Assembly: GCA_050273025.1 (NCBI GenBank)
Contig: CP158635.1
Span: 18,228,001 to 18,292,000 of the forward strand
Source: Cenococcum geophilum
Lineage: Eukaryota
Direction of reading: 5' to 3'
Length of the DNA stretch: 64,000 nt
Part shown: positions 1-64,000 of the stretch, in pieces
How positions within the stretch are numbered: position 1 is the first letter of the stretch
Layout: each line of letters begins with the position of its first letter
Program-made: the position numbers and the translations under genes
The notes under the pieces: generated by a model
Databases searched by the model: none
Told to the model about the DNA's origin: nothing
The model's input: the letters and a program-made list of their open reading frames with translations, nothing else

Positions 1-1200
1 TTTGATAAGAATTTATAGGCACTCTATAGTTGATTTTTTAGTGTTCTTATCGATTACAGTCCATAGCTTGGTCGCATTCCATTAGGTAAAAATATTACGC
101 TTATATTCTAGTCCTTTAAAGTAGTTGCGGGTGGCTTTATATAGCTTATTAAAGGGAACACTAAGGGGGTTGCTCTTAAGGTTAGTGTAGTAGTAGTTAA
201 GTGCTAGGCTGCGTAGTATAGTAGAGTAGGCTTAGCTAAACTCTTGTTTAGGAATGTCAGCCTTCTGGCAAAGGTCCGTAAAGATGGTTAGTTTAAAGTT
301 AAAATTGTCGTTTTTACTACTGTACTTAGATTTGTCGGTATAGAGCTTAGCTAGGTTAGCTAGCTCCTTACCATAGGTCTTTACTTAGGTGGCTTACGGA
401 TCTGTAACTTATAGATTTATGGCTTGTGGATATATAGCTTGCGGATATATAGCTTGCGGATATATAGCTTGCGGATCTGTGACTTAAATAATAGGGGTAA
501 TTTGGTCCGTAATTTGGTTTACAGGGGTGTTGTGGTCCGTATTTTGGGTTACGGGGGTATTATGGTCCGTAGCGTGGTCCGTAGCTTAAGAGTAGGGTAT
601 ATTTTAGCTAGTGAGGTTAATTCTAAAGCCGCTTGGGTTTATAGGGCGAATTTAGTTAAGTGGGTTAGGTATAAGGCTAGCGATCCCATTAAGTTTGGGA
701 GAAGTAAAGAGGTCTTTAGTGGCTTTAACCTGGTCTAGGATTTCCTCTTTAGTCCATTCTGTTTAGTCCTCCTCCTATATTGTGTTATATAAGGACCATA
801 TAATAGTAACTTATTTATCCTTTTTAACCCATATACCTTAATAACGTAAAAGGGTTTATAGGTTATGGATAGTAGTAGGGTTATAAGCCTTAAGAATAGC
901 TTCCGTAAAGTCCGCAAAGTCTTCCTTATATTACTCCCATAGGTCGTCGTTTAGAAGCTTATAGTATCCGTATTTAAGGATTTTGAAATTAATATAGTCG
1001 TTAACGCCGTCCGTAGACGTAAGGTTAACTCCCTAACTCCACTTCTTTTAACCTTTACTAATTTGCTTAGTTATATCTACCATATTATATAGCGTAGTAT
1101 ATCTATATAAGCCGTAGTGGGTAATAGTAGCTTATAGCGGGTGGAGGAGGTCTTATAATGGTCCGTAAAATCAATTAGCGGGTCCGTAACAGTTCAAGAG
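1..1200 (-). pseudogene. RIP-degraded gag of a fungal Ty1/Copia-like LTR retrotransposon (continues beyond window start)
   Basis: Minus strand ~370-170 reads LANLAKLYTDKSKYSSKNDNFNFKLTIFTDLCQKADIPKQEFS*AYSTILRSLALNYYYTNLK, matching the gag motif of ascomycete Copia-like elements as I recall it. An 18-bp coding repeat lies at ~390-485. Confidence 0.7.
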
Positions 1201-1526
1201 GTCTTATAGTAGTCCGTAAAGGCGATTAACGGGTCCGTAACGGTTCGTAGAAGGGTAGGGGGTCTCTGTAAGGGGTCTAAAAAGAGGTTGGGGGTATTAA
1301 GGGAGGGTGTAGTAGGAATAGGGGTTTAAGGTTTAAAGAGGTTAAGGGTAAGGGGTTCTATATAGGTCTATATTCGCGTTTATAAACTTCTAGTAAACTA
1401 TACTAAGACTTAAATAAGTATATAGAGTTAGTAATAAGTCCGTAATCCCTGACTTCTAACCTTCTAATAGGTTGTACTAGGAGTCTAAACGGGTGGTTGC
1501 TGTCGTATATATCGCTTGGGGGGAGG

Positions 1527-1795
1527 TGTTAAGTAATTGCTAATCTGTGCGCGCTTACTGATCAGTGTTCGTACTAATTTAATAGCACAAGTAAGTTGTA
1601 TCCACGGGCACGAAATACATGTAGTATCGTATGCTTGTTTAGATGGTGACTGTCAATTGTATAAAGTAGACTACGTGGTCTATATACTGATGCACCTCCC
1701 CCCTAATTAGTTAGTGCTTTATAAGTGCACTAAACGCGTACCTGGTGTACCGAACGCGTAAGCACACGGTTGGTATAATAGGTGCTATAATTATA
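1527..1795 (+). mobile_element. LTR remnant preceded by a polypurine tract (3' end of a + strand LTR element)
   Basis: PPT ggggggagg (1518-1526) directly precedes tgttaag. The sequence is less RIP-mutated than its flanks and cuts off the Plavaka ORF at ~1795. Right boundary is approximate. Confidence 0.5.
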
Positions 1796-2850
1796 CAGTA
1801 AGATATACCGGCTAGGCCAATTTATCACTATAGTATATTATTAGCTAGGTCTTATTAACTACTATAAGTATAGGAACTACTATAGCACCGCTAGGAAGCT
1901 TGCCTTATATCTTTTACCACTAATCACCGCTATATAGCTTATTATAAACATAGTGGTTTTCGGCATTATAGAGTCTCTTTAGTATATATACCAGTGCATC
2001 TTTAAAGGGTTAATGGCCAATTAGAAAGGTAATTACATTTATAATATCCTAATAAAGAATATAGTATTCCCTCTACTTAGAGCCTTTAATATTTAATTCC
2101 ACCTTACACTCTAATCGGAGCTATTATTTATCTTATATACTAAATAAAATAGCGGTAATTAGTTCTTCCTATTAATTTATAGATTGGAAGCTAAGTAGGC
2201 TATAAAGTAGGCTAAGGCGGGTGTCTTTAAGTAGTGCGTTAACGTCTCCCTTTATGCAGCGAATGCGGTACAGCTATATTAAAAAGGCGTAATTAAACTC
2301 TAAATAAAAAGGATTGTATAGTATACTTTGGCTATTATCGTATTATAATATAGTAATATCTAAAATTATCTAGCTAACTTACTACACATTATTATTAGTC
2401 TTGCATAAAATTGGTTTACCCGCCTTTATATTCTTAGTTGCTTTAAATATCTCTACTTTAAGTGATAATAATAACAATATAACGCTTTTCTAATATAGTA
2501 TACCGTACGGAGGCACTAGATAGGCATTCTACTTATATTCTACCGCCACCAAAGTATACTTGTTAGTATCCGTGTTTATACCGTCTAGTTATAATCGCGC
2601 GTTATCTAACCAGTAAAAGTAGTGGAATTAATCGCAAATTATAAGCAGTCGGGCCGTAATAAATATGCGAGTATTATATCTCTCTTTGCGTGCTTTTTTG
2701 TAGACGTGTTAGTGGCTAGGTAGCTGCCTTTTATAGCACCGTAGGTGTTAGTAAAGGCCGCCGTAACTCTTAGGGGTATAAGAACACCATAGACAGCTCT
2801 GCTGTATTATTGCTAATTATATATTAAACAATATAGTATTGTTTTTAGGC
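1796..2850 (-). pseudogene. Plavaka-type (CACTA-related) transposase, RIP-degraded, 3' truncated
   Basis: Minus strand ~1940-1796 reads LYSGD*W*KI*GKLPSGAIVVPILIVVNKT*LIIYYSDKLA*PVYLT, which restores to LHSGDWWW.MQ.KLP.GATVVP..I..DKTQL....GDKLAWPVYLT, the Plavaka core motif. Upstream it reads LEFNYAFLI*LYRIRCIKGDVNALLKD. Confidence 0.8.
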
Positions 2851-2964
2851 GTAAAAAGTGTGTGTTATAGTACTAACGGTTAATTGCCGGTATTTGATCT
2901 ATATGGGTGGCTTAGCTTTATAGCTGCTAAGAGTATACCTCTTATTTTTTCGCCAGAACTAGTT

Positions 2965-3272
2965 ACGCTAAAGCACAAGTATAACTAGCCTAACACCGAG
3001 TTTAAGGACTTAAAAGAGTCCAAGGCAGCCAAAATAGACGCTAAAGCGCAAGTATAACCAGCTTAACACTAAGTTTAAGAACTTAAAAGAGTCTAAGGCA
3101 GCTAAACTGGATGCTAAAGCACAAGTATAACTAGCTTAACACCGAGTTTAAGGACTTAAAAGAGCCCAAGGCAGCCAGAATGGACGCTAAAGCGCAAGTA
3201 TAACTAGCTTAACACTAAGCTTAACACCGAGTTTAAGGACTTAAAGAGTCTAAAGTAGCAGAACTGGACACT
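2965..3272. repeat. Tandem array of four 73-bp units
   Basis: The unit start a(c/t)gctaaagc recurs at 2965, 3038, 3111 and 3184. Confidence 0.9.
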
Positions 3273-3549
3273 GTGAACTAAAGACTCAATAGTACCCAAA
3301 AAACCTTTATCCGTCTAAACAACAATATATAGTATTCTTAGGCAATGGCTATAGGACCACAGTAACAGCGAAGATATTATTTACCACTAATGTTACAGAG
3401 CCCGACGATATTAGCTATCTAGACCTACAAATTCCATTATTTCTATATAAGCCATGACAAGAAAAAAAGGGAAGATTAAGGGTAGTACTAGTTGAGTTAA
3501 GATAACTAAATAAGTTAGTACTTAGAACTATAATATCTAGTCTTAGGTA

Positions 3550-4100
3550 TATAGAGTTCTAACTAATGTTTAACTTAAGCTGCCGCCCAAAAGTCTTATA
3601 TTTATCATTAGGGTAACGCTAGAGGGCTAGGCCGGATAATAGGTATCGGCAACAATATAGATGATTTAAAGCCCGCAAAGTAACTAAATAAAAAGCCTAT
3701 ATCTCGCAGGCTAACTACTTATCTTTAATAGCTTTTAAAAGTTTATTTCTAAAATTCCTTTTAATATCTCCGGTTTCCTATTAAACAGATATGTTAGCAT
3801 AAGCCTATATACTACTAGGGTGCGGAGAGCTAAAATATAGTTAGAGCTCTTTAAATGATTTGCCAGAAAAGAATAGGTTATTTAGGTCAGCCTATAGATC
3901 GGCCAGCTTAACCTTAATATCCTACCCTAGCTTACGAAGATTAGGGCTATCTCTACCCAGTATACTACCGTCGATCTGCGTATTAGTATCTCCCTTATTC
4001 GTAGCAGCTAAAGAGGCTTTAGGTATCTGGTCTCTAGAAGGCATTATAATACGGCTTTTAAAAGAGCCCGCTCCGAGCTAGGGTACCAGACGCTATATTA
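3550..4100 (-). pseudogene. RIP-degraded hypothetical protein
   Basis: Protein-like minus frame (MPSRDQIPKASLAATNKGDTNTQIDGSILGRDSPNLRKLG*DIKVKLADL*ADLNNLFF...) with RIP-type stops. No family recognised. Confidence 0.35.
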
Positions 4101-4556
4101 TAGGTAAAGCTTATAATAGTTGTATAAGGCGGGATACATTTCTAGGCAGTATGCGTTTAGAGAAATTGAGGCTGAGGTAAGCTTAATGTAGCTATATTTT
4201 TGAAGACAAAGAGGCTATAGTATTGGTTTAGGCGGCTATAAAAGTTTAAAAAATTAAGCGAACAATAGCAGGAAATAGAAGAAAAAGGCGCGTAAATAAG
4301 AGTACGGTGTTATAGGGCTAGAGTGACAACAGCTATATTATGGATGGCTCGACATATAATTCAGATTACGGGACCTATATATAAATAAGTCTAGCGAATA
4401 TCTTTAATATAAAGCGTAGTAGCTATAAGTAGGATCTAGGATACTAGTTTTAGGTTGTCTATATAGTAGATATAACAGCTTATCTAAAAAAAAGTTGCTT
4501 TATCGGTGACATAGCTTAAAAATAGGTTATACTTTAGGTAAAAGGGTATCCTAAAG

Positions 4557-4875
4557 CCTTATCTTACACTTATAGGATAAAATACCATATTATATTTTAC
4601 TTTGTTTTATACAATCTTAGACTTTTTATAATATCTTAAATCATCCCCTTACCTCTCTCTATTATACACTTTACCTTATCTTACACTTATAGAATAAAAT
4701 ACTATATTATATTTCACTTTTTTTTTTATATAATCTTGGACCTTTTATAATGTCTTAAATCATCCCCCTACCTCTCTCTACTATACATTTTACCTTACCT
4801 TATGCTCGTAAAATAAAATACCATATTATATTTCACTTTTTCGTACAATCTTAGACATTTTTAATGTCTTAGATT
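4557..4875. repeat. About 2.7 tandem copies of a ~118-bp unit
   Basis: ccttatcttacacttatag.ataaaatac.atattatattt...aatctt.gac...aaatcatcccc repeats from ~4557, ~4674 and ~4793. Confidence 0.8.
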
Positions 4876-5399
4876 GTCCTAAACTTATTCCTTAACCTCT
4901 CTAAAGCTGCTTTACTAACTAGTTATAATATAAAGAATAGAATCATCAGCTCTCTTATTATCATATATCTAGTCTAGTTGCTTAAGTATACCTACTAGGG
5001 CATCCATTATCCTATCTATAACTCTTTAGCTTCCTATATAATATATATAACAACTAATGTTCTAAGGCTTCTACTATAGATTACACTTATTTTTATATGC
5101 CTTGCTATTTATATCTTGCAATTTTATTTACTTAATTAGCAGCGCAAATCTTATATCTCATCTCGCCACGCACCTTTCGTTCCGTTTCTCACTCTAAGTC
5201 TTATATTTTATTCTACTGCCCATATTAAAGCTTATATCTCATCCTACTTCTTATATTAAGACTCGCATTCTATTCTATTTCTTACATCGCTCTTATATTA
5301 CTTTATTAGAATCCGCTATTATCTTAAGTTAATACCATTAGCACACCTTCTTATTATAACTGTCAGGATTATCTTATTAGATTATTACTAATTATCTAA

Positions 5400-8300
5400 T
5401 ATATTATCCGCTCTACTGTCTTTATAAGTTACTCCATACTATTCTATATAAAACTTTTACCCGCTTATAAATATATAGGGTCCTTAACTATAATAGCGGC
5501 GCTATACCTAAACTCTAGTTAGTACTTAACCACTATAACTAATAAGAACTTATTGTAAATAAGTGGTCCAAAGCTGCAGTAAGGACTCGCGATTAACGAA
5601 AAAACATATAAAGAAATCCTCTAATACTATGCTAGCGAAATCAACAAAGCGTCTAGCGGTAGGTTGCTAGTGTCCGGGCCTATACAAAATAGAGTTAAGC
5701 GCATAGTCTTTAACCTTCTCGATACTAAGTATAGGCACGTATTTAAGAGATCCGATCTACTATTAAAGTTTAAAGCTTTCACTGTCGCCGCTAAAAAATC
5801 TATATAGCGACACATAACGACCAACAGACGTAGAGGCGTAGAGGTTACGATAGCTAATATTATTTTAAAGTATGGCGGCTTATCTTCCAGAGAGCAGTCT
5901 ATTAACTTATCTAGATTAAGGGCAGCCTCTAAGGCTGCCTAGGTGCTTAGTAGTCTATCTATTAAAGTCCTATAATAGCTAAATACCACACCTACACTAT
6001 TCTATAAAATAAGTTTTGCTATATATAGTTACCTAGACAAAACGCCATTAAATGGGGCCCCCATTCCATACGGATTTATATTAAAAACTAAGCATAAGTA
6101 TCTATTATTCGATTCTCCAGAGAAAGTTAATATATATTACTATGGATATAATAAGCTATAGGCCGTAATAAGTATAAACTTCTCGGCGAATAAATACAGG
6201 GATGGCTGGGCTATAGTAGATCTGACTACCAGTATACTAATTCTCAACTATATAAACCTAGCATTTACGGTGCTTTCTATAAAGAAGGCTAGACTTAATA
6301 TAATTATAATTAGGGTTAAAAATCCCAATCAGATTATAAAGCGTAAAAGACTTTATAACTTATATAAGATTATATAATATTATATAGAGTTATCTAACGT
6401 ACGTTTATAGGTATAAGATTTAATAAGAGTACTTTTAAGTCCAACTCTAACCCTAATATTACACAACTAGTGCCGACTAGGAGAAGAATAGGCATACCTA
6501 CCCTAGGTTAAAGTAGTCACAAACAGTTAATTCTAGAGTCCACGCCACCTATATCTAAGCAGTTAAATCCAAAGCCTACGTTAACCCTAAAGTCCACGCC
6601 ACCTATACCTACTAGTGCATCATCAGCCGTATAGCCGGCTATAATCAAAACTGCTTATAGCTAAACCCATAGTAGTAAAGACTAGCCCCTACTAGATAAA
6701 TTAGAGCTCTTAAAAGGCGTAGATCTAGATAAAATATAAATATTTAAGATAATGCCATAGGATAAGATAAAAGGATAGTGTAATAAATAGCCAAAGTCTA
6801 ATCGCGAAATGTTTATCGATATATTATTTAAGGATATAAATAATAACCCTAACCTAATTTATATTAGGGAAATTAATCTTAACCGCATATAGGAGCGCCG
6901 CCACTTTAATGCCTTAATTAACCCTATTTTAACTAACAAGGAACTAGAAGATAAGCATAAGGATAGAATTAAGGAGGTTAATTAGGAAGTTAATTACCTA
7001 AAGGACGTGCGAGAAGCATATATTAACCTAATATTATAGGTAAAGGCGCTATAGTTCCTCTCGTTTTTATTAACTATTTATAACACTCTTTAAGATATAA
7101 CCTTCTACTTATATAGCATAAAAAAGGGTAAAGCTATATAGACATATTACCTGCTTAGTATTACCTATACTCTTTATAATTATACAGCCCTAGGTGGGAC
7201 CTTTCTTATAGATATAATAGGTTTAGGCAAGACACTTTAAATGCTCTTAATCTAGTATACCAGTGTGTTAATAACCAAAATTAACCTTAACTGGCTTAAT
7301 TAGAAAAATTAAGAAGGTAGAGATAAAAGTCTCTACCTTACCCTTAGTATAGACGAACACCCGCAGCCGCCTAACGCCCAATGCCTAAGTTAAATAGATG
7401 GCATGCCACAGTGCTATTATATTAAGAGAAGTATCACTAGAAATTTTCTTTACCGGCTAGTAGGACCAACTATATATATTACTAGACAGAATCTACTACC
7501 CTAAGCGGTTAAAGATATTAAATTATGGTTTAAAACCTTAGAACTAAATAATTATATTCCTAAAGGTAAACTATAAGTTCGCGTACGCCATTTGGCTTTT
7601 ATTAGGTCTAGTATAAAGAAGTATAATTTTATAGATAAAGATAAAGATATTCTTAAACCTATAAAATATAAAAGAGAAGGTAAGAAGATCTAGTAGATAA
7701 TAGACCTAAGATCGGCTTCGTATCTTATAATTATAACATTATAAACTTAGGTAATAACCTAGACCGCTTAGGAACAGTATAAAACTATTTTTAATCTCTA
7801 TAGAGACAGTAGTCCTCGTTATATTATTAGTAGGATTCTTACCAACAAGTTCTATATAGATAGGTTAGAGACAGGTTATCTAATAAAAATAGCCAAATAA
7901 GTGTATAATAATTAAGCAGTATTTCCTTACTTTTAACGCCCGGGCCTGTCTTACAAGGATAGCAATGGTAAAATAGCCTACTATACCTCTTAACCTTTAG
8001 TAGTGTTTACTTCCGGTATACTAACTAGCAAAGGTTTTATAAGTCTAATTCCCGCCTTAGAAATTTTTAGGGCCCTTAATTAGGCGGATTCCACAAATAC
8101 AAAATTAATTAATAATCGTAATATTAAAGCATTAATTACTTTTCTCTTCTAAATAAGGTTATTATGGGCTTTAAAAAATACTCCTCTTTAATTATAAAGA
8201 TCTTAATTATACGCAGGATAGGGGAAAACCGATGGTTTAATAGGAGGGTAATTAATAAGCTACCACTGGTCGTCTACTAAGACTACTATATAATAAACGA

Positions 8301-9310
8301 TTTAATATTTAAACCGTATATTAATAAGCTCTGGCGTGGAGTATTCCTAGATGCTTTTAAATAGCTAAATAAAGCCTTTAAACACTAGAAAGCTAAAGGA
8401 AGAAAAGGAGAAAAACCCGTCTTTAATATGGATTAATTTCTAGAGGGAGCCGGTCGCTTATTAAAAATTTTTACTATCTTTCTAGGCCTAGCTAAGGTAG
8501 GAGATAAGTAGTAGGATATATAGTAAAAGAATAAGGTAAAAGTTAGAACAAAGCTAAGGTGGACAGTTAATAAGTTTTATAGCAAAAAATAGGATAAACC
8601 TTTGGATAAGAATCCGCTTTAGAGGAATTAAAGCATAATTACTAACTCTAGGAAACTAAAGCTAATTATAAAATACGTTAATAAAGTACTTAAAAGGAAT
8701 CCTAATAAGAGACTACTCTTTAGTAGTTACGAACTAGCAGCATATACGCTATTACGCCTTATAAGTTAGCTATTAGACTAGTAGTAAACTATTACTAATA
8801 ATATAATATAGTATTTCTATAAAAGGCTTAGCCAGTCTAAATATTTAGCTATTCGCTAAATAGAGTCTAGGACATCCCTAAAAGACTAGGAGGACATCTA
8901 TAAAGCGTTTTATATTCTAATAGGCAGTCCTTACCAGAATAACATAGTTTAGTTTCTTATTATTAACCGAAGGGTTAGAGGAGAGGGTCTAAATTTGATC
9001 TCTATATATAGAGTCCATCTACTTAAACCGGCGATAACGGTAGATATAGAGGTGTAAGTATTTAGCCGGGCTGCTAGATCTAGACAGTTAGCGCTAGTAG
9101 TTACTATATTAACAATATATAGTACGGATAGGTAGAACCCAATTAATATAGTTATATTAGCGAGGCGTATAATAACTAAAAGGATAACGATTAATAAGTT
9201 CTATAAGATATTTAAAACCCAACCTACTTAGTAGGCTAATAATAATATAATAGAAATAGCGTAGCTAGTGTAGTTAGAGCAGCGATCCCCTATAATAAGA
9301 GTGTGTTTTA
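5400..9310 (+). pseudogene. SNF2-family helicase-like protein, RIP-degraded
   Basis: Motif I at ~7195-7245 reads GGTFLIDIIGLGKTL*ML (restores to GG.LAD.MGLGKTLQ). Helicase-C at ~8940-9100 reads V*FLIINRRVRGEGLNLISIYRVHLLKPAITVDIEV*VFSRAARSRQ (restores to GGEGLNL..A.RV.LLEP....E.QA.GR..R.GQ). A long protein-like N-terminal frame runs from ~5400. Confidence 0.8.
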
Positions 9311-9394
9311 GTATAATATATACATATATAGATAATATATAACTATTTAATATTTTATAATATATTATCTTAGTGTTAACTACTATATAGAAGT

Positions 9395-10468
9395 ATAGGC
9401 CACCTTATATATAGTACTAATATTACCCCACTAAAATACTTATAACTTAAGAACTACTATAATTATTTATATAAAATTTTAAATATGGCTTATTAAATAG
9501 TAATTTAAGCTTTTTATAAAATAAAAATTTAAAAATTTAGAGCTATTTATATATAGTTTTAAAAAACTTATAGCTTAATAACTATAATAGCTATTTATAT
9601 AAAAATTTAAATATAGCTTACTAATTAATATATTAAACTTTTAATATAATTAAAATAAAATACTATAAAATATTTTATAAAGAGTTTAACTTATTAATTA
9701 GTAAGCTATATTGGTTTTTATATAAATAGCTATTATAATTATTAAGCTATATATTAGCGACTTAGTTAATTAAGGCATAAGTACAGAAAGAGGAACGTGT
9801 AAGCCTATACGATTAGTAGTCTATAAACGAGGATCTAAAGCTAAAAAAAGGAAAGGAGAGGGCGGCGCCACTTAACGTTATATACAATCCTCTGGTCACA
9901 TGACGGCAAATGTTTAAAACCATCTAAAACTATATAAAACTGTCTGCGATTATCCGCTATAATCCACTAATATTTACTAGTTTCCACCAGCGTCGTAATA
10001 CTATAAGTATTTTAAAACTATATTTTAATATAAAATATAAAATAAAACTATATATAAAATAACTTTAAAATAAAGAATTTTTATTTTATAAAAAGCCTAA
10101 ATTACTATTTAATAAGCTATATTAAATTTTTTATATAAATAACTATAGTAGTTCTTAAGTATAAGTATTTTGGTAGGGTAATATAAGGTAGGACTGTCAC
10201 GGGACTCACACGCTCTCACGTCCCTGCGCGTTTTAACGTTCTTGACCCGTGCTCACGTTCGTCTCGAGACACCTACGCACGTTCCCCTATAACCCCTATT
10301 TATACCCAACCTGGCACACGAAGAATCTTCTTCTTTATCCAAAATGTCTCTGTATCAACCACGCATAGTTACGCGTACGTAGCCTTCTTTAATTACTACC
10401 CTGTTTAGTATATTGTATTCCAGCTCGTACCTACTTCCGTGACAAGGACCGTACACAAGGTAGCCCAT
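9395..10468. mobile_element. Foldback/MITE-like element with long terminal inverted repeats and a second internal inverted repeat
   Basis: 9421-9530 is the reverse complement of ~10075-10183, and the match extends outward past the solo LTR (ataggccaccttatatatagt vs atgggctaccttgtgtacggt). An inner inverted repeat pairs ~9570-9640 with ~9680-9752. Confidence 0.6.
10195..10444. mobile_element. Solo LTR (250 bp)
   Basis: Termini tgtcacgg...ccgtgaca with a perfect 5-bp TSD aggac at 10190-10194 and 10445-10449. Confidence 0.95.
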
Positions 10469-11339
10469 TCTAGAAAGTTTAAATTTAGTTTAGATTAATA
10501 TTACTCCGGCTACTAACTACTTTAACACCTATTAAGTAATCCAGCTTACTAACTCTCGTTCTTATATACATAAATAGTTCCTATTAAAGTATATCCTCTC
10601 TACTAATAGATTATATATATTTGCTATCTTTATTATTCCAAAAGCCTAATTAATACGTAAGAGGATCCTCCCGTTAGTAGTGGTTTTTAAGATCTTACTA
10701 TCCTATATAAAAACTTTTTACTACTAATAACTACTAGCTCCCACCCGCATACTATATAATATCTATATAAAATCCCTAACGGCGAAGAAAAGCGTACCCT
10801 AATTATTCTATTTAATCTACCTCCTACCTTTTTCCATAGGTGTAAGATATTAAATTAACCTATAATATAATACCAACTGGAATAATTGGCAAACCTAGCT
10901 CCGTTAGATAAATATACTTAATAATAAGAACTAAAACCCCGTTACTACTAAGCCTATTATACTGCAAAATAAAAGGGCTATTATTAATATTAGTACGTTT
11001 TAAACGCACTTTATTAGCCGGCACTAATAGATATAGGTTAATAGGCTACCTACTACTTTATATTTAACGGTTTTAAGAACAATAGGGTAAAACATACTGT
11101 TATTTATTATACTCTTACCGACTATAATAATTAATTTATTATAGGCTAGAAACTTAGCCTTAAACAAGTAAAAGGCAGACTTTTAGGATATATTAGACAT
11201 ATTATAGACAAAACCTTTATATAGCCTACCCGCATTAGAACACCTTAATAGTAGTACTATACCGTTAGATTTCGCTATTAGGCATTAAAGTAACCGAGCA
11301 ACCTTAAGTCTTTCCCTTGTTGCCCGACCCTAAGCCTTA

Positions 11340-11665
11340 TTACGTCGCTAAGACTCTTATATTATTAAGTTTTATTATATTACTAAGTATTATTACATTA
11401 CCGCTAAGCCTCATTATGTTGCCGAGCCTTATTGCATCGTTAAGTCTTATTACATTACCGAGTCTTATTACATCGCCGTTAAGCCTTATCATTTCGCCGA
11501 GCCTTATTGCATTGTTAAGTCTCATTACGCTGCCAAGTCTCATTGTATTGCCGTTAAGCCTTATTATGTCACCGAGCCTCATTACATTGTTAAGTCTTAT
11601 TACGTTACCAAGTCTCATTGCATCGCCGTTGAGCCTTATCACGTCATTAAGCCCTATTATATCGC
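11340..11665 (-). repeat. 18/21-bp tandem repeat, probably a coding repeat (RLGDVM/RLNGDAM) of a RIP-degraded gene extending to ~10500
   Basis: Unit lengths are multiples of 3, and the minus frame continues beyond the array into protein-like sequence (ERLKVARLL*CLIAKSNG...). Confidence 0.6.
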
Positions 11666-12849
11666 CGCCAAGCCTCCTAGCTAGATTGGGCAATTAGACG
11701 TCGCGAATTCAACTCCTAGGCGTGGCGGGTTTGATTCCTACTTATCGCGCATTAAAAATATCAAAAAAGAAGGTCATTTCCTATTAAATTAGGCGTTAGT
11801 AAGGCTCCAAATTAAGCTTATATTTTCGTACGTATCTCGCAACGCCTAAAGTCATACATTTAACGAAATCTCAGCACTATATACTAAGCATGTCGGCTCT
11901 TCTACGCTGATTTTTAATTATATTGGGCTAGCTCTAAATTAAAGCAAGAGGTAGAACATACCATACTACTACGCTATAAGGACTTTGGAATGTAATTTTA
12001 TAAATTTAACTAAATTATAACCCCTTCCTAAACCTTACAATCAAACCAGATCCTTAAGGAGAGATCCCTACATTAAATCTTAGGGAACGTTTAGTGGCGA
12101 CTTTAGATTAAATCTAAAGGCCCTAGAATATATCCGATCTAAAGCTTAAATCTAATTCTAATATAATCATTTAGTTAATCTGGCAACTTTCTAATCTAAA
12201 AGCTCCTCTAGATTAGTAAGCTATACTATATATAGAATCTAAACTAAGGTCTTAGTATTAGTTTAAATTAGGAGCTTAAAGCTTATCTAAAGCCTTATAG
12301 AAGGATCGACTTAATTTTAGATTTCATATTTTAGTAAGTAGTTGATCTACTATAGTCCAAAATCTTAGTCGTTAGAAATTTAGGGTGTCTCTATCACTAC
12401 AGTGGCAGAGGTACCTTAAGTTTAACACCACGCTAAGTATTATAACTTTCCTGCAGTAACCAAGCAATCCTAAATTAAAGTAATTGTAAAACTTACCATA
12501 CCACTACCTACAAAGGCCCTTAGTTATAGTCTTATAAATTTAATTAAAATATAAATACCTTCCTAAATCTCACAATTAAATATTTTTACGTGCAGCACTA
12601 TGCCAAGGATTATAATACAGATTGCTTAAACATAGCTTTACTACAATATAACGGCTCTACGCCAATTAATTAATCTACGGCTCTAAAATCTAGATCTATA
12701 ACACTAAAAACAAGCTCTAAGCTACTAATTTTATATTAACAGAATAAAACTTAGCAAGAGATTCGGGCAGTAAAATTACTGCTAAGAGTTACTGCCCGGA
12801 TCCTGGCCGATAAATACCCATAACCATAATCTTAGTAAATGGTAAAAGT

Positions 12850-13165
12850 ATATAGCAGTACCGAGACAATAGCAAGATAATATAAGACAATAATAAAACA
12901 ATATAACATAATGGCAGAACAATAATAGGACAATATAGCATAATGGTAGGACAATGGCAAGACAATATAATATAATGGTAGGATAATAACAGGACAATAT
13001 AACATAATAGTAGGACAATAATAGGACAATATAACACAATAGTAGGACAATAATAGGATAATATAACATAATGGCGGGACAATAGTAGGACAATATAGGA
13101 CAATATAATACAATGGCAGGACAATAGTAGGATAATATAAGATAATATAAAAACATAAAATATAA
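12850..13165. repeat. Degenerate short-unit array built on aggacaata/caatataaca
   Basis: Many ggacaat-type copies; the array produces the three overlapping spurious Y/C/L-rich ORFs in the track. Confidence 0.85.
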
Positions 13166-13279
13166 AATATAAAAAGAGGGAGCCCTAACACTTCCTCTTC
13201 TTCTTACCCCTATGGCCCTAGCGCCCAATATAGTGTAATATCGTCTATCCGTATAAGCGATAGTATTAAGACGGTTACT

Positions 13280-14400
13280 TTAAGCAATATACCTAGATAA
13301 CTAGTCTAGCGCATAGTTTATATAACATGTAATAATAATAAGGGGATCTCCTATTATTATATTACTAAGCAACGCCTTTAAAGCTACATTTTTCTAGTGC
13401 CTAGAGGTCCTTAGATTATTACAAAACGCTTTATAAGAACTCGTTTCAGCGCAGTGGCTTTAAGCCCTATAGTAGTTATATCTGGCCAGTCTTTAAGAAT
13501 ATAAACATTCTCAAATAAGGAAGCATCCTTAATAGCTATAATTGAGCTAAGATCCGTATAAGGCTTATTTATAACGTATTATAGTGCTTTAATATTCTAT
13601 TAAACTTAAACAAGGTGTTCTAATAACGGGAATCTATTAATAGTTAGATATCTTCTTATTTAAAAAACATCGCACACTTACAGCTCTCTTATTAGCTTTT
13701 ATAATACTAATATAGTATAGTAACTAACTTCATAAAATCTAGTTTATTCCTTAACCATCGTCTATAATACGGATAAGTTAATCTTAATCTCTTTAGGTCT
13801 TAAAGAATAAGTTAACCTCTAGAGGATTCTATTCTAATACAGCTAATAGTCTCGCCGCCGCTATTACAAGTATATATTTCATTTAAAAAATATTAGTCTT
13901 AGGAGTTAAAGCAACTAGAGACCTAGCGACTAGTCTTTTTAACTAATCCTAACGGATCATCTTCCCTACTCTCCTAAGTAAGAACGCCACGCGGATTACT
14001 AGCCCTTAAGGTAAAAATATTACTAAGCTAATATAGGCCTTATAGATGTCAGGGGATAACTGCTTTAGAATTATAGCATACTTACCTATTTATATATACC
14101 GATTCTATTACCATATCTAGATTCCGGCAAACTAAAAGGGTCTACTCTAATTTAACCCACTACCTCTCTTAACGGTTTAATTATATCTTCTCTTAAAAGA
14201 TTATACTAAGAGCTTAGATACTCCTCTATTAAGCTAGACGGACCTAAGATCTTATTAACTTATAGTAGAATATCTCCGTTTTCGCTGATAATATTCTAGC
14301 CCTTATTAGGGATATTAAGTATTTTAGCGGAGGTTAGGACCTCTAATCGTGCTAACTAGGCTCCACTAGTTAAGGGCTAACTAGGCGTCTTAAAGTATTA
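13280..14400 (-). pseudogene. N-terminal fragment of an Hrr1/SAD-3/ZNFX1-type UPF1-like RNA helicase, with intron
   Basis: Minus strand reads EEYLSS*YNLLREDIIKPLRE..., then a GTAAGT..CTGAC..AG intron (~14090-14039), GKMIR*D*LKRLVARSLVALTP, ALKRVLIKRFVII*GPLGTRK (restores to IIQGPPGTGK) and GDPLIIITC..NYALD*L (restores to TNHALDQ). Similarity ends soon after motif Ia. Confidence 0.85.
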
Positions 14401-14749
14401 ATAAATATAGTTACTAGTATATATTAAGCTGCCTAGAAGGGATTTATATATATAGAACTATAGCGCTATAGCCTAGAGGCTATATACGCAGTATTATACG
14501 TAGTATAATACAATAGAGATAAAAAAAAAATTTATATATATATATATAAAAAGTATTACCGAATTTAGGTACTAAATCGAGCTTATTAAGACGGAGGAGA
14601 CATAAAATAGATAGGAGGAGGCTTATAAGTCCAGGTAGTATAGCGGGTAGAGAAGCGTTCGCTAATACACTTATTTATTTCTTATAAGATATTTAACCAA
14701 TTGTTTTATATATAACTAAACAATATAGTTACCTATCTACACAATCCTA

Positions 14750-15600
14750 TATATTAGTCTTAGCGCGTAATTAAGACGTCTTTCCTACCGCACCTCCCCC
14801 AACGCTTTTGGAATTATAGTATTAATAATAGACCTAAGCCATAACACCAAAGACACTCTTAAGCGAGATCTTAGGGTTACGAATAAACAATACAATACGA
14901 TCTACTATAATATTAAAATTAAAATGTCGACGCGCGGGCTCCTTAGATAGCCACTACGCTCCCTTATAAGTAAGGTATAAATACGGCAAATATTAAACGA
15001 AATCTCTAATGAATTCCTATTTATATTTCTAGGTTTACCTAAGAATTTATATACTAAATATATTAAACAACTTACCTAGCACTACAGCTATAACGCGACG
15101 TATTAAATAAACAAAACGGCTCCTATTAGGCAAATTACAATAGGCAACCTAGTACTCCCACACTCCGCCATCGCGTATTATCCACCGGCCGGCATACCAA
15201 AGGTAATAAGGTAGGAGGGAACACTAAGGTTATATAGGATAATAATAATACTAATCCGGCGGGCAGCTGACAAAGAGCTAATAATTATCCCAACCCAAAA
15301 GCTAGCAATTAGTAAGAATAACGCCCTAAATATATATATTAATAATCCAAGCTTTAATATATTTATAGACATGCTAGGCTAGGATATTAACTTTAACTCT
15401 AAAAGCAAAATGCTTTACTACTATGTTAGCAACAAGATAGCTAGAGAACGAATTCAGCTTATAAATAAAGAGAAATGGCATAGTGCGGTTAAGGATATAT
15501 TTCTATAAGAAATAAATAGGTTTTTATTTATAATAGAACAAAGAAGAACAAGTAAGTTACTATTTAAAGTTAATTTAGCGTTACTAACTCGTATTTATAG
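14750..15600 (+). pseudogene. RIP-degraded hypothetical protein
   Basis: Nearly open protein-like frame (DLSHNTKDTLKRDLRVTNKQYNTIYYNIK...PSFNIFIDMLG*DINF...INKEKWHSAVKDIF). No family assigned. Confidence 0.4.
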
Positions 15601-17499
15601 TCTACGCTGCCAGCCAAGAACAATACAATCACTTACCCTCTATTTCCGCACCCTTGCCTTTACTAAATAACTTATACTCTATACGTATAAGAATAGGTAG
15701 AATAGGTAAATAGGTTAATACTAAGGCGATACTTAAGCTATAGCTATCCTAAAAAACCTCTCCTAGTCAAAAAAGAGCCCTTACTCTACGCCTTAACCCG
15801 TAACAAAAAAGGCGAAGGCAACTATAACCGCAGCATAGATTATGCGCCTTAAAGCCACTACTTTATTCGGAATACTTACTGGTTTAATAGATTACTATAT
15901 ATAAAGGTAGACGGCTTAATATTAGAGCCCTTCGGCGTGCTATTAAGCGAGGGAGTCTCAGAATAATATGTCTTAGGATATTCTTATAACTTATCCAGCA
16001 TTTTTAAAACGCCTAAGGGGATTAGATAATAAAGCCTAAAGTTTATACCTATTCTTTCTAGTGAACTCGTTAGGGTAATATATATTAATACCGTCCCTGG
16101 CTCGCTCTTAGTATTTAATACCTAATCCTTATATCTATACTTACGCTTTCCTTACTATTCTGCTAAATTTAATTGCTATTATAATACATATATAGGGGAT
16201 AGGTTAGGCTTACTATAGGCTAGCAAGGTTAACAACACGGAAGAATAACGTTGGATATTTACGGTAGAAATACTAGGTGTTGTATAAGGGTGTAGAATAT
16301 GGCGATATAACTATATAGAAGTGTCATTACTATCCTATATACCGCCTGTGCCTACCCTAGTATTATCTATACTAGCGAGCTACATAGATAAGGTAGATAA
16401 GCTTCGCTTTAAACGCGAGACGAGTGTTAAACCTAGTATAAGTAGACTAGAATAAGGTATAGGATCTAAAAGCCAGCGCCTTAGGTGGGTAAAGTAGTTT
16501 AATAAGGTACCTCCCTATTAAATTTAGACACAAGCCTTACTAGCCTACTACTTTTATTACTAGGATTAACGTTTAACCTTTTATATACCTATACCGTATC
16601 TGCTAAAAGATATGCTAATAGAATAAAATAGTTTCGCGTATAATAGCAAATAGTATTAAACAATCTTTAACTATATAATAATGTTTTCTTAACTACTAAC
16701 TTAACGCGAGTTAATAGGTCGCGGTCGCGGCTTAACTATAACCGGTTAGAACTAGTAGCTAATTACAATAAATGCACCCCTATTTAAGTTATTTGCAAGC
16801 ACTATAGCAATAATACTCCTACTAATACTGCCATTAGTCTAATATATACTATACCAGTATATATTCTTTTAAGTTATTAATCTATATACGCTCTAGACAT
16901 TATAGAAATAGCTATAAGGTAACCTATTTTAGCTATAAGCTATACATTCTGCTAACCAGGCAAATATAGGAGTGTTACTATAGTAGGTAAACGTAAAAAC
17001 GCGTTATTAAACACTTAAACTAGTAGCAAGAACCCTACTTTAAGTTAACGTATAATAAGGAAACGAGGATAACTAGTATAATTAACCTTACGTCTCTACC
17101 TAGCCTACTACTAGAAGTTGCCTACGTCCTAGCTAATAGAAGGAAAAACGCGCTAACGGAGAATAAGTATGTAGAGCCTAGCTAGAATAAGCACGTGGAA
17201 CCTAGCTAGAACGAGCAATATTATAACTCTGGTTTAGTTATATTTGGGCGTAAAAAGGAGCAGGCACGTAATAGACCCTATTAACGTCGTATATAATATA
17301 TTAAGCTGGCTAATAATATATAGAATGTATATGGCCGCCTCTAGCTAAAAAGGGTAATCTCTAATAATAAGGATAGTGACTGCGAGTCTATACCTGCTTC
17401 TTTTATAAAACGATAGTAACTAAATATTAATAAATCTACTAAATTTATTAATAATCTGGTAGTAGAACTAGCTTAGTTAAAAACGTAAAGTCCCAATCT

Positions 17500-19500
17500 T
17501 TTAGTTAAGGTAGGTTATACCTTTATATATAACCGGAGTCTAACTATAATACTTAATAGTCTCCTCTACTATTTAGTACTTAATGGGCCCTAGTAAATAA
17601 AACACTCTCTTTACTATCTAACCGCCAACCGCTATAAAAAGTAGCATCTTCGCAATATACCTCCGGCTCTTAATAATTGCGTATTAGTTTAAAATACTTT
17701 CCTATATATCTAATCCGTACCTTACTGCGTAAATAATTACGTACTAGTTTAAAATACTCTTCCGCGCGCCTAATCTATACCTTATCGCGTAAATAACTAA
17801 TATTTAGCTTTATATTCTCCCTAGTAAGCCGTGTCCGCCTAAACCCTAATATAGCTTCGTCCATAAGACAAGTAACCTCCCTCTAATACAGAGTACACTA
17901 ACCTAGTATTTAATCTAAAGGGGACCTAAATAGCGCTAGGGAAAGTAAGGACGAGTTAGACTATAAAGACGATTTTAACCTAACTGCCGCGCTATAGGCA
18001 AGAGAAGAGTACCTCTAAATATTATAACGGCGACGTATAAAAGAAAACCTACCTAAGAGATATAAGCCTATATTTGCGCTTTGTAGGTCCATTTTACTAG
18101 TAAGACTAGTAACTAACTCTGGGACTTATAATAGGCATCTTATTAACCCGTAGTTCGACCGCTTTTTAGGCCTTATTAAGGATATAATAAAAAAGGCATA
18201 GTTAGAAGCCATTTTAAAGCAGCTAAAAGCAGTGTAAAAAAAAGCTAATCGTATTCCTGACCCGGTGTCCGCTTGTAAGGTATCTATATACTAGAAATAT
18301 TATATTAAATTATCCACTAACAATCTTAATATTATATATAGCTATTTAACGTAATAGGGAACTTTAGGAACTACGCGATTATAAAGGCTTATATAATTAT
18401 AAGGGAGGTATATAGGCTAGGGTTTAACAACGCGCCTGAACTTATTATGGAACTACTAACTAATTACAATTTTATTGCGCTGGATTATACAAAGGTATTT
18501 TGCCCGTGCTATTTAGTAAAATACTAATAAGAGTTAATAGCTAAGTAATAACCGCTTCCGTTTTAACGCGATAGTTACTAGCATAGCTAGTATATTTTAT
18601 AGTAGAGGAAAGAACGGCCTTACCTAATTACCCTGCTCTTATAATATATTTAAAAAGCTTACCGGTAACACTATTACTTTTATTTTAATAGCAATATATT
18701 ATATAATTAGGGAGTATAGAACTGGGTCTAAGGGAACAGATAACTTTTATAGTACTATTATTAGTAGTTAGTGCATATCCAGTATTTTACTACCTATTAT
18801 TATTCTCTAACCCGTTATAGAAGCCTACGCTAACCTCTTAGGCGGCTAGAACCAAATATCTAGAAAACGGCAATCTAGAATCTAGCTACGGCTTTAGCCT
18901 ATAGTTATTAAATATACTACAGGCCTAATGCCGGATTAATTAACTATAGAAATTATTAAGGACCTATATAAAGATAACCTTAATAACCTTATAGCGGATC
19001 TAAGCAATAATGTAAGAGAGAGGTTCCTTATAAGCCTTAGCGATAACGAAACTAACGCGATTATTAACTTAGGCTATTTATTAGTGAGCCAGGCTATACT
19101 ATCTAATCCACTAAGCCTATCTCAAAGGGAGAGCTCTAGAGTAGGCTAAACTAGTTTACTAAGTCTGTCCCAAATAGAGAGCTCTAAAGTAGGCCAAACT
19201 AGTCCACCAAGTCTATCTTAAAGGGAGAGCTCTAGAGTAAGCTAGAAAATCTAGGGCCTTACTACTACTACGATATTTGCTAATTCAACTTTTAGAACTA
19301 GCTAAGTTTATTAAATTCAGTAGAATATACATCCTCTGCCCTAGTTTATTACTTTATCCTAAATACAGGAACTAGCAAGCCTAGGCCGGAAAGGTTTAAA
19401 TCTAATAAGTTATTTATACAATTTAAGCAGTACTATAGCCTTATAGAGGATAGCTATAGCTAATATAGTAACGGGAAAGTAATATTAAATTTAATTAAGA
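17500..19500 (+). pseudogene. DUF6532-like hypothetical protein with Ser/Gln-rich tail, RIP-degraded
   Basis: ~18550-18730 reads RFRFNAIVTSIASIFYSRGKNGLT*LPCSYNIFKKLTGNTITFILIAIYYIIREYRTG, resembling the DUF6532 C-terminal pattern (F..P.I..AI...WF.....G......F..I....IA.V.TAI...I.EW.TG). Recognised from memory. Confidence 0.45.
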
Positions 19501-19967
19501 ATAAGGAGCAGTATATAAAGTTTATAATATATACTCTAGACTCTAGTATAGAGGAGCTAGTAGAGTTTTTAGTAGGAGATTAGGTGCAGGACTTTCTATA
19601 TTCTCCTATAGGATAACTACGGCTTCTTTATTATATATACTAGCTCTTAATCTACCTTTCTTTCGGCCTATATCTGCTACTCTTAGTAGCTACTTTTTGG
19701 CTATATATATATACTATGCTAGTAAAGCTAAATACTTATATTATATTATTATCGTAGGGAAAGCAGGAAAGGTTTTATAATTTTAGAATATATTATAAAA
19801 CAGTTAGAATATTATATTATATTATCTAAAATAATATATTAGATTATATAAGAAAGTGTATACAATTTACCTTACTAGCCTTATAAATAGCTTTAAAGTA
19901 GCCTTTTTTATTATCTAAAATATACTATTGGTATAAAAGAGGTAGATGGCTCCAAATACAATTATAG

Positions 19968-20036
19968 TTGCAGGTTGCGTGCAGGTTACGCGCAGGTTGC
20001 GCATAGGTTGCGCGCAGGCTGCGCGTAGGCTGCGTG
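19968..20036. repeat. 11-bp tandem repeat gcaggttgcgc (~6 copies), candidate subterminal array
   Basis: gcaggttgcgt gcaggttacgc gcaggttgcgc ataggttgcgc gcaggctgcgc gtaggctgcgt; a GC-rich island next to the junction with Gypsy pol at ~20130. Confidence 0.85.
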
Positions 20037-20129
20037 TCAAAAAAACACGACATAGGCTAGTCGGTCGGGTTGCCAAATGCCCTCAACTGCGCGCCAATTG
20101 CGTCAACCACCAACCATTAAGGCCATTAG

Positions 20130-23100
20130 AAGGGTACTATATTTTGCCGATATATATAGTAGTAGTTAGTTATAAATAGGGTAATAAGGGGTTCCTTAGG
20201 TTAATATCCTAGGGAGTAAATAGAGGTGGCTAGGCTATACCCTAGGCAAGTCTCTCTACAGTATTTAAAGTTAAAGGTTACTTCTCTCTTCTTCTAGTTA
20301 ATGGTAGGGTTATATTATTTAAGCTAGTTTATTTTAAGAATAATAGGGTAGTTAGTAAGTAGTATAATATAGGCCTAAAGTTTTTCCTAGTGCCTATTTA
20401 TATCTAGGTAGAGTTATACTATATAGGTAATCTTCTATACAATATAATTACCGTTAGCGAGTTATAGGGCACAGGCTTTAGTAAGGGGTAAGGTAAGTAA
20501 GTTATAAGTACACACAAATTAGGTATCTATAAATTTATTAATAGCTTCGCAATTAATTATAAAACAGCTTTTATATTATTTTTTAGTAGTAGTTCCTATT
20601 ATAGGTAAAACTATCTATTTCTGTCTATTTATCTTTATAGAGTTATCTATTAAGTAAGCCGATATATAAATCCCTCTATTATTAAGGCGTCCTAACCTAC
20701 AACTTAGGGCTAGGACTTAGCGTTTTCCGCTTCTATATCCAACTCTACCGCTATTACTATATCTTTGTCTTATACGGTAGTAGCATATAGCAACGTATTT
20801 AATATTTAGGGTATTAGGTTAAGTATTAGGCGGCAGCTACTAAACCTAGCCATTAAGCAGTTTAGGTTATTATAATAATAGCCTTCTTAATAGTATCTAT
20901 AGCAGCGTCCTAGTTTCTTAAGTAGCTCGTACTCTCCATCTAGGAGTTTTTATAGGAAGGTTAGTATAGAGAAATCAATATTAGTTCTAGTAGTACTTAA
21001 GGTAAGCTCGGACCCCTAGAACTCGGCCGCCCCCGAACTCGGCCACTTAAGCGAATCAAACCCCACCACTTTTAAAGCTATCTATACTTAATTAAATCAA
21101 CTTAACCTCCTACCCCTACGTGCAATTTAATATATTGGCCCTGGCCTTTCTACCTAGCGCATTTTCAGGCTTTGATTTTAACTCCTTTGTCGTTATTTTA
21201 GCCTCTTTTTTCTCTACCTCCTCTATACCTTACTTAACCAAATCTATATTTCTAAAATCTATATTTAGACCTATAGCCACCCACCTATGAATTTTTAGAC
21301 CTTTAAGGTCTTTAAGCTACGATTGCGAGCTATATATTTAAGCGTCCTTATATATAGTCTCTACAGTAAGTTGCTTAAGTTAGTGACTTCCTTTTTAGAA
21401 AAGTAACTAAGTCTTTTAACTAAGTATATATTTGTTATAAAGGCTATAAACTACTTAATATATATTATAAGGCTTTTTTAGGATGTCTATAGTATTAAAC
21501 TAATAACGGTTAGCTTATTTAAAGCTTAAAGCCTTTATTAAAGCCTTATTTTTAACCTATAAAGACTTAAAGCCCTTACGTAGATTCTATAGATAAATAC
21601 TAAAGGTATACTACCTAAATTTAACTATTTTTGCTAAAAGACCTTCCTTTTAGGCTTTGTAGTTATACTTAGTAAAGCAGCACCCTTTAATTTAAGTTAT
21701 ATTATAAAGAAATATAAGCTCTATAATTTAGTCCTAATATTTTAATTTTATAGAGGAGAAATACAATAGATTTAAGGGTTATTATATTAAATAAAGCAGT
21801 AGAAAATAAAGTTATATATTATATTATATATATTTTAATAAAAACTTAATTATATAGTGGCTTATATAGCTATTAAAAATAATAATTAAGCTTTATTGCT
21901 AAAAAACCCAGTTATATATAAGAAAATATTAGTAAATTAGTTAAATATAATAATATTTATTCTTTTAACTATTTTTTAATATTATATATACCTAATAGAG
22001 TGTTTTTCCTTGGTAGAATTATATTAATTAAAAGTGTTTTCCTTTAAAAATTATAAGAAGTTTAATTGAGTAATTAAGGGTAGATATTATCCCTATAATA
22101 AATACCTATTTATAATTATTTAGTAACTATATAAAAGTTTTCTCTTTAAAGGTATCTTTGGTAGTAATTTAGTTTATATATACACTTAATATAACTTTAA
22201 ATTTATTTATATATTGGGTATTTTCTACTTATCTATTAACCTTCCTTTATACTTTTTTATAAAGGTTATATAATTTTTAAATTTACTTTAGTTACGCCCT
22301 ATTAACTTACATACTTTCTATTAACTAGGGAAAAAAATTTATATAAATTTTTTATTTAAAATACCTAATTACCTATATTTTACTTAGGGGCTTTATATCG
22401 CTATTTTAATTAATCATTTAGATTACTATTCTTTTATAATTATATATATAAGGGAATAAATATTTATAAATTATATTTAAGTACCCAATTAATAAGCAAG
22501 GCCACCTATATAGAAGTTAATTACTATTTATATTAGTATATAAATTGCCCTAGTAGTATACCACTTAATTAATCGCTTAAAACAAACAAAGGGACACCGT
22601 ATGCAAGTATAGCTTTTCGCGCATACTTATAAACACCAGATTTAGAATCTACGATAGCTATTTATAAGTTCTACTTATTTTGGTCCATATTAATCGATTC
22701 GTTGTGGAGAAAATAAGTTGACAAATTGGTGGTTTGATTTTGGTTGGGTGGCCGACTTCCGGAGGTGGCCGAGTTCTAGGGGTCCGAGCTTAGTAGGTAT
22801 TAGTGGCTTAGTATATATAGGTTTGGTGGGCCCGGGGGGCTTTTATAAAAAGGTCTTTAGGTAAGGGTTAGCAGTAGCAATATAATTTAATTATTATTTA
22901 ATCTTCTATAGAGCTGCTACCACATTATAAACATCGTTATAATTATAGCTAGCGGCTTCGTAACTAAGGCAATAAGTAACTTTTTTTAAAAAGGTCCTCC
23001 TAGTCTTTAGTATCATCTTAGGTAAGGGCTCCGGTATATTCCTAAAATTTAATATAGAATTTATTACATAATTTAGTAGGGCTTATTTTTAGAATACGTA

Positions 23101-24416
23101 GTTTAGCTTAGTTAGTGGCTAGTAGGTTATAGTCGCGGTATATTAGGTTAAGATTATTAAGGACTTTTTAGTAGGACTGCCACTTTTAGGGGCCACTAGT
23201 CTCCTATTAGGCGAAGAGTCTATTAAACAATATACCCTTTATTCGCCCGATAATATAGCTAATCTTAATATCTTCCATAGAAAAAAGGCAGGCGCTTTAA
23301 GTTAGTTTCTCGCGGATTTATATCTTCTAGTAGCTGTATTCCTTACGGTCTCCCTAAAAGACTAGAGGATTAGGGTAGCGTACATTAAACCCTATAGTGG
23401 CAGTTTAGGTCCAATTATTATAGCTTTTATTATCGCTACTTTAGTAGGGGTTTCTATTAGGTAAAGCTACTTAGCACTAGCCCTCTATTAAGCATTAAGT
23501 AGGTAAAGTTACTAAGGGCGTAAAGACTTAGGTAGCGTTATATATAGTAAAGAAGTATTTAGCGTTATTACTAATATGCTTATTAAGCTAAGATTATAGG
23601 TATTTAATTATACCTTCTCTTTTAGTAACTATAGCAATTAGTATAATCTTAGCCTTCTTTAACTATTAGACGTCGTGTTTAGACACGCGGAGGTTATCTT
23701 TAGTTTCTTAATATATATTATCAGTAAGCGCCTTATAAGCTTATAGGTCTTAGATAATATCGCAATCTTAAGCAGTATACATCTCGGCTCGTATAAGCTT
23801 TAGGTAGTAGTTCTATAAAAGGCGGTAGTATTTATTAGGGTCTTATACTACCATTTTTGCAAACGTCTCGGCGTCTTATATTAATTTTAATAGGTAATAG
23901 CCCTTCTATTTGCTTATCTATAGTTATATAGTTAATAAAAAATAAGATATTATTAGTGTCCGTCTCCTTAGGGGTTAAGGCTAGGGCTAATAAATTGAAT
24001 TCTCTTAGGATTAATTGGCGTTATAGGTTAAGTATAGGTATTGGATTATTCTTTAGGTTTAACATAGTAGCTAGTAAGGGATATCGTCTTACTATTATAG
24101 GTTCCTTAAAAGTATAAAGTAAGGTAATTTATAGACACGCTGCTTTTAGTAGCGCCTACAGTATTACAAAGACGTAGAATTGGTCGTAGGCTAAGCGTTA
24201 GTGGTAAAAAAGGCGCAATGTAATGTTATGGGACGTGGACAGTGGCTACAAAGCGTATGTATTCGAGGAGTCTACAAGACGTTGCGCGATCGATCGTAAG
24301 GGTCGAGGGCGTAAGGAGGTGATATACCTACGCGTAGCTGATATAAGCTGTACGCGAGGTGTACGCGAGAGCACGGGGCTCTCCTATAGAGGCCCCTGCA
24401 GTAGGGTTCCGTAACA
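20130..24416 (-). mobile_element. Gypsy LTR retrotransposon, 5' half (LTR, gag, protease), truncated at ~20130 and interrupted by pogo
   Basis: LTR 24224-24416 has termini tgttatgg...ccgtaaca. Protease at ~20560-20285 reads INCEAINKFIDT*F...LANG...YPIILKIN*LK*YNPTIN* (restores to DCGA...FMD; IILGMDWLKQHNPTIDW). Gag-like frames flank the pogo insertion. Confidence 0.85.
21005..22790 (-). mobile_element. pogo/Fot1 (Tc1-mariner superfamily) DNA transposon, full length, RIP-inactivated
   Basis: TIRs agctcggacccctagaactcggcc / ggccgagttctaggggtccgagct with TA TSDs at 21003-21004 and 22791-22792. ATG at 22688 opens an HTH-psq-like N-terminus (MDQNK*NL*IAIVDSKSGVYKYARKAILAYGVP). Confidence 0.93.
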
Positions 24417-25061
24417 CTTTAATATAAATAATTTATTAAGCTAGTATATAGAGTAATAGATTAAGTCTAAGAAAGATGCTTTCTAAACTAAGCTTTATTA
24501 TTAGCGTACGCTATAACCTTACCTATAAGTCGCCTATAAGTTACTAGCATAGCTAGGTTATATTAAAGTATAGCTTATATAGAATATTAATAAATTAGGC
24601 TTTACCCTATATATATGCCGCTATTCTTACTATAAGCGTTAGCTTATTCTTTAATTCCTTAGGATATTCTCTACTCTACTTTAGTATAGGTTATATCTTA
24701 GTAGTAGTGCTTACTTTTTACTTATACTTTAGCTATAAGGCTAGGGTATTCCGTTTATAGTACTTATCTAATAGTTATTAATAATTTTTAAGTTCTATCT
24801 TATATTTCTATTTATTATACTTATTTAACTAACCTAGCTATTTAATAAGGTACTATGGTTATCTAATATAATCCTAGTAGGTAATAATTACTTATATATT
24901 CTAACTACCTTTTTTAAGCTCTTTTACTACCAGGGGTTAAAACTTAGGGCATAACTTATAAGGTTTTAGTAGGGAGATATAAAAGACTAGGTGGAGTCGT
25001 ACTATAGTAGGTAAAAGCTCTAGCTTATATACTTACTACTCTATATACCTAAGGATCTAAA
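24417..25061 (-). mobile_element. Fragment of a chromovirus 3' end (integrase C-terminus and chromodomain-like region)
   Basis: Diverged duplicate of ~26030-26560. It encodes YKLELL....LHLVFYISLLK (restores to YKLELP...LHPVFHVSLLEP) and is bounded on both sides by other LTRs. Confidence 0.75.
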
Positions 25062-27180
25062 TATAAGGTAAGGGTCTGGATAGGGAGTCCAATAATAGAA
25101 TAATAGGGTATATTATATAGACAGACAAATCCTTAAGGGAAAAGGAGGAGTCTATGTATAAGGTAAGGAAGGGTTTTCCCTAGGTATATATAGAGCACGT
25201 GCCTTATAAGCGAGTTACCCTTAGGTTGCCCTAGGGTTGCCTATACCTTATAGCTATATAACTATCTACTTAGGGTTTTACCTAATAATACCCCCCCCTT
25301 TAAAAGAATTGTCCCCAATTCTTTATATACTTAAGCCTTAATAAACCTCCATAAAAACCTTAATAAGGAAAAAAAATTTTAAAGGGGAAAGAGCGTCTTA
25401 ATTTTACGTATAGAGAGGTAGGTAGTATATATACGTGGCATAAAAATATTAAGGAACTTTAACCGCCGGTTAAAGTTACCTAATTAGTTAGATTGCTTTG
25501 CTAAGAGTCCCCCGCATTTAACCAAGCTAATAGTAATTTTCTATCCCTAGGATAGAAAATCCTAATTAGTCTATTTAGGGCTCGCCTAAATTTATTAGAC
25601 TATAAAAAATATTCCTAAAGCCTACTTATATAGGTAAGTCGCTAGTAAGTTGCTAGTACCTCGCGGGTAAGTTATAGGTTATTTATATACAGCCAAACTT
25701 ATAGGTAGTAAAATGGTATACCCGTTAAATCCACCGCTAACCCTATACTTTAGCCTTACGCTATACCGGCGTAGCACTATATATACTTCGCGAGTAGGTT
25801 ATAGGTTATTTATATATAGCTAGACTTTAGACGGTAAGGCTATATACTTATTAAATCCGCTACTAAACCTATGTTTTAGCTTTATGCGTTATCTATATAG
25901 CATATACGTAGAATAGTATATAAATTATTAGTATAGGTTATTACTAGCGGGTTACTAGTAGGTTATAGACCCTAGTTATAAGCGGGCCTATTTTCTAATA
26001 TATAAACAATCTGCTAAGCTAGCATAGAGTAACGGACTAGGTCTAGAAAGGGTGCTTTCTAAATTAAGCTTTATTACCGACGTATACCGTAGCCTCGCCT
26101 ATTAGTTACTCCGTATATATACCGTAGTTACTACAATTATTGCTTATTCTTTAATCCTTTAAAATATTCTCTACTCCACTTTAATATAGGTTATATTTTA
26201 GCAGCGGCGCTTATTTTTCGCCTACGCCTTAGCTATAAGGCTAGGGTATCCCACTTACAGTACTTATCTAGCAGTTATTAACAATTCTTAAGTTCTATCT
26301 CGTATTTCTATTTATTATACTTATTTAGCCAACCTAGCCATTTTATAAGGTATTGCAGTTGTCTAGCACAATCCTAGTAAGTAATAATTACTTCTACTTT
26401 CTAACTGCCTTTCTTAAGCTCTTTTATTACCAGGGTTTAAAACCTAGGGTATAACCTATAAGGCTCTAGTAAGGAGATATAGAAGACTAGGTAAAGCCAT
26501 GCTATAGTAAGTGGGAGCTCTAGCTTATATACTTACTACCCTATACGTTTTAGGATCTAAAACGGTCCTATAAACTTACTATTAAGCTTCTTATAGGGAC
26601 GTTTTATACGGATATTAGAAGAGAGTAGGACTTATTTACCGACGGCAAAATGTTTAGCAAATGGTAACAATTATAGTATTTTACCTAAAGCTATTAGGCG
26701 TATATTATTAACGCCGCTACAGCCTTATATATAAGACGTAGGCGTTACAGATATATCTCTACAAGTTTAATATTTGTTAACTTAGACCCCTTCCCTCCTT
26801 ATTAGGCGTCTTAGATGCCGTCTAGGACTTTATTTAAGACATTTAATAGCTAGCTATAGGCGAGCTTAATAGGGGAACGCTTTGTTATAGTATAGACCTT
26901 AAAGTTATAAGTAAAGGCTGCTTCTTTAAGTAAGGAGGCCTAATTAGACTATTCCTAGTTCGTAAATATATATAGGTATACCTTAAATTCCTAGTTCTAG
27001 CGTTCCGTCTAATTATCTATCTATAGGTAGAATGCAGTGCTAAGCTTACGCTAAACGCGGAGATAGTAGCATATAGTATTCTAGTACTCGCTTGTAAATA
27101 CGCTACCCCTATTAAAGACAATATTGTCTAAAGGCCTTATTTACGCAAAGACCCTAAATATTACGGACCTTATATCGGCA
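25062..27180 (-). mobile_element. Gypsy/chromovirus 3' half: integrase, chromodomain-like tail, PPT and 3' LTR (~25062-25287)
   Basis: Integrase reads DNIVFNRGSVFTSEY*...KLSTAFYL*IDN*TER*N (restores to SDRG; STAFHPQTDGQTERQN). PPT cccccccctttaaa at ~25291 adjoins the LTR end. Confidence 0.85.
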
Positions 27181-27266
27181 GTAGTACGGCTATTAAGGAG
27201 AGATATAAACGGGTTAGTTAAGATAGTATAGAAGGCGCTAAAACCAATTAAGCTATAGAATAAGGG

Positions 27267-30200
27267 GTAACTAAGTTACGTAGCTAGTTACGTTATAGGT
27301 TCGGGACGTAGGGACATAGGAATATAGGAACGCGACGTACCGACGTACTAACGTACTAACATACTTAGTATATTTCTAAGGCGCAATATTGTATATTTAA
27401 AGGACTATAGTCCCTACCTAGATAGTTCTCTTCTTTATAGTGAATCTTAGAATATAATTAGAGTTAATCTGTTAGGCAACTACTCTACCAGTTATTATTA
27501 CATTGTTAACTTCTTATTTACCTATATACCTAGCCTATTAATAAGTTTACCGTAGTTCCTACTACAAGGCTTTATTATATTAACAAAGTTAAATAATATA
27601 CTACTAAAAGCAGCAGTTATAACGGCGTTAATAGCAGCAACTATATTGGGATTAGGTAACGACACTAGCATAGCAAATACTAACTCTTAGCTAGTTACGG
27701 TTAGACAGCTATAGGAAATAGTTAATTAATTAATAGACAATAATAGAATACTTAAAGAAAGGATTAATGGGATTGGAGTAGCTAAAGTTAAGCTACTATT
27801 AATTAAGCGATTCTTAGGGGAGAAGTTAAAGCTTAAGGGATTCCTTATATAAATGCACTTTAAGGTTATATAAAAAGAAGCGAAGCTAGCAACGTTTATG
27901 GACTAAGTTGCCTATATAGGATTATTCCTAACAGGAAGGGTACTTAAGTAGTTTAAGCCTTACCTAATGGAGGTATAGAAAAACGGCATAGCAACTACTA
28001 ACTAAGAGGTACGGTATATATTCGCTAGTTAGAATGGGTTTACGAAACGCCTAATATAAATATTTAAAGACCTAGAGGCAACTACTATAGTAGAAAAAAA
28101 GCTTTAAAACCTAATATAGAGGACTTTAGTAATTAAGTACACGATATAGTTTTAAACACTAGTAATATAGGTCGAATGGAATAATAAGGCGCTTATGGTA
28201 TAGTATAAGCATGGACTTAAGGTAAAAGTTTAGGACGTAATTATTCTAATGGAAAATATAGATACACTTAGTAAACTAATAGATTAAGTAATTAAGATTA
28301 ATAATAGGATCTATTAACGAGAATAGGCTAAAAAGGGTTAAGATAGAGTTCTATAGTTGTATAAGGCGTAAAGTACGCAATAATAGAATTAAAACTAGAA
28401 ACTATAGTATGGCGTAGAGCTAATGGATCTAAGCGGTACTAAAGAATTTAAAAAAGGGAATAAGAAACTATGAAAACCTAGAGGTAAAGGATTAAGTAAT
28501 TATAGAACTAAGGAATAGAGGTTAAACCAAGGATCTTAGTAGCAGAAGACGTTTAGGCAGACTCTATCGTAAGAAAAATGGTTTAAAAAAGGAGCTTACA
28601 TAAATTGCGGAAAATAGGGTTATTTTGCTAGAAACTGTAAGAGTAGTTAGAGTAACTATACGGTAAAGGGAACTAGGCTAGTAGAAGATATATACGTATA
28701 AAGGGACGATAGTGCACTATAAGGAACCAAGGAGTATTTAATTAAAAGTTTTACGTTCTGTTATAATAATATATACTAAATTTATAAAGACGCTAAGTAT
28801 AGCGTAACCTATTAGCTATAGGAGCTAAAATTATTAAAGTTTAAAGGAACTAACGAACTATCGTATAGATTAGATATTAAGGACGATAAATTTAATATAG
28901 GTGAAATATTTAGTAATAATAAGATAATAAAGGTAGCTTACTAAGAGTATAAACCTTAGAGATATTATAATAGAGGTAGAAGTTAAATCTACTATAGAGG
29001 ATGGATTAGTAATAGGGATCGAGACTCTATTAGACACAATATCTATTACTTTATAAGACGCAAGAGAAGTAGGATAGTAAACTACTTTAGAACTTAATAA
29101 AGGTAAAAGGCCTAAGGCTTAAGACTTTAAAGAAAGGATAAGAGTATAAGCTAGTTATCTATAAGGATGGATTAAAGCTAGAGATTAGAAAGACGAGATT
29201 TCTATAATAAAGGGAAAGAATCCTATAATAGGTAAATAAAGTGTTTAGCCTTAGAGTTAAATAGCCAATATTAAAATAATAAAGTTTACAGATCTAGAGC
29301 ATTCTAGGGCTAAACGCAAACTAAAAGAAAACTAAAAAAGATTTAAGAATTAAATTAAAGTGTAGTAAGAATAAAGAGGCTACTAAGGGTTAAGAATACT
29401 AAGTAGGCTAAGGGTTAGAGTACCTATATAAAAGATTATTAATAAGCTAAGAATAGGTACGCTAAGAGTAAAGTGGCTTAAAAAACTGGAATAAGAAGAG
29501 GACTTAGAAGTCCTAACTAGATTTAAAAAAAAGGCATACTAAAGGTTATAACAATATAGTAATAATAAGATATTTCCTTATAGATAGATTATATATGCTT
29601 ATAGAACTATATTAAAAGTAGTATAAATAGCGATATAACGATAAGTAAAAAGACTTTTATATATTATAGAGAAGTGTATAAGTTATATTAAAGGAGTATT
29701 AATTATAACATTAAGAAATCTAGAAGAAAGATCGGAAGATTAGAGAAGTAAGAGGTAAATTATAGTATCTATAAATAAGAGACTAACGTTTATATTAGCT
29801 AGATAGAGGTTTAAACTTAAGGATAAAGACGAGCTAAAAGTTAACCTAAGGCACCTAGCGCATTATATATTGGTATAAATTGCGTATATGGATAATATAT
29901 ACGATATATATAAAAATCTATATAAAAAAAAGAATTAGAAGTACCCTATAAGGATATATTAGGCGCTAAATAAGTAATAGTATGGAAATGTTAAGTATAT
30001 ATATGGCTAGTATCTAGTAAAAGTCTAAGGATTAGAAGACTTAATACTTTAACTAAAAAGATTCCTTATAGACAAATGCTTAGATAGATAATAGTGGTGG
30101 GAATACTCAGAGAATATATATCTATAGTATATTAAGGATAAAAAGCGAACTAGGTATTGGCTAAAAAACGAGCTAAGTATAATAGGATTAAGCAGCTAAT

Positions 30201-33200
30201 AGTTAGAAAAAGTAGAGGCTTATAAAACTAGAGGAAGCTAGTAGTAAAGCCTTAAACCCTTAAAGGAATTTAAGAACAATACCTAAATTTATAAGTTAAT
30301 AAATAAGATTAACAGTTTAAAGCACTAGTAGATAGTAGAGTAATAAGAAACCATATCTTACTAGTAGTAGTTAAGCGGATAAAATTACCTTATAGATAGA
30401 AAAAGCATCCTTATTTACTAGTTATAATTTTAGAAGATCTAATAGCCTATAGAGGAGGTATTATTAACCTTAAAATAGGACCTATTTAGATAATCATTAA
30501 AGGAAAATAAATTAAGATGTTATTTAATATCCTACTATTAGGACGGGATAAGATAGTGCTAGGAATGCCTTAGTTATAGAAATATAATTTAAAGATTAAT
30601 TAGGTTATAGGTTAAGTTAATATTAGAGATACTTAATAATATAAGAGACGTATAATAACTAAGTTAGTATAGTACTAAGTCGGAGCGATATATAAGGAAA
30701 CTAAAAAGGGGTTATCTTATATATTAAAGAGATACTATAAGTATAGTAAAAAATTATAGAGTCTAGAAAGTAAAAAGCTATTAGAATATATAGTATAGGA
30801 CTATAAAATAGAGTTAGAGCTAGGAACGAGTCTAAAGTTCTTTCTAACCTATAAGCTTACTAAAGAAGAGTTAAAAGCACTTAAAGAGTTTATCTAGGAA
30901 AACCTATAAAAAGGATATATTAGACTATTATAGTTATTAGTAGGATATCTAGTACTATTTATACTAAAGAAAAACGGAAAACTTAGGCTATATATTAACT
31001 ATAACGTAATCCACTAGCAAGCTGGCCACACAAGCATCCTGGCCACCCCAAAAACTCACCAAAAATTAGGAAATTCATACTTTAATATCTCAACAACCAC
31101 TTCATAATAAATTTTAATAATTTAGATTTGGACTTTTATATACACTCTACAGCTTCTATTAAATTTGCATAGTAATTAGTTTAGTAGTTTTTAAGATGTT
31201 ATAATTTGGGGGCCAAAATAAAGTTAAATCGCTATATCTTAAAAACTACTAAACTAATTACTATACAACTTTAATAAAAAGCTATAAAGCGTATATAAAA
31301 ATCCAAATATAAATTATTAGAATTTATTATAAAGTGGTTGTTGAGATATTAAAGTATAAATTTGGTGAATTTTGAGGTGGCCAGGATGCTTGTGTGGCCA
31401 GCTTGCTAGTGGATTACGTTAGATAGTTAAATAGCATTACTAGAAAGGATAGGTATTTTTTACTCTTAATTAGCAAAATTTAGAATTAGATAGGTAATGC
31501 GTAAAGCTTTATAAAAATTAATCTAAAATGGGCGTACTATTAGATTAGGATTAAGGAAGGCAATAAATAAAAGGCAGTCTTTAGGTTAAAGAAAGGACTA
31601 TATTAGCTATTAGTTATACAATTCGGACTTATAAACATACTAGTAACATTCTAAAAGCAAATTAATAGCATATTAGGAGAATACTCTAATAAGTTTATTA
31701 TAGTATACCTTAACAGTATTATTATTTACTTAATAACTAAGGAAGAATACGGAGAATACGTTAAATAGATTTTAAAGAGACTATAAGAAAAACAGATGCT
31801 AGTAGTAATTAAAAAATTTAAGTTCTTTACTAGGAAGACCAATTTTGTTAAATTTATTATTAAACTAAGTTATATTAGTATAGACCTAAAGAAGATAGAA
31901 GCTATAGTAAGTTAGTAAGAACTAGAGAACGTAACGCAGCTAAGGTTATTTTTAGGGTTTTACAACTACTATAGAAGGTTTATAGTATAGTAGTTAAATA
32001 ATATTAAACCCTTTACTAAGCTTATAAAGAAGGAGGAACTATAGGTATAGGGAAATAAGTAAAGAAAGTTATTTAAAGAACTTAAGGAGTTATTTACCTA
32101 GGAACTAATCCTTAAGATCTATTAACTAGAACTAGAGATAGTTATAGAAACGGACGTATTAGACTTTATACTAGAAGTATATTTACTATAAAAGTATAAA
32201 AATATATAGCATTTAGTGGCATACTATAGTTAGAAGATAATACTACTAGAGTTAAACTATAACATCTATAACAAGAAGTTATTAGGTATAGTAGTAGTAC
32301 TTAAGGAATAGAGAGCGTTCTTATAAGGTATAGAAAAACTATTTATAGTTAAAATGGATTATAAGAACCTAATAGGGTTCCTAATAATAAAAGAACTTAA
32401 TAGGAAATAGGTTAAATAGGTAAAGATACTTACAGAATACTATTTTAAGATTTAGTATATTAAGGGTACTAAGAATATAAGGGTAGATATATTAAGCAGA
32501 AAGGCTAAACTATAAAACAATAAGAAGCTATTAAGGGCAATATTACGCAGAGATAGTAATAGATTTATTAGGTATAATTATCCTAAGATTATAGTAACTT
32601 AAGAGTACGAACTACCAGAAAGTAATTAGATAAAAAGGATCTAAGAGGCGTAGTTTAAGGACCTAGAAATGGACTAATATAAGTAGAGAACAAGTATATA
32701 TATCCCAAGAGGAATAGCAGAAAAATTTATTAAAGATTTCTATAGGGGAATAATATAAGGATATAATGGAGCTATAGGCTTAGTATTAAGACTTTAGGAG
32801 GAATATATTATTTATAAAACCTAGGGCTTAGTAAGAAAGGTTATAAAGGAATGCCTAGATTACTAGAGGAATAAGTTAATAAGATATAGGCTATATAGAA
32901 AGCTATAACCTATTAAGACACTAGAAAGACTATAGGAAGTTATATTATAGGACTTTCTTATAAAGTTACTAAAATTAAAAGATCCTATTACTAGATAAAA
33001 GTATATTATAATCCTTATAATAGTAAACAAGTTAACTAAATAGGGCTACTTTATAGTATATATAGAAGAAATCTTAGTAAAAGATATTACTAGAATCTAT
33101 ATTAAAGAAGTATTTATAAAATATAGAGTACTAAGCAAGATTATATTAGATAGAGATCTAAGATTTATAGTAGTATTTTAGAAAGTATTCTTAGCGGAAC

Positions 33201-33700
33201 AAGGACTAAAAGTAGTAACTTTTACCGTATATTATCTATAGATGAATAAATAGATAGAAAGATTAAATTAAACACTAGAATAGTATTTAAGATATTATAT
33301 TAATTACGCACAGAATAATTAGGTATTATTATTACTAATTATATAGTTTATATACAATATAACGCTATAGGAAGGTATAGAGATGTTACTATTTTAGGCA
33401 AATTATAGATATAAGTCTAGAATATTATTATTACTATAATAAGTAAAGAAAATAAGTAGTATAGTAAAATAAAGAATAGAGATATTAATAAATCTTTATA
33501 TAAACCTTATAGAATTAATAAAATAGTATAAGAAAGGATAAAAAAGTACTATAATACTAAGAGATCTAAGGGACTAGATCTTAAGGAGGGGGATAAAGTG
33601 TGGCTATTATATAAATTTTTTAAGAGTTAACAACTAAGTAAGAAATTAGACTACGTTAAACTAAAACCTTTTAAAATTGCTTAAAGAATTTTACTAGCTA
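27267..33700 (+). mobile_element. Gypsy element family A, copy 1: 5' LTR (~27267-27579), gag-pol from ~27598, truncated within integrase
   Basis: Gag FLGEKLKLKGFLI*MHFK; CCHC knuckle at ~28600 (YINCGK*GYFARNC); RT KKNGKLRLYINY-R*LN and IVYLNSIIIY; RNase H ETDVLDF and NYNIYNKKLLGIV; integrase DRDLRF, ending near GPFKI at ~33680-33700. The LTR is homologous to 50473-50780. Confidence 0.92.
31004..31419. mobile_element. Fot1-type MITE (416 bp), near-perfect palindrome, inserted in RT
   Basis: TIRs acgtaatccactagcaagctggccacacaagcatcctggccacc; TA TSDs at 31002-31003 and 31420-31421. Removing it restores aactatagatag (DYRQ). Confidence 0.95.
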
Positions 33701-33719
33701 TTTTATTATGCGGGAAACT

Positions 33720-35480
33720 GTATTAGGAAATGGAGGCTTCCTTTATAGGCAAGGCGCCCTCGTTTATTAACCCCGGCTAAGCTAAGACTGCCCCTTAACC
33801 TTAACCATAAAAGGCCATTTCTCTTACCGCTTTTCCTCTTATCCTCTATCTTTCCTTCCTCCTAATATTGCGCCTCCTTCTCTTCTTACTACTAGTCCCT
33901 AGCGTAGTCGCATTAAGGCATTTCTACTATCCCTTTAGCGCTAATATATATGCAAGTCTAGTCCGCTTATTACTTTATTCCCCTATATCTTAGACTAATA
34001 ATTAATATAGTTAACTACGGCCTTTCCAATAAGCGAGTCTTTATTCTATAGTAATATATAAACGGTCTTAGCCTCCTTTTCTAATTCCTGCCTCTAGAGC
34101 CGATGGCTTTAATTTTTATTAAGCTCTTTTAGTGCCGCCTCTGTCCGCTAAGCATGTTTATATCCTTATAATTTTGTTCTCTCTCTTATATATACCCTCT
34201 CTTTTTTTACCTTCTAGATAACGCTAGTCCGCAACCGTCCTATAAAAAGGGGGTTAGGGGAATTCCGTAGTTACTAGCCGCGTTAGTACTATTATCTTAT
34301 TTAACTTTACTACATATCTCCTTTTAAGGTAGGAAGGGACAGGCGTACTATATTACCCCCCTTAAGGGCTTAAGTAAGCTTACGTTATACTCATTTTAGC
34401 TAACTTACGCGCTATTTCCTTACCTAGGATATACTATTAGTTAGATAGCCCACTTTAGCGTTTGCCGATAGCTAAAGCCACCTATATTATAACTAGTATA
34501 TCTACTAGGCTACCTAGTAAAAAAGCGGCTGGATATTACTAATTTAAGTAACCACCCTATATGGGGCTGTATTAGGCATTATTTAAACAGATATTACACG
34601 GAGTATTGTTTAGGTGGCTATATATACCTGCCTAGTAGTATAATTATATTACCATAGATATTTTAGAGACGCTGTTTAATCTACTAGTTTAGGGCTAAGG
34701 GGCTATTAGCTCTACCTAACTACTTAATAGTAAAGCAGTAAAGGATTAATAATTTAGGCTTTTAAGCTATAGGGCTATATAGGAACCACCTAAATTAAAA
34801 TTAGAAGGTTGTAGCTTTTGGGCGTATAATAGATTAGCGGCATAGCGGTATAACTATAAAGGAATCTCTAACACTAGCTAGCTATATTAGGAGGGCGAGT
34901 ATTATTATATAGTCTTTTACCTAATATATTTATAGATATATATACAATTACTAAGTAAGTGGTAGGTATATCCGTTACTAGGCGGTTAGTATTAAAGAGC
35001 CCCACTTACTACTAATAAGGATACTACCTTCTTCTATTATAGATAGCTTATAACATATACGTATAAGTAGGGCTTTACCTACTAATATAAGCGTCGGAGA
35101 AGATTAACTAGATTGGCATTATTAGGAAGTAAATAGATATATTAGCGCTACCCTTTACTAAGGAACTAGGGTAGAGAATTTACGCCATTAACCTCCTAAT
35201 AAGGGGCTAGATGCGGCGGCTATATTACAGCTAAATACGCTAGCTTAAATGGGCGGATATAGTTTAACTATAATTTACTAAGGCTATTAATTAGGCGCTA
35301 GAATTTAAGCCCTTATAAATCTTACCCTATAAACGGCAATTAACCCTAGTCTATACTAGAGGCGTACGTATTAAATGCTTTAATTTAATAAGAAACCTAA
35401 ATAAGGGGTAAAGGGCAATAGATAGGTACTAGTGGTAAAGGGAGAACTAATATATACTTAAAAAGACTGTTAATCCCCCC
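33720..35480 (-). pseudogene. 3' part of a probable Mutator (MULE)-like transposase
   Basis: Minus strand ~34990-34790 reads PPSNGYTYHLLSNCIYIYKYI (restores to CTC...CKH, SWIM-like), then LQPSNFNL (the SDFDP.W-like motif that follows SWIM in fungal MULEs). No TIR or DDE core recognised. Confidence 0.4.
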
Positions 35481-37504
35481 TTAAAGCTTTTAAAAGCTAT
35501 AAAGTAATAGCAACTCTAATAATAATAATATTAGCACTATTTTAATCTTTATTTCGTATCCCTTACTAAATTTCGCTTAATAAGAACAATTCCTATACTA
35601 GTCCCCCTAGAATATTAATAGCTTTATCTAAGTACTATAGAATTATAGCCCCTAAGAAAAGCGCGAGTAGTAAACCTAAAAGGAGAAATAGGGGAGTACC
35701 TCTTTTCCCCTTAAAAAGTTAAGAAGTATTAAAAGCTTAGGCACTTAATAGCATATTATTCTACCTAGGGCCTTAATTTAGAGATTTTATCTAATAAGGC
35801 ACCTATAGACCTTATATATAATTACAAGAAAGCTTATAATAAGTATTATAAAAATAATAAGGATAATAAGGAAGATTTTTATAGGGATAGAAATAACAGT
35901 CAAGTCTCCAGGAAAAGTAGTTAAGGTAATTATCCCACTACTCTCCCTCTTTCCCTAGCAGTTTTAAATATATAGTTTTAATAACTAGTAGCAAATCTAA
36001 TAGTTATTAAATACGATATAGCCGATTTAGACTTAGAAGCTAAGGGTAATAAAGCTAGTAGCGCTAATAATAAAGCTAGTAAAGCCGATAACTAACTAAT
36101 ACCCTATAAATTGGGTATATGCCTCTATTTAACTTATAATAGCCTTATTTAATAATTATTAGATAACGGGAATAACGGCAGTAATAAGGATAATAAAGAT
36201 AAGGAGTTACCTTTGTTAGAAGCGTTATAAAAGGAGGTACGAGTACCTACGTATAATTATACTACACCTTTAGCGCTAGACGGTAATTAAATAGATAATT
36301 TAGCTAAGGGGCGTTATATTAGAACTACTCCGCAGTTTAGGTAAAAGCTTAGAATATTAGTAGCTACTAGTTAAGAGTCTTTAAAAGCCAAAAAGTTAAA
36401 AAAGTAGAGGTCCGATTAGCTCGATTAATTAGGTAGTATTAATTATATCTCTAATACCTCCGTTAATAAGAGTGGCGAGAGTATATAACCTAGGAAGTAA
36501 TAAAGGTTACCTGCTTCCTAGAGGACTACGCCTTCTAGCTCTCCTACCCTTAGCCTTAACAACGGTAACGGTATTAAGGAGTAAGCGGTCTCTATTACGC
36601 AGCCTACTAACTCCTCCCCCTAGTACTATACGTCTTTTTATAATACTAAACCACTAGAATATAAGGCTAATAATAGTTATAATTATATTCTAGACGATTT
36701 TATAAACGGCTTAATTAAAGAAAGCAATAATAAAAACAGTAAAAATATTACGGACGAATATAAGGCCAAGAACTATAGCGACGGAAGTAATAATAGTAAT
36801 AATATGAATACTAACAACTCTAGGGACGGTAATAGTAGTAGTAGTAATAAGGATAATAAGGCCTGTGGGTGTATAGGGCGACAAGGATTACCAACCCCTA
36901 TTAATAGTTAATTAAAGATAAAGCGTGCTATAAAGCATTACCTCTAGCAGTTTTAATATTCCTATTTAGTCTTATTTACGCACACGTTTAAATAAAACAC
37001 TATACTTACTAGCAATTATTATAAGCGAGTTGCACCCCCTATATATAATCGCCTATATACCTAAAATCTATTACTAAACTTAGCCTTTAGCTCTAACTCT
37101 AATAAAGCGATACTAGGAGCTGCCTTAAATAATTTAGAAGAATTATTAATCTAAGTGGTTTTAGGCGCTAAGAAGATGGGTTATATATACTAAATATACT
37201 TTCTTAATAACTCTACTTACTAGTTAACCTAGTTAAGCAATCTTAAGAGCTAAAGCCCTAAGAATTAAAGCCTTAAAAGCTAGAGTCTAGAATAAAATTT
37301 ATAAAAAAGGAAGATATATTACTTATCTATTCACTTACTCGCAGAGATAGAGATATATTCTAAATAGTGTATTGTATTGGGGGGTGTAGGCCCGAGGAGA
37401 GGGTAATTATCTCAGCCTGCTGTATTGCATAGTAGGTTCCCTACTATCTCAAGCAGTGATAGATGATTACACACTCATTGCCCCAAACAACGCGTACCGT
37501 TAGA

Positions 37505-37772
37505 AGCTAGCGGTACGAGGCCTGCCCCACAACTAATATAGAAATAGGAATATATCTCGTCTTTTTTTACGCCCGTAGGGTATCGTTAAAAGACCATTTG
37601 GGTAACCTAGAACCTAGGTAATATTAAAGGCTATTAACGACAAACCTAGCAGTACAAGGCCTGCGCCCAATAACCAATTATAGGAGTAGGAATATATGTC
37701 GTCTCTTTGCGCCTATAGAGTATCATTAACAACCGTTCGGGTAGGTAATATCAAAGGCTATTAACGACGACG
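37505..37772. repeat. Tandem duplication of ~135-140 bp
   Basis: ctagc.gtac.aggcctgc...aggaatatat.tcgtct...gcgcc.tag.gtatc.ttaa..acc.tt.gggta...aatat.aaaggctattaacgac occurs twice. Confidence 0.8.
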
Positions 37773-39449
37773 ACGATAGGAGAAGGAAGCTGGAAAGCGT
37801 CAATTCAAAACCTATTGAAAAACCCTATGGGAAAAATTATCAGGAAAGACTACTTATCAACAGCTATTGTGGAAAAACGCGACGCGAAACTTCGCGATCC
37901 TCTAGGGGTAAAACGTTTTATCGCGATAACAATATAACGCCGTACGGCATAGCATTATTAAGGCTATAAGACGAATAAATAACAAAATCTCTATTAAATA
38001 AGCCTTATTTTAAAGCGAAAAGCTAAAAGGCTAATTGTGATAGATATTGATGTTGCTGTTCGGAGGGAAGGCGTGACTTCGCTTTAAATAGACATTTTTA
38101 TTAATTTAAAGGAGGAATATAATCTTTTATAGGAATAGATTAAAGACCGCTTTCTAAAGAGAAGTCTTAGATTACTATAGGCGTATTATTATTTAAAATT
38201 AAAGGCCTGGCCTACTATATAGAAGAAAAGGGGCCGGCCTATTAGGCGGAAGAGACGGTAATAATAATAGTGCCCTTTTTTAGCTTAGAGATCTATTTCT
38301 TATTAACTGGAATTTAAGGCTATAAATTATCCTAATTAGCGCTGGTAATAGGACTGGTGTTTTTAGTGCTAGTTAGCGGTTAATATTTCTTGTTATATAT
38401 TCCATTTATAGCTTAATCTATTTATAACGCATTTCCTATTATATAAGGGCTGTATAAAAAGGTCCGCAAAAGCATTGCTTTTTTAATGGCGGTAAGTAAG
38501 AGCCACTTATTACTACTTACAATGCTATAGATAATAGAAAATATAAGGCTAAAACTACGTTTATAACCTAGCTAGCTAATTTAAATTATATAATATAGTA
38601 GAAACTAAGCGGCAATCCGAATAATATAAAGTCGGGTATTAATAATTAATTAACTTATATACACGATATAAAGGCGTATAAACTACGATAGAAACTTAGT
38701 TTTTCGTTAATTTACCTTACTAATAAGAACGAGCTATAAGAATCTAATTCTTAGAGATATTTTAGTCGGTGAAGGGCTATATATATCTAGTAACTCTAAT
38801 ATATAGCTAAAATACGCGTTATAGCGGACGCCTTACCTATTCTACTATTTAGCTAGTAGCCTAATTATATATATAATATTCTACGCTAGAAAGCTTTAAT
38901 AATAGGGTAAAATAAATCTAGTAGCTTAGCCTAAGAGGTAGCCGCTTAGTAATTCTTTTATATAAGCCTTTCCGTTAGGCACTAATAAGTAAGCGGCTAT
39001 AAACCTATTAGCTATAGCAATACCTCTATTTTCCCTTATAAATATCCGTTAACCCTACTTCGCTAATTATTTATAGTATAGTTCCGTAAAGCCGCTCTTT
39101 ATTTAAGCCTATAATCTACCTCTTTTTATATTTCTTATATTCTACCTTTTACAGTTATCTAGTAATTCTATTCTTACTATTAAGGTAAATATTAGCTTAG
39201 CTATTTTACCCATGTAGTGTATACCTAATTATTTACATCTTTTATAATAGTTATGCTTTAATACGTATATACTTTATAGCCTTTTATTCTAAAACAAATT
39301 CCTAAAGTAGCCGCTATTTCTCCTTAGATGGCTATCTATAATTAAAAAAGCTTTATAAAAGACAATATTTACTTAATATTTTACGTCTATAGAATACCTC
39401 TCCTTTATAGCTACTAGTCCTGCTAACTTTTATAGTTACACTTTTAGCT

Positions 39450-41100
39450 ATACAGATTATATCCGCTAAGGCTAGGGATAAGGCGCTTAATAGGAAATAG
39501 GAGGTAATTAGAGCTTATAAATTTAAGATAACGGAGGACATAACTACAATATTTAAAGGTATATTATATAATATTAAAGACGGTAAAGGGAAGCTGGTTA
39601 AAGCTTTAGGTATAAAAGATAGATAAGTAATAAGAGAGGTTTTTACTAGGTATAAATATTATATAATAAGGGCATAGATTAAGTTAGAGAAGAGGTAGTA
39701 ATAAGTGGTAATCTAAAGCGATATATGCCATTTATTTATAGATAAGAGTTAATCTTTAGCTTCTTCTATAGCATTTTCCTAAAACTTTAGAGTATTTAGG
39801 TCTCCCAAACTAAATAAATTAGAGATATTCTACCTATCCTTATAGCTAATCCTAAGTACTAAGAGAGCGTCCTTATTATCCTCTTTTAGCATATATATAG
39901 ATAGGCAATTTATAACCACTAGTCCTCTACTCTCCTTTTCCTTTCTCTATAAATTGCTCGTCCTTATCCTAGTATTAAATAGCTTAGGGAGGTTTTTAAT
40001 TATATAGCGCCTCGTAAATAAAAAAGAATAATATTATCCCTACCCTAGCAATACTAGATATCCTATTAATATTAACTATAAGCAATATTTTATTAAGGGT
40101 CGTTTATAGACTTAGAATCTACTATAATTCTAACTAGGGACGCTTTAATAATAGTTTATCTGTAACTTAATAATACGCTAGCACAGTGGCGCTAAAAGAA
40201 CTCTTAGGAGAGGTATCTATCTTAGATAAGCATTAAACACACTAAATTTTAGAGAAAGGTATTTAACCCTTTTTTTTTATTAAATAAAAGCGTGCTTTCT
40301 TTATATAATAAATCTCCTTCTAAGATAAATAAGCAGTTAGTTAATAAGCGTTTAAAACTGGCATACTAAGCGTTTAATTCGCGCTTTAAGAAAGTAAAGC
40401 TTTAAAAAGCCTCTCTAGTAACTAAGCGTCTTTAATTAGTGTTAAGTATTCCTCTAATAAGAATTATTAATAATTTGTTTAAATAAAAGGCCTTTTATAC
40501 CTATAGAAAGATTAATATTTAAAAGAGGATATTTTTAAGATAAAGTACTCCTTACGTCTAAATCCGTTTTATAAGGTTATAAACTAAAGGCTAGTAAATG
40601 CGTCTTAGATAAAGGAGAATACGTACTTTACAATTGGCCTTACTCTATTAAGAATTAGTAATAAAGTTATTTAGGATAAAAGAGTTTCTCTATTAGTGGC
40701 GATAGTTACTTATAAAAACTAACTTTTCTAAGACAACGAAATTAAAGTGTTAATTAAATTAGCCTTATAAAGTTCCTTTATAACTATAGCTAGTCCTAGT
40801 AGGTATAGGGCAGTCTCCTACTAACTTTAAATTTTAGGTAAGCGGATCTAAGGCGCTATTTTACTTAGCTTTAAGATAGATACTATTAAGGTAAATAAGA
40901 GGAACACTTTAGGACCTAAAGATCGGAAAACGTCTATTAAAAGTTCGCGTGCTTATAGCCTCACACTATAATATAATAATAATTACTTTACTAACCTTTC
41001 TGTATCCTCTCCTAGTAAATTATAATATAATTTAAATATAAAATCCTAGTTTAAGAGTAATAAACTTATATTATTATTAAATATTACTAATTCTTTTTTA
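39450..41100 (-). pseudogene. RIP-degraded hypothetical protein(s)
   Basis: Minus strand reads ARELLIDVFRSLGPKVFLLFTLIVSILKLSK at ~40950-40860, with an acidic and then a Pro/Ser-rich stretch downstream. Family not assignable. Confidence 0.35.
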
Positions 41101-41648
41101 AGTTTTTTAATTAGCTAGTTATTATATTCTATAAATTTTAAAGATATAATAAAATTAAAGATAGATAGATAGAACGGGAGTAAAAAGAATAAGAAAGAAC
41201 GGGAAGGACAGGAAGGATAGAAAGGAGATTTAAAGGATAGGGTAGGGCGAGATAGGCAGGATAAGATAAAATATAGCGGAGCCTAGCAAGTTTAAACTAA
41301 TCGCGGCGGTATACCTATAGTTATTCCCATTCTATATATACTCTTTACTTTAATTAAAATATCTACCTAGCTTCTATATATTAGGTCTATAGAATTTATA
41401 TAGCCTAAATAGGTAACAGGGCCCTAATTATATTCCTTTCCGTATTATTTCTAGTTTAAATAATATTAGATAGCTATAAGCCTCTACTATATATATAACT
41501 GCGTATCTATTATATTTCCTTTTACGTTACTCTAGTGCTAGAACTAAGATACTAAATATAAGCTATAGTTCTGTTTTTATAGTTATAGCAAGACTATATA
41601 CCTTTACTTAGTTAAGTTTTATACTATATTAGATATAATATTAATATA

Positions 41649-42044
41649 ACGTAATGTACCACCGAGTGGCCGATATCACCGAGTGGCCGATAACCAAAAA
41701 TTAGGAAATCTATGCCTTAATATCTTAACAACCACTTAATAATAAACTCTAATAATTCATATTTAGACTTTTATATACACTTTACAGCTTCTACTAAAGT
41801 TGCATAGTAATTAGTTAAGTATATTATAATTTAGAGGCCAAAATAAAGCCAAATTACTATATCTTAATAACTACTTAACTAATTACTATGCAACTTTAAT
41901 AGAAGCTGTAAAGTGTATATAAAAGTCCAAATATAAATTATTAGAGTTTATTATTAAGTGGTTGTTAAGATATTAAGGTATGAATTTCCTAATTTTTGGT
42001 TATCGGCCACTCGGTAGTATCGGCCACTCGGTGGTACAATACGT
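41649..42044. mobile_element. Fot1-type MITE (396 bp), near-perfect palindrome
   Basis: TIRs acgta.tgtaccaccgagtggccgata with TA TSDs at 41647-41648 and 42045-42046. Confidence 0.95.
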
Positions 42045-42449
42045 TAGCATCTCTTAGGATAAATAGGGGGAAGTATTTATATAGCATAAGGCGGGTTCTA
42101 GTAAATATTCGCGGTATAGTAGCAGCTTAGGTCCTATTAAAGGGTATAAAAAAAGGTAGATCTTTTAAAGAAATAATACTATCTATACTTAGCTTCTTAC
42201 TCTAACTTTATACTTTAGATTAATATTATATTACTAAAGCTTTATAGAGTAATAATGCTAGTTATATCTAAGCCAGTTACGCTAGCGCCTTTGCTACCTT
42301 ATAATGGCATAAATATACCCCCTAGTAGCCTAAGCTAAATATATCCGCATTATAGGTAGTTAGCGTAGCATCTTATAGTTAAAATACTTATAGCTATATT
42401 AAAGATAGTCTAAGCGGCCTAACCCCCTTTACCTCCTCTACCTTCTCTA

Positions 42450-45400
42450 CCTCCCCTAAGTTTAGGGGTTAAAGAGATACCCTAAGTAAGAGGCTCTAAG
42501 GTTAAAGTTAAGGTGTTAAATAAGATATATGCTCGCGAAATCCCTAAAATATACTTAGAAATACGCTAATATAGCGTTTACTATAGCTAGGATAAATAAA
42601 GCTGCCAGTATAAGACTATAGAGACTTTGCTAGATATATTAAGTAAATATAATATATATAATTAGTACATTTGTGTCCTTCGGAAGAAAGTTAGTTTATT
42701 TCTTAGGTGCCTTTAAACATATTAACTCAGATGTTAACTTTTAAGCTAGAAAAGGATAAGAAAGACTATAGTATATACCTAGATATAAATTTATAAGAAG
42801 TAAGAGACGCCTTATAGGTAGTGCTAAGTGGTATATAAGCTATCTCCCTTTAGGAAGATAAGCCTATAGTAAGTAGACCTTTTTATAGATATAGTTTATT
42901 CTAACTTAACTTCTAAATCTCTATAAACCTTATATTTAATTTCCTACCCTAGTTAAAAACATACTAAGAAAGTTTTTCTCCTAACTTAATTAGCACTAGG
43001 CACCTTTAGGGGTTACTAAGATTTCTTAAAGACTATTTTACGCCTATAACTAATAGTCTCCTACCGCTTCTAAACTATGGCGAAATTAATTTTAATCTCC
43101 TTTAGGCCTTATTTAAACCAAATATATATGTCCTTACGATTTGCGAAGGCTTAGATTAACTAAGATGCCTTATATATAATTTAGGCAACTTTAAAACCTT
43201 ACTTTTTAGCAAAAAGAGCTTTAAACTTAACTATTACTATTTTGGTTATAATAGGAAGGTATTTAATAAGGTAAAAACCACCCTCTCTATTCCGGAATTC
43301 TATTTAACTATAAAGATTATATCTCTTAAGGTATTTCCGCTAGAGCGTTATAAGAGATAAGCCGAGGTAAAGTAGGATCTTTGTCACAGCGACTCAGTCA
43401 ATTGAGGCACGAGCGCCGTAGAACGTATGCAAGCCTGTACAATTGGTAGTCTATTGACCCAGATATCAAGATAAGGAGAAGAAGAAGGTCGTGGAAAGGA
43501 CACGTCTATATATATGGAGCCAAGACGTAAGCGAACCCCCCTGACTAGGCCCTATCCAGGTTACGCGCGTCAGTGCCGTAACATTACCCCCCCCTTCAAA
43601 AAAGCTTGCCCTTAAGCTTTATTCTTAGGTGCTTGTCTTCTACCTCTTATACAGTTGTAGTTATTTGCTGCAGGTGGGGCAGCAGTAGTCGATGAGATGC
43701 TGCAGGCAGAGCAGCGAGTGTTAGTTAGAATGCTGCAGGCAGAGCAGCGAGGGTCGATCGTAGTGCTGCGGGCGTAGCAGCAGAAGTCAATTGTGGTACT
43801 GCAGGCAGGAGCAGTAGTGGTCGAATTAAGGTTTAGCTGCAGGTAGGAGCAGCTGTGTTCGGGTAGTAGTACGGTACTAGCGGCGGTAACGATAGTGGTC
43901 GAGCGCAGAGCTCGTCTATCGGTTGTCTTGTAATAGCAGGTCGAACGTAGAGCTCGGGCTATCGATTGGTCGAGTAATCGTAGGCGTAGAGGCACGATTA
44001 TTGTCTCGTCGACTGTGGCAGGGCAGTACAGCCGTTTGTTGTAGCAGTACGATGCAAGCGGAAGTTGTGGATCGTAGGCGTAACGGCACGATCGTACGGT
44101 TAATGGACTGTAGGCGTATCGGCATAGTTGTAGTTAAGTCGTAGTAGCAGGCGTATCGGCGCTACTGTTGTCTAGTATATGGATCGTATGCATATCGGCG
44201 CGATCGATAGTTAATAGCAGAGTGATGCCAGCGTCGATAGTCCTAGTAATTTCGTTCCTCGAAGCTCGTACAACTCAGTATCCGTTGGGGTCGTTTATCG
44301 CAGCCAGTGCATAGCACTAGTCTCAGTATTAACCGATTTCGTTCCTCGCAGCATACGTAGCTTAGTGTCTGTTAAAAAGGACTATTTAGGTAGCAGTACG
44401 GTGCAAGCGTCCGATAGAGAGACGTACGGTCGGTTGATCGGGCGATCGATCGGTAGGTAGGTAGGTAGGCACACGCGTTCGGTTAACAGATGTACGCGTT
44501 GCTCGGTCGGTCGACGAGTTCGTACGGTCGGAAAGAGGTTACTGCTCGGCACGTGCTTCCCCATAGCATAGGCGGCCGTTTGGTAGAGAGAAAAGAAAAA
44601 AAGAAGAGAATATAAGGGAGGGTACCTATAAGTATAGGGATTCCATACCCAGCCACCACAGGACCACGGTGAGTGTGTCTACAATTGTAGAACTTTAATA
44701 ATTCCTATAATTGTAGGGCTTTAATAACAATAATTCCTGCTTTGTCTCAGAGTATGCATCTCCTGCCTTCTTTGTTATAGGAGTTAGGCTCTTCTTCCTT
44801 CCTTTGCCTGCTAGTATATAGGGCTCCGTTACCCATCAACTACCCTAGGCCACAGGGCTTCTTTGACCTGGGATACAACAGCCTGCGATCAGTTGAGGGA
44901 TCTTGATATAATGTCACAGCGACTTAGTCAATTGAGGCACGAGCGCCGTAGAACGTATGCAAGCCTGTACAATTGGTAGTTTATTAACCCGGATATCAAG
45001 ATAAGGAGAAGAAGAAGGTCGTGGAAAGGACACGTCTATATATATGGAGCCAAGACGTAAGCGAACCCCCCTGACTAGGCCCTATCTAGGTTACGCGCGT
45101 CAGTGCCGTAATAATCTTATTAGTAATGGCCGGAAGTTCGTGTCTTTAAGAGGCATTAACTACTATAAATATAAAGGGATCGCGTTTTTCTAGACTAAAG
45201 ATAGCTTATTAAGATTTTCTATAAGCGGCCGCATTATAGTAAATGTAATAGTATTTTATTTTTAGAATCCTAACTATAGTAAGCAGCTAATTGCTATAGA
45301 TGCGTACGGAATAAGCGTAATTAATTAAGGAACTAATTAGTAAGGCAATATAAAGAATTAGGGTTTAGTTCCTAAGGAGATAGGAGATAATAAGTACCTA

Positions 45401-46383
45401 ATCTATCTACTAACAGCCCTAGCCTTTAGTTTAGTAAATAAAAAATAGGGTTAAGCTTTCTATACTTTTTTTCTAGAGCTAGCGAATTATATATACTAAT
45501 ATAAGCACTAATAGGTAAATTTGCCGTCGCTAATATTAAGGACATTAAATGGAATGCCTTGGCATTTAAGTCACTTATAATTAAGGAGGATAAAAAAATA
45601 GTACTTTAAGGACTTATAAAAAGCTACTAGTCTAGGTCTAGGAAATTAAAGTTTAATAATATAATTAAAGGGAAGGGGAAAGGCCTAGTTTTTTTACTAC
45701 AGTAAGTTTTCTAGTAAGGCATTAGCTACCCCAAAGGCCAATCGTTTTAGTAGCCTACCTAGGGTAGAAAAGATATTAATAGCTAAAGCACTTACCGAAT
45801 CTTAGAGGAGACCCCTCTATATAGTTTATTCCCCTTTATAAGTATATTTATATACTAGTTTAACTAATAAAAGGCTTATATAGGAGACCTTAATATAGAT
45901 CTAGCTTATTTAGAATAAAACCTAACTCTAATAGTTAAAAACGTTTACTACTAGAGCGCTATCCTTTTTTTAGATAAGGCCGATGTTTTTCTTATAAAAA
46001 GAACTTTAAATAATATCCGATGTAATAGCTTAGTATCCGTCTTCCTATAATAGATAGAGTATTTCTAAGGCATTATATTTCTTATAATAAATAGGATTAC
46101 TATATTTAATATAGCTATATAGAGTAGAATATATCTTATACTTAGATATAACGAGCTAAAGAGACTAGTAAAATAGTAGGTATAGAAAACCTTTTTAAAG
46201 TAAGCTAATACTATTATACTATATTAGATTAAGAACACTATATAGATTAGTTACGGCTTAGCTAAAAGTAAGGGGGAGAAACTTATATATAAGCATTTAG
46301 GCAAGGCTCTTACGTTAAATTAAGATTTTAAAAGTAACTTTAAAGGTACTAGATTAGTTAAAAATATAAACTTATATGCGTAG
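42450..46383 (+). pseudogene. Fungal AAA+ ATPase (DUF7025-AAA type), intron-containing, RIP-degraded and split by a TRIM
   Basis: FNNIIKGKGKGLVFLL-intron-LPRVEKILIAKA (Walker A, restores to GPPGVGKTLTAEA) at ~45650-45790; AILFLDKADVFL (Walker B, restores to LDEADVFL); SLVSVFL**IEYF*GIIFLIINR and SRIYL. The frame SLKVFPLE...DL|ISNGRKFVSL is continuous across the TRIM. Confidence 0.88.
43382..45113 (-). mobile_element. Non-autonomous LTR retrotransposon (TRIM/LARD-like), 202-bp LTRs
   Basis: LTRs 43382-43583 and 44912-45113 are nearly identical; TSD atctt at 43377-43381 and 45114-45118; PPT at ~43587-43597. The 1.3-kb interior lacks gag/pol motifs. Confidence 0.95.
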
Positions 46384-46544
46384 ATTCGCTTATATATATA
46401 TAGCGTTAAATATCTTATAGATCTTATAGCTGTAGTATTATTACTTATTGCCTTCTTAAAATTACTTACTTACTCCTATAATAATAAAGCCTATATAGTA
46501 GGCTATAGTGCGGGCAGATCACTTATAGATCTAAAAATAGGAGA

Positions 46545-47300
46545 ACGGAAGCTATAGGGTATTAGTTCCTATAAAGAATTAAAAGCTATAAGGCGACAAA
46601 GAAAGTAGGTATTAATCCCTATAGAGAACTATAAGCTATAAGAGATTAGTTTCTATAGAGGAGTAAAAGAAATTACTATTAGTTTTTATAGGAGAGTAAA
46701 AGCTATATGGGAGTAGGAGCTATTGGGTATAGTTCTTATAGGGTAGTAGAAGATATGGTTACTATATATAGGAATAAAATTTATAAGGGATTTATTCCGT
46801 AGTAGAAGATATAGCTTATAGTTTCCATAAGGGAGTAAAAGCTATATAGAAATATAAGCTATAGGGAAATATAAGTTATAGGGGAATATAAGCTATAGGG
46901 GAATATAAGCTATAGGGGAATATAAGCTATAGGGGAATATAAGCTATAGGGGAATATAAGCTATAGGGGATTAGTTCCTATAGGGCGGTAGAATATATAG
47001 GTATTAGCGCCTATAGGGGATTCGCCAGAGTAAGGGATTTATTAGAGTAGGGGATTCATTAGCATAGGGGATTTATTAGTGTAGGGGATTTATTAAAGTA
47101 GAGGATTTATTAAAGTAGGGGATTTATTAGCGTAGGGGATTTATTAGTATAGGGGATTTATTAAAGTAGGGGACTTAATCCTATAAGGGATTTTTTAGAG
47201 TAGGGGACTAGTTCCTATAGGGCAGCGAAATATGTAGGCATTAGCTCCCGTAGGGGACTTATTTAAGTAGGGGATTAGTTAAAATAGGGGATTAACTCTC
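46545..47300. repeat. Compound minisatellite: 18-bp ggggaatataagctatag array and ~17-bp gtaggggatttatta array
   Basis: Near-perfect 18-mers at ~46850-46970, ~17-mers at ~47030-47290, and degenerate copies upstream. Confidence 0.85.
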
Positions 47301-47581
47301 CTATAGCCTCTATTTAGGCGGTATAAGGCGGCTTCTAATAGGCTAGAGAGTAGGTTATATATTTTATGGAAATCTAAAGCTTATACGGGATAATAGGGTA
47401 TAGGGACCTAATAATTAAGCGGAAGATTAGGTTATCCGCTTTTCTAGGTTTATTTAGCCTAGGAGACTTACCCTACGCTATTTTATATATATTTCGACTA
47501 AGGCTACTACCTAGCCTTAGCCGCTAAAATCTCTATAAAACTTTACTTATACGGTAAAAGAGCAATAAAATATTATTCTAT

Positions 47582-49990
47582 CTACTCTACTAGCACCTTT
47601 AGATTTTCCTTACTTCCTAAAGCACCTCCTTTATTTAAAAAGGAAGTTTTTTTTATCCTTTCTCTTTTGCCTCCTACCGCCTAAAAATACTACCTTCCGC
47701 AATTTATTAACCTAAGAGATTAGTGGCTAATAGTATAGTAAAAAGTTATTACTTACAGTCTTAAGAAAATCCTCTTTATTAGCTACTGCCCCCTTTTTTT
47801 TTTAGCTAGCTCTTTTATATCTATAGAATTCTACTTATTAAACTTATTAACAACGTTACCTTTTTTATTAGGTCTATTATAGTAAATATATATCTAAAAT
47901 AGCACCTAAAAGAACGACTTAAAATTATATTAAGCTAAATATATCTCGCCTAGGAGTACTTTAATCGCTATAAATGCTCTTATGCCAGTCTTACCCTACG
48001 CTCCTATAGGCCCTTCCTACTACTCCTTAATTATAAGATTAAAGTCGATTAAGAATACTAGCTAAGAAGGATTATTATCTTCCTCGTTTATTATAAGGTT
48101 ACCTATTAAAATATTATATTAGGTAATACCGGCCCACGTATATAAAGACTTATATCCTTTAATGCCACCCTTTAGTGTAGTAAGTATTGCAGCCTAAGAG
48201 CTTACCTTGTAAAGAGGCTTTCTATAGTCCTTAGTAATAACGCGTTAATATACTTAATTTAGGGTTATAAGGCGCCTTCCGCCTTTAGGCGGAGAGCCCA
48301 AATACGTACGCTTACTGGGCGGTAATAGGGCGTTAGTATAGCTAGACGACTTCTTTTTGCTAGAACTTCGGCCTTTCCTTATACTAATTTTTACTTTAGC
48401 CGGTCTTAGAGGTATTATTAAGTCTTTTAGCTTATAGTTTATCGCTTTTATAATATCTAGCCCTTTATAGACGTTATTGTAAATATTATCTTCTTTACCG
48501 CCTATATAAACTGTCTCGTAGTAATAGTACCTAGCCACGTTAACTACTTCTTTTTCCATTACCTTACGCAGTAGTTTACCTTTTTCCTTGCGCTATAGGT
48601 ATTACTATAAGTCTTTAATAACGAGGGGTATCTTAGAGGTATCTTCCTTACGGTATACTTTCTAGTAAGTAGTCGCTTAACTAGCGATATAGCGTACCCA
48701 CTTTATAGGTTTATTAAGGATAAGATGCTCGGTCTAATTATTACGCACAACCTTAATATATCGCTTACCGTCCGATGTTAAAATAGTAGGGTTAAACTTA
48801 AGCTACTTCTTATTTATTTAGATAAATCCTAATATTACTAAGGTAAATTATAGTCCGTCTTTATTAATATTAAATGGTAATAATATAATACCTCCTACCT
48901 AGTTATACTTCTATAGTCGTATAATAGATTTATAGAGGGTAAAGCTTAGGATAAAGCAATAAGTGTTTTAAGTGGTGAAGACTTCTCTTATATATTTTCC
49001 TAAATCAAACTATACCTATAAAGCTATATTAGTATTTAGATTACTCTTTAGCTCTCCTAGCATAAGTATATACAACTAATGGCATTAAGAGCTTTCGCTA
49101 GCTATTAAATTATCTATAAAACTAATATCTAGCTTTTGCTTTGCTGTAGACCCTTATAAGGGCTACTTAGTATATACGATAAGCGTTTATTATATTTTTA
49201 GGGCGGACCTATACTCCTTTATAAAGCCCAAAAATGATTTAATTAGGTTATTAAACCACTCTAGGACATTAATCTACTCTACGCTTTTAGGCCAGTTACG
49301 CTAGCCGCCCTCAGCATATAGTAGATTATCCCCTTTCTTGCATTTCTTAAAAACGGCAGCGCTTACCTCTTTAAGACCTTTTACTTTTCTAAAGAATGCT
49401 TTATATAAGCCAGGAATCCCTACATAAAGAGAGCCTAGCTCCTCCTTTAGAATATAATCTACGTATTTCCTATATTTAGACGAGTTAGTAAAGCTGCTTA
49501 TATTACGCAGATATAGGGTTTATTAAATATAGAGTGGTAGCAGTTAGGGGGGAGGCGTAGACTCTATTATAGTAGTAATAGTATTACTCTAAACGTCCTT
49601 ATCTAATTCGCGATTAATAACTATTTTTAGGAAAGGGGTAAACCGTTTAATATTAAAGTTGTTAGAATTAACTAAAGGGAGGAGTTAGAAAAGGTTACTA
49701 TAAAAAGTACCGCAGCTAGCGCTAGACGGGAGTAGTTAAGTAGTAAGAAGGTTCTATAATACTAGGATAAAATTAACCATAAGATTTTTAAGCCCTATAT
49801 ATATTAGAGAGAACCTATAACAGATAAATTAATAATTACCTTTATAGCCTATCTAGCGCAATAAGTCTAAAGAGCTAGGGATGCCTAAATCCTAATAAGT
49901 TAAGTTAAATAAATTATAAAAGCTATTTAGTCCTTCCCTAATAAGATTTATTTTAATTATCTCTAATTTAAAAAGATTTACTATTATAAG
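47582..49990 (-). pseudogene. FunK1/Sgk2-type fungal protein kinase (Pkinase_fungal), RIP-degraded, apparently full length
   Basis: LRNISSFTNSSKYRKYVDYILKEELGSLYVGIPG; FLIGNLIINEEDNNPS*LVFLIDFNLII (restores to DIS.GNLM...FLIDLDLAI); GKTGIRAFIAI (restores to TGTRAFMAI); YNFKSFF*VLF*IYIY (restores to HDLESFFWVLFWICIH). Confidence 0.9.
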
Positions 49991-52900
49991 CGAATGCGCT
50001 AAAAGCTATATCGGGAGGGCTGGCATAGTAGGCGGATAGGTAGGCGGGGAGGGAAGATTAAAGAGGCTAGTATATAAGGACGGTATAATAGCAAATAAAT
50101 ATAAGGAGGTTAAAAACATGTTAGGCGCGTCTTACAATAAGGAAATAACTAGGGAAAAAGTATAAGGAAAAAAGTAAGGTATAAGCAAACGCAAGGATTA
50201 AAGATTAGGTATAGAAAAGTTAAGCTAACCTAACGTAGCTTAGACTAAGGCTTTATAGGGCTTAATTAAATGCTAAGCTATAATAGCCTAAATATGGGTA
50301 GGTAGCGTTTTCTAGTCTATAACTAATTATACTTATTAGTTTTAGTTTATTCTATAACGCGTAAGGCTTTAATATAGCGGGGCTTTTATATAGTAAGGCT
50401 AAAGGGGGGCTAAAGAAAAGGTTAACTATGGGGTTAGTTATATAAGCGCCTATAAATAATTATATAGCTAGTTATAACGGAACCTTATAGCAAGTACTAC
50501 AATAGGCTCGTTAATGGGCTAGGTGTGTAGGTAATATAAACTAAAGTTAACAACGTAATAATAACTAGTGGAGTAGTTGCCTAATAGATTAACTTTAATT
50601 ATATTCTAAGAATTACTATAAAGGAGAGAACTATCTGGGTAGGGACTGTAGTCCTTTAAATACATAACCGTACTCCTAAGAAATCCCCTTTATACATAAG
50701 GTATGTATTATATATATTATACGTACATTCCCTTCGTATACTACGTATACTGCGTATAACGTTATATAACCTTAGTTACTATTCCTTATTATATAGCTCT
50801 ATTAGCTCTATTCTAGACTATGCCTAAATTAACTAACTAGCTTCTTTTAACTCCTCTCTAAGTAGTTATAATATTGTACTTAAAGCGTCTGTAATACTAT
50901 CTCCCTCCTTTCTATCTTTGTCCTTAAAGACGCTTAATATCTCTAAGTTGTTTACTAGAGGTATAATATCTATTTAATTAATTTAGTTAATATTATTACT
51001 TATTATACCTAAAGCTTTTTTATCTTCGTAAGCGTAACGTTATACTTATACTATTGCTGCGATATTATCTCTTAGTGAGATTATACTATTTCCGTGTTCT
51101 TATTGTTTAAAAGAGGGGTTAGTCTATATTATATTGGCGAGTCTATCTTTACAATAACCGTTCTTTTGCTTAGAGTGCACTAAAACGAATATTTATTCGT
51201 CCTATAACGTTTGCTCCGTCTTTAATGCTAAATATACGCGACCTATTACTCTTAATAGTCGTCTAGTCCCTTAACTAATTTATTTTAGGGTCTTATATTT
51301 AATCTACTACTGCGTAGCTAGATGGTAAACTGTCTTAAGCCCTTACTAAGTTAGAACGTTCTTATAATATAGAGCGGAAGGCCCTTAAAGCCTATATTAT
51401 GGCGTTTGCTCAGTTACTCCGTCTTAAAAAGGTTTATAAGAAGGTCTATTTTAAGGAATAGAAACTTATAAAATAAGGTTTATAGGAACTTAATAATAAA
51501 AGAACAGATTCTCCTCTAATAGAAAAGGAAATAGATCTGAGTAGTTCGGCAACTGCTCTTCTTAGGTCCCCCTTAGGTAACTTATTCTTTAGCGATCCTT
51601 CTTTATTAATACTGCCTAACCTAATTTCTTTTAATACTCCTATACCTTTCTTATAGCGTTTTTTAAATTCTCTAGTGGTTCCTAGGTAGTCTTATTATAG
51701 CCTATCCACTTAACCTCGTACTATATTTTATTGTTAATATCCTTATAACTAATAATCTTTAAAACTTACTATTTATCTTCTTTTTATCCTCTATATATAT
51801 CTACTTCGTAAACTAATAGCTTAATATTTCTATATACTAGCTCTAGTATTACAATATACTATATAGGGTAGATCTTTATCTTAACTAGTAGGTTTAACTT
51901 AAACGTAACTAGTGAAATTCTCTATATAATTTTAAAAGGTCTTAGTCTAACATAGTCTAACTTCTTACTTAGTTGTTAACTCTTAAAATTTTTATATAGT
52001 AGCTATACTTTATCTCCCTCCTTAAGATCTAGTCCCTTAAATCTCTTAGCATTATAGTACTTTTTTATTCTCTTTTATACTTTCTTTACTAATTCTATAA
52101 GGTTTATATAAAGATTTATTAGTATCTTTATTCTTTCTTTAGCTATACTACTCGTCCTCTTTACTTACTATAGTAATAACGATATTCTTAGCTTATATCC
52201 GTAATTTGCCTTAAATAGTAATATGCCTATCCCTTTTTATAGTGTTATATTATATGTAAATTATATAACTAGTAATAGCAATACCTAATTATTTTATATA
52301 TAATTAATATAATGCCTTAGGTACTACTCTAGTGTTTAGTTTAATCTTTCTATTTAACTATTTATCTGCGGATAATATATGGTGGAAGTTACTGCTCTAA
52401 CTCCTTACTCTACTAAAAATACCTCTTAGAATGCTGCTATAAATCTTAGATCTCTATCCGATATAATTTTATTTAGTGCTCTATATCTTATAAACACTTC
52501 CTTAATATAGATTTTAGCAATATCCTCCGCTGAGATTTCTTTTATATATGCTATAAAGTATCCCCACTTTATAAGCTTATCCACTATTACTAAAATCGCG
52601 TTATAATCTTATCCAGTAATAGAATCTCTTAACTTTAGTAACTTAATAATAAAGTCCTATAATATAACCTCCTATAGTCTTTCTAGTATTTTAATAGGTT
52701 ATAGCCCTCCGTATGGCTTATGCCTTATTAGTTTATTTCTTTAACAATTTAGATACTCCTTTATTACTTTTCTTACGATATTTTAGATTCTGTTAATAAT
52801 ATACTCTTTTTAGAGTCTTAACACTAAGCCTATAGCTCTATTATGTCCTTAAGTTATTCCCTTATAGAAATTTTCTATAAAGTGTTCTGCTATACTTCTT

Positions 52901-55900
52901 AGAATATACTTCACTTCTTAATTTTTGTATATATCCGCTTATAAATCTCCTAGCTATACTTTTAGAATTCCTTATACCTAAAAGCTTTTTAGTGACTTAT
53001 AAACCTTATTTAGTTTTTTTAGGTTACTATAATTTTTAGATAATTATATCTAATTAATCCGTCTGTATCTTTTTATAGTAAAGCCCCTAATGGCTTTTTA
53101 TTATTCTATAGTTTAGCTTTTTAACTTAATATATCGGCTTATATATTATCTATTTCCTTAGTATACTAGATCTTAAAATAGTATTCTATAAGTATCTCTA
53201 CCCATTTAACCTATCTTTAGTTAAGTTCCTTTATTATTAGGAATTATATTAGGTTCTTATAATCTATCTTAACTATAAATAGTTTCTTTATACCTTATAA
53301 GAATGCTCTCTATTTCTTTAGTACTATAACTATACCTAACAACTCCTTATTATAGATATTATAGTTTAACTTTAGTAGTATTATTTTCCGACTATAGTAT
53401 GCTACTAGGTGCTATCTATCTTAGTATTTCTATATAAAGTATGCCCCTAATATAAAGTCTAATATATCCGTTTCTATAACTGTCTTTAGTTCTAGTTAAT
53501 AGATCTTAAGAACTAGTTCTTAAGTAAATAACTCTTTAACCTTTTTAAACAATTCTTACTATTCCTTTCCCTATGCCTATAGTTCTTCTTTCTTTATTAA
53601 TCGCGTAAATAGTTTAATATCCTTTAACTACTACGCTATAAACCTTCTATAGTAATTATAAAACCCTAAAAACAATCTTAACTATATAACGTTTTCTAGT
53701 TCTTACTAATTTACTATAGCCTTAATCTTCTTTAGATCTATACTAAGTTGGTTTAGTTTAATAATAAATCTAATAAAATTGGTCTTTCTAGTAAAGAACT
53801 TATATTTCTTAATTGCTACTAGTATCTGTTCTTCCTATAGTCTTTTTAAAACCCATTTAATGTATTCTCCGTGCTCTTTCTTAGTTATTAAGTAGATAAT
53901 AATATCGTTAAGATATACTATAATAAATTTATCTAAGTGTTCTCCTAATACGTTGTTAATACGCTTTTAGAATGTTACTAGTGCGTTTATAAGCCCAAAT
54001 TATATAACTAATGGTTTATATAGTCCTTTCTTTAACCTAAAGGCTGCCTTCTATTTAATGCCTTCCTTAATTCTAATCTAATGGTATGCCTATCTTAGAT
54101 CTATCTTTATAAAGATTTATACATTACCTATCCTATCTTAAATTTCGCTAATTAAGGGTAAAGGATACCTATCCTTTCTAGTAATGCTGTTTAACTATCT
54201 ATAGTTAATACACAGCCTTAGTTTACTATTTTTCTTTAGTATAAATAGTACTGGATAACCCGCTAATAATTATAATAGTCTAATATATCCCTTTTATAAG
54301 TTTTCTTAGACAAACTCTTTTAGTACTCTACCTTCTTCTTTAGTAAGCTTATAGATTAGAAAGAACCTTAGACTTATTTCTGGTTTTAATTCTATTTTAT
54401 AGTCCTATACTATATACTTTAACAGCTTTTTACTTTTTAGCGACCATAGTTTCTTACTATACTTATAGTATCTCTTTAGTACGTAACTTAGTCCTTTTTC
54501 TATTTCTTTATAGGTTGCCCCTACTTAATACTATACTATCTTAGCTTATTATTACATCTTACGGCGTTAAGTATCTCTAATATTAACCTAACCTATAATC
54601 TAATTAATCTTTAGATTATATTTCTATAACTAAGGTATTCCTAATACTGCATCATCCCGTCCTAACGGTAGGATATTAAAAGATATCTTAATTCGTCTCC
54701 CTTTAATAGTTATTTAAATAGGTCCTATTTTAAGATTAATAATCCCTCCTCCATAGGCTATTAGATCTCCTAAAATTATAACTAATAGGTAAGGTTACTC
54801 CTTCTGTCTATAAGGTAATTCCATTCTCTTAACTACTATTAATAAGATATAGTTTTGCGTTGCTCCACTATCTATTAACGCCTTAAACTGCTAATCTTGC
54901 CACTTAACTTATAAATTTAGGTGTTATCCTTAAATTCCTTTAAGGGTCTAAGGCTCTACTACTAGCTCCCTCTAGTTTTATAGGCCTCTACTTTTCCTAA
55001 CTATTAGCTGCTTAATCTTTATGCGCTTAGCTTATTCTTCGGCTAATATTTAGTCCGCTTTTTGTCTTCTATATACTATAGACACATATTCTCTAGGCAT
55101 TCCCACCACTATTATCTATTTAAGCATTCTTCTATAAGGAATCTTCTTAGTTAAAGTATTAAGTCCCCTAACTCTTAAACTTCTATTAAATGCTAGCTGT
55201 GTATATACTTAGCATTCCTATACTATTGCTTATCTAGCGCCTAATATATCCTTATAGGGTATTTCTAATTCTTTTCTTTTAGATTCTTATACATTTTTTA
55301 TATATTGTCTATATATGCAATCCATAATAGCGTATAGTATACTAGGTACTTTAGGTTAACTCTTAACTTATCTTTATCTTTAAGTTTAAACCTTTATTAT
55401 ACTAATCTAAATGTTATAACTTTATTCGCGGGTACTAAAATACGTCTCTTACTTCTCTAGTCCTCTAATTGTTCCTTTAGATCCTTTAATATTATAATTA
55501 AGGCTCCTTTAATATAAGTCATAGCCTTCTTTATAATTGGGTGGTCCTAGATAACTTTTTCGTCTAACTATATATAGAAATCTTCCTACTTGTTATTGTA
55601 TCGTTGCCTATACCACTTTTAGTATAGCTGTTAGAGTATATACGGCTTGTCCGTAAGGAAGTATCTTCTTATTACTATATTATAACAGCCCTTTATATAT
55701 CATTCTTTAAACCTAGTAGGAATCCCTAAATCCTTTTTATTTTCTAGTTTAGTAAGCTACTTAGCTCTTAATATACCTACCTTAGGCCTATTAGTAATTC
55801 TTTATACTAGTACTTTATCCCTTATATATCCTAATATACTAGACCTCTTATCTAGTTTCTATTCTTACTATACAATAATTCTTTATCTAAGTTCTTCTAT

Positions 55901-56862
55901 AGTTTCTTTTAGTTTGCGTCTTATAGATAGATCCTTAAAGTCTTTTTACTTCTTAATCTTAGTATTAACGTTTTAATCTTTAGGCTAAACGTTTTATTCC
56001 CTTAGTAAGTCTTCTAGGTCTATATATCTGTCTCCTAGTCTAACTACTATCTAAATTACAAATTCTCTATTTTGTGAAGAAGCCTCTTACCTCTTATCTA
56101 TAGGTGCTTTTATTTATACTCCGAATTCTTAACCCCTTAAATTCTTTAATCCTAAGCTTGCTTCTTTCTTAAGCTTTACCCTAGCCTTAGTTTAACTAGG
56201 CTTTATTAGTGTTCTTATTTTATCTTAAGAGTCTTAAATCTCACTTATCTTATCTTAAGAATCTTATACCTTTAGGAAACTTTATCCTAAGCTTATTTAT
56301 ATTTTACTAAACTAAGCCGTTACTCTACTCTATTAGTTATTATCTATTATAGGTCCTTAAGCTTACCTTATCTTATCTTAAGAATCTTAGTTATTTTATA
56401 TCTTATCTTAAAAATCTTAAGCTTTTGGTTTTTTACCTTTATTAAGTGCCAAAGTGGCTCGCTATCCTACTTCTCTTGCGTCTTATAAAGCGATAGATAT
56501 CGTATCTAGTGGGGTCTTAATCCCTACTAATGTTCCCTATTCTATAGTGGAATTATCCTCTACCTCTTATATAATATCTCCAAGGTCTACATACTTCTAG
56601 TAAGCTGCCTTTATTGCCCTATTATTACGGAATACTTCGCCTTTATTAAATTTATTATCCTTAATATCCGATCTATAAGCTAGTTTATTAATTCCTCTAT
56701 ATCTTATAGGTTATAGCTCTTATAGCTAATAGCTTACGCTATACTTAGCGTCCTTAAAAATTTAGTATACGTTATTATAACAAAACGCGAAACTTTTAAT
56801 TAAACATTCTTTTGTTCCTCGCAGTATATTATCATCCCTCTATATATATATATCGTCTACCA

Positions 56863-59333
56863 CATTAGGAAAATGTTTATACCTCCTAACAGTACTGACA
56901 GGTTCCTAACAGCTCCTGTTAGGGCTGTTAGGAGCTCTAGGAGACACTTACACTCGGCTTCCTATTAGGAGGTTGCTCGGACCGCCCGGACCACTAGGAC
57001 CTCTAGGACCTCTAGGACCTCCAGGACCATTAGGACTATTAGGACCATTAGGACAATTAGGACAATTAGGACAATAATTAAATTTTAAATTTTAAAAATA
57101 AGGTATATTAATGCTCTAGTATTTATAGCTAGCTAATAAGTATAAAAACCAGTTTAATTTTAGGCGTTATTCTATATATAAGGAATCTAAATAGTCCAAA
57201 TCAATCCTTCCTGCCTACTACCTGTGTCTGTGTCTGTGTCTGTTATAGGAGCCCTACGTCGTTTTAAGGGGACGATCGCTCGGGCGTTAAGCGATCGATT
57301 AAGGGGGAAGCCTTCGTAGAGGCTCCAAATCGTCAATTAGCGGTATTCCCGATGATCCGCCGGTTGTGTACTGATTTCCTAACTAGGCCTAGTGCCTGCC
57401 TACCTACCTGCCTGCCTGCTTGCTTGCCTGCCTACCTACCTACCTACCTACCTACCTACCTACCTACCTACCTACCTACCTACTTACCTACCTACCTATC
57501 TACCTACCTACCTACCTGCCTACCTGCCTACCTGCCTACCTACCTGCCTATACCTATCTATGCCTACCTGTCTATACCTACCTGTCTATGCCTACCTATC
57601 TGTGCCTACCTGTCTATACCTACCTGTTGTGCCTACTTGTCTATACCTACCTGTCTATATCTGTTATTTAGGGGAGAAATCGGCCCGATTAAAGGCTCTG
57701 CTTAATTTAATTGTAATTAATTATATTAATTTAAATCGTTCTCTATAGGCGTTTGCTGGCTATATATTTAAATAATAGTTATCTAGGGTGCCTCTCTAAG
57801 AGGCCCTAATTTGATTTAATTCGGTAATAGGGTAATATTAAGGCTCTAGTTCGATTCAATCGATTAATTGAATTAATTATGGTGTTCGCTAGCTGGTTGT
57901 TTAAACAATTATTATCTGGCGACAGCGACGGTTGTATAGTTCTGGCGACGGTCCTCTCCTACCTACCTATCTACCTACCTATCTGCCTACTTGCTTACTT
58001 GCCTATATTAGTATCTAATTCAATTTAGGGGAGGGGTTGGCCCGATTAAAGGCTCTAATTGATTTAGATTGTTCTCTACGGCTATTCGCTAGCTGTATAT
58101 TCAAACGGTAGTTGTCTAGGGTGCCTCCCTAGGAGGCCTTAGTTTGATTTAGTAATAGGCTAATATTAAAGCTCTGGTTTAATTCAATTAATTAATTAAT
58201 TAAATCGTTTATAGTATTCGCTGGCTAGTTATTTTAAAAGGTTGTTATCTAGTTTTAGTAACGGTCGTATGGTTCTGGTAATAGTTGTCTGGTTTTAGTA
58301 ACGGTCGTCTAGTTTTAGTAATAGTTGTCTAGTTTTAGTAACGGTCGTCTAGTTCTAGTAACGGTTGTCTAGTTCTAGTAACGGTTGTCTGGCTTTAGGA
58401 CGGTTATCTAGTTCTAGTAATAGTCGTCTAGTTCTGGCGACGGTTATATGGTTCTAGCGACGGACGTTTAGTTTTAGTGACGGTCCTTTACTAGCTGCCG
58501 TTCTAGTACCTCCTAAGGTAGGGAAGATGTAAGGAAGGGTAAAAAATAAGGTAGCTATAAAGGGGGTAGCTTGGCAGAGGTATATATAGGGCTATCAGGA
58601 ATATAGCAGGGACCTAATAGTAATGTGTGTTATACGGAGCTTTGTGTAGAGCCTCTGTACGTAGAGCTTCGCGTAGAGCCTCGTGTAGAGCTTCGTGTAG
58701 AGCCTCTATACGCAAAGTTTCGCGTAAAGCCTCGTGTAGAGCCTTATATAGAGCCTTTATGCATAAAGCTTTATATAGAGCTTTATATAGAGCCTTATGC
58801 AAAGCTTTGTACAAAGCTTTGTATAAAGCTTTATATAAGCTTTGTATAGAGCTTTGTATAAGTTTCGTATAGAGCTTTATATAGAGTTTTGTATAGAGCT
58901 TTATGCAGAGCTTTATGCAGAGCTTTATATATATAGAGCCTCGTATAAAGCCCTAATAGTATTACTTAAGGGGTGTATATAGGGTGTTGCTTTAGGGGGT
59001 ATCCTACTAGGAACCTGACAGGATGATTAGGAAATACTAGTTTCCTATTAGGAGCCTATTAGGACAATTAGGAAATATTAGTTTCCTATTAGGAGCGCAT
59101 TAGAATAGTAGGGTCCTATTAAGAGCCTATTAGGACGACTAGGACGTTTAAAACGTTTAGGACGTTTAGGATATTAGGATGTTTAAGACGTCTAGGACGT
59201 CCAGGACGATTAGGAAAATTAAAATCCTGCTAGGAGCCTGTTAGGAGCCTATTAGGACGATTAGGACCTCCAGGAAAATCAAAATCCTGTCAGGAGGCCT
59301 CTAGGATCTTGGCACCCCAATAAAATACTAATG
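56863..59333. mobile_element. Non-autonomous DNA element X (2471 bp), CACTA/CMC-like: cattag...ctaatg termini, 2-bp TSD, 9-bp subterminal arrays, microsatellite core
   Basis: Interrupts Gypsy gag-pol and is absent from copy 1. TSD ca at 56861-56862 and 59334-59335; taggacNNN arrays near both ends; internal (cctac/cctg)n, 20-bp and 12-bp arrays. Confidence 0.85.
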
Positions 59334-60027
59334 CAGTAATCTTGTTCCTTTTACTACGTAGTAACTCTAACTACTTCTATAGTTTTTAACGTAATAACCC
59401 TATTTTCCGCAATTTATATAAGCTCCTTCCCTAAACCATTTTTCTTGTTATAAAGTCCGCCTAAATGTCTTTTGCTACTAAGATCCCTAGTTTAGCCTCT
59501 GCTCCTTAGGTCTTTAATTACTTAATCCTTACCCTTTAGGTTTCTATAATTTCTTATTCTATTTTCTAAATTCTTTAGTACCGCTTAGGTCCATTAGCTC
59601 TGCGCTATACTATAGTTTTTAACTTAGCTTTAGTTATTGTATACTCTATGCCTTATATAACTGTAGAACTCTATCTTAGCCCCTTTTAGCCTATTCCCTT
59701 TAGTAGATCTAATTATTAATCTTAATTACTTAATCTATTAATTCCCTTAGGGTGTCCGCATCTTCTATTAGAATAATTACGTCCTAGACTTTAGCCTTAA
59801 GTCCCTGTTTATACTATGCTATAAGCGCCTTATTATTCTACTTAACTTATATAGCTAGCGTTTAGAACTGCGTTATATACTTAATTACTAAAGTTTATTA
59901 CGTAATATTTTAGAGTTTTCTTTCCGCTATAGTTACCGCCTCCAGATCTCCAAATATCTATATAAGTTACTTTATAAACCCTTCCTAGCTTATAAATATA
60001 AATTATACTTCTTAATTAGTAGTTATT

Positions 60028-61051
60028 AGTAGTAATTCTTTGATTAACGTCTGATACGGATCCTACTGGCCCACGCAGACTACTCCGTTACAGGGGGGAA
60101 AACTTGTGTATTTACAGGAAGAAAACCCCTGCAGTTGTTGGGGGAGGAAAAACCCTATGAGCAGCCTTAGTAGGATGAAAAACCCCGATTTGCTATGCTT
60201 GCACGTAGCAGCGGCCCTACGGGCCTACTGCACGTCCTCCTCCTTAGATGTTTTGAACTCCTTGGGAACCACTGCTTTCTTCTCCAGCTTATCTAAAGCT
60301 AGGGTTCACTACGTCCTAGCTAGGCCTTGCCGATCGATTGCCGTGTACTTATACTTATCTCTCCCATATCTTGACTATCTTGTCCGTCCCCTATATGCTA
60401 TCTCTTGTTGACTATTACCATATACGCCTTGCCTCCCCCCCCCTAGAGCCATTGAAGGCGTAAGGGGGATTCATCCATTCTAACTACCGTAATACTGATA
60501 AGCGAGCGGGATATATTATTGGGTATCTTTTACGCCTAGGCCCCAGCTAGGCCCTTTCTAAGGGTCACCACTCCGTTGAAAGAAGATAGGGAAAACCGTG
60601 GGTTGCAATCCAGGCTGCTAGGTAGTATTTGGTAGTTGACGGCGAGTGACCGCATGCTCCGCGGGCGATTGCCCTGGGGGTTAGGAGGGGCCGTATATTT
60701 GCTCGTTCGTTCGTTCGCTCGCGATCGCTCGTTCGTTGATGTGAGGTCGTCGATGCTTTTAATTGAGGGTTTTAGGGGACATTGGATTCCATCTTGTATC
60801 CGCGAGGATCACACAGGGTTAAATAGGGGTGTAGCAGTTGTCTACTATGAAGGGGGTTACCGTTAGTAGTGGTTTTCGAGATCTCACCATCCCATGTGAA
60901 AACTTTTCACTACCCCCCACAACATTTCAACCACCACCACGACCTCCTACCCGCAGCTGTGCGACGTCTCTGCGTTGGCTCTGCTGAGTCCGAAGACCAG
61001 CAGGTTCGTAGGCCTTACCACGTATAGGTGCAGAGTCCGATTTCGAGGACC
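60028..61051 (-). mobile_element. Non-autonomous non-LTR retroposon (SINE/SIDE-like, 1024 bp)
   Basis: 11-bp TSD tagtagttatt at 60017-60027 and 61052-61062. The minus-strand 3' end ...aatcaaagaattactact resembles (TAC)n tails of fungal Tad1-type LINEs. No RT ORF; absent from Gypsy copy 1. Confidence 0.9.
60968..61051 (-). ncRNA. HDV-like self-cleaving ribozyme (predicted)
   Basis: P1 ggtcctc/aaggcct with G1.U wobble; P2 ctctgc/gcagag; P3 acc/ggt; L3 tatacgt; J1/4 ac; P4 ctgctggtc-ttcg-gactcagcag; J4/2 gccaa. It is 84 nt long and starts exactly at the TSD boundary. Confidence 0.8.
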
Positions 61052-61672
61052 TAGTAGTTATTATTCTATTTACTTATATTTTTATAAGGTAAAATTTAAA
61101 CTATTTAAGTGCCCTTTCTAATAGGAATAGTCCTGTATATACTATTTAATCTATAGGTATTAGTAGCTTTACTCCTTCTTACGTTACCTTAAAGTGCATT
61201 TATATAAGGAATTCTTTAAGCTTTAATCTTTCTCCTAAGTACCTTTCGATTAATAGTAGCTTAATCTTTACTACTCCTATCCCGTTAATCCTATTTTCTA
61301 ATATTATATTATTTTCTGTTAGCTAGTTAACTATCTCTTACAGTTATTCAACCGTTATAGGTTGCTATAAGTCAGTGTCTACTATACTAGTGTTATTACC
61401 TAACCTTAAAGTAGTTACCGCCGTCAATAGCGTTATAGTAGCTACTTTTAGTAGTATATTATTTAACCTTCTATATTTAATACCGTAACTAGGTAGTAAT
61501 TATATAACGGAACCTTATAGTAAGTACTACGATAGGCTTGTTAATAGGCTAGGTATATAGGTAATATAAACTAAAGTTAACAATATAATAATAACTAGTG
61601 GAGTAATTACCTAACAGATTAACTCTAATTATATTCTAAGAATTACTACTAAGGAGAGAACTATCTAGGTAG

Positions 61673-64000
61673 TATTAGCATTTTATTAGGGTGCTAAGAT
61701 CCTAGAGGCCTCCTAATAGGATTTTGATTTTCCTAGAGGTCCTAATTGTCCTAATAGGCTCCTAACAGGCTCCTAGTAGGATTTTAATTTTCCTAATCAT
61801 CCTAGACGTCCTAGACGTCCTAAATGTCCTAATGTCCTAAACGTCCTAAACGTCCTAAACGTCCTAGTCGTCCTAATAGGCTCTTAATAGGACCCTACTA
61901 TCCTAATACGCTTTTAATAGGAAACTAATATTTCCTAATTATCCTAATAGGCTCTTAATAGGAAACTAGTATTTCCTAATCGTCCTATTAGGTTCCTAGT
62001 AGGATACCCCCTAAAGCAACACCCTATATATACCCCTTAAGCAACACTACTAGGGCTCTATACGAGGCTTTATATATATAAAGCTCTACACGAAGCTCTA
62101 TACAAAGCTCTACACGAAACTCTATATAAAGCTCTACACAAAATTTATACGAAGCTCTATACAAGGCTTTGTATAAAGCTTTGTATAAGGCTCTACACAA
62201 AGCTTTACACAAAGCTTTACGCATAAAGGCTCTGTATAAGGCTCTACACAAGGCTCTACGCAAAGCTTTATATACGGAGGCTCTATACAAAGCTCTACAC
62301 GAGGCTCTACGCGAAGCTCTGCGTACAAAGGCTCTATACGAAGCTCCGTATAATATATATTACTATTAGGTCCCCACTATATTCCTAATAGCCCTACACG
62401 TGCCTCTGTCAAGCTACCCCCTTTATAGCTACCTTATTTTTTACCCTTCCTTATATCCTCCCTACCTTAGGAGGTACTAGAACGGCAGCTAGTAGAGAAC
62501 CGTCGCTAGAACTAGACGTCTATTGCTAGAACTATATAACCGTCACTAGAACTAGATAACCGTTGCTAGAACTAGATAACCGTCCTAAAGCTAGACGACC
62601 GTTACTAGAACTAGATAACCGTTACTAGAACCAGACAACCGTTACTAAAACTAGACAACCGTTACCAGAACTAGATAATCGTTACTAAAACTAGACGACT
62701 ATTACCAGAACCATACGACCGTTACTAGAACTAGATAACGACCTTTTAAAATAACCAGCTAGCGAATACTATAAACGATTTAATTAATTAATCGATCGAA
62801 TTAAACCAGAGCTTTAATATTGGCCTATTACCGAATCGAACTAAGGCCTCCTAGGGAGGCACCCTAGACGACTACCGTTCGAATATACAGCTAATAAATG
62901 GCCGTAGAGAACAATCTAAATCAATTAGAGCCTTTAATCGGGCCGACCCCTCCCCTAAATTAAATTAGATACTAATATAGGCAGGTAGGTAGGCAGGCAG
63001 ATAGGTAGGTAAGTAGGTAGGTAGGAGAGGACCGTCGCTAGAACTATCCCTTAACCCGTCAACTTGGGCACGCAGGTTATCGATAAGAGTCCACCAATCA
63101 GATCGGTAGGATTCGGTAGCCGTGCTTAGGAATATACAATTCGGGGAGTGGCCAAGGCTTCTGGGGGGTTTTTTTCGCCGTCTTATTTGGGGGAATCTTA
63201 TACTGAGTCTTCTAAACAGGATCTACATCAATTCTAGCGTGATTAGAAGGCATGGTGGTGGTATATTTAATGGTTTAATTCTACGCGTTGTTCTGATTCT
63301 GGTGTTCGCGCACGGGCCTTCCACTCTGCTCGCCCTAACGGGTCAAGGGATACGACCGTCGCCGTCACCAGACAATAATCGTTTAAACGACTAGCTAGTA
63401 AACACCACGATTAATTTAATCGATTGATCGAATCGAACTAGAGCCTTAATATTACCCTATTACCGAATTAAATCGAATTAGGGCCTCTTGGAGAGGCACC
63501 CTAGATAACTATTATTTAAATATATAGCCAGCAAACGCCCATAGAGAACAATTTAAATTAATATAATTAATTATAATTAAATTAAGCAGAGCCTTTAATC
63601 GGGCCGACTTCTCCCCTAAATAATAGATATAAATAGGTAGGTATAGATAAGTAGGCATAACAGGTAGGCATAGATAGGTAGGCATAGACAGGTAGGCACA
63701 AACAGGTAAGTATAAATAGGTAGGCACAGATAGGTACAGGTAGGTAGGTAGGTAGGTAGGCAGGTAGGCAGGCAAGTAGGCAGGTAGGTAAGTAGGTAGG
63801 TAGGTAGGCAGGCAGGTAGGTAGGCAAGTAGGTAGGTAGGCAGGTAGGCAAGTAGGTAGGCAGGCAGGTAGGTAGGCAGGCACTAGGCCTAGTTAGGAAA
63901 TCAGTACACAACCGGCGGATTATCGGGAATACCGCCAATTAACGATTTGGAGCCTCTGCGAAGGCTTCCCCCTTAATTAATCGCTTAACGCCCGAGCGAT
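61673..64000. mobile_element. Second copy of element X in inverted orientation, inserted in the Gypsy 5' LTR; runs off the window
   Basis: Reverse complement of ~57276-59333 with RIP-type differences. It starts tattag (restores to cattag) right after LTR sequence ctatctaggtag. Confidence 0.9.
63048..63349. mobile_element. 302-bp MITE with CCC...GGG termini and apparent 2-bp TSD (AT)
   Basis: TIRs cccttaacccgt / acgggtcaaggg. It is absent at the equivalent site in X copy 1 (~57935, gaactatacaacc on the minus strand). Confidence 0.85.

Follow-up and report, generated by a model that had tools for sequence, protein, structure and literature searches.

A RIP-killed PlavakaB-type DNA transposon of Cenococcum geophilum with a putative SNF2 accessory cassette and captured host helicase fragments

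In a 64,000-nucleotide stretch of the Cenococcum geophilum genome (contig CP158635.1, positions 18,228,001 to 18,292,000; hereafter the window), a sequence-only reading had placed a Plavaka transposase together with several host-like genes in a giant cargo-carrying transposon. Did this block move as a single unit, and do its genes belong to the element or to the host? The block is most of one RIP-killed copy of a 21.1-kb PlavakaB-type cut-and-paste DNA transposon that moved as a unit, a reading to which we assign a probability of about 0.78. Its features are listed in Table 1.

Table 1 Features of the window (positions count from its first nucleotide)
Feature	Position	Strand	Remarks
Nested LTR retroelement, right part	1-1797		6.4 kb, inside transposase gene; not the transposon's own
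Plavaka DDE transposase gene, 5' part	1798-2840	-	Remainder left of window
73-bp tandem array	2965-3224		Copy number differs among copies
Captured DBP5 fragment	3721-4352	-	5' part: upstream region, first exon, following intron-type sequence; broken
119-bp tandem array	4557-4841		Between divergent transposase and SNF2 genes
Divergent SNF2-family ATPase gene (predicted)	5490-9290	+	~1,240 codons with two short in-frame introns inferred; boundaries approximate; RIP-killed
AT-rich repeated/palindromic stretch	9390-10190		Mostly missing from 20-kb subfamily
Solo LTR	10195-10444		250 bp, TG..CA, 5-bp TSD AGGAC; private, absent from 10 other copies
75/18-bp tandem array	11331-11639		Related array present in sister family
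32-bp tandem array	12886-13150
Captured ZNFX1/Hrr1/SAD-3-family helicase fragment	13280-14682	-	Matches 13280-14399 and 14550-14682; 5' part, two introns kept
Accessory gene without Pfam match	14858-15556	+	Common to at least three Plavaka families of the genome
DUF6532 gene	17900-18800	+	Domain ~18517-18756; extent approximate; PF20149 E 4e-5, at cut-off
11-bp subterminal repeat array	19970-20034		Retained in 2.4-kb non-autonomous derivative
Right terminal inverted repeat (TIR)	20139-20152		14 bp; end common to 30/30 loci inspected
TSD and Gypsy pol target	20153-20905	-	TSD TA at 20153-20154; Gypsy pol is the insertion target

The right end of the Plavaka element lies at window position 20152, where similarity stops in every locus inspected, and 39 other loci terminate exactly at the end of the window copy. 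A terminus near 20120-20130, as first proposed, was not borne out, the 11-bp array lying 118 bp inside the true end. The left TIR was located at G000:C1:18220607, 7,394 bases before window base 1, placing the left end ~7.4 kb outside the window. Both TIRs are 14 bp long (CATCG..CGATG), and the right one matches the left at 13 of 14 positions in copies whose last base RIP has spared. At no more than one mismatch, 459 right and 477 left ends of the family were counted genome-wide, compared to 0 with a reversed control. The ends are bordered by 2-bp TSDs, mostly TA, which are exact in 13 of 15 pairs; all five non-TA pairs are exact (TT, TT, AA, TG and GA), and the two unequal pairs, each TG/TA, are compatible with RIP. 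A 3-bp TSD was rejected for the window element. The expectation of a common terminus with a TIR and a 2-3 bp TSD therefore held, with the position corrected from ~20130 to 20152.

The target was a Gypsy pol, as the adjacency of the two had hinted: the protease lies on the right-end side (RVP_2, weak at E 0.04) and the reverse transcriptase, sought at the left, was recovered in the left flank (RVT_1, E 2e-10). In all five uninterrupted Gypsy copies the two flanks are contiguous, overlapping by 2 bp, which provides an empty site, and a second empty site was found for a nested 2.4-kb derivative (TSD AA).

The genome holds ~55-60 large copies, and every one examined is RIP-mutated. Ten full-length copies were fetched and all ten are colinear with the window copy, as had been predicted; the criterion for picking them was that both ends paired at 20-23 kb, which limits the colinearity result to full-length copies, and other copies outside this set are broken by insertions. 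Such broken copies might point to a mosaic of independent inserts or a segmental duplication, and the window copy itself does contain two independent inserts, the 6.4-kb LTR element and the solo LTR. However, at either end the copies cease to be alike at one shared base, each copy having flanks of its own; TSDs agree, empty sites are present and 10/10 interiors are colinear. We rejected a segmental duplication on the shared termini amid unrelated flanks, and consider either alternative scarcely credible. Shared ends, TIRs, 2-bp TSDs, an empty site and colinear copies instead uphold the proposal that the block moved as one large DDE element.

That unit is not the one contiguous block that had been described, being interrupted by the LTR element at the left and by the private solo LTR at 10195-10444. 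Position 1796, taken for the start of the block, is the 3' LTR end (1796/1797) of the nested element, beyond which the transposon continues to its left TIR. The 3' LTR spans ~1564-1797, the LTR pair is 83% alike, the TSD is 5 bp (GTAAG), and two other Plavaka copies run uninterrupted across this insertion site. The tandem arrays reported in the block were confirmed.

Heavy RIP was likewise recognised correctly. The window copy shows 19,992 differences from the ten others, 19,089 of them transitions, with C>T rates of 0.73 at CpA, 0.58 at CpG and 0.08-0.10 at CpT/CpC. The copies fall into two subfamilies of 20.0 kb and 21.1 kb, within which transversions amount to 0.0002 and 0.0019 per site, against ~0.09 for transitions. 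The family proliferated in a recent burst, in the form of these two subfamilies, before RIP destroyed it. Several hundred non-autonomous derivatives of 1.5-3.6 kb took their ends from it.

The transposase, including the part left of the window, was identified as a Plavaka transposase by PF18759 (E 6.9e-16 on the continuation of the window copy and 4.2e-46 on another copy), and family copies are among 123 genomic matches to Plavaka transposase. A full-length frame is present in the family; the de-RIP consensus shares 33% identity with Ciborinia camelliae KAI9640247.1 across 933 columns. The acidic motifs are visible, and between DYKE and GEAGH lie CTMC (C(2)C) and HALVH (H(3)H). PlavakaB, a member of the CMCT clade, has a PF18759 transposase bearing C(2)C and H(3-4)H motifs after its second D and before its final E, CA..TG ends starting CATC, and TSDs of 2 or 3 bp, in keeping with the 2 bp found here (Kojima 2025, PMC12730594). 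The published termini 5'-CATCA..TGATG-3' agree with those of the window element at 4/5 bases, the published family PlavakaB-1_AuCo also starts CATCG (PMC12730594), and the ends of a sister family in this genome start CATCAG. The TGT..ACA termini of PlavakaA are not those of the window element. Nor does the label 'CACTA-like' fit: fungal EnSpm has CAC..GTG termini and a 3-bp TSD (PMC12730594), whereas the ends here are CAT..ATG with a 2-bp TSD. From its transposase motifs and TSD, the element is probably of the PlavakaB type, and its ends are Plavaka-like.

Two segments match host genes elsewhere in the genome. The DBP5 fragment, present in 11/11 copies, matches an intact DEAD-box helicase gene at G000:C1:25.95 Mb (best PDB match Dbp5, E 1e-53) with 79% nucleotide identity over 643 columns; 102 changes are C>T/G>A, compared to 11 in the reverse direction and 4 transversions, and its exon/intron reading follows the host frames. 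The second, correctly called Hrr1-like at the outset, is a frameshifted piece of the ZNFX1/Hrr1 family that ends after motif Ia. It is 80% identical in nucleotides to an intact host gene at G000:C4:11.50 Mb (89% after de-RIP), with 227 C>T/G>A changes and 35 reverse, and carries 2-bp and 13-bp deletions common to the four copies compared. The donor is placed in its family by its best PDB match, ZNFX1 (E 4e-86; Upf1 2e-33), protein-atlas matches being generic; a short Cys-rich tail fits the fungal form, no close paralogue exists among 20 AAA_11 loci, and orthology to S. pombe Hrr1 and N. crassa SAD-3 is putative. Both fragments were copied at the DNA level and are young, broken and Pack-like. 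These two captures are a minimum, as further ones may lie at 16520-17599, 18780-19898, 4880-5500 and 10450-11300.

Pieces of the same ZNFX1/Hrr1 gene also occur in sister-family loci (C7:7.208, C7:2.092 and C3:1.389 Mb), and Hrr1 and SAD-3 have roles in RNAi heterochromatin and in meiotic silencing (PMC3759863, 10.1101/220111). Was the fragment kept because it blunts RNA silencing, by directing small RNAs or methylation onto a gene of the host's defence or by protecting the element? Its recurrence in two Plavaka families would suit this idea. However, the sister-family piece falls within that of the window family and 10 of 31 non-RIP differences from the host are common to both, so one capture passed between families could explain the pair. 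The donor is moreover intact, its captured part lacks RIP (indices 0.60/1.25 in the captured part and 0.63/1.22 outside, no CpA bias) and its orthology to SAD-3/Hrr1 is only putative; the fragment itself carries a frameshift, most of the piece is gone from one sister copy, and the other capture comes from the housekeeping gene DBP5. We therefore regard a silencing role as improbable.

A different pattern was observed for the SNF2 gene, the gene at 14858-15556 and the DUF6532 gene. SNF2 motifs I, II, III, V and VI lie in a single frame, and the window gene has a private 28-bp deletion. On RIP-mutated copies PF00176 stays below cut-off (best E 0.043, matches in 3/7), rising above it on a sister copy and on intact relatives; with a profile of the gene's own divergent class, the gene scored best of 138 sequences (E 5e-26; best host ORF 2e-17), corroborating the SNF2 call. 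Intact relatives with whole motifs were found in metagenomes (P0047, P0062; PF00176 E 6e-23). A metagenome scan with an intact relative gave one 1.1-kb contig with no neighbourhood, and no intact SNF2 was seen together with an intact transposase; a profile of the RIP-mutated SNF2 half returned 26 fragments of 36-161 aa and no intact homologue from 1.84 billion representatives, and 0 sequences from the PDB. A single-sequence fold of P0047 was too poor to use (pLDDT 35). The DUF6532 call also stands, at cut-off. Pfam gave no match for the gene at 14858-15556 and nothing useful for seven of nine window segments, and an HTH_Card1 match below cut-off was dismissed. A minus-strand frame at 15843-16517 has 66 genomic matches, all with stops, and the segment 11652-12848 has 106, none stop-free, its 3' part being common to other repeats.

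The earlier interpretation took all non-transposase genes for captured host cargo, passively carried in a manner Starship-like in spirit. This holds for the two helicase fragments, with their 79-80% nucleotide identity to host genes and RIP-direction changes. For the other three genes, however, no intact host copy, and no intact copy of the cassette, was found in the genome among 70 SNF2 matches (none intact at length), 85 matches to the gene at 14858-15556 (85/85 with stops) and 76 to DUF6532; intact subtelomeric SNF2 genes (C2, C5 and C7 ends) were rejected as donors, with no significant match. Moreover, the sister Plavaka family at G000:C7:7.21-7.24 Mb (TSDs CT and AG), whose transposase is only 54% alike, has counterparts of all three in the same order. 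Identities between the two families are ~20-38% overall: 25-38% for DUF6532, 23-29% for the gene at 14858-15556 and only ~18% for SNF2. DUF6532 is tied to Plavaka loci genome-wide, 49 of 76 matches lying within 30 kb of a Plavaka match (2.7 expected), and the gene at 14858-15556 is within 31 kb of one at 15/18 sister loci and 5/10 further loci. Fixed indels avoid the reading frames: of 56 that are fixed by subfamily, 0 lie within the inferred SNF2 exons or the gene at 14858-15556, and the three in the DUF6532 region are all multiples of three. In favour of cargo, the frame spanning SNF2 carries 16 non-synonymous and 1 synonymous fixed transversions between subfamilies (neutrality would predict ~3 synonymous; one of the changes counted creates a stop, and introns may hold some of them), so there is no purifying codon selection at subfamily depth. 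Host cargo is thus an unlikely account of these three genes, which behave as an old, conserved accessory cassette of the Plavaka families' own. Within it, the ~18% likeness and the absence of a direct tblastn match between the two SNF2 genes make separate SNF2 acquisitions possible.

How does this element compare with known systems? Starships have a tyrosine-recombinase captain as their terminal gene. The window element resembles them as a large fungal mobile unit with several genes, but has a terminal Plavaka DDE transposase, TIRs, a 2-bp TSD, high copy number, a fixed gene set and no intact adaptive cargo, supporting the distinction drawn at first. Pack-MULE and Pack-CACTA elements of plants carry broken fragments of genomic DNA, with introns, from more than one host locus, and are usually short, non-autonomous and without transposase. 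The fragments here likewise bear introns and come from two loci (C1:25.95 Mb and C4:11.50 Mb), but sit inside a full-length, transposase-bearing fungal element. The helicases of AcademH and KolobokH are RecQ-related. These DDE transposons, fungi included, also have their own superfamily-2 helicase gene (cited in PMC10799480), but belong to other transposase superfamilies, and the helicase is of DEAD/Helicase_C rather than SNF2 type (PMC10799480).

Large Plavaka elements with accessory genes are already published, to 24 kb in fungi: PlavakaB-1_GyCo has 24,396 nt (PMC12730594), and a ~21.6-kb run in the supplement belongs, by order, to PlavakaB-1_ScCi. The accessory gene described for PlavakaB is TET/JBP, and SNF2 is absent from the main text of that paper (PMC12730594). 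As far as that text goes, the present family differs in combining SNF2, the gene at 14858-15556 and DUF6532 with captured pieces of host genes, in a genome where RIP is strongly active. In the red alga Bostrychia, giant Plavaka elements (17.4-19.1 kb) carry a transposase and three accessory genes as a cassette (bioRxiv 10.1101/2025.02.11.637652). They resemble ours in size, kept cassette, tandem arrays and proposed chromatin-related functions, but their accessory genes are an adenine methylase-SET protein, a ParB-2OG oxygenase and one gene of no assigned function; in the preprint text SNF2 has a single mention, on host gene families (10.1101/2025.02.11.637652). An SNF2 cassette in Plavaka was not found in the literature searched.

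Taken together, these results suggest a model in which the Plavaka transposase would bind the TIRs and subterminal repeats and do the cutting and pasting. Roles of the accessory genes are predicted from sequence. SF2 motifs in SNF2 form and PF00176 in the family place the gene among the SNF2 ATPases, whose DNA-stimulated ATPase or remodelling activity is predicted for it. Most likely, if by a modest lean, the SNF2 ATPase helped the element by shifting nucleosomes or clearing proteins at its own ends or target sites, which would keep a silenced element accessible. With considerably more confidence, template switching in excision-gap repair is the most likely source of the host fragments, which would have been carried along without function. 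It is doubtful that ascomycete Plavaka form a giant-element lineage with a dedicated SNF2 motor for anti-silencing or targeting, which would make them the first DDE transposons to have a chromatin remodeller of their own, and that they also carry host RNAi-helicase pieces that turn silencing on the host's own defence.

Plavaka elements are little studied, and the accessory genes known from them encode enzymes that modify DNA or chromatin. To these a conserved SNF2 and DUF6532 cassette adds a further, new type, and it gives DUF6532, an uncharacterised Pfam family, a testable home as a transposon protein. The examined copies are dead, and their value is comparative. A fungal DDE element has here captured host gene pieces in Pack-like manner, and RIP has left the donors alone although ~55 near-copies exist, a case relevant to the question of how short homologies scattered through a genome escape RIP. 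Where such genomes are annotated, 'host-like' helicase genes that bear RIP mutations may be parts of transposons.

The genome that holds the window (178 Mb, seven contigs, C1-C7; window at C1:18228001-18292000) was searched with window 19400-20500, which returned 40 loci; in the 39 others, the match ends at window 20151-20166. An identical 14-bp terminus followed by unrelated flanks was found at all 30 loci inspected, placing the right end of the element at 20152. The sequence-only reading, which had proposed one large Plavaka/CACTA-like element, misplaced this terminus near 20120-20130. The left limit it had set at 1796 is the junction of a 6.4-kb LTR element inserted in the transposase of the window copy with a GTAAG duplication. 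Two copies whose match begins at 1797 continue into sequence 4.6-7.4 kb left of the window, and the true left end lies beyond the window at C1:18220607, where the element starts with CATCGGGAAAATAT; 13 of these 14 bases agree with the right end. The window copy is 27,546 bp long, or 21,123 bp minus the LTR insert, a length that includes a private 250-bp solo LTR. The region has a GC content of 26-38% and lacks a long ORF.

To count target-site duplications (TSDs), 15 left/right pairs with both flanks fetched were used, and ends without a fetched partner were left out; in three of them the ends are separated by 31-52 kb and were assigned to each other from their orientation and spacing. The 2-bp flanks are identical in 13/15 pairs, including all five that are not TA (TT, TT, AA, TG, GA), while the remaining two read TG/TA, a RIP change. 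This agrees with the 2-3 bp duplication anticipated from the window. Uninterrupted Gypsy copies (5/5) unite the two flanks of the window copy with a 2-bp overlap, so that the element inserted between the protease and reverse transcriptase of a Gypsy pol, whose continuation had been expected to the left. Another copy harbours a 2.4-kb derivative that has the window element's ends and is flanked by an AA duplication; the corresponding empty site is present in the window. The remainder of the transposase was also located left of the window, where PF18759 matches the continuation of the window copy (E 6.9e-16) and CMCT motifs are visible. The de-RIP transposase consensus shares 33% identity with Ciborinia camelliae KAI9640247.1 over 933 columns. 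In the accessible text of PMC12730594, PlavakaB is defined by CATCA..TGATG ends and 2-3-bp TSDs; the window element conforms apart from the fifth terminal base, at which one published PlavakaB family in the accessible supplement also departs. We conclude that the element is real.

Ten copies, selected by paired ends 20-23 kb apart, were compared with the window copy. All ten are colinear with it, as predicted for a block that moved as one, with block identities of 78-92%, and they form two subfamilies of 20.0 kb and 21.1 kb. Transitions account for 19,089/19,992 inter-copy differences (95%), and C is replaced by T at a rate of 0.73 in CpA and 0.58 in CpG, indicating strong RIP. Transversions per site are few (0.0002 and 0.0019 inside subfamilies, 0.0066 between them) against many transitions (about 0.09-0.10), which argues for a recent burst with RIP afterwards. 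Internal probes gave 70, 66 and 61 matches, from which the large copies number about 55-60 as a lower bound. Terminal patterns matched 459 and 477 times (control 0); on C1, 59 of the 68 listed right ends have a partner within 60 kb, 43 at <=4 kb and 10 at >=19 kb. Taken together, the analyses demonstrate mobility as a unit with TIRs and TSDs, a burst, death by RIP and two classes of passenger.

The first class comprises the element's own genes. The SNF2 gene points away from the transposase and occupies a single frame (about 1,240 codons) in which SNF2 motifs I, II, III, V and VI can be recognized; its Pfam match is weak on RIP-mutated copies. A sister Plavaka family on C7, lightly mutated, with a transposase 54% alike, CATCAG-type ends and TSDs of CT and AG (two copies checked), keeps the order and orientation of SNF2, a homologue of the accessory gene at 14858-15556 (29% identity) and a DUF6532 homologue (25-38% identity). 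Its SNF2, present as two paralogues per element, matches PF00176 (E 7.5e-8) and, used as a lead, recovered intact metagenomic proteins at 75% identity and nine more relatives. When 138 sequences were scored against a profile of this class, the window consensus came out on top (E 5e-26, compared with 2e-17 for the best host ORF); direct identity is only 18-24%. Of 76 DUF6532 matches, 49 have a Plavaka match no more than 30 kb away (expected 2.7), 14 of these 49 belonging to a smaller family at 4-5 kb. A stop-free copy of the accessory gene was found in none of its 85 genomic matches.

Among 56 subfamily-fixed indels, none falls in the inferred SNF2 exons or in the accessory gene; one of 2 bp lies at an inferred intron, and the DUF6532 region has three, each with a length divisible by three. 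The fixed transversions point the other way: the SNF2 frame has 16 non-synonymous versus 1 synonymous, and the transposase carries just 2 in 634 codons. These small counts are compatible with relaxed or diversifying selection and equally with noise.

The second class comprises captured host pieces. One matches an intact, non-RIP gene (80% raw, 89% de-RIP) whose best solved relative is ZNFX1, of the family that includes Hrr1 and SAD-3 according to the accessible parts of PMC3759863 and 10.1101/220111. The changes go in the host-to-copy direction, with about 230 C>T/G>A per copy versus about 28 in reverse. The piece retains two introns and stops after motif Ia; 2-bp and 13-bp deletions are common to the copies shown, and the fragment was therefore broken before it spread. 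A role of this piece against RNA silencing is conceivable but unlikely. Three sister-family loci also contain part of this donor gene, in a shorter piece. A second piece, matching the 5' end of an intact DBP5 gene, is present in 11/11 copies. Neither donor gene carries a RIP signature.

Features in and around the window element and related loci in the genome
Feature	Location	Remarks
DBP5 piece	window 3721-4352	donor C1:25.95 Mb
ZNFX1-family piece	window 13280-14399, 14550-14682	donor C4:11.50 Mb
Segment common to other repeats	window 12320-12820	also in a few low-stop loci (C4:23615835, C1:32021324, C6:8971874) that might be a further host donor
Large repeat, two inverted copies	window 27700-33700, 51900-56900	74-87% alike
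MITE-like inverted repeat	window 41647-42046	190 bp, 92% complementary, 20-bp spacer; kin piece 31058-31209
Small LTR-like element, little mutated	window 43382-45111	200-bp direct repeats, 98% alike, on either side of a GC-rich stretch (up to 51%)
Two repeat-filled units, inverted; likely non-autonomous Plavaka derivatives	window 57270-59332, 61672-64000	inner ends match sister left terminus; 12-, 20- and 4-bp interior arrays in common with the 2.4-kb non-autonomous derivative
Sister family (L162, L165, L166, L181)	C7:7205933-7235200	about 14 or more copies
Smaller Plavaka family	C5:17877785-17882689 and 13 similar loci	DUF6532 about 4.4-5.1 kb from transposase
Third large Plavaka family	C4:19.796-19.811, C3:21.67-21.69, C3:23.96-23.98, C2:14.47-14.48, C7:12.29-12.31 Mb	accessory gene about 13-15 kb from transposase
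Weak SNF2 match, third family	C4:19799036	between transposase and accessory gene
SNF2-like frames, a subtelomeric duplication spared by RIP	C2:28468864, C5:23937521, C7:18706562	stop-free, 1,163 aa, equal scores, each about 149 kb from contig end; more SNF2-like matches near other contig ends

In CMCT elements, a DDE transposase works on TIRs and subterminal repeats. The SNF2 ATPase may have aided the element's access in chromatin or its resistance to silencing, by analogy with the TET/JBP (PMC12730594) and SET/methylase (10.1101/2025.02.11.637652) accessory genes of Plavaka, for which the accessible texts propose such a role. The host pieces would have entered through template switching in gap repair and would be neutral. 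The size of the element is not new, because published fungal PlavakaB reach 24,396 nt (PMC12730594, as accessible, with partial supplement sequences in which gene content is not visible) and red-algal Plavaka span 17.4-19.1 kb with three accessory genes (accessible text of 10.1101/2025.02.11.637652). No SNF2 or DUF6532 cassette in Plavaka was found in the literature covered, which is thin for subscription papers; the sole paper found on Plavaka together with SNF2 names SNF2, in its accessible text, in an unrelated context, and DUF6532 appears in one paper as an enriched domain alongside Plavaka and KDZ. The sister family is the best template for studying the cassette.

What the first reader, a model, noticed from the sequence alone, without database searches (positions are those of the whole stretch)
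60028..61051. Ribozyme-headed non-coding retroposon: HDV-like ribozyme 5' end plus LINE-type (TAC)n 3' end
Seen: a 1024-bp insert with an 11-bp TSD, a tactact tail and no RT. Its first 84 nt (minus strand, 61051-60968) give the HDV nested-pseudoknot order P1-P2-P3-L3-P3'-P1'-P4-J4/2-P2', with a G.U pair at position 1, a cUUCGg-capped P4 and a candidate catalytic C at 60978. Two defects (a P1 C-A pair and the L3/P1.1 pairing) are repaired by reversing single G>A changes; one P1 U-C mismatch remains. Known: HDV-like ribozymes process the 5' ends of R2 and other LINEs and of R2-derived SIDEs. Inference: this is a fungal SINE-like family that frees itself from read-through transcripts by self-cleavage instead of using a Pol III promoter and borrows a Tad1-like RT. 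I do not know whether such a family has been described.
Basis: partly seen in the sequence, partly recalled or inferred. Interest (0 to 1): 0.9.

Follow-up and report, generated by a model that had tools for sequence, protein, structure and literature searches.

The report
Fungal retroposon headed by HDV-like ribozyme
This is one decayed copy of a very abundant, about 1-kb, non-coding jumping element of a fungus whose first 84 bases fold like a hepatitis-delta-type self-cutting RNA placed exactly at the element's first base, and whose last 55 or so bases are borrowed from a reverse-transcriptase-encoding LINE.

Summary
Window 60028-61051 (minus strand) is a 1024-nt non-coding insertion with an 11-bp target-site duplication and a TAC tail. 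Contigs joining the flanks without the insertion exist in two DNA runs.

A metagenome scan gave 57 related loci.
- 41 of 47 main-family loci are full length.
- A target duplication was found for 42 of 58 copies. It abuts base 1 with no extra base in 40 of those 42. This rules out a 5'-truncated LINE.

The remaining U3xC40 mismatch in P1 is fixed in the main family. Two sister families have a perfect 7-bp P1 through compensatory changes at 3/40 and 5/38. One sister family has an unrelated body and shares only the 5' 122 nt and the 3' 50 nt or so.

A RIP-degraded LINE of about 5.5 kb (RVT_1, E 1.1e-14) shares only the 3' stem-loop and lacks the ribozyme head.

Rfam gives no ribozyme hit, and catalysis is untested. 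I read this as a fungal analogue of R2 SIDEs and NARTc: a new variant of a known kind. Confidence is about 0.65.

The parts
60028..61051 (-). Whole non-autonomous non-LTR retroposon copy: 1024 nt, non-coding, and decayed by G>A and C>T changes
   Evidence: It is 82-91% identical over its full length to 41 main-family loci. Empty-site joints are seen.
61052..61062 (.). Target-site duplication, copy next to the element's 5' end (AATAACTACTA on the minus strand)
   Evidence: script; the joint with 12 ambiguous letters
60017..60027 (.). Target-site duplication, copy next to the element's 3' end
60968..61051 (-). HDV-like double-pseudoknot module, element positions 1-84. The predicted cleavage site is 5' of G1 (61051).
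   Evidence: 93.1% of cells are paired on 36 distinct sequences, against 31-45% when the partners are slid. The model built from it finds only family copies in 600,885 bases. Descriptor scan.
61045..61051 (-). P1 5' strand (GGUCCUC), which pairs with 61010-61016
   Evidence: The window copy has G1.U42, U3xC40 and C7xA36. The family consensus has C7-G36. Sister families have GGCCGUC/GACGGCU and GGGCCUC/GAGGCCU, both perfect.
61010..61016 (-). P1 3' strand, positions 36-42. A36 (61016) is G in most copies.
61030..61035 (-). P2 5' strand (CUCUGC), which pairs with 60968-60973
   Evidence: 95.8% of cells are paired. The 3' strand lies inside the search pattern, so its invariance is not informative.
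61017..61029 (-). P3 (3 bp) with the 7-nt loop L3. Loop positions 27-28 (61025-61024) form P1.1 with positions 43-44 (61009-61008). A27 is G in most copies.
   Evidence: P3 is paired in 97.2% of cells. For P1.1, the U-A pair is present in 36 of 36 distinct sequences, and the other pair is G-C in 25 and G-U in 1 of 36.
60981..61003 (-). P4 hairpin, positions 49-71, with a UUCG loop in this copy
   Evidence: The stem is kept through indels on both strands in the sister families.
60974..60980 (-). J4/2 (AGCCAAC), with the candidate catalytic C74 at 60978
   Evidence: This rests on position and on a C-N-A-A motif that I recall from the HDV core. The stretch lies inside the search pattern. It is also kept in the 2 copies found only by the model.
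60035..60086 (-). 3' module shared with the LINE, including the stem-loop at 60049-60080
   Evidence: Similarity to the LINE is confined to element positions 966-1017. Alignment. The consensus fold has 11 pairs, one of them compensatory (U-A in 11 sequences, C-G in 7).
60028..60034 (-). (TAC)n-type microsatellite tail (TACTACT)

Best explanation
The insert is a decayed copy of a high-copy, roughly 1-kb, non-coding non-LTR retroposon of a fungus. It is built from three parts.

(1) A 5' head of about 84-120 nt folds as an HDV-like nested double pseudoknot. Its predicted self-cleavage site lies immediately 5' of the element's first base.

(2) A body of 700-900 nt is free to vary and is even unrelated between families.

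(3) A 3' stem-loop of 55 or so nt plus a trinucleotide-repeat tail is shared with an APE/RT LINE.

Proposed mechanism, with what is shown and what is inferred:
- Inferred: the element is transcribed by Pol II, either from a neighbouring promoter or from a promoter in or behind its head.
- Inferred from fold, covariation and exact 5' ends: the head cuts itself off the upstream RNA, so that every RNA starts at G1.
- Shown: the 3' end is shared with the LINE, and copies carry target-site duplications and tails. Inferred: the LINE's proteins recognise the shared 3' stem-loop and tail in trans and copy the RNA by target-primed reverse transcription, which would give full-length copies with 10-20-bp target duplications.

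The window copy itself carries G>A changes that break one P1 pair and one P1.1 pair, so it is probably a dead copy.
For: Family and mobility.
- The scan gave 57 loci.
- 41 of 47 main-family loci align over positions 1 to 1012 or beyond. Five more are cut by contig ends.
- A TSD was found for 42 of 58 copies. It abuts G1 with 0 extra bases in 40 of those 42 and is 10-20 bp long.
- Empty-site joints are present.
- 8754, 4689 and 1312 contigs of three runs lie on the stretch.
- RNA reads are strongly one-stranded, for example 3772 against 71 in one bin.

Ribozyme fold.
- 93.1% of 967 cells are paired, against 31-45% when partners are slid by 1-3 columns.
- Differences between family consensus sequences outside P4 fall at 3/40, 5/38 and 7/36 (all P1 partners) and at 12 and 32 (J1/2 and the last base of L3).
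- No family-level differences fall in the P2 5' strand, P3, the L3 core, P1.1 or J1/4.
- At 5/38 the pair is C-G in 29 distinct sequences and G-C in 6. At 3/40 it is C-G in 6, G-C in 1 and unpaired in 29.
- All three P1 versions start at the first base of their element.
- The L046 family shares only positions 1-122 (84%) and the last 50 or so nt (77%) with the window family.
- The descriptor gives 41 hits at known starts and 22 elsewhere in about 1.2 Mb.

Not a Pol III SINE.
- No tRNA or small-RNA match was found.
- Six runs of 4 or more T lie on the sense strand, the first at position 150.

Partner LINE.
- RVT_1 matches at E 1.1e-14.
- Homologues have an APE + RT + RNase H architecture.
- Five copies share one 5' end.
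- Similarity to the elements is limited to the last 54-111 nt.
- The 3' stem has a compensatory pair.
Against: - No Rfam ribozyme family matches at E up to 10. This holds for the window copy and for the perfect-P1 L046 copy.
- The main family, which includes the window copy, has a fixed U3xC40 mismatch in P1 in 48 of 48 copies. P1 mismatches have been linked to absent in vitro cleavage in other HDV-like ribozymes (PMC3774820, section 12).
- J1/2 is a 9-nt, apparently unstructured linker. Webb et al. 2016 (PMC4908430, Results, passages read) found slow cleavage with unstructured spacers of 3-7 nt.
- Positions 62-84 (P4 3' strand, J4/2 with the candidate catalytic C, P2 3' strand) were the search pattern. 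Their invariance says nothing, and covariation in P2 and P4 could not be tested.
- The covariation comes from a few events among paralogous families, probably of one or two species.
- The MFE fold of the window copy is not unusual (z = -0.91).
- In the one raw RNA run, molecule ends pile up at 61039 (208 molecules beside a depth of 637), which is element position 13, not at 61051. I cannot tell whether this is a real end or alignment clipping of reads from sister families.
- Catalysis and a 5'-OH end have not been shown.
Confidence: 0.65

Rival explanations
1. The conserved 5' head is not a ribozyme. It is an internal Pol II promoter or start-site determinant, or a structured RNA bound by the LINE proteins or needed for RNA stability. 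Transcription starting at G1 gives the exact 5' ends, and the HDV-like pairing is partly coincidental.
For: - Exact 5' ends would follow equally from a fixed start site.
- The main family amplified to high copy number despite the P1 mismatch.
- Rfam gives no ribozyme hit.
- RNA ends pile up at position 13 rather than position 1.
- In L1Tc, the same 77 nt act as both promoter and ribozyme (PMC3383444, abstract in the search listing). A promoter role is therefore plausible and need not exclude cleavage.
Against: - A DNA promoter does not predict compensatory changes that keep a 7-bp RNA helix between positions 1-7 and 36-42.
- It does not predict that all the other family-level changes fall in J1/2, the last L3 base and distal P4.
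- It does not predict the full pseudoknot order with P1.1 and a C-N-A-A J4/2.
- The competing 4-bp helix of the MFE fold (2-5 with 14-17) is not kept in the sister families.
Confidence: 0.2
2. The head is a real HDV-like ribozyme in the two sister families with a perfect P1. It is crippled in the main family, to which the window copy belongs, by the G3>U change. That family's 5' ends are made another way, or by very slow cleavage.
For: - U3xC40 is present in 48 of 48 main copies, while L046 (GGGCCUC) and the GGCCGUC family pair perfectly.
- The literature links P1 mismatches with lost in vitro activity, with partial rescue by repairing the pair (PMC3774820, section 12).
Against: - The main family is the most abundant, with 47 of 57 loci.
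- Its copies begin at G1 as exactly as the others do.
- Apart from position 3 its core is identical to that of L046.
- A register with U3 bulged gives six Watson-Crick pairs (G1-C41, G2-C40, C4-G39 to C7-G36). This is read from the sequence and has not been tested.
Confidence: 0.12
3. The insert is a 5'-truncated or internally deleted copy of the LINE, that is, a dead LINE fragment or a SIDE in the strict sense.
For: It shares the 3' 54 or so nt and the type of tail with the LINE.
Against: - No similarity to the LINE exists outside the last 54-111 nt, even in a sensitive blastn.
- The LINE's own 5' end, the same in 5 copies, is a different sequence.
- Copies share one exact 5' end, whereas LINE copies in the same loci are truncated at many points.
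Confidence: 0.02
4. The insert is a classical Pol III SINE derived from a tRNA, 5S, 7SL or snRNA.
For: It is non-autonomous, short relative to the LINE, and shares the LINE's 3' end.
Against: - No tRNA was found.
- No Rfam small-RNA match appears at E up to 10.
- The element is 1 kb long and has six T4-5 runs on the sense strand from position 150 on. By textbook knowledge these would terminate Pol III.
Confidence: 0.01

Closest known systems
R2 SIDEs (short internally deleted elements) of Drosophila
   Same: They are non-coding, non-autonomous non-LTR elements. They consist of an HDV-like ribozyme at the 5' end, which cuts the RNA out of a co-transcript, plus sequences identical to the 3' UTR that the autonomous element's protein recognises (PMC3774820, Introduction, passage read; PMC3414825, abstract in the search listing).
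   Different: SIDEs take both ends from R2 by internal deletion and insert site-specifically in 28S rDNA. Here the head is absent from the only partner LINE found. Insertions are dispersed with variable TSDs. The host is a fungus, and at least three families with unrelated or diverged bodies share the head.
NARTc / L1Tc with the Pr77-L1TcRz head in trypanosomatids
   Same: A non-autonomous retroposon carries an HDV-like ribozyme in its first 77 nt, cleaving at +1, and is mobilised by a LINE (PMC3185411, Results and Discussion passages read). This dual promoter/ribozyme head is a model for how the fungal head might also promote transcription (PMC3383444, abstract).
   Different: NARTc shares the head at close to 100% identity with its LINE, L1Tc (PMC3185411). 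Here the LINE has a different 5' end. L1TcRz has a single-pair P1.1 according to that paper, while this head has two pairs. The hosts are unrelated.
[quoted passage not shown]
   Same: The topology is the same (P1-P2-P3-P1'-P1.1-P4-P2'), cleavage falls at the base of P1, and P4 and J1/2 are variable (PMC3774820, section 16; PMC4908430).
   Different: No match to Rfam's models of these ribozymes. The main family has a mismatch at P1 position 3. The ribozyme sits on a non-coding element.
Ribozyme-bearing SINE-like elements with other ribozyme classes (Schistosoma twister variants in non-LTR retrotransposition; the hammerhead in Sm-alpha)
   Same: A small self-cleaving ribozyme is associated with non-LTR or SINE-like retroposition (PMC8501958, abstract in the search listing; Sm-alpha is recalled, not looked up).
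   Different: The ribozyme class and the hosts are different.

Membership tests
HDV-like self-cleaving ribozymes | Nested double-pseudoknot order P1-P2-P3-L3-P3'-P1'-P1.1-P4-J4/2-P2' within about 70-90 nt | tested here: met
   All six helices can be written on alignment A1. 93.1% of 967 cells are paired, against 31-45% when partners are slid.
HDV-like self-cleaving ribozymes | P1 of 6-7 bp that begins at the cleavage site, usually with a G.U first pair (PMC3774820, sections 16 and 18; PMC4908430) | tested here: inconclusive
   Met in the two sister families, which have 7 of 7 pairs with G1.U. The main family has 6 of 7 because of U3xC40, in 48 of 48 copies. The window copy has 5 of 7.
HDV-like self-cleaving ribozymes | P1.1 of 1-2 pairs between L3 and the bases just 3' of P1 | tested here: met
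   U28-A43 is present in 36 of 36 distinct sequences. G27-C44 is G-C in 25 and G-U in 1 of 36. The window copy has A27, which breaks this pair.
HDV-like self-cleaving ribozymes | Catalytic C in J4/2, and the conserved U...G bases in L3 | tested here: inconclusive
   C74 sits in AGCCAAC (C-N-A-A), and L3 reads U-G-U-A-C-G-U, with U at its first position and CG at its fifth and sixth. The comparison with HDV C75 and U20/G25 is recalled, not computed. J4/2 lies inside the search pattern. It is kept in the 2 copies found only by the model.
HDV-like self-cleaving ribozymes | Covariation that supports the helices | tested here: met
   P1 shows changes on both sides at 5/38 (6 distinct sequences), 3/40 (1) and 7/36 (3). 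These represent few events. P2 and P4 could not be tested on their 3' strands because of how the loci were found.
HDV-like self-cleaving ribozymes | Match to curated covariance models (Rfam HDV-type families) | tested here: not met
   No ribozyme family matches at E up to 10 on window 59500-61600 or on L046 150-1200. These models are narrow and do not model pseudoknots; that remark is my own knowledge.
HDV-like self-cleaving ribozymes | Mg2+-dependent self-scission that leaves a 5'-OH on the downstream product | not testable with these tools
   This needs an in vitro transcription and cleavage assay and 5'-OH-specific end mapping.
Non-autonomous non-LTR retroposon mobilised in trans by a LINE | Target-site duplications, a 3' repeat tail, no coding capacity, and a 3' end shared with an RT-encoding LINE | tested here: met
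SINE in the strict sense | A head derived from a Pol III-transcribed small RNA, with an internal A/B-box promoter | tested here: not met
   No tRNA or small-RNA match. The element is 1 kb long with six T4-5 runs.
SIDE (internally deleted derivative of its autonomous element) | Both the 5' and the 3' end identical to the autonomous element | tested here: not met
   Only the 3' 54-111 nt match the LINE. The LINE's 5' end is different. Only about 600 kb of sequence was available, so another LINE that carries the head cannot be excluded.

The most novel reading that the evidence does not exclude
In this fungus an HDV-like ribozyme acts as a portable 'head cassette'. It replaces the Pol III promoter of classical SINEs and is not inherited from the partner LINE. 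Joined to any body that ends in the LINE's 3' stem-loop, it has founded several high-copy, highly transcribed non-autonomous retroposon families. If so, ribozyme-headed retroposons are a general SINE-equivalent design in fungi, not just deletion products of ribozyme-bearing LINEs.
Probability: 0.4. Interest if true: 0.7.

Novelty: new variant of a known kind. Interest (0 to 1): 0.6.

Why it matters
HDV-like ribozymes are known at the heads of animal and trypanosomatid non-LTR elements and of their deletion derivatives. My searches of the held papers found no fungal retroposon of this design. [quoted passage not shown]

If the head cleaves, three things follow. It gives a simple answer to how a 1-kb non-coding element without a Pol III promoter keeps an exact 5' end while scattered through a repeat-rich genome. 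It adds a natural set of P1, P4 and J1/2 variants, including a high-copy variant with a P1 mismatch, for ribozyme structure-function work. It also gives annotators of fungal genomes a defined family that is abundant in soil, root and fungal metatranscriptomes.

Tried and rejected
- Whole genome: none is held. Copies therefore had to come from one metagenome scan and one lay of reads.
- Window self-search: this found only the one copy, plus a 54-nt 85% match at 10671-10724.
- Rfam at E up to 10: nothing relevant on the window region, on the L046 element or on the LINE 5' end.
- Earlier findings of this scan: none by place, by sequence or by words.
- Viral-contig scan with a head motif: 0 matches.
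- Searching the full metagenome contigs behind five loci with the model was not possible, because those records are not held.
- Long ORFs in the loci: none belong to a LINE. The LINE copies have 36-39% G+C and no open frames, so RT was detected only by reading stops as X.
- Relaxed HDV-type scan of five LINE 5' ends: only a weak candidate starting at +4 in 3 of 5 copies. It has many G.U pairs and no C-N-A-A junction, so I rejected it.
- A helix 2-5/14-17 from the MFE fold is not kept in the sister families, so I rejected it.
- RNA 5'-end mapping: the pile-up at 61039 cannot be interpreted. 87% of what was laid from the RNA run runs on into unlike sequence, which points to other family members.
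- Papers not held: PMC3256349, PMC3308841 and PMC3159031. The published HDV-like descriptor and the fungal example could therefore not be compared.
Full report
**1. What is at the coordinates**

On the minus strand the stretch 61051->60028 is a 1024-nt block of normal G+C content (46-53%). It sits in DNA of 29-36% G+C.
- The 11-mer AATAACTACTA flanks the block on both sides, at 61062-61052 and at 60027-60017.
- The block ends in TTACTACT.
- It holds no frame longer than 118 aa between stops and no tRNA.
- Rfam finds no family match of any meaning at E up to 10.
- Within the window it is a single copy. The only other similarity is 54 nt at 10671-10724.
- No whole genome is held for this window.

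**2. It is an insertion and a member of a very large family**

One sequencing-run search listed 20 runs from 13 studies that hold 31-49% of the sampled words. They include DNA runs of two coded organisms and metatranscriptomes labelled fungus, root and soil.

I laid four runs on 59900-61200 at 85% likeness.
- 8754 contigs (X1), 4689 contigs (X7) and 1312 contigs (X13) lie on the stretch, as do 13,038 raw RNA reads (X21).
- Depth collapses at both ends of the element.
- Three contigs (1 in X1, 2 in X7) join 60016 to 61052. They skip 1035 bases (1024 + 11) with 12 ambiguous letters, which is the empty target site.
- RNA reads are strongly one-stranded, for example 3772 against 71 in the bin 60868-60911. 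With the usual library chemistry this is the sense strand of the element.
- 87% of what was laid from the RNA run runs on into unlike sequence, so most transcripts come from other family members.

**3. Copies from metagenome contigs**

A scan with the 23 bases at element positions 62-84 returned 57 loci.
- 47 belong to the same family as the window copy.
- 7 belong to a sister family (L014, L018, L028, L029, L033, L038, L051).
- 1 (L046) belongs to a third family.
- 2 (L001, L030) are truncated or rearranged at the 5' end.
- Five loci (L003, L013, L019, L049, L055) are one and the same insertion.

Completeness of the 47 main-family loci:
- 41 align from position 1 to position 1012 or beyond, at 82-91% identity.
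- 5 are cut by the end of their contig.
- 1 aligns only to position 984.

Upstream flanks are unrelated, and every copy starts at the same base.

A script found a target duplication of 10-20 bp in 42 of 58 copies.
- In 40 of those 42 it abuts base 1 with no extra base.
- Of the other 16 copies, 11 lack a 3' end on the contig or did not match the script's 3' motif. The script found no duplication in the remaining 5, two of which are the same insertion as loci where it did.

Tails are (TAC)n in the main family, and (AAT)n or GAAT/AAT in the sister families.

This rules out a randomly 5'-truncated LINE. It shows a discrete non-autonomous retroposon made by target-primed reverse transcription.

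**4. The head**

Positions 1-84 can be written as follows:
- P1: 1-7 with 36-42
- J1/2: 8-16
- P2: 17-22 with 79-84
- P3: 23-25 with 33-35
- L3: 26-32
- P1.1: 27-28 with 43-44
- P4: 49-57 with 62-71
- J4/2: 72-78, AGCCAAC

In the window copy P1 has two non-pairs (U3xC40 and C7xA36) and P1.1 has one (A27xC44). The family majority has G36 and G27. This is seen in the laid reads at plus-strand 61016 and 61025 and in the loci.

On alignment A1 (56 sequences, 36 distinct), 93.1% of 967 cells form standard pairs. When the 3' partners are slid by 1-3 columns the figure is 31-45%.

The main family keeps U3xC40 in 48 of 48 copies. The sister family reads GGCCGUC with GACGGCU, and L046 reads GGGCCUC with GAGGCCU. 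Both give seven pairs with G1.U.

| P1 pair | Standard pairs among 36 distinct sequences |
|---|---|
| 5/38 | C-G in 29, G-C in 6 |
| 3/40 | C-G in 6, G-C in 1, unpaired in 29 |
| 7/36 | C-G in 25, U-G in 4, U-A in 3, unpaired in 4 |

For 7/36, L014 and L018 share U7-A36, which may be a third family-level compensation or may be RIP.

I compared the family consensus sequences by eye.
- Outside P4, every difference lies in one of these P1 pairs, at position 12 (J1/2) or at position 32 (the last base of L3).
- No difference lies in the P2 5' strand, P3, the L3 core, the P1.1 partners or J1/4.
- P4 changes by indels on both strands that keep a stem.

A covariance model built from A1 finds the 58 known heads, two more sister-family copies (L006 878-966 minus, L052 7938-8026 plus) and nothing else convincing in 600,885 bases.

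My own descriptor requires:
- P1 with at most 1 mismatch
- P3 with 3 Watson-Crick pairs
- P1.1 with 2 pairs
- P2 with 6 pairs
- C-N-A-A before P2'

It hits 41 known element starts and 22 other sites in about 1.2 Mb of both strands. Four of those 22 lie within 30 nt upstream of a known start and reuse its downstream parts.

**5. Limits of the fold evidence**
- Positions 62-84 were the search pattern. The P4 3' strand, J4/2 with the candidate catalytic C74 (60978) and the P2 3' strand are invariant by construction. Only the two model-only copies speak to them, and both keep AGCCAAC and P2'.
- The covariation rests on a few events among paralogous families.
- Rfam's HDV-type models do not match, even for the perfect-P1 L046 head.
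- The MFE fold of the window copy is ordinary (z = -0.91).
- Eickbush and Eickbush report that P1 mismatches are uncommon in HDV-like ribozymes and go with absent in vitro cleavage, partly rescued by repairing the pair. They also report that about a quarter of R2 ribozymes have 1-2 mismatches at the top of P1 (PMC3774820, sections 12 and 16, read).
- A 9-nt unstructured J1/2 would be expected to slow cleavage (PMC4908430, Results passages).
- In the main family a register with U3 bulged gives six Watson-Crick pairs but loses the G.U pair. I read this from the sequence and did not test it.
- RNA molecule ends pile up at 61039, element position 13 (208 molecules beside a depth of 637). Sister-family heads differ from the window copy at positions 3, 5, 8 and 12, so clipped alignments could produce this.

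**6. Modular build**

The L046 element is about 855 nt long and has a TSD and an (AAT)n tail. It shares with the window family only positions 1-122 (84%) and the last 50 or so nt (77%). The 700-nt body gives no match even with sensitive settings.

The GGCCGUC family is related over its whole length at 70-87% identity.

So the head and the tail module are what is kept.

**7. The partner LINE**

Nine further places in the loci carry only the element's last 50-100 nt. They are the 3' ends of a longer repeat whose copies are truncated at various points. The rest of the evidence on this repeat:
- Five copies share one 5' end, which begins GAGCTCTTGCTGCACC and has unrelated flanks, so the full length is about 5.5 kb.
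- The copies have 36-39% G+C and no open frames, consistent with RIP.
- Read with stops as X, one frame matches RVT_1 at E 1.1e-14.
- The best database relatives have endonuclease (PF03372/PF14529) + RVT_1 + RNase H domains. This is an APE-type LINE. The clade was not determined.
- Similarity to the non-autonomous elements is confined to the last 54-111 nt.
- The shared part folds into a stem-loop of 11 pairs. One pair is U-A in the 11 non-autonomous sequences and C-G in the 7 LINE sequences.
- The LINE tail is (AAT)n. No LINE with a (TAC)n tail was seen in the 600 kb available.
- The LINE 5' end has no head module. The model does not hit it, and a relaxed scan gives only a weak candidate at +4 in 3 of 5 copies.

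**8. Mechanism proposed**

Shown:
- a discrete family with exact 5' ends and TSDs
- repeat tails and a 3' stem-loop shared with an RT LINE
- sense-strand transcripts
- a conserved head whose only family-level changes preserve an HDV-like fold

Inferred:
- The head cleaves 5' of G1 and so trims any upstream RNA.
- The LINE's proteins act in trans on the 3' stem-loop.
- Transcription is by Pol II. The six T4-5 runs from position 150 onward argue against Pol III.

Whether transcription comes from read-through or from a promoter function of the head itself, as in L1Tc Pr77, is open.

**9. Comparison with what is known**

The closest systems are two.
- R2 SIDEs consist of a ribozyme plus a 3' UTR, both taken from R2, and insert in rDNA (PMC3774820, Introduction; PMC3414825, abstract).
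- NARTc carries the first 77 nt of L1Tc at close to 100% identity, and these are active as a ribozyme (PMC3185411, passages).

This family differs in four ways:
- the host is a fungus
- the insertions are dispersed
- the head was not found on the partner LINE
- the head tops bodies that are unrelated to each other

It is not a SINE in the strict sense, and it is not a SIDE of the LINE that was found.

Four literature searches found no fungal retroposon of this design. The review that lists a fungal HDV-like ribozyme is not held, and Repbase could not be consulted. Prior description therefore cannot be excluded.

**10. Verdict**

| Reading | Confidence |
|---|---|
| Non-autonomous retroposon | near certain |
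| Ribozyme head that defines the 5' end | about 0.65 |
| Head is a promoter or other structured element | about 0.2 |
| Ribozyme crippled in the main family | about 0.12 |

Novelty: a new variant of a known kind. Interest: 0.6.

Noticed in passing
L040:6128-11669 (minus strand of the locus; oriented 355-5895). Also L006, L016, L017, L023, L031, L056.: A RIP-degraded LINE of about 5.5 kb with RVT_1 and an (AAT)n tail. Five copies share the 5' end GAGCTCTTGCTGCACC. Many other copies are 5'-truncated. In L040 its 3' end lies only about 60 nt upstream of a main-family element.
   Followed up: partly
window 59900-60027 and 61052-61200: The AT-rich flanks of the element are themselves a very high-copy repeat, with summed contig depth up to about 280,000 in X7. 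Copies of it without the insertion exist. The element therefore landed in an older, RIP-like degraded repeat.
   Followed up: no
window 60376-60478, 60641-60770 and 60865-60956: RNA depth is very uneven along the element. Hundreds to thousands of reads leave the window sequence at fixed points, for example 2086 at 60478, 2248 at 60865 and 1214 at 60770. The most expressed relatives therefore share only blocks of the body with this copy.
   Followed up: no
window 61039: 208 RNA molecules end here, at element position 13, beside a depth of 637. Few reads reach 61051. This is either a real 5' end or clipping of reads from sister families.
   Followed up: no
window 10671-10724: A 54-nt, 85% match to element positions 139-192 on the same strand as the element. 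It is probably a fragment of a related family.
   Followed up: no
window 12388-12625: An 85% match to the repeat that lies just upstream of the LINE in L040 (oriented 108-345). The same repeat occurs in L053 and L001. It is another dispersed repeat family.
   Followed up: no
window 62024-62390: Overlapping open frames on both strands read as repeated LYKALY/RALYKA-type units. This suggests a tandem minisatellite rather than a gene.
   Followed up: no
L032 (oriented about 6945-6960) and L031/L050 3' ends: One main-family copy carries a (CT)n tail instead of (TAC)n. Two copies carry (TTA)n, probably (TAC)n after C>T changes.
   Followed up: no
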